From Deltaproteobacteria bacterium (GTDB lineage Bacteria; Myxococcota_A; UBA9160; SZUA-336): a stretch of DNA of 32,747 bases. Location of the stretch: the NCBI GenBank assembly GCA_019311115.1, contig JAFDDB010000025.1:1-32747 (forward strand). The letters run 5' to 3'. Under the pieces are notes generated by a model. That model made no database searches, was not told the DNA's origin, and saw only the letters and a list, made by a program, of their open reading frames with translations. Position 1 is the first letter of the stretch. Each line of letters begins with the position of its first letter. Made by a program: the position numbers and the translations under genes. Below, piece after piece: positions 1 to 32,747 of the stretch.

Positions 1-519
1 CAGCAGGTCGCCGTGCGGGATCGGCTCGTCCGGATACAGGTGGAACCAGCGCTGCCCGCCCTCCCCTTCGGGCCGCGTGTCCCACGCCAGGGGCAGCGCC
101 TGCACGCGTCCGTCCGGGAACCGGACCAGGTACTGCTGGAGCGGCTCGACGCCGAAGGTGTAGGCGACCTCGTAGTCGCGGAGGGCACCGTCGGGTCCGT
201 CCGTGCGCACGACGAACCGCGCGTCGCGCTTCGAGAAGCGCGACGTCACGCCGAGGTGCGTCAGCTCGGCGCCACCGAAGTCACCGAGCACGGTCGACTC
301 TGTCGCGGGCTGCATCGCCAGGTCGTGGTGCGATCCCTGCCACCGCTCGGCCTCGGCCGCGTGGCAGGAAGCGCAGGCCTCGCCCCCGACGAAGGCCGGA
401 CGCACTGCGCCCGCGGGCGCCGGTTCGACGGGGCCCGGCTCGTCGCCGCCCCCACAGCCGAGCATCGCGCTTCCTAGCGCGAGACCGATGCAGACCGTGC
501 GGATGGAGCGCTTGTTCAC
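1..519 (-). CDS. c-type cytochrome family lipoprotein, N-terminal part only (gene continues past the left edge of the window)
   Basis: My own reverse-complement translation from a GTG at 519 gives [30 protein letters not shown]...ACASCHAAEAERWQGSHHDLAMQPATESTVLGDFGG...YEVAYTFGVEPLQQYLVRFPDGRVQALPLAWDTRPEGEGGQRWFHLYPDEPIPHGDLL with no stop down to base 1. It has a signal peptide with a lipobox (LGC) and a CxxCH haem-binding motif. The GTG overlaps the rdgB stop (GTGA). It is not in the supplied ORF track because it has no in-window stop. Confidence 0.5.
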   Translation of the reverse strand, partial: MNKRSIRTVCIGLALGSAMLGCGGGDEPGPVEPAPAGAVRPAFVGGEACASCHAAEAERWQGSHHDLAMQPATESTVLGDFGGAELTHLGVTSRFSKRDARFVVRTDGPDGALRDYEVAYTFGVEPLQQYLVRFPDGRVQALPLAWDTRPEGEGGQRWFHLYPDEPIPHGDLL

Positions 520-1127
520 CCGTCCAGCGGCTGCAGGCGCAAGTGAAGGCGCAGGATCGGGACGAATGCGCGCACCGCGCGGCCGCGGTGGCTGATCGCG
601 GACTTCTCGTTTCCGCTCAGCTCCGCGTTCGTGCGCGTCTCTCCCTCGGGTACGAAGTAGGGGTCGTAGCCGAACCCGGCGCTTCCGCGCGGCTCGTCGA
701 TGATGCGGCCTTCGGAGACGCCGTGCACCGTGGCGACGACCTCGCCCTCCGAGTTGGCCAGCGCCAGTGCGCAGACGTAGCGCGCCGCCCGGTTCTCGAC
801 TCCCTGCAGGTCCGCGATCAGCTTGCGGTTGTTCCCGACGTCGTCGCCATGAACTCCCGCGTACCGCGCGGACAGCACACCCGGCGCTCCGCCCAGCGCG
901 TCGACGACGATCCCGGAATCCTCGCCAAGCGTCCAGAGCCCGGTCGCGCGCGCGGCGTGGCTCGCCTTGATGCCGGCGTTCTCCTCAAACGTCTCGCCGG
1001 TCTCCTCGATGTCGCCGACTTCCTTGTGAGCGCTCAGCGTCTCGAGCGAGATGTCCTCGCCTGCGAGCAGCACCCGAAGCTCGCGGAGCTTGCCGGGATT
1101 CCGGCTGGCGACGAGCAGTCGGCTCAA
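516..1127 (-). CDS. rdgB: dITP/XTP pyrophosphatase (Ham1/RdgB family non-canonical purine NTP pyrophosphatase)
   Basis: The C-terminal ~200 aa of the 516..1934 ORF ([13 protein letters not shown]...[11 protein letters not shown]...SHRGRA) are a full Ham1/RdgB match. I chose the in-frame TTG at 1127, which overlaps the rph stop (TTGA). The upstream part of the long ORF is Arg/Gly junk antisense to rph. Confidence 0.85.
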
Positions 1128-1843
1128 CGCAGCAGGGCCTTGTCTTGCAGCGCGGTGAGCTCGGCGATGCCCTTCGCCGCCAGGTCCAGCATCTGGTCGA
1201 GCTGTGCGCGGTCGAACGTCGCCTCCTCGCCCGTACCCTGCACCTCGACCAGCTTTCCGCTCCCGGTCTGCACGATGTTCATGTCCACGTCGGCACGCGC
1301 GTCCTCCTCGTAGGGAAGGTCGAGCAGCACGTCGCCACCCAGGAGCCCCACCGAGACCGCGGCCACGTTCTCGCGGAGCGGCGAGCGGCGGATCAGCTTG
1401 GCGTCCACCAGCCGCTGGCACGCCAATGCGAGCGCGACCCACGCACCCGTGATCGACGCGGTTCGCGTTCCGCCGTCCGCCTGGAGCACGTCGCAGTCCA
1501 CGTACAGCGCGCGCTCGCCGAGCGCCTCCATGTCGGTCACCGCGCGCAGCGAGCGGCCGATCAGGCGTTGGATCTCCTGCGTTCGCCCCTTGGGACGGCC
1601 GCGCTCCGACTCGCGCTCGGTCCGCGTGTCGGTCGATCCGGGAAGCAGCGAGTACTCCGCCGTGACCCAGCCCCGTCCGGATCCGACCAGGAAGCGCGGC
1701 ACCTGGTCCGCAACGTGCACCGTGCAGAGCACCATGGTGCGCCCCGCACGGATCAAAACCGAGCCCGCTGCGTTCTGCGTGAAGCCCGTCTCGAGCGTCA
1801 CGGGACGCAGCTCGTCGGCCATCCGGCCATCGGTTCGACTCAA
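1124..1843 (-). CDS. rph: ribonuclease PH
   Basis: 239 aa. [29 protein letters not shown] ... [19 protein letters not shown] is collinear with E. coli RNase PH over its full length. Classic rph-rdgB adjacency. The TTG start overlaps the amidase stop. Confidence 0.9.
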
Positions 1844-2709
1844 TGCTCTCCCCCCCCTTCTGCTGCTTGGGCCGGCGGCGGTGTCTTCTCCGCCGCCGCG
1901 CCGCTGCCGCTCCGTCGATCCCCGTTCTGTCCATCGCGGAAGACGCGGACTCCCGCGGCGACCGCTCCGGCGATCGCCCGTTGGTGATCCCTGCTGGCGA
2001 GCTTCCGCTCCTCCTTCGGGTGCGTCAAGAACCCGATCTCGAGCAGCGCCGCGGGCATGTTGACCCGCATCAGCACGACGAAGGGAGCCTGCTTCACCCC
2101 TCGGCCCGGTCCCGGCAGCTCGTCGAGCTGCTGCTGGATCTCGAAGGCCACGTCGCTCGACTCACGCAGGTGGTCGATGCGGATCAGGTCTCCCAGGATC
2201 GCTGCCACGACGTCTCCGCTGTCCGCCGCCGCGTCCGGGCGGTCGAAGACGCCGTTCTCGGTCACGGCCACGTGGTAGGCCTCTTCGTCGCTCGCGTTCA
2301 CCGAGAGAAAGTAGGTCTCGGCGCCACGCACGCCGCTATCGCTCGAGGCGTTGGCGTGGATCGACAGGTAGAGCCCGGCTCGCGCGTCATTTGCTACGTC
2401 GGTGCGCTCGGGTAGCGAGACGAACTCGTCGCGTTCGCGCGTGTAGATCACTCGGAAGCCGTCGCCCTCGAGCGCGGCGCCCAGCTTCAAGGCGACCGCC
2501 AGCACCACGTCCTTCTCGAGCACGCCGCGCGGACCGCGCGCCCCGTAGTCCGGTCCGCCGTGGCCGGCGTCGATCACCACCAGGTCCGGATCGGGCGCCA
2601 GCTCTTGCGGCGCACCCGCATCGGCCTGCGGGGCCGCTCGCGCCGTCACGAGCGCGGCACCGAGGGCGATCGTCACTGCGCCGAGCCGGACTGCCGCCTT
2701 CGCGTTCAC
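1840..2709 (-). CDS. N-acetylmuramoyl-L-alanine amidase (Amidase_3, AmiC-like), secreted
   Basis: 289 aa. N-terminal signal peptide, then an Amidase_3 core ([17 protein letters not shown]...YLSIHANAS...ETYFLS). GTG start. Confidence 0.85.
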
Positions 2710-2797
2710 GGGCGGCGAAGCTATCGGATGCGCCGGGGGCCGTCACGGGCACGGTGACTCCCGCGGCGACGAATGACATCCGTGAGCGGGTCTGGCC

Positions 2798-3481
2798 TCA
2801 GGCGGAAGCGGAGGGTGGAGTCACCCGGCGCCGCCGCGGGCCGCTTCGGCCGGGCTCACCGGCGCTGCGCAGGTCCTCGAGCGAGTGGATCCCGCGCAGG
2901 CGCGCCCGCGCGAGCAGCTCGGTCCACAGGGCCGACGTCATCTCCGCGTCGCCGAGTGCCCGGTGGCGCGCCTGCCCGCGGATGCCGAGCTGGGCGACCA
3001 GGGCGTCGAGTCCGTGCCGCGGCGCGCGGATCCAGCGGCGCGCGAGCCGCAGCGAGCACAGGAACGGCGGCAGGTCCATGGCGAGCGGATACCGTGCCCA
3101 GGCCCGCTCCAGGAAGCGCCGATCGAAGGGCGCGTTGTGCGCGACTAGCGCCTGCACGCCCTCGCTGCGCACGACCTCGGCGAACGCGCGCAGGGCCGCC
3201 TCTTCGCCCGGCGCGCCCTCGAGGTCGCGCCGCGAGATGCCCGTCAGCGCGACGATCGAGCGTGGAATCGGCGCGGGCACGTCGACCAGCGTCGAGAACC
3301 GGCGCACGACCCGCCCGCCGCACTGCACGACCAGCCCGATCTCGAGAATCAGGTGGTCGTCGGTGGAGAGACCGGTCGTCTCCAGGTCCACGACGCCGAA
3401 CACCGCGCGCCGGGTGGACGTGCCACGGCGCGCCTCGGGCACGCGCAGCCGGCGGTGTAGACTCGCGCGCTCCTCCCCCAC
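2798..3481 (-). CDS. DEDDh-family 3'-5' exonuclease (DnaQ/Pol III epsilon-like)
   Basis: 227 aa. Exo I motif FGVVDLETTGL, Exo II VAHNAPFDRRFL and Exo III HRALGDAEMT are present in order. GTG start. Confidence 0.75.
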   Translation of the reverse strand: MGEERASLHRRLRVPEARRGTSTRRAVFGVVDLETTGLSTDDHLILEIGLVVQCGGRVVRRFSTLVDVPAPIPRSIVALTGISRRDLEGAPGEEAALRAFAEVVRSEGVQALVAHNAPFDRRFLERAWARYPLAMDLPPFLCSLRLARRWIRAPRHGLDALVAQLGIRGQARHRALGDAEMTSALWTELLARARLRGIHSLEDLRSAGEPGRSGPRRRRVTPPSASA

Positions 3482-3542
3482 CGCTTTCTCCCCCCTTTCG
3501 CCCCGCCGACTCTAGCCCAGCCGCGCGACCCGGGCCTGCGCG

Positions 3543-4571
3543 CTAGTCGACAAAGCGCTCCAACAGCTCGGCGGAGAGGCGGGGACAGGCCTCTTCCTCG
3601 CGTCCGAAGACGAGCGCGCGGTGTGCCGCCACCTGGTCGTAGGCGCGGTCGAGCCAGGCGTCGGGGACCGGCCGGAGGGCCGTCGCCGCGGCGCGCCAGA
3701 TCCCGCCGAGGCGCTGCGCCACGTTCTCCACCGCCGCCCAGCGCACGAGGAGTGCACCTGCAGGATCGCGGAGCACGACGCTGTCCGGAAGCTGCGCCCG
3801 CTCGTCGGCGGGCAGCCCCGAACGGAACGCGTCGCTGTCGAGCGGCGCAAAGCGGAACGCCGAGCCGTCCACGTCCTCGGAGATCAGGAAGCGGACGACG
3901 CCGTGGCAGAGACCGCAGTGCCCGTCGTAGAAGACGGTGGCGGGAGCCGCGAGCGGGCGCGGCGGCACCCAGGCGGGGTCGAACGCCAGGAAGTGCAGCA
4001 GCCAGATCGGGACGCCGAGCTCGGGCAGGCCGAAGAGCGACGCCGGGGCGAGCTGGACGGCGATGCCCGCGACCCAGAGCACCGGACGGGCCCGAGCCAC
4101 GCACGCGAGCGGGGCGAAGACCAAGGCGAACGCGAGGCCGGCCCACTGCAGCAGCGAGCGCTCAGCGTCGAGGGCGGCGTACGCGCTTCCGGCGTAACAG
4201 AGCGACAGGGCGACCCACACGGCGGCGAATAGCGCGGGCGGCAGCGCCCAGCCGTGCCCTGCGTCGGTGCGCGCTCGCGCATCCCAGGATCCCCAGGGTG
4301 CGCTCGGCACGAACGCGTGCGCGACCAGGAGCCCGGTGAGGAGCAGCGCTCCCGCGTCCGGCGCCTGCCCCTGGAAGCGGGCGGCCTGGAGTCCCGCGAG
4401 GGCCAGCGCGGCCCAGCGGTCCCGGTAGCCGACTCCCAGCAGCGCCGACAAGACGAGCGAGACGACCCCCAGCCCCAGCGGCGCGGGCGCGCTGGCGGCC
4501 GCAATCGCGGCAGCGGCCGCCAGTGCGGCGCGGAACAGGCTGTACTGCGCCCCCGTCCAGCCGTTCTTCAC
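3543..4571 (-). CDS. polytopic membrane protein with C-terminal DCC1-like (DUF393) thiol-disulfide oxidoreductase domain
   Basis: The C-terminus FYDGHCGLCHGVVRFLISEDVDGSAFRFAPLDSD is the DCC-family CxxC signature. The preceding ~200 aa are hydrophobic with several TM helices. I chose the in-frame GTG at 4571 (VKNGWTGAQYSLF...); the upstream 60 aa of the 401-aa ORF are Arg/Gly-rich and probably not translated. Confidence 0.6.
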   Translation of the reverse strand: MKNGWTGAQYSLFRAALAAAAAIAAASAPAPLGLGVVSLVLSALLGVGYRDRWAALALAGLQAARFQGQAPDAGALLLTGLLVAHAFVPSAPWGSWDARARTDAGHGWALPPALFAAVWVALSLCYAGSAYAALDAERSLLQWAGLAFALVFAPLACVARARPVLWVAGIAVQLAPASLFGLPELGVPIWLLHFLAFDPAWVPPRPLAAPATVFYDGHCGLCHGVVRFLISEDVDGSAFRFAPLDSDAFRSGLPADERAQLPDSVVLRDPAGALLVRWAAVENVAQRLGGIWRAAATALRPVPDAWLDRAYDQVAAHRALVFGREEEACPRLSAELLERFVD

Positions 4572-4789
4572 GCCACGCCCGCGAGCTGTGGCTGCGACAG
4601 GGTCGCCAGGCGGGCATCCGCCATGGTGATCGACATCGCGACAGGCTATCCCCGAGCCGCACACCAGGCGAGGCGCCACGCCACGTCGCCGAGCCGTCGA
4701 AGGCCCGTAGCAGCCCCGACGCGCCTCCGATAACCTCAAGCGCCGCACGCGCCTTCCCGAGGACGAGGACAGTGGTACGCAGCGAGAAA

Positions 4790-6109
4790 ATGGTCCGGAT
4801 CCTGCGCGCGATGATCCGCGACGAGCCGGGTCACATCGGCAAGCTGACGCAGGCGATCGGAGAGGGTGGCGCCGACATCGGCGACATCGTCAAGATCCGC
4901 GCGGCGGGCGAGTACAACGTCCGCGAGCTCGAGCTGTACATCGACAGCGAGGACCAGCTGCGCGTCATCCTCGACCGCGTCGAGGCGATCGAAGGGATCC
5001 GCGTCGACGCCGTCTACGATCCGGTCCTCGAGATCCACCGCGCGGGCAAGATCCGCATGCGCAGCACCGTGTCGATCGAGCGGATCGGCGACGTGCGCAA
5101 GATCTACACGCCGGGCGTCGCCACGGTCTGCCTCGAGATCCAGGCCCACCCCGAGAAGGCCTGGGACTACACGGCGCTCGGGCACACGGTCGCGATCGTA
5201 ACCAACGGAACGGCGGTGCTCGGGCTCGGCAACATCGGCGTGCACGCCGGGCTCCCGGTGATGGAGGGCAAGGCCGTCCTGCTCGACCGCCTGGCCGGGC
5301 TCTCGGGCGTCCCCATCCTGATCCCCTCTCGCGACGCCGACACCTTCGTCGAGACGGTCATCCAGATCTCACCGTCATTCGGCGCCATCCAGATCGAGGA
5401 CGTGGCCGCACCCGAGTGCTTCGAGATCGAGGAGCGGCTGATCGAGCAGCTTCCCATCCCGGTCATGCACGACGACCAGCACGGCACCGCGGTCGTCTGC
5501 CTGGCGGCGCTGCTCAACGCCATGGAGCACACGGGACTGCAGCTCGACCGGCTCTGCATCGGGCTGGTGGGCCTCGGCGCGGCGGGCATGGGAATCGCGA
5601 AGCTCCTGGTCTCGTTCGGCGTCAAAGACCTGGTGGGCACCGACATCAATCGAGAGGCGACGCGGCGCTTCGAGGCGCTGGGCGGGAGCGGTAAGGATCT
5701 GGCGGGCGTCATGTCCCGCGCCCAGGTGGTGATCTCGACGACCGGACGTCCGGGCCTGATCGAGCCCGAGATGGTGCGCGAGGGACAGATCATCTTCGCG
5801 ATCTCGAATCCGGTGCCCGAGATCACGCCGCAGCTGGCGCTCGCGGCCGGAGCGGCGTTCGCCGTGGACGGCCGCTCGGTGAACAACGCCCTCGGCTTTC
5901 CCGGCATCTTCCGCGGGGCGCTCGACGCCCGCACGCGCAGGATCAGCGACGCGATGAAGATCGCCGCCGCGCGCACGATCGCGCAGTTCGCGGAGCCCGG
6001 CGAACTGGTGCCCGCGCTGTTGCACCCCGACGTGCACCACGCCGTGGCCGAAGCCGTGCAGGACGCGGCGCGGGAGCCCGCCGACCCCGACGGCCCCACG
6101 GGTCCATGA
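4790..6109 (+). CDS. NAD(P)-dependent malic enzyme with N-terminal ACT domain
   Basis: MVRILRAMIRDEPGHIGKL (ACT domain) is followed by the malic-enzyme core (IYTPGVA..., NGTAVLGLGNIG..., GLGAAGMGIAKLL Rossmann, NNALGFPGIFRGALD). I used the ATG at 4790; an in-frame GTG at 4772 is an alternative. The 5' 89 codons of the track ORF are antisense to the upstream gene. Confidence 0.85.
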   Translation: MVRILRAMIRDEPGHIGKLTQAIGEGGADIGDIVKIRAAGEYNVRELELYIDSEDQLRVILDRVEAIEGIRVDAVYDPVLEIHRAGKIRMRSTVSIERIGDVRKIYTPGVATVCLEIQAHPEKAWDYTALGHTVAIVTNGTAVLGLGNIGVHAGLPVMEGKAVLLDRLAGLSGVPILIPSRDADTFVETVIQISPSFGAIQIEDVAAPECFEIEERLIEQLPIPVMHDDQHGTAVVCLAALLNAMEHTGLQLDRLCIGLVGLGAAGMGIAKLLVSFGVKDLVGTDINREATRRFEALGGSGKDLAGVMSRAQVVISTTGRPGLIEPEMVREGQIIFAISNPVPEITPQLALAAGAAFAVDGRSVNNALGFPGIFRGALDARTRRISDAMKIAAARTIAQFAEPGELVPALLHPDVHHAVAEAVQDAAREPADPDGPTGP

Positions 6110-7416
6110 AGCACGAGATCCTGCTCGGCGTGGCCCTGGTTCTCGCGGTGAGCGGACCGGCCGCCGCCGACACCGTCAACGGCAAGCCGCCGCGCCTCGC
6201 CCTGGAGATCGCGGCCCCCGCGCAGGGAGCCGTGATCGGCGACCCGGGCGGCATGGCGTTCGTCTCGGGAAGGGCGCTGGCGCTCTACGGCGAGTACCAG
6301 GCGTTCGACATCGTCTTCGTGATCGACACGTCGGACAGCACCGCAGCGCCTTCCGGCGCCGACGTAGACGGCGACGGCAATGTCGGACACCGCAAGGGCG
6401 AGGACTTCCTGTCGATCTTCGGGCGCATCCTGCCGCTGCCGAACAGCGACCGCGGAGACTCCGTCCTGGCGGCCGAGATCGCAGCCGTGGAGACGCTGCT
6501 CGAGCAGCTCGACCCGCGAACGACGCGGGTGGGCGTCGTGTACTTCTCGGGCGACCTGGATCCCATCACGCCCGACGCCGCGACCATGGTCCCCCTGACC
6601 ACCAACTACGACCAAGTGCGCAAGGGCCTCTACGAGATCCTGCGCTACGGCCCGCACGGGCGGACCAACATGCTCGCAGGCGTCAACGTCGGAACGATCG
6701 AGCTGCTCGGCACGCAGAGCGCCTACAGCGAGAAACGGCCGAACGCGCGCAAGGTCATGATCTTCCTGACCGATGGCACGCCGACGCTGCCGATGGAGAG
6801 CTCGCCAAACCAGAACATGCGCATGGCGATCCGCGCGGCCCGCAAGGCGGCGCGCCACGACATCCGCATCGACACCTACGCGATCGGAGAGCGCGCTCTC
6901 CAGGAGCCGGTCGTCGCAGTCGAGATGGCGCACGCGACGCAGGGCGTGTTCACGCCGGTGCGGCAGCCGCGCGACCTGCAGTCGGTCTTCGAGCACGTGG
7001 ATTTCGCGCGGATCGACGACCTGCGCGTACACAACAAGACCACCAGCGACCCCGCGTCCTACGTGCTCCGCAACCCGGACGGCTCTTTCTCGGCGCTGCT
7101 CCCCATGCAGGACGGCGGCAACACCATCGAGGTCTACGCGCGCGCGACCGACGGTACGGAGGCGCGGCGCTTCATCAAGGTCAAGTTCCTGCCCGAGGCG
7201 GGGATGCAGCAGCTCGATGCCCGGCTCGCGGCGCAGCGCAACCGCCTGCTCGAGAGCCGCCTGCTCGACCTGAAGCGGCGCTCGGTCGAGATCTCGACCG
7301 AGCGGGACGAGGGCGTGCGGCGCGACTTGATGGACGAGATCCAGGAGGAGCGCGCCAAGGCCGAGGCCAAGGCGCTCGAGCACCGCAAGCAGCTGGAGAT
7401 CGGGGTCGAGGAGTAG
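6106..7416 (+). CDS. secreted von Willebrand factor type A (vWA) domain protein with C-terminal coiled-coil
   Basis: 436 aa. Signal peptide (LLGVALVLAVSGPAAA), a MIDAS motif DIVFVIDTSDST with downstream T and D ligand positions (VMIFLTDGTPT), and a C-terminal ~90 aa charged heptad-like region (RLAAQRNRLLESRLLDLKRR...EERAKAEAKALEHRKQLE). Its ATG overlaps the malic-enzyme stop (ATGA). Confidence 0.8.
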   Translation: MKHEILLGVALVLAVSGPAAADTVNGKPPRLALEIAAPAQGAVIGDPGGMAFVSGRALALYGEYQAFDIVFVIDTSDSTAAPSGADVDGDGNVGHRKGEDFLSIFGRILPLPNSDRGDSVLAAEIAAVETLLEQLDPRTTRVGVVYFSGDLDPITPDAATMVPLTTNYDQVRKGLYEILRYGPHGRTNMLAGVNVGTIELLGTQSAYSEKRPNARKVMIFLTDGTPTLPMESSPNQNMRMAIRAARKAARHDIRIDTYAIGERALQEPVVAVEMAHATQGVFTPVRQPRDLQSVFEHVDFARIDDLRVHNKTTSDPASYVLRNPDGSFSALLPMQDGGNTIEVYARATDGTEARRFIKVKFLPEAGMQQLDARLAAQRNRLLESRLLDLKRRSVEISTERDEGVRRDLMDEIQEERAKAEAKALEHRKQLEIGVEE

Positions 7417-7419
7417 GCC

Positions 7420-7956
7420 TCAGGCCCCGGCCTGGACGTCGCCCTCGGCTGCGGCGGGCGGCTCCGCCTCTTCGGTCTGCTGCGCGCGGCGCTTCTCGAG
7501 CTGCTTGCGCCGCGCCTTGGTGTACTTGTCGTAGCGGGCGGGCTGCTTCTCGCGCAGCCAGTCGAAGTACTGGTCCGGCTTCTCGAAGTGGTACTTCCAG
7601 GCGCGTTCGCGGGTGGTGCGCTCGCACTCGTTCCAAGAGAAATCCGAGCAGATCTTCGGCCGTTCCTCGTAGATGCCGCAGGTCTTCTCGTCGGTCACGT
7701 GCTCGCAGACCGTGCGGAACTCGATGAACCAGTCGCCCTCCCAGTCGATGTAGACGGAGACGTCGCGGTGGGTCAGGTACCAGAAGACGTGCTCGATGTC
7801 CTCGAACGACGTCGGGTGATCGATCTCGACCGCGAGGTACGTGCAGCACTCGCCGCAGTCGTTGCACGTGTGGGTGCCGGGCAGCTCCAGGAGCGGCAGC
7901 TCCATCGTGTCTTCGGGCTCACCGGTGTCGCCGCGGTGTCCGTTCGATTTCGCCAT
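7420..7956 (-). CDS. YkgJ/UPF0153-family putative Fe-S/zinc-binding protein (CxxCxxCC)
   Basis: I chose the ATG at 7956 (MAKSNGHRGD...) with GGAGG upstream. The signature CNDCGECCTYLAVEI, a second Cys cluster (CEHVTDEKTCGIY...ICSDF) and a basic tail are present. The rest of the 449-aa track ORF is Arg-rich overlap with the neighbouring gene. Confidence 0.7.
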   Translation of the reverse strand: MAKSNGHRGDTGEPEDTMELPLLELPGTHTCNDCGECCTYLAVEIDHPTSFEDIEHVFWYLTHRDVSVYIDWEGDWFIEFRTVCEHVTDEKTCGIYEERPKICSDFSWNECERTTRERAWKYHFEKPDQYFDWLREKQPARYDKYTKARRKQLEKRRAQQTEEAEPPAAAEGDVQAGA

Positions 7957-7994
7957 CGGGCCTCCAGGAGAACGGGCAGAGAAGTACGGGCAGC

Positions 7995-8903
7995 TTAGCC
8001 GCCGGGCTTCTCCTTCTCCACCCGGGGACTTCCCCAGAAGCGGAGCGGAACCTCGAGATCCAGGAAGCCCTCGACCCGTCGCACGCGTTCGGACACCACC
8101 TTCATCCAGTACTGCGTTCCGTCGTGCACCGCGCGGGTGCGCTCCTCGACCGTCAGGTAGGCGACGTCCGAAGGGTTGTAGAGGACGCCGTCGGCGGCGA
8201 GCCGCCGTCCGATCTCGGCACTGCAACGCTGCTCGAACGCGATTGCCGCGCGCACGCGGGCATCGGCGCGAAACGCCTCTTCGCCGAGCATCCGGAGCGA
8301 GAAGTACGGCATGAGAAGCTCCACCCAGGCCCGCTCGTCGAGCAGGCCACGCGAGAGCTCGGCCGTCGCGCGGTCGCGCCAGTCGCCGTCGATCGCGTCG
8401 GCGAGCAGGGCCTCGCCGGTGTCCTCCGCGCGCTGCAACCGGGCCAGCAGCCGCCCGCGACGCATGCGCACCCGGAACGACTCCCAGAGCTCCGGAAGCC
8501 GGCCGAAGCCCGTGTCGGGGAGACCGGCGAGCGCGGGATCCGGAGGCTCGCCGGTCAGGTTGGCGCGCAGCCTCTCCCAGGCATGCGCGTTCAGCGCGAT
8601 CCGCCCGTAGTGGAGGGAGACCTGGCGCTCCGGACGATGCCGCGCCAACAGACCGAGCCCTTCCCAGATGCGCCCGAGCGCGCGGTCCATCGGCCGGACC
8701 AGGCGCGAAGCCATCGCCGGGGTCGCGACCCCGTCGAGAGGAGACGCGAGCGGCTCCCGCGTCTGGCACGGGTAGACGGGATCGGGAGGGGTCGTGACGG
8801 GATACGCCGGGTCGGCGAACTCGTCGGGCTCGATGCGCCCCCCCACGTCTGGCGCAGCGTCGGACTCCGCGTCGGACTCGAGCGCTTCCCCCCCAGGATG
8901 CAT
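7995..8903 (-). CDS. hypothetical protein (acidic, Pro-rich N-terminus; no family recognised)
   Basis: 302-aa ORF with a protein-like composition (W/Y/F present: LYNPSDVAYLTVEERTRAVHDGTQYWMKVVSERV). It sits co-directionally between the Cys-peptidase and YkgJ genes with short gaps. The start is uncertain; an internal Met (MASRLVRPMDRAL, about 8714) is possible. The antisense + ORF 8124..9146 is Arg-rich junk. Confidence 0.45.
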   Translation of the reverse strand: MHPGGEALESDAESDAAPDVGGRIEPDEFADPAYPVTTPPDPVYPCQTREPLASPLDGVATPAMASRLVRPMDRALGRIWEGLGLLARHRPERQVSLHYGRIALNAHAWERLRANLTGEPPDPALAGLPDTGFGRLPELWESFRVRMRRGRLLARLQRAEDTGEALLADAIDGDWRDRATAELSRGLLDERAWVELLMPYFSLRMLGEEAFRADARVRAAIAFEQRCSAEIGRRLAADGVLYNPSDVAYLTVEERTRAVHDGTQYWMKVVSERVRRVEGFLDLEVPLRFWGSPRVEKEKPGG

Positions 8904-8955
8904 TCCCGCAATGTAGGGAACGCGTCCGCGTCCTGCCTGCGCAGGGCGCGGCGGA

Positions 8956-9630
8956 TCAGTCGGCTGCGGCGACCGGGGCGGGGCCGACCACGCGGCGCCG
9001 GACCTCGAAGTGGGCCGCCTCGTCGAACAACTCGATCGGCTTCCAGTTCGAGACCGCGGAGAGACGCACCATCTTCGGCGTCACGACTCCCGTCGGGTCG
9101 AGCAGGAACGGATCGTCCGTCCGCCCACGCTCGAACCAGAGCGTGACCATGTGGTGCTGGCCCGTGCCTTCCTCGACGATGATCGCGCGGTAGATCTCGT
9201 CCGGCTCGAAGCCGAGCCGGCGGAGCAGCACGAACGTCAGCAGGTCGAGGCCGTCGCAGTCGTCGGCGCCGGTCTCCACCACCTCGCCGAGCGTCGCCCA
9301 GTGGTCGGTCGCGCCGTCCGGCTCGTAGTGGTCGCGGCTGTGCTCCTGCACCCAGTTCACGGCGTCCGCTGCGATCTTCCTGCGCAGGCCCTGCGTGAAG
9401 GAGTCGTACTTCTCGGCCAGATCGGACGAGTCGCGCGGAGTCTCGCCCCGGACCGCCGGGTCCAGGTGATGACGCGCCTGCCAGTTCTCGATCTTGCGGC
9501 TCCACGGGTTCGACTCCGGGGCCGGCGAGAAGAAGTCGAGCGCGATCAAGGGGAAAGCCGGCGAAGTCGCGCACGACGTCAGCGCCAGGCCGGTCACACA
9601 GATGGCGATGCAGGTGCTGCGCAGAAACAT
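8956..9630 (-). CDS. transglutaminase-like cysteine peptidase lipoprotein (BTLCP/LapG-like fold)
   Basis: I chose the ATG at 9630 (MFLRSTCIAICVTGLALTSCAT: signal peptide plus lipobox LTSC) with GAGG 5 nt upstream. Cys motif GADDCDGLDLLTFVLLRRLGF, His motif GQHHMVTLWFE and a downstream Asp (DDPFLLD) fit a transglutaminase-like Cys-His-Asp core. Confidence 0.65.
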   Translation of the reverse strand: MFLRSTCIAICVTGLALTSCATSPAFPLIALDFFSPAPESNPWSRKIENWQARHHLDPAVRGETPRDSSDLAEKYDSFTQGLRRKIAADAVNWVQEHSRDHYEPDGATDHWATLGEVVETGADDCDGLDLLTFVLLRRLGFEPDEIYRAIIVEEGTGQHHMVTLWFERGRTDDPFLLDPTGVVTPKMVRLSAVSNWKPIELFDEAAHFEVRRRVVGPAPVAAAD

Positions 9631-9821
9631 CTCAGCCTCGTCCACTCGTAGCCATTTGCACCCTCTCGAAGAGAAGGATTCGGCCTTTTCGGACCCGGGC
9701 TTGAGGCGTCGCGCGTGCGCAGCTGTACCGGGGAGACGCGCGCGCGGACGGGCGGAGACACGCGCGCCAGACGAACTCGGGGCGCGCGCGGGGCGCGGCG
9801 CGCGATCAGGTGGTCAGCCGG

Positions 9822-11081
9822 TCAGAAGTAGGCTTCTACCGACAGGATGAGCAGGCCGGGCGTGTCGCCAAAGTCGTTCTTCTCGTCGGCGCGGCCGACG
9901 AAGAGCTGGCCGCCCACCGAGATCACCAGGTCCGCCCAGGGCGAGAAGCTGAGAGACGGCGCGAACGCCGCGCTGGCGCCGTTCCAGTCGTACAGCACCA
10001 CGGCGCTTCCCGTAAGCAGGGGGTGGAACTCGTAGCTCAGCACGATGCCGGTCTGGTGCTCGTTCACCGTGGTGATGCGGTCGAGCAGCGGAAGCTGGCC
10101 CCGTGCGATCGCACGGATCACGCGGTCCGAGTCGAAGGGCGGCGCGGGGCTGCCGACTTCGAGCGAGTCGAAGGTGTGCTCGTTGTACAGGTACTCGACC
10201 ACGGCGTAGACGCCGTTGCCGACGTCGAAGTTGTAGTCGATCGACGCGACCGCCTGCCAGACGTGGCCGCCCCGGTCGAGGTCGGTGTACGTGGCCTCGC
10301 CCCGGATCGCGGCGTCGCCCAGGTTCGAGGCGAAGTCAGCACCCACGACCCAGTCCTTGCGGAAGCGCCCGACCATGACGCCCGCATCCAGCGCGGGAGC
10401 CTCGTAGTCGACGCGTCCCGCCATGCGGTGCTCGTCGGGGTCGTCCTGGGGCGACCAGATCGCCGACGCCCACAGGCTGTCCGCCAGCCTCACGCGCCCG
10501 ACCGCCGCGTCCTGGCCGATCCGCTGGTCACTCTCGATGGCGAGCGGGAAGATCGGGTTGAACAGGTCTTCGGGGTTCCACAGGCGGCCCCGCCCCAGCG
10601 CGATGCGCTGGCGGCCCAGCGTCAACTCGACGCCATCTCCCTCGAAGCGCACCCAGGCGCGGTAGATCGAGTGCCGCCAGTGGGCGTCGGAGTGCACCGA
10701 GTAGGTGCGGTCCCAATTCAGCCAGGTCTGCGTACCGATCTGTTCGGCCACCGCGAGGCCGAGCGAGTCCAGGAACGTGCCGTTGCGCATCTCGTTGTCG
10801 TAGACGAACTGCGCCGAGACCTTGTCCTTCCACGCCCCCTCCGCCTCGATTCGCGCCCGCGTCAGCAGTCCCCAGCTGTCGCTGCGATGCGCCTGGAACG
10901 GCAGGGCCTCGACGAAGTCCTCGGTCGTGACCGTGCGCGTGAAGGTGTAGAGCGACTTGACGCTTCCGTTCAGCTCCATGCGGAAGTCGCCCCGGTCGAA
11001 CTCGGCTCCGAGAACGGGACCCGCTGCGAGCACGCCGCAGAGCGGGAGCAGAACGGCGCGCAGACGTACTCCGGGACTCAC
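9822..11081 (-). CDS. outer-membrane beta-barrel protein (last gene of the ABC/LolA-like operon)
   Basis: 419 aa. Signal peptide MSPGVRLRAVLLPLCGVLAAGPVLGAEF, alternating amphipathic strands rich in Y/W/G, and a C-terminal aromatic residue (...LSVEAYF). Overlaps the ATPase stop by 4 nt. Confidence 0.7.
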   Translation of the reverse strand: MSPGVRLRAVLLPLCGVLAAGPVLGAEFDRGDFRMELNGSVKSLYTFTRTVTTEDFVEALPFQAHRSDSWGLLTRARIEAEGAWKDKVSAQFVYDNEMRNGTFLDSLGLAVAEQIGTQTWLNWDRTYSVHSDAHWRHSIYRAWVRFEGDGVELTLGRQRIALGRGRLWNPEDLFNPIFPLAIESDQRIGQDAAVGRVRLADSLWASAIWSPQDDPDEHRMAGRVDYEAPALDAGVMVGRFRKDWVVGADFASNLGDAAIRGEATYTDLDRGGHVWQAVASIDYNFDVGNGVYAVVEYLYNEHTFDSLEVGSPAPPFDSDRVIRAIARGQLPLLDRITTVNEHQTGIVLSYEFHPLLTGSAVVLYDWNGASAAFAPSLSFSPWADLVISVGGQLFVGRADEKNDFGDTPGLLILSVEAYF

Positions 11082-11770
11082 GGGCGGCTCTCGTCGCTCG
11101 CAATCCGGCCGTCTACGAGTTGCACGATGCGGCGCGCGCGGTCCATCACGCGCCGGTCGTGCGTGCTGAACAGGAAGGTGACGCCGCGCTCGCCGTTCAT
11201 GCGCAGCATCAGGTCGAGCAGGCTCTCCGCGGTACGGGAGTCGAGATTCGCTGTGGGCTCGTCGGCGAGCACGATGCTGGGATTCGACGCGATCGCCCGG
11301 GCCACCGCCACGCGCTGCTGCTGGCCGCCGCTCATCTCGGTCGGACGCTTGGCAAGCAGGTCTCCGAGGCCGAGTTCGACGAGCACCTCTTCGGCGCGGG
11401 CCCGCCGCTCGCGCGCGCCGAGGCCTTGGAGCAGCAGCACGAACTCGACGTTCTCCGTCGCCGACAAGACGGGAATCAGGTTGTAGGACTGGAAGATGAA
11501 GCCGAGCTTCTCCAGTCTGAGATCGGAGCGCTCGGCCTCGCTCATCGCCGTGACGTCGTCGCCGTCGATCCGCACGATTCCGCTCGTCGGCGCGTCGATC
11601 GTGCCGAGCATGTTGAGCAGCGTCGTCTTGCCCGATCCGGACGGCCCGGCCAGCGCGCTGAACTCGCCCCGCGTGACGTCGAGCGACACGTCGTCGAGTG
11701 CCCGCGTCGTGACCGCCCGGGTCTCGTAGTCCTTGGTCACGTTCACGGCCTGCATGACCGCGTCGGCCAT
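11078..11770 (-). CDS. ABC transporter ATP-binding protein (LolD/MacB-type)
   Basis: Walker A GPSGSGKTT, ABC signature MSGGQQQRVAVARA, Walker B IVLADEPT and H-loop FSTHD are present. I chose the ATG at 11770 (MADAVMQAVNV...) with GGAGG 5 nt upstream; the track ORF starts 10 codons earlier. Confidence 0.85.
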   Translation of the reverse strand: MADAVMQAVNVTKDYETRAVTTRALDDVSLDVTRGEFSALAGPSGSGKTTLLNMLGTIDAPTSGIVRIDGDDVTAMSEAERSDLRLEKLGFIFQSYNLIPVLSATENVEFVLLLQGLGARERRARAEEVLVELGLGDLLAKRPTEMSGGQQQRVAVARAIASNPSIVLADEPTANLDSRTAESLLDLMLRMNGERGVTFLFSTHDRRVMDRARRIVQLVDGRIASDESRP

Positions 11771-11810
11771 CACGTCCTCCCCATCACGTTCTCCCGTCAC
11801 GTTCGCCCCG

Positions 11811-13028
11811 TCACGCCCGGCGGAGGGCCTCGGCCGGGCGCATCCGAATCGCGCGCACGCCGGGCCAGACGGCCGCGACCACGCCGGTCACGAGTGCTAG
11901 CGCGAGCGGCGTGAGCGCGTCCTCCCACCCGGCGTGCAGGAACACCCGCGTGCCGATGCCGTAGCTCTCGAGTGCGTCGGAGAACATGCTCAGGTCGATT
12001 CCGCGCTTGCCGAGCCAGCCGACCAGCGCAAAGCCGGTGCCGAGTCCGATGCCCGTGCCCGCGAGCGTCAGCGCCGCCGACTCGAGCGCGATCAGCATCA
12101 TCAGCCGAGCGCGCGAGAGGCCGAGCGAACGCATCACCCCGAACTCGCGCAGCCGCTCGTACACCGCCATGAGCATGGTGTTCGCGATGCCGAACGCCAT
12201 GGCGACGAAGACCGTGGCGTAGAAGATCCAGGACAGGTCTCCCATCAGGTCGAGCATCGAGGCGAGCCGCCGCGCGCGCTCGCGCCAGGTCAGCACCTCG
12301 ACGCCCGAACCGAGCGCCTCCTGCAACCTCGCCTGGACGGCGTCGACCGTCTTCTCGTCGTCGAGCACGATGGCGACCTCGGTCGCCGCATCGCCGACGC
12401 CGAACAGCCGCTGCGCATCGCGAAGGCGCAGGAATACCGCGACTCCGTCGAACTCCGACGAGGCGGTGCGGTACAGGCCACTCACGCGGAACGCGCCGAG
12501 CCCCGCGTCGCCGGGCACGTGGAGCACGAGCTTGTCGCCGATCTCCGCGCGCATCTCGCCGGCCATCTTCACGCCGATCACCACCGGAGGAAGACGCCGC
12601 GCGCCGGAGCCCGTGCGCAGGAAGCTCCCCTCGACGATCGAGGAAGGGACGACCGACACCTCCGCCTCGTCGCCCGGACGGACGCCGATCATCACCGCGA
12701 GCACGCTCTTGCGGGCGGTCTGGACGAGCCCTTCCCCGCGAAGACGCGGCGAGGCATGGACTCCGGCCTGCGACCGCGCCGTCTTCGCGATCGCGTCGTA
12801 GTCCGGCAGGTTGTACCGCACGTCGGGATTGTCCCGGTAGCCCGGCGCCTGGACCGCCATGTGTGCGAGCTGGATCTTCACGGCGTTGTCCGCCATCTGG
12901 TGCACGAGGCCCTTGCTCCAGGCCACCACGAAGAGGCAGCCGCTCAAGCCCACGCCGATGCTCAGCAACACGATCAGCGAGCGGCGCCAGCCACGCGCGA
13001 CGTTCCGCACGGCGATGCGAAGCAGCAC
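11811..13028 (-). CDS. ABC transporter permease, FtsX-like (MacB/LolC-type), copy 1
   Basis: 405 aa. N-terminal TM helix, large periplasmic domain, C-terminal FtsX 3-TM bundle (FGIANTMLMAVYERLREFGVMRSLG). Confidence 0.8.
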   Translation of the reverse strand: MLLRIAVRNVARGWRRSLIVLLSIGVGLSGCLFVVAWSKGLVHQMADNAVKIQLAHMAVQAPGYRDNPDVRYNLPDYDAIAKTARSQAGVHASPRLRGEGLVQTARKSVLAVMIGVRPGDEAEVSVVPSSIVEGSFLRTGSGARRLPPVVIGVKMAGEMRAEIGDKLVLHVPGDAGLGAFRVSGLYRTASSEFDGVAVFLRLRDAQRLFGVGDAATEVAIVLDDEKTVDAVQARLQEALGSGVEVLTWRERARRLASMLDLMGDLSWIFYATVFVAMAFGIANTMLMAVYERLREFGVMRSLGLSRARLMMLIALESAALTLAGTGIGLGTGFALVGWLGKRGIDLSMFSDALESYGIGTRVFLHAGWEDALTPLALALVTGVVAAVWPGVRAIRMRPAEALRRA

Positions 13029-13029
13029 T

Positions 13030-14268
13030 TCAGGCCTCTCGCAGCGCGTCTACCGGGCGTCCGCGCGACGCCCGGAACGCGGGCGGAAGCGCAGCCAGCA
13101 GCGCCACGCCGACCAGGACCCCCGCCATGAGCACGAGCTGGCCCGCGTGCATGCGGAAGACGAGCAGCGCCTCTACGCCGAAGAGTTCCAGCGCCTCCGT
13201 CGCGCTCTCGCCCATCTGGATCGGGTGCTGCTCGAGCCACAGCGTGAGCGGGATGCCGATCGCGAAGCCGATCACGAGGCCGATCGCCGACATGAGCAGC
13301 GCTTCGATCACGACCAGGCCGAAGATGCGCCGGGGCCGAACGCCCATCGCGCGCATCACGCCGAACTCCCGCACGCGCTCGAGCACCGACATGAGGATCG
13401 TGTTGAGCAGCCCGAAGGCGACGACGACCAGCAGGACCGACAGGGTCAGGTAGCCGCCCAGGTCGTCGAGCACGATCAGCTGGTACAGGTCCGGCAGCAG
13501 CTCGGGCCAGGCCAGCACCTCGTAGGCGTCGCGGGAGAAGACGCGGTCGAGCTCGGCGCGCACGGCTTCGACCTGGCTCGGGTCCGACGCGAAGGCCGCG
13601 ACGTGCGACAGGCCGCCCGGATACTCGACGAACCGCCGCAGGTCGTCCAGCTCGACGATGGCCGCGTACCCGTCGATCGTGTCGTCGCCGACCTCGAGCG
13701 TTCCCGCCACGCGGAACCGCTCGGCCGACTGCGACCCGTAGTAGTCCGCGGCCAGCAGGATCATGGAGTCGCCTGCGGCCACCCCCAGGTTCTCGGCGAG
13801 CCGCCTCCCGAGCACCACGTTGCGTTCTTCCGGTTCTCCGGAGAGGAGTCCCCCCTCGCGCACGAAGCGCCCGATGCGCGTCAGCGGCCCCTCGCGTGCC
13901 GGGTCCAGGCCGATGACCTGTGCGGCGCGGCCCGTGCTGTCGTCGCGGTCGGGAATGGCGAGCGCCCAGGCCTCGAGCCGCGGCGCCCAGCCGTCGATCC
14001 CCGGGATGCGGTCGAGCGCCGCCGTCTGCGCCTCGGAGAGCGTCATGCCGTAGTCGAGAGTGCGGTGGTCGCGGTAGCCCTGCGCCATGACTTCGACGTG
14101 GCCCGGGTAGAGCCGCACGATGTGCTCGACCCAGCGGTCGTGACTGCCGGCGGCGGCGGCGAGCGTGATCAGCGTCAGCACGACCGCGAAGACCGCGGCG
14201 GCCGAGGTGAGCACGGTGCGGCGCGGCTGGCGGCCCAGGTTCCGCCACGCGATCCGCAGCAGCAGCAT
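13030..14268 (-). CDS. ABC transporter permease, FtsX-like, copy 2
   Basis: I chose the ATG at 14268 (MLLLRIAWRNLGR...), which overlaps the stop of the LolA-like gene (ATGA). Same architecture as copy 1 (LLNTILMSVLERVREFGVMRAMG). The first 44 codons of the track ORF lie inside the upstream gene. Confidence 0.8.
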   Translation of the reverse strand: MLLLRIAWRNLGRQPRRTVLTSAAAVFAVVLTLITLAAAAGSHDRWVEHIVRLYPGHVEVMAQGYRDHRTLDYGMTLSEAQTAALDRIPGIDGWAPRLEAWALAIPDRDDSTGRAAQVIGLDPAREGPLTRIGRFVREGGLLSGEPEERNVVLGRRLAENLGVAAGDSMILLAADYYGSQSAERFRVAGTLEVGDDTIDGYAAIVELDDLRRFVEYPGGLSHVAAFASDPSQVEAVRAELDRVFSRDAYEVLAWPELLPDLYQLIVLDDLGGYLTLSVLLVVVAFGLLNTILMSVLERVREFGVMRAMGVRPRRIFGLVVIEALLMSAIGLVIGFAIGIPLTLWLEQHPIQMGESATEALELFGVEALLVFRMHAGQLVLMAGVLVGVALLAALPPAFRASRGRPVDALREA

Positions 14269-15059
14269 CAACGCGCGGCCTCCGACCGCTTCAGGTTCGA
14301 CTGCGTGAAGATCGAGTCCGCGAGGTCGCGGTCGAACTCGATCTCGTCCAGCGTGATCTCGGTCATGTGCCCCGGCTTGTCGATCGGCTCCATCGACCAC
14401 TGGTGCGGCACGTTGCGTCCGTCGACGCGGCGCACGTCCGAGAAGCGCATGCGGCGGATCAGCTCGAACTCGCCGGGCTTGTCCTCGTCATAGTACAGGA
14501 AGAGGAACGGGGCGTGCGCGTCGGCCGTGATCCACGCCTCGATCTTCGCCCAGACGACGGGCGCGTCCTCGTGGGGAACCAGCAGCACGCCGAGCACCTG
14601 CGTGCCCTCGATCTCGCGCGCCCCGATTACGCTCGCCTCGTAGTCGTCGACCATCGAGGAGTCGCGCGCCAGGTCGTCGTTGGTGAAGTCACTCCCCATC
14701 CAGGACTGCAGCATCATCGACGGCGGGATGCGCGTCGTGCGCTCGACCCGGGGGAGGTACATCCAGAGCGTGTTGGCCAGCCGCAGGAACCCCGTCCCCT
14801 TGTCCTTCCGCGGCGCGAGGATGCGAGTCAGGCTGCGGTCGTTCCGGCCGTCGTCCCACGACCGGAAGCTCAAGGTCCGCTCCCAGCGCGGCGTGGTGAT
14901 GTGCATCGTCGCCTTCATCTGCGCCGTGTCGCCGCGCATCGAGTCCTCGGCCAGCTTGACGATCGCCGCGGCGTCGAGCCCCTCGTAGGAGGGGTCGGCA
15001 GCATGGGCCGCGGATGGAAGCAGGACCAGCAGGAGCGCGAACGCCAGGCTAATCATCAT
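14268..15059 (-). CDS. LolA-like outer-membrane lipoprotein-sorting family protein (periplasmic)
   Basis: Start MMISLAFALLLVLLPSAAHA (signal peptide) at 15059, with GGGAG upstream. Resembles the LolA_like/DUF-type proteins that accompany MacB-type ABC transporters. The track ORF carries a 29-codon Arg-rich extension. Confidence 0.7.
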   Translation of the reverse strand: MMISLAFALLLVLLPSAAHAADPSYEGLDAAAIVKLAEDSMRGDTAQMKATMHITTPRWERTLSFRSWDDGRNDRSLTRILAPRKDKGTGFLRLANTLWMYLPRVERTTRIPPSMMLQSWMGSDFTNDDLARDSSMVDDYEASVIGAREIEGTQVLGVLLVPHEDAPVVWAKIEAWITADAHAPFLFLYYDEDKPGEFELIRRMRFSDVRRVDGRNVPHQWSMEPIDKPGHMTEITLDEIEFDRDLADSIFTQSNLKRSEAAR

Positions 15060-16182
15060 CTTGCCCACTCCCTTCTCCCGTCGGCCTGCCAGGCTTGTCA
15101 GGCTTGTCCGACTCGTCCGGCTCCTCGCCGCGCGCCAGCGCCGCAATGCCGGAGATGGCGCCGAGACCCATCGTCTCGACGGCCGAGCTCGGTACGATGA
15201 TCATCGAACCCCGCTGGCGGATTCCCTCGTAGACCATGTTCATGGCGCGAAGGTGCAGCGCCTCGGGGTTGCCGCGGTACTGGGCCGCAGCCTCGGCGAA
15301 CTTCCCCGCGATCTCGGCCTCGGCCGTGGACAGGATCACCCGGGCCTGGCGCTCGCGCTCGGCTTGCGCGCGCTTCGACATCGCCTCTTCGAGCCCCTCG
15401 GGAAGCACCACGTCGGTGATCTCGATCGACTGGATGGTGATGCCCCAGGCGTTCGTCTTCTCGTCCAGCGCCTTCTGGATCTCGGCCCCGAGCTTCTGGC
15501 GGTTGCTCAGCAGGTCGGCCAGCTCGTGTTTGCCGACGGCATCCTTCAGCGCCGTCTGCGCCGACAGGATGACGGCGCTCTGGTAGCTCTCGAGCTCGAG
15601 CACCGCCTTCTCGGCGTCCCAGACCAGCCAGAAGCAGATGGCGTCGACGTAGAGCGGGACGGTGTCGAGCGTCAGGATCCTCTCGGCGCGGAAGTCGGTG
15701 GCGCGCACGCGCTGGTCCACGAAGGCCTCGATCCGGTCGATGAAGGGCGCCATGACGAACAGCCCCGGCCCGCGCAGGCCGCGGAACTCGCCGAGCCTCA
15801 GCAGGATGGCCTTGTCCCAGTGGCTCACGACCTGCACCGACGCCGCGACGGCGGCGGAGAGGCCGAGGCCCGCCACCACGGCGATCGTGTTCTCGCCGGG
15901 GTAGGCGATGCCGAGCGCGATCCCGACCAGCAGCATGGCCCCGAGGACCTGGTCCCAGCGACGGCCCACGTGGATCATGCCGAGCGCGAACAGCGCGGCC
16001 ACGCCGGTCGCCACCGCGAACTCGGGCGGCAGCTCGCCCCGGCTGGCCAGCGCGCCGGCCGTCAATCCGATGCCCGCGAGCAGGACGAACGAGTTGAGCG
16101 GTCCCCACGCAAAGTGGGGCTGGAACATCGGCAGCAGTGCGAGGCGTTGCAGGGTTTGACGGCCCTCGTCGATCTTCGACAT
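15049..16182 (-). CDS. SPFH/band-7 (stomatin/prohibitin-like) protein with N-terminal polytopic membrane domain
   Basis: 377 aa. About 120 aa of TM helices, then an SPFH core (LTLDTVPLYVDAICFWLVWDAEKAV...ITIQSIEITDVVLPE...AERERQARVILSTAEAEIA) and an acidic tail (EPDESDKPDKPGRPTGEGSGQDDD). Confidence 0.85.
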   Translation of the reverse strand: MSKIDEGRQTLQRLALLPMFQPHFAWGPLNSFVLLAGIGLTAGALASRGELPPEFAVATGVAALFALGMIHVGRRWDQVLGAMLLVGIALGIAYPGENTIAVVAGLGLSAAVAASVQVVSHWDKAILLRLGEFRGLRGPGLFVMAPFIDRIEAFVDQRVRATDFRAERILTLDTVPLYVDAICFWLVWDAEKAVLELESYQSAVILSAQTALKDAVGKHELADLLSNRQKLGAEIQKALDEKTNAWGITIQSIEITDVVLPEGLEEAMSKRAQAERERQARVILSTAEAEIAGKFAEAAAQYRGNPEALHLRAMNMVYEGIRQRGSMIIVPSSAVETMGLGAISGIAALARGEEPDESDKPDKPGRPTGEGSGQDDD

Positions 16183-16183
16183 C

Positions 16184-16582
16184 TCACTCCTCCCTGGCGG
16201 ACTGGAGGGCGACGATCAGCTCGTCGAGGTCGATGCCGTAGGAGCCCGCGCGCCCCACGACATCGCGGCACAGACCTTCCAGCAGCCGCGCCCTCTCGTC
16301 GTCCGTGATGGTGACGTCCGCTTCGCTGATGAAGGTGCCCGTGCCCTGCTGGGTCTCGAGGTTCCCGCGGATCTCGAGCTCCTTGTAGGACTTGATCACG
16401 GTGTTCGGGTTGACCGACAGCTCGACCGCAAGCTGGCGGACGGTGGGCAGCTGGCTGCCCGGCTTCAGCTCACCCCGCGCGATCGCGTAGCGGATCTGGG
16501 AGATGATCTGGCGGTAGATGGGCACGCCCGAGTGGTGGTCGAGCGTGATGTTGAACTCGCGCAGGGCCGGCGGCGCTTTCAT
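16184..16582 (-). CDS. GntR-family transcriptional regulator, short YtrA-like subfamily (no effector domain)
   Basis: 132 aa. Winged HTH SQLPTVRQLAVELSVNPNTVIKSYKELEIRGNLETQQGTGTFI. Its stop is 2 nt before the SPFH start. It is the first gene of a seven-gene minus-strand operon. Confidence 0.85.
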   Translation of the reverse strand: MKAPPALREFNITLDHHSGVPIYRQIISQIRYAIARGELKPGSQLPTVRQLAVELSVNPNTVIKSYKELEIRGNLETQQGTGTFISEADVTITDDERARLLEGLCRDVVGRAGSYGIDLDELIVALQSAREE

Positions 16583-16615
16583 TGCGGGCGGTCTCGCCTC
16601 GGGGATCTCCGGGTG

Positions 16616-16647
16616 TTCTATTTAGCTAGTACACTATCGAAATAGAA
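16616..16647. promoter_or_regulatory. perfect inverted repeat TTCTATTT-N16-AAATAGAA in an AT-rich island; candidate GntR/YtrA operator and divergent promoter region
   Basis: The sequence ttctatttagctagtacactatcgaaatagaa lies about 35 nt upstream of the gntR start and about 100 nt upstream of ileS. It is conspicuously AT-rich in a ~70% GC context. Confidence 0.5.
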
Positions 16648-16746
16648 GCAAGCCTGGGCTGCCCGCGCAGCCGCCCGCGCCGCCCGGGTTTGTCTCGCCG
16701 CGACGGGCTCGATAGCCTGTCGCTCTTCCGCCGCCCGGAGCGCTCC

Positions 16747-19914
<3,168 letters not shown>

Positions 19915-19932
19915 GCCGCGGGGGGAGCCTTC

Positions 19933-20607
19933 TTGCCGCGCAGACACCTCATCCGACGGGAGACGGCGGGCTCGATCCTGCTGGCGAGCCTCTTGCTGCT
20001 GGTGCTCGTCGTGCCGATCGCCGTAGGGGGCGACCGCTCGGAGAGCGTCCTGCGCACGGCTCTCGGTTTTACGGCGATCGCCTGTGTCGGGCTCCTGTCC
20101 AACGTGCGGTGGGCGCTCTTCGCGATGGTCGCGCTCGCGCTCGTGCACGAGGCTCTCCACCTGCCCGAGCCGCCCTTGATCACGGCGCTGCAATCCCAGG
20201 TGGTGGTCGCGCTTCAGCTGGCCCTGATCGCGGGCTTCGTGGTGCGGCACCTGATGCGCGTGCGCCAGGCCACGGCCGACACGGTGGCGAGCGCGGTCAG
20301 CGGCTACCTGCTACTCGCCATGCTCTGGGCCACCTTCTACTCGATCGCCGAGCTGGCGTCGCCGGGATCCTTCCTGGTCCACGACGTGTCGGTGAGCCAG
20401 CACCCGATGGGGCACTCGACCTTCTTCTACTTCAGCCTGGTGACGATCTCGACGCTCGGGTTCGGCGACATCGTCCCCGCCACGCCGCGTGCGGGTCTGC
20501 TCACGGCGCTCGAGTCGGTCGTCGGGCAGTTCTACATCGCGATCCTGGTCGCCCGCATCGTGGCCCTGCAGGTCGTAGCGCGTCGGGACGCGAGTCCGGC
20601 CGACTGA
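19933..20607 (+). CDS. ion-channel protein (Ion_trans_2; K+-channel-like pore TLGFGD)
   Basis: 224 aa, several TM helices, and a selectivity-filter-like pore loop FFYFSLVTISTLGFGDIVP. TTG start preceded by GGGGGAG. Confidence 0.6.
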   Translation: MPRRHLIRRETAGSILLASLLLLVLVVPIAVGGDRSESVLRTALGFTAIACVGLLSNVRWALFAMVALALVHEALHLPEPPLITALQSQVVVALQLALIAGFVVRHLMRVRQATADTVASAVSGYLLLAMLWATFYSIAELASPGSFLVHDVSVSQHPMGHSTFFYFSLVTISTLGFGDIVPATPRAGLLTALESVVGQFYIAILVARIVALQVVARRDASPAD

Positions 20608-20669
20608 GCACGCCCCCCCGCGCAGGGCCGTCTGGTAGGATCGCGGCGAATCCAGCGAGGGAGAGCCCC

Positions 20670-21497
20670 ATGTCCGAGCGAGTCTCGATCCAGATCCAGG
20701 ACGGCGTCGCCGACGTGCGCCTGAACCGTCCCGACAAGATGAACGCGCTCGACCAGCCGATGTTCCGGGGACTGATCCAAGCTGGACTCGACGTGGCCTC
20801 GGACCCGTCGGTGCGCGCCGTCGTGCTGTCGGGCGAGGGGCGCGCCTTCTGCGCCGGCCTCGACTTCTCGAGCTTCCAGGCCATGTCTGGCGGCGGGAGC
20901 GGCGAGAACGGCGAGCGTAGTGACGCCCGGGACCTGCTCGCCGGCGGTTCGGACAGCCCGGCGAACTTCGCGCAGCGCGCGGCGTACATCTGGCAGGAGG
21001 TGCCCGTCCCCGTGATCGCCGCGGTGCACGGAGTCGCCTACGGCGGCGGTTTCCAGATCGCGATGGGCGCCGACATCCGCTACGTGGCGCCCGACGCGCG
21101 CCTGTCCGTGATGGAGGTCAAGTGGGGACTGATCCCCGACATGAGCGGCACGCAGACGCTGCGCCACCTGGTCGGACTCGACGTCGCCAAGAAGCTCACG
21201 TTCACCGGCCAGATCGTGGCCGGAAGCGAAGCCAAGCAGATGGGCCTCGCGACCGAGGTCTCGGAGCAGCCGCTCGAGGACGCGCTCGCCCTGGCGCGCG
21301 AGATTGCGAGCAAGTCCCCGGACGCCATCCGCGCGGCCAAGCAACTTCTGAACGCGGCGCCGCTGTCGAGCGTCGCCGAGGGCCTAAAGCTCGAAGAGAA
21401 GCTACAGCGCGGGCTCATCGGCAGCCCGAACCAAATCGAGTCGGTCAAGGCGAACATGGAGAAGCGGGCGCCGAAGTTCAGCGACCCCTCCTCCTAG
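20670..21497 (+). CDS. enoyl-CoA hydratase/isomerase (crotonase superfamily)
   Basis: MSERVSIQIQDGVADVRLNRPDKMNAL ... AVVLSGEGRAFCAGLD ... AAVHGVAYGGGFQIAMGADIRY. ATG preceded by GAGGGAGAG. The upstream 187 codons of the track ORF overlap the channel gene in another frame. Confidence 0.85.
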   Translation: MSERVSIQIQDGVADVRLNRPDKMNALDQPMFRGLIQAGLDVASDPSVRAVVLSGEGRAFCAGLDFSSFQAMSGGGSGENGERSDARDLLAGGSDSPANFAQRAAYIWQEVPVPVIAAVHGVAYGGGFQIAMGADIRYVAPDARLSVMEVKWGLIPDMSGTQTLRHLVGLDVAKKLTFTGQIVAGSEAKQMGLATEVSEQPLEDALALAREIASKSPDAIRAAKQLLNAAPLSSVAEGLKLEEKLQRGLIGSPNQIESVKANMEKRAPKFSDPSS

Positions 21498-21501
21498 GAA
21501 A

Positions 21502-21524
21502 CGCGGCGCGTCTCAGCCGCCGCG
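21502..21524. terminator. GC hairpin cgcggcg-N9-cgccgcg between convergent genes (weak, no U-tract)
   Basis: A 7-bp stem with a 9-nt loop spans the hydratase stop and the adenylyltransferase stop. It may serve as a bidirectional attenuator. Confidence 0.2.
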
Positions 21525-21989
21525 CAGCCGCCGCGCGAGGTCGCTGCTGGAGTGCGTCTTCTCGTCGCCGCAGAAGGCGATCCGCCCTCCGTAGCGCTCG
21601 ACGATGGAGCGCTCGGGCACGCTGCCCACATCGCGGTCCATTCCCTTGATCTGGACGTCCGGCCGCAGGGCCTCGAGCAGCGGACCGGCCGTCGGCTCGG
21701 GAAAGCTGGTCACGTAGTCGATGCCAGCGATCGCCGCGACCACCTCCATGCGCTCGGCGAGCGGCACCAGGGGACGCCCGTCGCCCTTGCTCTCGCGCAC
21801 GCTCTCGTCGGTGTTGAGCGCGACCACGAGCACGTCGGCTTCTGTGCGGGCGTCGGCCAGCAGCCTCACGTGCCCCACGTGGATCAGGTCGAAGCAGCCG
21901 TTGGCCACGGCGACGGTGCGACGGTCCGACCGCTCATCCTCGAGCCTCGGACCCAGGTCGTGGTAGTCGAGAACGATGCGAGCACTCAC
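21513..21989 (-). CDS. D-glycero-beta-D-manno-heptose-1-phosphate adenylyltransferase (HldE domain II / RfaE-II, stand-alone)
   Basis: I chose the GTG at 21989 (GTGA overlap with the heptosyltransferase stop). VAVANGCFDLIHVGHVRLLADA ... ALNTDESVRESKGDGRPLVPLAERMEVVAAIAGIDYVTSF aligns along its length with E. coli HldE C-terminal domain, and the (T/H)xGH motif is present. Confidence 0.85.
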   Translation of the reverse strand: MSARIVLDYHDLGPRLEDERSDRRTVAVANGCFDLIHVGHVRLLADARTEADVLVVALNTDESVRESKGDGRPLVPLAERMEVVAAIAGIDYVTSFPEPTAGPLLEALRPDVQIKGMDRDVGSVPERSIVERYGGRIAFCGDEKTHSSSDLARRLRGG

Positions 21990-23053
21990 GATAGAAGCTC
22001 CTCTCCAGCCCGGACCACGCGCTCGGGGGAGAGACGCGTCATGCAGCGATGGTCGATCGGGCAGACCTTCAGGTGACAGGGACTGCAGTCGACGTCCTCT
22101 CGCAGAACGCGCTGCCGCTCGAGCAGGTGCGCGGTGTGCCGGGGATCCGTCGGACCCATCACCACCACGACCGGCGTGCCGCACGCAACCGCGATGTGGC
22201 GCGGTCCCGTGTCGTTGGTGAGCAGCAGCCGGGCGTCGTCGATCAACGCCGCCAGCGCCGCGAGACCCGTGACCGGATCCACCAGTGCGACGGGCTTCTC
22301 CTGCATCCGCTCGGCGATCGCCGCCACGATGGGCTCCTCTCCTGGTCCGGGCGCCAACACCGTGCGCAATCCGAGTTCGCGGGCGAGGCGGTCGCAGGCC
22401 TCGGCAAAGTGCTCGGCGGGCCAGAGCTTGCTCGCGCCGAAGTTGGCGCCTGGAGTCACCACCACGTACCCGGCCGCGTCCCGCATGCCGGCCGCCTCGA
22501 GGCGCGCGCGCACGGCGCTCCGCGTAGACTCGTCGATCGCCACGTCGAGTTCCTCGCCCGCGTCCGCGCAGCCGAGTTCGCGCGTGAGGCGCAGGTAGCG
22601 CTCGATCATCGAGACCGGAACCCGCTTGCCGTCGACGCTCGGAGGCTCGAGGCTCCGGGTCAGCAGCGCCCGGCGCAGCGGATCGCGCGCGTAGCCGACG
22701 CGGACGGGGATGCGCGCCAGGAACGGAGCCGCGGCCGCTCGCGCAGAGTCGGGCAGCAGGACCGCCCAGTCGAAGCGCTCCCTTCGCAGGCGGGCGGCGC
22801 GCGAGAGCACGCCGCGCCCGTCGTCTTCGAGGAACGCGTCCACGGTCGGGAGGCCGTCTACCAGCTCGCGTATGAACGCGCGCGCCTCGAACACGATCTC
22901 GGCCTGAGGATGCGCCGTCTTCAGCGCGCGCAGCGCCGGCGTCGCCATCACCACGTCCCCCACCCAGGTGGGCGCGCGGACCAGGATCCGAGCCGGCGCG
23001 GCCTGCGCGGCCGGCGCGGACGGCTCAGAGGAAGTAGTCGCCCCGCTCCTCAC
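21986..23053 (-). CDS. ADP-heptose:LPS heptosyltransferase (glycosyltransferase family 9, WaaF/WaaC-like)
   Basis: 355 aa. ILVRAPTWVGDVVMATPALRAL ... LLTNDTGPRHIAVACGTPVVVVMGPTDP are GT9 hallmarks. The GTG start at 23053 overlaps the radical-SAM gene end by 29 nt. Confidence 0.8.
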   Translation of the reverse strand: MRSGATTSSEPSAPAAQAAPARILVRAPTWVGDVVMATPALRALKTAHPQAEIVFEARAFIRELVDGLPTVDAFLEDDGRGVLSRAARLRRERFDWAVLLPDSARAAAAPFLARIPVRVGYARDPLRRALLTRSLEPPSVDGKRVPVSMIERYLRLTRELGCADAGEELDVAIDESTRSAVRARLEAAGMRDAAGYVVVTPGANFGASKLWPAEHFAEACDRLARELGLRTVLAPGPGEEPIVAAIAERMQEKPVALVDPVTGLAALAALIDDARLLLTNDTGPRHIAVACGTPVVVVMGPTDPRHTAHLLERQRVLREDVDCSPCHLKVCPIDHRCMTRLSPERVVRAGEELLS

Positions 23054-24248
23054 CCGGCTCGATCTCCGCGTCTCCCCGAGGGTCCTCGATCATCTTCTCG
23101 AGCCACCAGTTGACGCCGTTGTAGAGGCAGGTGACCTGGGCGCACTCGTTGCTGGCGTCGAAGGTGTCGAGGATGCGCGCCAGGTCGCCGCCGGTCGACG
23201 CCGCCTGGCTCTCGTCGGCCCAGGCGCGTGGACTGCCGATCTTGGCCTTCTCGACTCCCCGGTGCGCCGGGCAGTTGTACAGCCCCGTCGGTGTCAGCAC
23301 CTGGCGAAGCGCCTGCATGTGGCAGACGCGCGGCTGCTTGGTGAAGTCGCGCCAGTTTCCCTGCTCGAGCAGGCGCAGGTTGGTGCTCTCGTAGACCTCG
23401 AAGCCGTCCGTCTCCAGCTCCTTGGCGCGGTCGACGCCGGCACGGATGCGCGCGACGACCTCCGCGGTCTGGCTCGCGGTCTTGTCGGGGTCCATCACCT
23501 CGGCGCCCGAGTCCTGCCGTTCGAGTACCGGCTTGTACGCGATGTAGTCGAACTCGAACCTGCGCGCGCGCTCCGCGGCCATCACGATCTCATCGATGTT
23601 CTCGTGGAGTTGCTCGCCTTCGCGCGAAGCGCCGCCCCACACGATGATGTACGAGAAGCCGACGCGGACCTCGGGGTTCGCCGCCTTGATCTTCGGCACC
23701 CACTCGCAGACGAAGTCGAGGTCGCACTTCTTGTTGACGGGCTTGTGCATGGCCAGGAACAGCTCGTTGCTGCCCGAGTCGAGCGACAGGCGGATCCAGT
23801 CGCGCGAGTCCATGTGGCGGGCGGCCTCGATCAGCCGGTCGCCGCGGCTGCCGTTCGAGACGATCGAGACCTGGAGCTTCAGCGACTTCAGGAACTCGAT
23901 GAAGCCTACGAAGCCCGGGAACAGGGTGGGCTCGCCGCCGCCGATCACGATGACCGACTTGAGACCCCGCTGGCTCATCAGCTCGATCGACGAGCGGAGG
24001 TCCTCTTCGCGGTGCTTGTCCGCGGTGTTCAGGATGTCCCAGTCGATGCAGTGCGTGCAGCGGTAGTTGCACGCCGTCGTCAGGTCGAGGTTGATCGAGA
24101 TCGGCGCGATGTCGGGCGCCGTCGGCTCGTCCTCGCCCGCGGCGCGGGCGCGCGCGACGGCGCGCCGCCACGTGACGTACTCCTGGACCAGGGGCGACAC
24201 GGACGGCTGGCGCAGCTTGCCCGTGAAGTCGTGGATTGCGTGCGTCAA
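23025..24248 (-). CDS. radical SAM enzyme (CxxxCxxC; subfamily not assigned)
   Basis: 407 aa. CNYRCTHC cluster-binding motif, SAM-binding VIVIGGGEPTLFP, and four additional C-terminal Cys (VCHMQ, YNCPAH, CAQVTC). TTG start overlaps the oxidoreductase stop (TTGA). Confidence 0.8.
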   Translation of the reverse strand: MTHAIHDFTGKLRQPSVSPLVQEYVTWRRAVARARAAGEDEPTAPDIAPISINLDLTTACNYRCTHCIDWDILNTADKHREEDLRSSIELMSQRGLKSVIVIGGGEPTLFPGFVGFIEFLKSLKLQVSIVSNGSRGDRLIEAARHMDSRDWIRLSLDSGSNELFLAMHKPVNKKCDLDFVCEWVPKIKAANPEVRVGFSYIIVWGGASREGEQLHENIDEIVMAAERARRFEFDYIAYKPVLERQDSGAEVMDPDKTASQTAEVVARIRAGVDRAKELETDGFEVYESTNLRLLEQGNWRDFTKQPRVCHMQALRQVLTPTGLYNCPAHRGVEKAKIGSPRAWADESQAASTGGDLARILDTFDASNECAQVTCLYNGVNWWLEKMIEDPRGDAEIEPGEERGDYFL

Positions 24249-25189
24249 ACAGCCTCTCCTCGGTAGGCGGCGACCAGGCTCTCGAGCATCTGCATGCGCT
24301 GTGCGATCTGCCAGGACTCGGGGTCCGGCACGGCCGCTTCGAGTGCCCTCACAAAGCGCTCCAGCAGGGTTCGCAATGGATCCGAAAGCGCGACGGACCG
24401 GTCTTCGGCCGCGAAGAGCATAGAATAGTCCGACTTTCGCACCAACCGCTCCGCGCTCTTCCCGTTGATGGAGAGAGACGCCCTGCGCGGGACGCTTTCG
24501 CCTCGCTCCAGGCGGACCGAGACCGGCGCGGCCACGCTCCCGGCGCGGTAGACGAAGCGCACGACCACCGCCTCTGGCTCAGTCCCGGTCGCGAATCCGG
24601 GGTCTTCCAGCCTCGCGTCGCGGTCGGGGGCGAGCGCCTGCAGGAGGCTCAGGGGGTGGGAGAGGCTGTCGACGAGCATCTGCTCGCCATGGCTCTCGGG
24701 CGAAAGTCGCATCTCGAACCGCTCCAGCGGAGCCGAGACCGTGCCCGGGTGGAGCGACTCGAAGGCCGCCAGCGTGCAGGGCCACTGGCAGTTCTCGACC
24801 AGCACCCGTCCGCGGTCGGCAAAGCTCCGGACCAGGTCCGCCGCGCGCTCGGCCGACCCGACTCCGCTCCAGATCAGCGGCTTCTCGCACAGCACGTGCA
24901 GCCCGCAGTCGAGCGCGCGGCGCAGGTGCGCCTCGTGCGTCTCGACGGGGGACAGGATCGCCAGCGCGTCGAGCGACTCGGCCGCGAAGAGCGCGTCGGG
25001 GTCGGCGTACGCGCGCACGTCGATCCCCTGGTCCCGAAGCTCGGCGCGCGCCTGCTCGGCGGTGTCAGCGCTCGTGCCGAGCACACAGGTCACGTCGGCG
25101 CCGAGTGCGGCGAGGTCGCGCGCCACGAACGGGCCGAGGCCCTGGCGCACGCGCCGCGCGCCGACCAGCCCGATGCGCGGGCCGCTCAC
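24245..25189 (-). CDS. Gfo/Idh/MocA-family NAD(P)-dependent oxidoreductase
   Basis: I chose the GTG at 25189 (overlaps the NUDIX stop, GTGA). N-terminal Rossmann RIGLVGARRVRQGLGPF, the family's EKP motif in LHVLCEKPL, and a C-terminal alpha/beta domain. The upstream 212 codons of the track ORF are Arg-rich and lie inside the NUDIX gene. Confidence 0.7.
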   Translation of the reverse strand: MSGPRIGLVGARRVRQGLGPFVARDLAALGADVTCVLGTSADTAEQARAELRDQGIDVRAYADPDALFAAESLDALAILSPVETHEAHLRRALDCGLHVLCEKPLIWSGVGSAERAADLVRSFADRGRVLVENCQWPCTLAAFESLHPGTVSAPLERFEMRLSPESHGEQMLVDSLSHPLSLLQALAPDRDARLEDPGFATGTEPEAVVVRFVYRAGSVAAPVSVRLERGESVPRRASLSINGKSAERLVRKSDYSMLFAAEDRSVALSDPLRTLLERFVRALEAAVPDPESWQIAQRMQMLESLVAAYRGEAV

Positions 25190-25965
25190 GCGCCGCGGCC
25201 GGCGCGGCCTACGGGACCGGCGACGCCCAGGGAGCGGTAGCGGCGCCGCCACTCCTCGGGAAGCTCGTCGACGAACGCGCGAAGCTGCGGCAGGTAGCCC
25301 AGGTGGTCGGCCAGCCGCAGCAGCGCGAGCTCGGTCTTCATGTCGGGGATCTCGCCGCGCCGGCATGCCTCGATCGCCTCGCCGAGCTCGCGGAGGACCG
25401 CACCGCCAGCCTCCTCCATCACGCTGCCGTCGCCCGTCGGCGCCTCGCGCTCGTCGAGCTTCACCGCACCCGCGCAGAAGTAGACCTTCTCGTCGCTGGT
25501 GCCGGGACTCGCGAAGGTCTCGCCCCCGATCGGCACGAACGCGCCCGCCTCGGCGCTGATGCCGACCTCCTCGCGCGCCTCGAGCGCCGCGCGCCGGGCG
25601 AGACCCGCGTCGCCGGGGCCGTCCCCGTCCTCGATCAGTCCCGCGACGACCTCGAGGATGCTGTCGTACTCGCGCGGGTCCGGGTGCTCGAAGCGTCTCT
25701 GCCTGCGCAGCCAGATCGGCGGGCGCGTGTTCTCGCGCAGTAGCACGTGGACGCGGCGCTCCGCGTCGACCTCGTACAGGACGGCCACGACCGCGTCGCT
25801 GCCCGGGCGCGAGACGACGTCGCACGGGTACACGTCGGAGGTCGTACCGTCGCTGTAGTGGTTGCGCAGGCGCAGCCGCGCGAGCTTCAAGAAGCCCTCG
25901 TCACAGCGGCTGGCGGACGTCCGGTCCTCGACGACCTCGATGGTGCGGATTTCCATGCGTTCCAT
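25186..25965 (-). CDS. NUDIX hydrolase (nucleoside-diphosphate-sugar pyrophosphatase-like)
   Basis: NUDIX box GLIEDGDGPGDAGLARRAALEAREEVG matches Gx5Ex7REuxEExGu. I chose the ATG at 25965 (MERMEIRTIEV); 25956 is an alternative. Confidence 0.75.
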   Translation of the reverse strand: MERMEIRTIEVVEDRTSASRCDEGFLKLARLRLRNHYSDGTTSDVYPCDVVSRPGSDAVVAVLYEVDAERRVHVLLRENTRPPIWLRRQRRFEHPDPREYDSILEVVAGLIEDGDGPGDAGLARRAALEAREEVGISAEAGAFVPIGGETFASPGTSDEKVYFCAGAVKLDEREAPTGDGSVMEEAGGAVLRELGEAIEACRRGEIPDMKTELALLRLADHLGYLPQLRAFVDELPEEWRRRYRSLGVAGPVGRAGRGA

Positions 25966-26033
25966 CCGTCGGCAGCTTAGGCCAGACCGCCTCCCCATCC
26001 CACGAGCGCGGCGGCCTGCGGTAGCATCCGCGC

Positions 26034-27077
26034 ATGTCCGACCTAGCTGCCCTTCCGCCCCAGACCGCCGGCGTCCCGTGGCCCACCGACACCTGGCCCG
26101 AGGCTCCTCCCGGGCCCGGCGTCGACGCCGCCCGCATCGACAAGACCCTCGACCGCCTCTTTGCCGAGCCGCCCGAGGGCGGCGCGCTCGAGAGCGGCGA
26201 GACCCGCTCCGTCCTCATCGCACACCGCGGCCGCGTCGTGGTCGAACGCTACGGGCCGGAGCTGGGCCCCGACTCGCCCTTCCCGTCCTGGTCGTGCGCC
26301 AAGAGCATCCTGCACGCGCTGGTCGGGATCCTCGTTTCGCAGGGCAAGCTCGAGGTCCACTCCCCGGCCGACGTGCCGGAGTGGCAGGGCGACGGGCGAA
26401 AGGACATCACGCTCGACGCCCTGCTGCGCATGAGCAGCGGCCTGGCGTTCAACGAGGACTACGTGGACACCGAGGGCTCCGACGCCATCCGCATGCTCTT
26501 CGGCGAGGGCAAGGAAGACGTGTCGGCCTACGCCGCGGCCAAGCCGCTCGCGCACGACCCGGACACGTTCTTCTCGTACTCGAGCGGCACCAGCAACGTC
26601 GTCTCGTCGATCGTCCGCAGAGCGCTCGGCGTCGACGAGTCCGGCTACCGCGAGTTCATGCACCGCGAACTCTTCGACCGGCTCGGAATGCGCAGCGTGG
26701 ACCCGCGCTTCGACGCGTCGGGCACCTTCATCGGGTCGTCGTTCGTGTTCGCGACGGCGCGCGACTTCGCGCGCTTCGGGCTGCTCTACCTGCGCGACGG
26801 GATCTGGGAAGGCCGCCGCATCCTGCCCGAGGGCTGGGTGGACTACGCGCGGACGCCCACGCCGACCGACCCCGAGGCGAGCTACGGCGCACATTGGTGG
26901 CTGGCGCAGGACGGCTCGCCGATCTTCAACGCCAGCGGCTACAAGGGGCAGTACATCGTGGTCGTGCCCGACCGCGACCTGGTCCTGGTTCGCACGGGCG
27001 ACTCGGAGCCGGAGCAGCGCGGCGCCGTGCTGCGCGCGCTCGCGGAGCTGGTCCGCTGCTTCGGCCGGTCCGTCTGA
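26034..27077 (+). CDS. serine hydrolase, beta-lactamase/transpeptidase fold (class C / esterase-like)
   Basis: 347 aa. SxxK active site SWSCAKS and a YxN-like element (NEDYVDT; tentative). No obvious signal peptide. Confidence 0.8.
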   Translation: MSDLAALPPQTAGVPWPTDTWPEAPPGPGVDAARIDKTLDRLFAEPPEGGALESGETRSVLIAHRGRVVVERYGPELGPDSPFPSWSCAKSILHALVGILVSQGKLEVHSPADVPEWQGDGRKDITLDALLRMSSGLAFNEDYVDTEGSDAIRMLFGEGKEDVSAYAAAKPLAHDPDTFFSYSSGTSNVVSSIVRRALGVDESGYREFMHRELFDRLGMRSVDPRFDASGTFIGSSFVFATARDFARFGLLYLRDGIWEGRRILPEGWVDYARTPTPTDPEASYGAHWWLAQDGSPIFNASGYKGQYIVVVPDRDLVLVRTGDSEPEQRGAVLRALAELVRCFGRSV

Positions 27078-27112
27078 GCGGGCTCGCGGTCTGAGCTGGC
27101 TCTGCGTCCGCG

Positions 27113-28486
27113 CTAGCTCCGCTCGAGCAGCTCCGTCATGCCGGCCTGGATGCCGCGGGCTAGCACGTCGATGTCGGGCGCGCTCTCGTAGTCGCCCGTG
27201 ATGCCGAAGTTGAGCTGGCCGGCGTACGAGAAGATCGCCACGCCGATCCGCACCGAGCCGGCGAGCGGCACGTACGGACGCGCAGTCAGCATGCGCCGAC
27301 CGGCCGCGTAGAGCGGCGTCTGCGGCCCCGGCACATTCGTCGTGACGGTCTGCACCGTGTGCTGCTCGAGCCTGGCGAAGAGCCGCGCACCGAGCGCGAG
27401 CAGCATCGGGGGAGCGAAGCCCGACAGCGACGTCAGCGTCTCGGCGGCGACCGCCTGCTTGCTCTCCTTCAGGTGGTCCATCTGGCCGCGGATCGACTCG
27501 AGCCGTTCGATCGGATCGGCGAGGCCCACCGGAAGCTCGGCAAACATGGCCGACACGCGGTTGTTGTACGCACCCTGCTCGTCGGCGCGCCGCACCGAGA
27601 CGGGCACGAGCGAGCGCACGACCTGTCCGTCCACCGCTTCACCGCGTCCGAGCAGCAGGTCGCGGAAGCCTCGCGTGATGATCGAGAGCACGACGTCGTT
27701 CACCGTTCCGCCGTGGGCGGTGCGGACCTTCTTGATCTCGGGGATCGTGGTCTCGGCCCAGGTCCAGCGCCGGTGCGGGCCGATCGGACCGTTGAGCCCC
27801 GTCTCGACATTGGTGTGGAGGAAGCTGCCGAAGCTCTCCATTCCCTTGGCGAACTCGCGCAGCTCACCGGCCAGCCGCCGGGGTCCGCGGAGCGCCGAGC
27901 GGATTCCACGCCACTGCTCGCGCGGGCTGATCGCCCGCTCGGTCAGCGCTGCGCGCACCAGCTGGGAGTCGCTCGGCTCGGGCGCGGGCGTCCACGGCTC
28001 CTCGGGCTCCCGCTCCGGGTCGGGGCTCTGGTCCATGACGACGGTGAGCAGGTCGGTTCCCGACACCCCGTCGACCATGCAGTGGTGGTTCTTCGAGAGG
28101 ATCGCCCAGCGGTCCTCCTCGAGTCCCTCGACGATCCAGAGCTCCCAGAGCGGCTTCGAGCGGTCGAGCTGCTGCGACATGACGCGTCCGACCAGGTTGC
28201 GAAGCTGCGTGTCGCCACCCGGCGCGGGCAGTGCCGTCTGGCGGATGTGGTAGCGGAGGTTGAAGTGCGGGTCGTCCGTCCAGACCGGGCGCCCGAGCTC
28301 CATGGGAACGAAGCGCACCTTCTGGCGGTAGCGCGGCACGAGGCGCAGCTTCGACGAGACCATCGCGACGATGTCGTCGTACGCGGGCGCCGGCCCCTCG
28401 AAGATCGCCACCGAGGCGATGTGCATGTGGTTGACGTCGTTCTCGACGTGCAGGAACGAAGCGTCCTGGGGACTCATCCGGTCCAT
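27113..28486 (-). CDS. wax ester synthase / acyl-CoA:diacylglycerol acyltransferase (WS/DGAT)
   Basis: Catalytic HHCMVDG motif and the family N-terminus MDRMSPQDASFLHVE. ATG at 28486 with GGGAG 8 nt upstream; about 457 aa. Confidence 0.85.
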   Translation of the reverse strand: MDRMSPQDASFLHVENDVNHMHIASVAIFEGPAPAYDDIVAMVSSKLRLVPRYRQKVRFVPMELGRPVWTDDPHFNLRYHIRQTALPAPGGDTQLRNLVGRVMSQQLDRSKPLWELWIVEGLEEDRWAILSKNHHCMVDGVSGTDLLTVVMDQSPDPEREPEEPWTPAPEPSDSQLVRAALTERAISPREQWRGIRSALRGPRRLAGELREFAKGMESFGSFLHTNVETGLNGPIGPHRRWTWAETTIPEIKKVRTAHGGTVNDVVLSIITRGFRDLLLGRGEAVDGQVVRSLVPVSVRRADEQGAYNNRVSAMFAELPVGLADPIERLESIRGQMDHLKESKQAVAAETLTSLSGFAPPMLLALGARLFARLEQHTVQTVTTNVPGPQTPLYAAGRRMLTARPYVPLAGSVRIGVAIFSYAGQLNFGITGDYESAPDIDVLARGIQAGMTELLERS

Positions 28487-28575
28487 CGAAACCGCTCCCG
28501 ATCTGTCCCCCACTCCCCGGAAGCGATGCTAGCAGCTGGGACTCTCTGCGGCGACGAGTGCGCGATGAACGGCGA

Positions 28576-30090
28576 TCAGGGCAGCGATCCCCAGAAGCGG
28601 CGCGCCGTCTCGAAGGCGCCCTCGCGCACCTTCGGGCGGCGGGTCAGGAACATCGTCGCCTGGGTTCCGCCGTCGAACGCGGGCCACGAAGGCAGCGATG
28701 GGTGCGAGGGGTCGCCGGAGCGCGCGAACATGACCCAGGCATCCTGCATCGCCTCGGACAGGCGGCGCGCACCGCCGAGCGTACCGAGCGTGGGCCGCAG
28801 CAGCGGGTCGAGCAGCGTCCCGAACACGAAGGGAATCTCCAGGCCGTGGCACGCGCCCACGCGGCCGGGCAGCAGTGGGGGTCTCCACCCGAAGAGGTAC
28901 GAGTAGGTGCGCGCGCTGTGCTCTACCTGCGCCTCCGCCAGCCGCAACGCCGGGTAGCGGAAGATGCGGTCCGTCATGAACGCGGCCCAGCGGTCGCGCG
29001 GCGCCTTGCTGCGGCCGGCGCTGCGGTACGCGTCGAAGGCCAGGCCGGCGAGCGGCGCGCCGCGCTCGTCCACGCCCGGCAGCGCGCGCTCGAAGCGCCT
29101 CTTGAGCCCGTCCTCGTCCAGGCGCCGCACGTCCGCGAACCCGAACAGGTTCCACTCGTCGCGGTTCGTGCCCACCAGCAGCGGGATGTCGCGCGACAGC
29201 CCCTTGGCGATCGCCTCGAGGGGCGGCCCGGGCAGCAGGTCGCCGTCGACACTCGGCTGCCAGGGCATGCCGCCGCTGCGCAGCCCGAGGCTGATCGTGG
29301 TCTCGCGCTGCGCGTCGAGAAGCTTTTCCATGTCGACCTTCTCGAGCGCGCCGCGGTCGGACCCGCGGATGCCGAGGCGCTCCAGGAAGCTCTCGGCCAC
29401 CTGCGCCGCGCGCTCGGGCGACGACACGTTGTGGGCGGCGCCGCTCTGCGCGATGGCGCGGTGGAAGAGCCCCCTCGCCGCCGGCGTTCCGAGCAGGGTG
29501 CCCACGCTCATGCCACCCGCCGACTCGCCAAAGATCGTGACGTTGTCGGGGTCGCCGCCGAAGGCGTCGATGTTGTCGCGCACCCACTCGAGCGCCGCGA
29601 TCTGGTCGCGGACGCCCACGTTCGCGGTCCAGCCGCGGTCGATCGAGGTCAGGTCGAGGTAGCCGAGCGCTCCGAGCCGGTAGTTGATCGTGACGACGAC
29701 CACGTCGCCGCGTTGCGACAGGCGCCGGCCCGAGTACAAGCGCGTCGAGCCCTGTCCCATCACGAACGCGCCCCCGTGGATCCAGACCAGGACCGGCCGG
29801 TGCCGGCCATCAACGGCCGGCGTCCAGACGTCGAGGGCCAGGCAGTCGGGGCCGTGCTCGCCGCCGAGCACGCCGATCATCCCGCGGACCGGCAGCTGGA
29901 CCGGCGGGCGCTGCGGGCAGGCGAGCGAAGAGTGGGCGGCCTCGCGGACGCCCTGCCAGGGCGCTACGGGCTCGGGCGGGGCGAAGCGGCGTCCCCCCTC
30001 GAGCGAGCGGGCGTAGCGGATGCCCTTGAAGACGAGTCCCCGGCGGCCGCGGACACCGCGCAGCTTTCCGGCGCGCGTGCTGACGATCAT
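28576..30090 (-). CDS. carboxylesterase type B (para-nitrobenzyl esterase-like)
   Basis: GESAGG nucleophile elbow, HGGAF oxyanion region and a ~500-aa length. I chose the ATG at 30090 ([10 protein letters not shown]), which overlaps the upstream stop (ATGA). No signal peptide. Confidence 0.85.
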   Translation of the reverse strand: MIVSTRAGKLRGVRGRRGLVFKGIRYARSLEGGRRFAPPEPVAPWQGVREAAHSSLACPQRPPVQLPVRGMIGVLGGEHGPDCLALDVWTPAVDGRHRPVLVWIHGGAFVMGQGSTRLYSGRRLSQRGDVVVVTINYRLGALGYLDLTSIDRGWTANVGVRDQIAALEWVRDNIDAFGGDPDNVTIFGESAGGMSVGTLLGTPAARGLFHRAIAQSGAAHNVSSPERAAQVAESFLERLGIRGSDRGALEKVDMEKLLDAQRETTISLGLRSGGMPWQPSVDGDLLPGPPLEAIAKGLSRDIPLLVGTNRDEWNLFGFADVRRLDEDGLKRRFERALPGVDERGAPLAGLAFDAYRSAGRSKAPRDRWAAFMTDRIFRYPALRLAEAQVEHSARTYSYLFGWRPPLLPGRVGACHGLEIPFVFGTLLDPLLRPTLGTLGGARRLSEAMQDAWVMFARSGDPSHPSLPSWPAFDGGTQATMFLTRRPKVREGAFETARRFWGSLP

Positions 30091-31067
30091 CGCACGAGGT
30101 TGCCGAGTGGCTGGCCTCTCTGCCACGCCTCGAGGTTTCGCAGGAAGTACGGGGCCTCGCGCGCGCGCATTCCGGTCGAAGCGGCGGAGTTGTGAGGGGT
30201 GACGATCACGCGGTCGAGGCGCCAGAGGGGCGAGTCCTCGGGCAGCGGCTCGCTGGCGAAGACGTCGAGATAGGCGCCACCGATGCGTCCTGCGGCGAGG
30301 CCCTCGATCAGGGCCGGCTCGTCGATCACCTCGCCGCGGGCCACGTTCAGCACGCAGGCGCCCGGTGGCAGCAGGGCGAGAGCGTCGCGGCTCACGATTC
30401 CGCGGGTCTCGTCGGAGAGCGGGCAGGCGATGGCCAGGAAGTCGGCCCGCGGCAGGACCTGCGCCAACTCCCCGGGCGTGACCAGTTCGTCCACGGGGTC
30501 GGCGGGGCCCCCCGGACTGCGCCGGACACCGATCGTGTGCAGCCCGAGCGCGCGGCCCAGCCGCGCGATCTCGCTACCGATCGCGCCCAGCCCCAGCACG
30601 ACCAGCGTCTGCTCCTCGAGCGCGCGCGGCGCGGACGGCTGCGGCTCCCACGAGCGCCGCGCCTGCGCGTCGAGCCAGTGCGGAAAGCCCCGCGCCAGCA
30701 TCAGCAGACCCGTCACCAGCGTCTGCGCGATCGGCCGCGCGTTCGCTCCGGCGGAGTTCGTGAGCACGACGCCGCGGTCGAGCAGCGAACGGAAGACCGG
30801 GTGGTCGAGCCCCACGTTGAACGTGTGCATCCAGCGCAGACCCTCGGCGCGGTACACGGCCGAGAAGAACGAGCGCGAGTGGTCGGGAAAGACGTCGCCC
30901 GAGAAGTGCGCGGCCTCGACGCGCGCCGCGTCGGCGTCGCGCAGCCGCTCGTCGGGGTCCTTCGGAAGTGCGATCACCTCGATGGGCTCGCCCGTCTCGC
31001 GGGCGATGCGCGCGACGTCCGCGCCGTGGCGGTCGAGGAACTGCGTCGAGGCGAGGAGCCGCGTCAA
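30087..31067 (-). CDS. D-isomer-specific 2-hydroxyacid dehydrogenase family protein
   Basis: NAD-binding [19 protein letters not shown], catalytic-region ARG...D and TPHNSA. I chose the TTG at 31067 ([11 protein letters not shown]), which overlaps the PQQ-dehydrogenase stop (TTGA). M1 of the track ORF would overlap the upstream gene by 70 nt. Confidence 0.75.
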
Positions 31068-32747
31068 AGAGTGGTCTCCGCCTGGTGCCGCACGTAGGCC
31101 TGGATCTCGTCCACCTGCGCTTCGCTCAGCCACTGCGAGAAGCTCGGCATGCCCTTCCCGGCGAAGATCCCCTTGAGCACGATGTCCTTGAACGCGCCCT
31201 GGACCTCGGGGCTGGACTTGCGCAGGTCGGCGAGCACACCGCCGCCGACGGCGCTTCCACCGTGACAGCGCGCGCAGTACGCATGGAAGAGGCGCTGGGC
31301 GTCGTTCAGTCCTCCCGTCTGGGTGAGCAACTCCTCGATCTCTTCCGCCGACGGGAACGGCGGCGCGAGTGCGAACGTGAGCACGCGACCGTCCGTCTGG
31401 ACACCGGCCGCCGCGGCCGCGTCACCCGCCGCCAGCGCGAAGGCGCCACCCCAGCCCGCGACGACCGTCACGTACTGCACGCCGTCGATCTCGTAGGTGA
31501 TCGGCGCGGCGATGACGCCCGTGCCCGCGTGGGCTTCCCACAGCTTCTCGCCGTCGTTCGCGCGGTAGGCGACGAAGCGGCCGTCGGCCGTGCCCTGGAA
31601 GACCAGGTTCCCCGCCGTCGCGACGGTTCCGCCGTTCCAGGGCAGCCCGTACTGGTGCCGCCACACTTCCTTCTGGGCCACCGGGTCCCAGGCCAGCAGG
31701 TGACCGGAGACGGCCTCGCGCGTGGAGAGTGCGAAGACGTTCATGTCGGTGCCGGTGTTGAACTCGCCGGGACGGTGCACGAAGTCGTCGTCCAGGCGGT
31801 AGGCGCCCTGGATCTCCTGCGCCGGGATGTACACGAGGCCCGTCTCGGGGCTGTACGACATGGGCTGCCAGTTGTGGCCGCCGAACGCGGTCGGCCGCAC
31901 CAGTGCGAGCGCGTCCTTGTAGTCCTGGCCCGGGACCTCCTGCGGGCGGCCGGTCTCGGGGTCGACGTGCGAGGCCCAGGTCACGGTCACGTATTTCTCG
32001 GCCGAGATGAACTCGCCGGTCTCGCGGTCGAGCACGTAGAAGAAGCCGTTCTTCGGCGCCTGCATGATGACGCGCCGCGGCTGCCCGTCGATCTCCAGCT
32101 CGGCCAGCACCATGTGCTGCGTCGCCGTGAAGTCCCAGTTGTCGCCTGGCGTGGTCTGGTAGTGCCAGACCAGCTCGCCGGTGTCGGGGTCGAGCGCCAG
32201 GATCGAGGACAGGTACAGGTTGTCGCCGCCCCCCGGACTGCGGATGTGCCGGGTCCACGGCGACCCGTTCCCCGTGCCGACGTAGAGCAGGTCGAGCTCG
32301 GGGTCGTAGGCCATCGAGTCCCAGGCCGTCCCGCCGCCGCCGATCTTCCACCACTCGCCGCCCTTCCAGGTCTCGGCCGCGGCCGCCAGCGCCGGCGACT
32401 CGAAGGGCTTCGACGGATCGCCCGGCACCGTGTACGTGCGCCAGACCAGCTCGCCGTCGTCGGCATCGTAGGCCGAGACGTAGCCGCGTACGCCGAACTC
32501 GGCTCCGCCGTTTCCGATGATCACGCGTCCCTTCACCACGCGCGGCGCGCCGGTGATCGAGTACGACTGCGTCTGGTCGACCGTGACCTTCTGCCAGACC
32601 AGCTTGCCGGTCTCCGCGTCGAGCGCCGCCAGCCGCCCGTCGAACACTCCGACGTAGACGCGCCCGCGGTAGACCGCGACTCCGCGGTTCACCACGTCGC
32701 AGCAGGCCTTCTTGGCGTACTCGCGGGGGACGTTCGGGTCCCACTTC
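31064..32747 (-). CDS. PQQ-dependent alcohol dehydrogenase, quinohemoprotein (type II) with C-terminal cytochrome c domain; 5'-truncated by the window edge
   Basis: Eight-bladed PQQ propeller W-motifs (e.g. [17 protein letters not shown]), vicinal Cys (AKKACCD) near the edge, and a C-terminal CARCHG (CxxCH) haem site. The reading frame is open through base 32746 beyond the GTG at 32695. The alt-frame ORF 31422..32744 is spurious. Confidence 0.85.

What the first reader, a model, noticed from the sequence alone, without database searches (positions are those of the whole stretch)
21513..25965. Five tightly coupled genes (NUDIX, Gfo/Idh/MocA oxidoreductase, radical SAM, GT9 heptosyltransferase, stand-alone heptose-1-P adenylyltransferase): a candidate novel modified-heptose or nucleotide-sugar pathway
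The five genes overlap at their junctions, implying co-translation as one unit.
- NUDIX/oxidoreductase: GTGA overlap.
- Oxidoreductase/radical SAM: TTGA overlap.
- Radical SAM/heptosyltransferase: 29-nt overlap.
- Heptosyltransferase/adenylyltransferase: GTGA overlap.

A radical-SAM enzyme paired with an NAD-dependent sugar-type oxidoreductase and a nucleotide-sugar pyrophosphatase (NUDIX) is the kind of toolkit used for unusual sugar tailoring (C-methylation, deoxygenation, epimerisation or radical dehydrogenation, as with BtrN/DesII-type enzymes). Here that toolkit is wired to ADP-heptose activation (HldE domain II without the kinase domain) and a GT9 transferase. The radical-SAM protein (CNYRCTHC, GGGEP, four extra C-terminal Cys) does not match a subfamily I can name. 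The kinase, isomerase and phosphatase of the canonical ADP-heptose route are absent from the window. This suggests a non-canonical sugar-1-phosphate is being adenylylated, modified and transferred.
Basis: partly seen in the sequence, partly recalled or inferred. Interest (0 to 1): 0.7.

Follow-up and report, generated by a model that had tools for sequence, protein, structure and literature searches.

The report
Radical-SAM ADP-heptose tailoring operon
Five overlapping genes form a conserved, uncharacterised operon of Myxococcota and Planctomycetota that most likely uses a radical-SAM enzyme and a partner reductase to alter the cell-envelope sugar ADP-heptose before a glycosyltransferase installs it, a chemistry not reported for this sugar in the literature I could search.

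Summary
Five minus-strand genes (NUDIX-like, Gfo/Idh/MocA, radical SAM, GT9, stand-alone HldC-like adenylyltransferase) occupy 21513-25965 with the stated 4-, 4-, 29- and 4-nt overlaps. Unrelated housekeeping genes flank them.

The linkage is conserved. Relatives of the radical-SAM protein occur in 483 species-level genomes. In 80 loci examined, Gfo sits directly upstream in 62/66 and GT9 directly downstream in 52/69. All five genes are present in 25/55.

The radical-SAM protein reaches no curated family. Its predicted fold is SPASM/twitch-type, closest to SkfB, BlsE and DesII. Four C-terminal cysteines are invariant.

Divergent relatives tie the family to ADP-heptose:
- one is fused to an HldD-like ADP-heptose 6-epimerase, in a cluster that also carries GmhA-HldC, HldA, GmhB and GT9;
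- another follows bifunctional HldE.

The partner enzyme varies between Gfo, SDR and aminotransferase, which suggests a keto-sugar intermediate.

Its inference that a non-canonical sugar-1-phosphate is adenylylated is not. The exact chemistry (deoxygenation or epimerisation), the NUDIX role and the acceptor remain inferred. I rate it a new variant of a known kind, interest about 0.6.

The parts
25186..25965 (-). NUDIX-like protein, a divergent NDP/ADP-sugar pyrophosphatase relative (256-259 aa). It is the first gene of the operon. The probable start is ATG 25956, or alternatively 25965.
   Evidence: Pfam NUDIX scores 18.5 bits, below the gathering score. TIGR00052 YffH/AdpP gives 1.8e-6. A family profile hits only NudK and ADP-ribose pyrophosphatases. 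E-x2-EE and SPGxSDE are invariant. The AF2 model was poor (pLDDT 54).
24245..25189 (-). Gfo/Idh/MocA-family NAD(P)-dependent oxidoreductase (314 aa) with the EKP motif. It has a GTGA overlap with the NUDIX gene.
   Evidence: PF01408 scores 53.9 bits. PDB hits are sugar and inositol dehydrogenases or ketoreductases, over the N-terminal domain only. It lies directly upstream of the rSAM gene in 62/66 loci. It is fused to the rSAM in P0122, P0130, P0139 and P0157.
23025..24248 (-). Radical-SAM enzyme (407 aa). It has CX3CX2C at C60/C64/C67, a GGGEP motif, and a C-terminal domain with four invariant Cys (C309, C326, C369, C374). It has a TTGA overlap with the Gfo gene.
21986..23053 (-). GT9 glycosyltransferase of the heptosyltransferase II (WaaF/RfaF) type (355 aa). 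It overlaps the rSAM stop by 29 nt.
   Evidence: PF01075 scores 126.6 bits. TIGR02195 scores 187.6 bits, above its cut-off of 134.6. It lies directly downstream of the rSAM gene in 52/69 loci. The same 29-nt overlap occurs in L002.
21513..21989 (-). Stand-alone HldC-like sugar-1-phosphate adenylyltransferase (158 aa) with HxGH and KTHSSS motifs. It has a GTGA overlap with the GT9 gene and is the last gene of the operon.
   Evidence: TIGR02199 rfaE_dom_II scores 145.5 bits against a cut-off of 181.5. The best PDB match is 5x9q, deposited as 'putative cytidylyltransferase' (from memory: B. pseudomallei HldC), at 8e-26. It is present within 2 kb downstream in 36/67 loci.
25966..26033 (.). Divergent intergenic region between the operon and a plus-strand beta-lactamase-fold gene. 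This is the presumed promoter region.
   Evidence: Gene layout. No sigma-70 consensus was found, so a promoter here is inferred only.

Best explanation
This is a self-contained operon that makes, tailors and transfers a modified heptose.

Proposed order of steps:
1. The HldC-like enzyme adenylylates heptose-1-phosphate to ADP-heptose. The upstream steps (GmhA, kinase, GmhB) are encoded elsewhere in the genome.
2. The radical-SAM enzyme cleaves SAM. The 5'-deoxyadenosyl radical abstracts a hydrogen from the heptose moiety. With help from a Cys4-ligated auxiliary Fe-S cluster in a twitch-like C-terminal domain, the sugar is converted to a keto (or deoxy-keto) intermediate.
3. The translationally coupled Gfo/Idh/MocA enzyme reduces that carbonyl with NAD(P)H. 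The net result is a deoxygenated or epimerised ADP-heptose.
4. The WaaF-like GT9 enzyme transfers the modified heptose to an envelope glycoconjugate, most likely the LPS inner core.
5. The NUDIX-like ADP-sugar pyrophosphatase controls or edits the ADP-sugar pool.

Shown: the gene content, the overlaps, conservation of the linkage, the fold class, the invariant cysteines, and the fusions and adjacencies to ADP-heptose enzymes.

Inferred: the substrate, the carbon attacked, the keto intermediate, the direction of the Gfo reaction, the NUDIX role and the acceptor.
For: Operon structure:
- The junction overlaps are as described.
- The flanking genes are unrelated housekeeping genes.

Conservation:
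- 483 species-level genomes encode a relative.
- Gfo is directly upstream in 62/66 loci, NUDIX is present in 47/66, GT9 is directly downstream in 52/69 and HldC is present in 36/67. All five occur in 25/55 loci across two phyla.

Link to ADP-heptose:
- P0126 (48% identical rSAM, seen on two independent contigs) carries an N-terminal domain that scores 264.2 bits to TIGR02197 ADP-glyceromanno-heptose 6-epimerase (cut-off 274.6).
- P0126 lies with a GmhA-HldC fusion, HldA kinase, GmhB and GT9.
- P0129 (44% identical) sits in the order GT9-MT-HldE-Gfo-rSAM.
- L057 (64% identical) has HldE-Gfo-rSAM, followed further on by GmhB and GT9.

Carbonyl intermediate: the neighbouring or fused partner varies, and every version is a carbonyl-handling enzyme.
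- Gfo, either separate or fused in P0122, P0130, P0139 and P0157.
- A classical SDR.
- An HldD-type SDR.
- A class-III aminotransferase.

Fold and clusters:
- Four C-terminal Cys are invariant in 36 relatives.

Other genes:
- GT9 exceeds the curated WaaF cut-off.
- The NUDIX-like protein matches only NDP-sugar and ADP-ribose pyrophosphatases.
Against: - There is no biochemical evidence. The substrate is inferred from linkage only.
- HldC scores below the equivalog cut-off (145.5 against 181.5), so its sugar specificity is unproven.
- GmhA, kinase, GmhB and HldD are not in the window, and I could not check whole genomes.
- Some family members lie in contexts without heptose genes. L085 is a lipid/methyltransferase cluster and L093 has an SDR, a methyltransferase and a GT2. 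The family may therefore accept other sugars.
- An operon that carries both an ADP-sugar-forming and a putative ADP-sugar-hydrolysing enzyme is not fully explained by 'pool control'. The NUDIX-like protein is more conserved (median 62% identity) than Gfo (45%), which hints at a more specific role.
- Planctomycetota loci with only NUDIX-Gfo-rSAM show that the trio can be separated from GT9 and HldC.
Confidence: 0.55

Rival explanations
1. Hydrolyse, modify, reactivate. The NUDIX enzyme cleaves housekeeping ADP-heptose (or another NDP-sugar) to a sugar-1-phosphate. The rSAM and Gfo enzymes tailor the sugar phosphate. The dedicated stand-alone HldC-like enzyme then re-adenylylates the modified sugar-1-phosphate for GT9.
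For: - NUDIX and stand-alone HldC co-occur in loci (30/12/3/10, Fisher p = 0.003, not corrected for phylogeny).
- Loci with bifunctional HldE next to Gfo-rSAM (L057, L087-89) lack NUDIX.
- The variant GT4-Gfo-rSAM-GT9 lacks both NUDIX and HldC.
- HldC is below the equivalog cut-off.
- NUDIX is highly conserved.
Against: - The HldD-rSAM fusion points to the ADP-linked sugar as the working substrate, because HldD acts on ADP-heptose.
- The scheme spends extra ATP.
- Twelve loci have NUDIX without a nearby HldC, and NUDIX-Gfo-rSAM trios exist alone.
- The statistics are not phylogenetically independent.
Confidence: 0.2
2. Radical route to C6 epimerisation. The rSAM oxidises C6 of ADP-D-glycero-D-manno-heptose, and Gfo reduces it from the other face. 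Together they replace the usual SDR epimerase HldD and produce ordinary ADP-L,D-heptose. The operon would then be a plain LPS inner-core operon with an unusual epimerase.
For: - No HldD lies within 6-8 kb of the cassette in any close locus.
- A fully Cys-ligated auxiliary cluster is typical of rSAM dehydrogenases such as BtrN. This is established knowledge; the BtrN auxiliary cluster is described in PMC13598754.
- GT9 is WaaF-like.
Against: - In P0126 an HldD-like domain is fused to the rSAM, so the two activities coexist rather than substitute for each other.
- Spending SAM plus NAD(P)H on a reaction that a single SDR performs without net cofactor use is uneconomical.
- The aminotransferase-partnered relatives imply products other than an epimer.
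Confidence: 0.1
3. Coincidental or looser linkage. NUDIX, Gfo and rSAM act on something other than heptose, such as another nucleotide sugar, an inositol-type cyclitol, a nucleotide (viperin-like), or a peptide (SkfB-like). They would merely share an envelope-biogenesis operon with waaF and hldC.
For: - The best sequence matches of the rSAM N-terminal half are viperins and pVip.
- Gfo's best equivalog-type hits are inositol dehydrogenases, far below cut-off.
- NUDIX-Gfo-rSAM occurs without GT9 or HldC in several Planctomycetota.
- L085 and L093 lack heptose genes.
Against: - Viperin and pVip matches cover only profile positions 1-139 of 257 and sit far below cut-off. Viperin has no Cys4 C-terminal domain.
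- The window locus is flanked by unrelated housekeeping genes rather than defence genes, and I noted no precursor-peptide gene beside the rSAM in the gene tables I read (not systematically searched).
- The independent HldD fusion and the HldE adjacency in relatives at 44-64% identity are hard to explain by chance.
- Overlapping stop and start codons link all five genes.
Confidence: 0.15

Closest known systems
DesII (radical-SAM TDP-4-amino-4,6-dideoxy-D-glucose deaminase/dehydrogenase, desosamine pathway)
   Different: Sequence identity is only 14%. DesII works on a TDP-hexose in a macrolide pathway, and its partner is an aminotransferase rather than a Gfo reductase. From memory, DesII has no Cys4 auxiliary-cluster domain.
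AprD4/AprD3 (radical-SAM 1,2-diol dehydratase plus NADPH reductase, apramycin C3' deoxygenation)
   Same: It uses the same two-enzyme logic: a radical-SAM step gives a keto-deoxy sugar and a nicotinamide-dependent reductase finishes the deoxygenation. AprD4 is described as a diol dehydratase in PMC13598754.
BtrN and other twitch/SPASM radical-SAM dehydrogenases (anSME, SpeY)
   Different: The protein here is much longer (407 aa) and has a 50-residue N-terminal extension. No family cut-off is reached. The substrate class is different.
BlsE (cytosylglucuronate decarboxylase, blasticidin S)
   Different: TIGR04466 is not among the 25 NCBIfam hits listed for the window protein (39 in all). BlsE performs a decarboxylation, and there is no heptose context.
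Canonical ADP-L-glycero-beta-D-manno-heptose pathway and inner-core transfer (GmhA, HldE or HldA+HldC, GmhB, HldD, WaaC/WaaF)
   Same: GT9 passes the WaaF model cut-off. HldC-like is a close relative of HldE domain II. Relatives of the cassette sit next to HldE, GmhA, HldA, GmhB and an HldD domain.
   Different: The canonical pathway has no radical-SAM, Gfo/Idh/MocA or NUDIX component. The window lacks GmhA, kinase, GmhB and HldD.
Nucleotide-sugar NUDIX hydrolases inside glycan gene clusters (Gmm/WcaH, NudK, ADP-sugar pyrophosphatase AspP/NudF)
   Same: This is a NUDIX enzyme of the NDP-sugar and ADP-ribose pyrophosphatase clade encoded with nucleotide-sugar genes. The only PDB relatives are NudK and ADP-ribose pyrophosphatases.
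   Different: It is very divergent: below the Pfam gathering score, with a 5-residue insertion in the Nudix box and a C-terminal helical extension of about 60 residues. Its substrate is unknown.
Viperin / prokaryotic viperins (pVip)
   Same: These are the best sequence matches for the N-terminal SAM-binding half (NCBIfam 66.6 bits; PADLOC pVip 64.7 bits; PDB E about 1e-10).
   Different: The match covers only about half of the viperin profile and sits far below the cut-off of 180. The C-terminal domain with four invariant Cys has no counterpart in viperin. There is no defence context.

Membership tests
Radical SAM superfamily | CX3CX2C cluster motif, a GGE-type SAM-binding motif, and a partial TIM-barrel core | tested here: met
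SPASM/twitch subgroup of radical SAM enzymes | A C-terminal Cys-rich domain that binds one or more auxiliary Fe-S clusters | tested here: inconclusive
Viperin / pVip | A full-length match to the viperin model above its curated cut-off | tested here: not met
   NF038283 scores 66.6 bits against a cut-off of 180 and covers residues 50-196 only. PADLOC pVip covers profile positions 1-139 of 257.
DesII / BlsE / BtrN equivalogs | Sequence membership in the specific enzyme family | tested here: not met
LPS heptosyltransferase II (WaaF/RfaF, GT9) | A match to TIGR02195 above its trusted cut-off, plus the GT9 domain | tested here: met
   TIGR02195 scores 187.6 bits, above 134.6, and is full-length (1-338 of 339). 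PF01075 scores 126.6 bits. Donor and acceptor specificity cannot be tested with these tools.
D-glycero-beta-D-manno-heptose 1-phosphate adenylyltransferase (HldC / HldE domain II) | A match to TIGR02199 above its cut-off, plus the HxGH nucleotidyltransferase motif | tested here: inconclusive
   TIGR02199 scores 145.5 bits, below 181.5, although the match is full-length (5-142 of 144). HVGH is present. The best PDB match is 5x9q, deposited as 'putative cytidylyltransferase' (from memory: B. pseudomallei HldC), at 8e-26. The next is ethanolamine-phosphate cytidylyltransferase at 2e-19.
NUDIX hydrolases (NDP-sugar / ADP-ribose pyrophosphatase clade) | The Nudix box GX5EX7REUXEEXGU and a Pfam PF00293 match | tested here: inconclusive
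   PF00293 scores 18.5 bits, below 21.1. E-x2-EE-x-G is invariant, but the loop before it is 5 residues longer and the R is replaced. A profile hits only NudK and ADPRases at E 3e-5. The AF2 model was too poor to test the fold.
Gfo/Idh/MocA oxidoreductases | An N-terminal Rossmann domain (PF01408), the EKP motif, and the family's C-terminal alpha/beta domain | tested here: met
   PF01408 scores 53.9 bits, above 24. 'CEKP' is present. The C-terminal domain gives no Pfam hit, so it is divergent. No equivalog is reached.
Canonical complete ADP-heptose pathway locus | GmhA, a heptose-7-P kinase, GmhB and HldD are all present | tested here: not met
   None of them is in the window (tblastn with L083 and L087 proteins). 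They are present beside relatives of the cassette (L083, L057, L087). Whole-genome presence cannot be tested with these tools.

The most novel reading that the evidence does not exclude
A previously undescribed radical-SAM enzyme family, widespread in Myxococcota and Planctomycetota (483 species-level genomes), performs the first known radical chemistry on ADP-heptose. With a swappable carbonyl-handling partner (Gfo, SDR or aminotransferase) it would generate deoxy-, epi- or amino-heptoses. These would be installed in LPS or other glycans, which implies unknown heptose derivatives in the envelopes of two major phyla. The dedicated NUDIX/HldC pair would re-route the nucleotide handle.
Probability: 0.4. 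Interest if true: 0.75.

Novelty: new variant of a known kind. Interest (0 to 1): 0.6.

Why it matters
- ADP-heptose is a core building block of Gram-negative LPS. From general knowledge, it is also a bacterial signal sensed by the mammalian ALPK1-TIFA pathway.
- The tailoring enzymes I know of for it are SDR epimerases and, in antibiotic pathways, oxidases, aminotransferases and VOC epimerases. A radical-SAM route would add a new reaction type to heptose biochemistry.
- It would give a function to a conserved orphan radical-SAM family that no curated model describes.
- It predicts unknown sugars in the envelopes of Myxococcota and Planctomycetota, whose LPS cores are poorly characterised.
- The cassette is compact, and one cultured carrier exists (Saltatorellus ferox Poly30), so the hypothesis can be tested directly.

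Tried and rejected
1. Viperin/pVip anti-phage reading. Rejected because the matches are half-length and far below cut-off, and there is no defence context.
3. Structure of the NUDIX-like protein. The second gave pLDDT 54, so no fold search was made.
4. Ham1(RdgB)-rSAM fusion P0127 as support for a nucleotide-hydrolase link. It is seen only on one 3-kb contig and RdgB is a housekeeping gene, so I did not rely on it.
5. Contexts of divergent members P0148, P0154, P0132 and P0135. The contigs were too short to be informative.
6. Literature. Seven full-text searches combined radical SAM with heptose, ADP-heptose, heptosyltransferase, Nudix or nucleotide-sugar terms, searched for heptose in Planctomycetes LPS, or sought mechanistic background on BtrN/DesII/AprD4. 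None found a description of this cassette. The library is partial, so absence is not proof.
7. Promoter and terminator consensus scan. Nothing was found in this 70% GC sequence.
8. Whole-genome check for GmhA, HldA, GmhB and HldD in carriers.

Full report
**Observation**

The region 21513-25965 carries five minus-strand genes.

| Gene | Coordinates | Length | Main evidence |
|---|---|---|---|
| NUDIX-like | 25186-25956/25965 | 256-259 aa | PF00293 18.5 bits (below 21.1) |
| Gfo/Idh/MocA oxidoreductase | 24245-25189 | 314 aa | PF01408 53.9 bits |
| Radical SAM | 23025-24248 | 407 aa | PF04055 68.4 bits; CNYRCTHC, GGGEP |
| GT9 glycosyltransferase | 21986-23053 | 355 aa | TIGR02195 heptosyltransferase II 187.6 bits (cut-off 134.6) |
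| HldC-like adenylyltransferase | 21513-21989 | 158 aa | TIGR02199 145.5 bits (cut-off 181.5) |

The mechanical ORFs for the oxidoreductase and the adenylyltransferase run further upstream. The short starts are the ones used in gene calls of homologous loci. L002 shows the same 4-, 29- and 4-nt overlaps.

The operon is bounded by a convergent enoyl-CoA hydratase gene and a divergent beta-lactamase-fold gene. The rest of the window is unrelated housekeeping: RNase PH, an amidase, malic enzyme, a LolCDE-like ABC system, IleRS, WS/DGAT, a carboxylesterase and a PQQ dehydrogenase.

The one soft point is the NUDIX call. It is below the Pfam gathering score. However, a family profile hits only NudK and ADP-ribose pyrophosphatases. 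The E-x2-EE glutamates and the SPGxSDE loop are invariant in homologues.

**Conservation**

The radical-SAM protein belongs to a tightly conserved family.
- The 120 best database hits are at least 67% identical and come mostly from Myxococcota MAGs.
- A scan of one genome per species found 483 genomes encoding a relative. These are Myxococcota and Planctomycetota, including the isolate Saltatorellus ferox Poly30, plus a few MAGs labelled otherwise.

In the 80 loci retrieved, counting only loci with enough flanking DNA:

| Neighbour | Loci |
|---|---|
| Gfo gene directly upstream | 62 of 66 |
| NUDIX-like gene present | 47 of 66 |
| GT9 gene directly downstream | 52 of 69 |
| HldC-like gene present | 36 of 67 |
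| All five in order | 25 of 55 |

Variants exist:
- GT4-Gfo-rSAM-GT9, without NUDIX or HldC.
- NUDIX-Gfo-rSAM alone, in some Planctomycetota.
- rSAM-GT9-HldC, without Gfo.

**What the radical-SAM enzyme is**

- No NCBIfam model reaches its cut-off. The best is prokaryotic viperin at 66.6 bits against 180, and it covers only the N-terminal SAM-binding half. The PDB sequence search and PADLOC give the same picture.
- Four C-terminal cysteines (C309, C326, C369, C374) and the CX3CX2C motif are invariant in 36 relatives down to about 29% identity. This is what an auxiliary Fe-S cluster would require.
- More distant relatives carry a recognisable SPASM domain.

**Link to ADP-heptose**

A search of 1.84 billion representatives found 97 clusters at E below 1e-30. 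Several are fusions.
- Four have an N-terminal Gfo/Idh/MocA domain: P0122, P0130, P0139 and P0157.
- One, P0126, has an N-terminal domain scoring 264.2 bits, full length, to TIGR02197 ADP-glyceromanno-heptose 6-epimerase (cut-off 274.6). It was found on two independent contigs.
- P0126 lies in a cluster with a GmhA-HldC fusion, an HldA-type kinase (321 bits against 345), GmhB and GT9. The same cluster has a DesI/PseC-like aminotransferase, an aldo-keto reductase, an F420-type oxidoreductase and two more radical-SAM genes, one of them BlsE-like.
- A marine relative (44% identical) has the order GT9-methyltransferase-HldE-Gfo-rSAM.
- Within the close family, L057 has full-length HldE directly upstream of Gfo-rSAM, with a GmhB-like gene and GT9 nearby.

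These independent fusions and adjacencies make ADP-heptose the most economical substrate assignment.

**Mechanistic inference**

The enzyme next to or fused with the radical-SAM protein changes between lineages. In every case it handles a carbonyl or hydroxyl group:
- Gfo/Idh/MocA;
- a classical SDR (L093);
- an HldD-type SDR (P0126);
- a class-III aminotransferase (L090).

The simplest reading is that the radical-SAM step produces a keto sugar. Two routes to it are possible:
- direct two-electron oxidation, as in BtrN, which also has an auxiliary cluster (PMC13598754);
- radical 1,2-elimination, as in the diol dehydratase AprD4 (same paper) or in DesII.

The partner then reduces or transaminates the keto group. 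With the Gfo partner in this window, the net result would be an epimerised or a deoxygenated ADP-heptose, which the WaaF-like GT9 then transfers. I cannot tell which carbon is attacked, nor choose between deoxygenation and epimerisation. These steps are inferred, not shown.

**The NUDIX and HldC pair**

An operon that encodes both an ADP-sugar-forming enzyme and a likely ADP-sugar pyrophosphatase needs an explanation.

One precedent from established knowledge is NUDIX enzymes in nucleotide-sugar clusters (Gmm/WcaH, NudK, AspP). This suggests pool control or editing.

Three observations argue for something more specific:
- The NUDIX-like protein is more conserved than Gfo (median 62% against 45% identity).
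- It co-occurs with the stand-alone HldC (30/12/3/10, Fisher p = 0.003, not corrected for phylogeny).
- It is missing where bifunctional HldE sits beside Gfo-rSAM (L057, L087-89).

A hydrolyse-modify-reactivate scheme on heptose-1-phosphate therefore remains a live rival.

**Comparison with known systems**

- The cassette works like the known two-enzyme sugar-tailoring pairs (radical-SAM enzyme plus reductase or aminotransferase: AprD4/AprD3, and DesII with DesI/DesV). Here that logic is attached to the ADP-heptose/GT9 machinery.
- The radical-SAM protein is not a member of the viperin, DesII, BlsE or BtrN families. The membership tests failed or were inconclusive.
- GT9 passes the WaaF model. 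HldC-like falls just short of its equivalog. The NUDIX-like protein is a divergent outlier of the NDP-sugar pyrophosphatase clade.
- Seven full-text literature searches found no description of a radical-SAM enzyme acting on ADP-heptose or of this cassette. One of them returned no paper at all containing both 'radical S-adenosyl' and 'ADP-heptose'. The library is incomplete, so prior description cannot be excluded.

**Verdict**

I rate it a new variant of a known kind, interest about 0.6, and confidence 0.55 in the stated mechanism at the level of 'radical-SAM plus reductase modification of (ADP-)heptose followed by GT9 transfer'.

Noticed in passing
window 11078-14400 (-): A LolCDE-like module: two FtsX/MacB_PCD permease genes (11811-13028 and 13030-14400) followed by an ABC ATPase gene (11078-11800). 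Three consecutive ORFs just downstream on the same strand (7995-8903, 8956-9645, 9822-11081) have no Pfam hit.
   Followed up: no
window 27113-32695 (-): A run of lipid and alcohol metabolism genes: WS/DGAT wax-ester synthase (27113-28513), a type-B carboxylesterase (28576-30126), a D-2-hydroxyacid dehydrogenase (30087-31133), and a PQQ-dependent dehydrogenase with a C-terminal cytochrome c domain (31064-32695).
   Followed up: no
L083 1-14000 (ENA forest-soil contig): A large heptose-modification cluster. It contains the HldD-rSAM fusion, a BlsE-like rSAM (TIGR04466, 181.8 bits against a cut-off of 400), a further SPASM rSAM, a DesI/PseC-like aminotransferase, an F420-type LLM oxidoreductase, an aldo-keto reductase, GT9, a GmhA-HldC fusion, HldA and GmhB. 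It looks like a pathway to a heavily modified heptose, possibly a natural product.
   Followed up: partly
L086 624-2762 (protein P0127): A 712-aa protein with an N-terminal Ham1/RdgB NTP pyrophosphatase domain (199 bits) fused to a member of this rSAM family. It is seen on one 3-kb contig in two samples. It could echo the NUDIX association or be a gene-calling artefact.
   Followed up: partly
L090 2904-12983: A relative of the rSAM (38% identical) sits between a class-III aminotransferase and GT9, inside what looks like an O-antigen-type cluster. That cluster has a Wzt ABC transporter with a Wzt_C domain, a polysaccharide pyruvyl transferase, a B12-binding rSAM, NeuB and another Gfo/Idh/MocA gene.
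   Followed up: no
L085 100-17500: The Gfo-rSAM fusion P0122 lies next to a fatty-acid or aryl-polyene-like set of genes (two KS, ACP, two KR, FabA-like, FA hydroxylase). Nearby are an Asp/Arg hydroxylase, methyltransferases and a glycosyltransferase, with no heptose genes. The family may also serve glycolipid pathways.
   Followed up: no
window 25186-25956 (-), residues about 106-133: The Nudix box of the NUDIX-like protein has a 5-residue insertion between the G-x5-(E/D) element and the helix. The canonical Arg before E-x2-EE is replaced by Leu. All three glutamates are invariant in homologues. The protein also has a conserved C-terminal helical extension of about 60 residues.
   Followed up: partly
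L001 10947-15565: In one Myxococcota relative the cassette is followed, on the opposite strand, by a B12-binding radical-SAM gene with DUF4070. An Lgt gene and a PNP_UDP_1 nucleosidase gene lie further on (the nucleosidase on the cassette's own strand). A nucleosidase near rSAM genes could salvage 5'-deoxyadenosine. This is not seen in the window.
   Followed up: no
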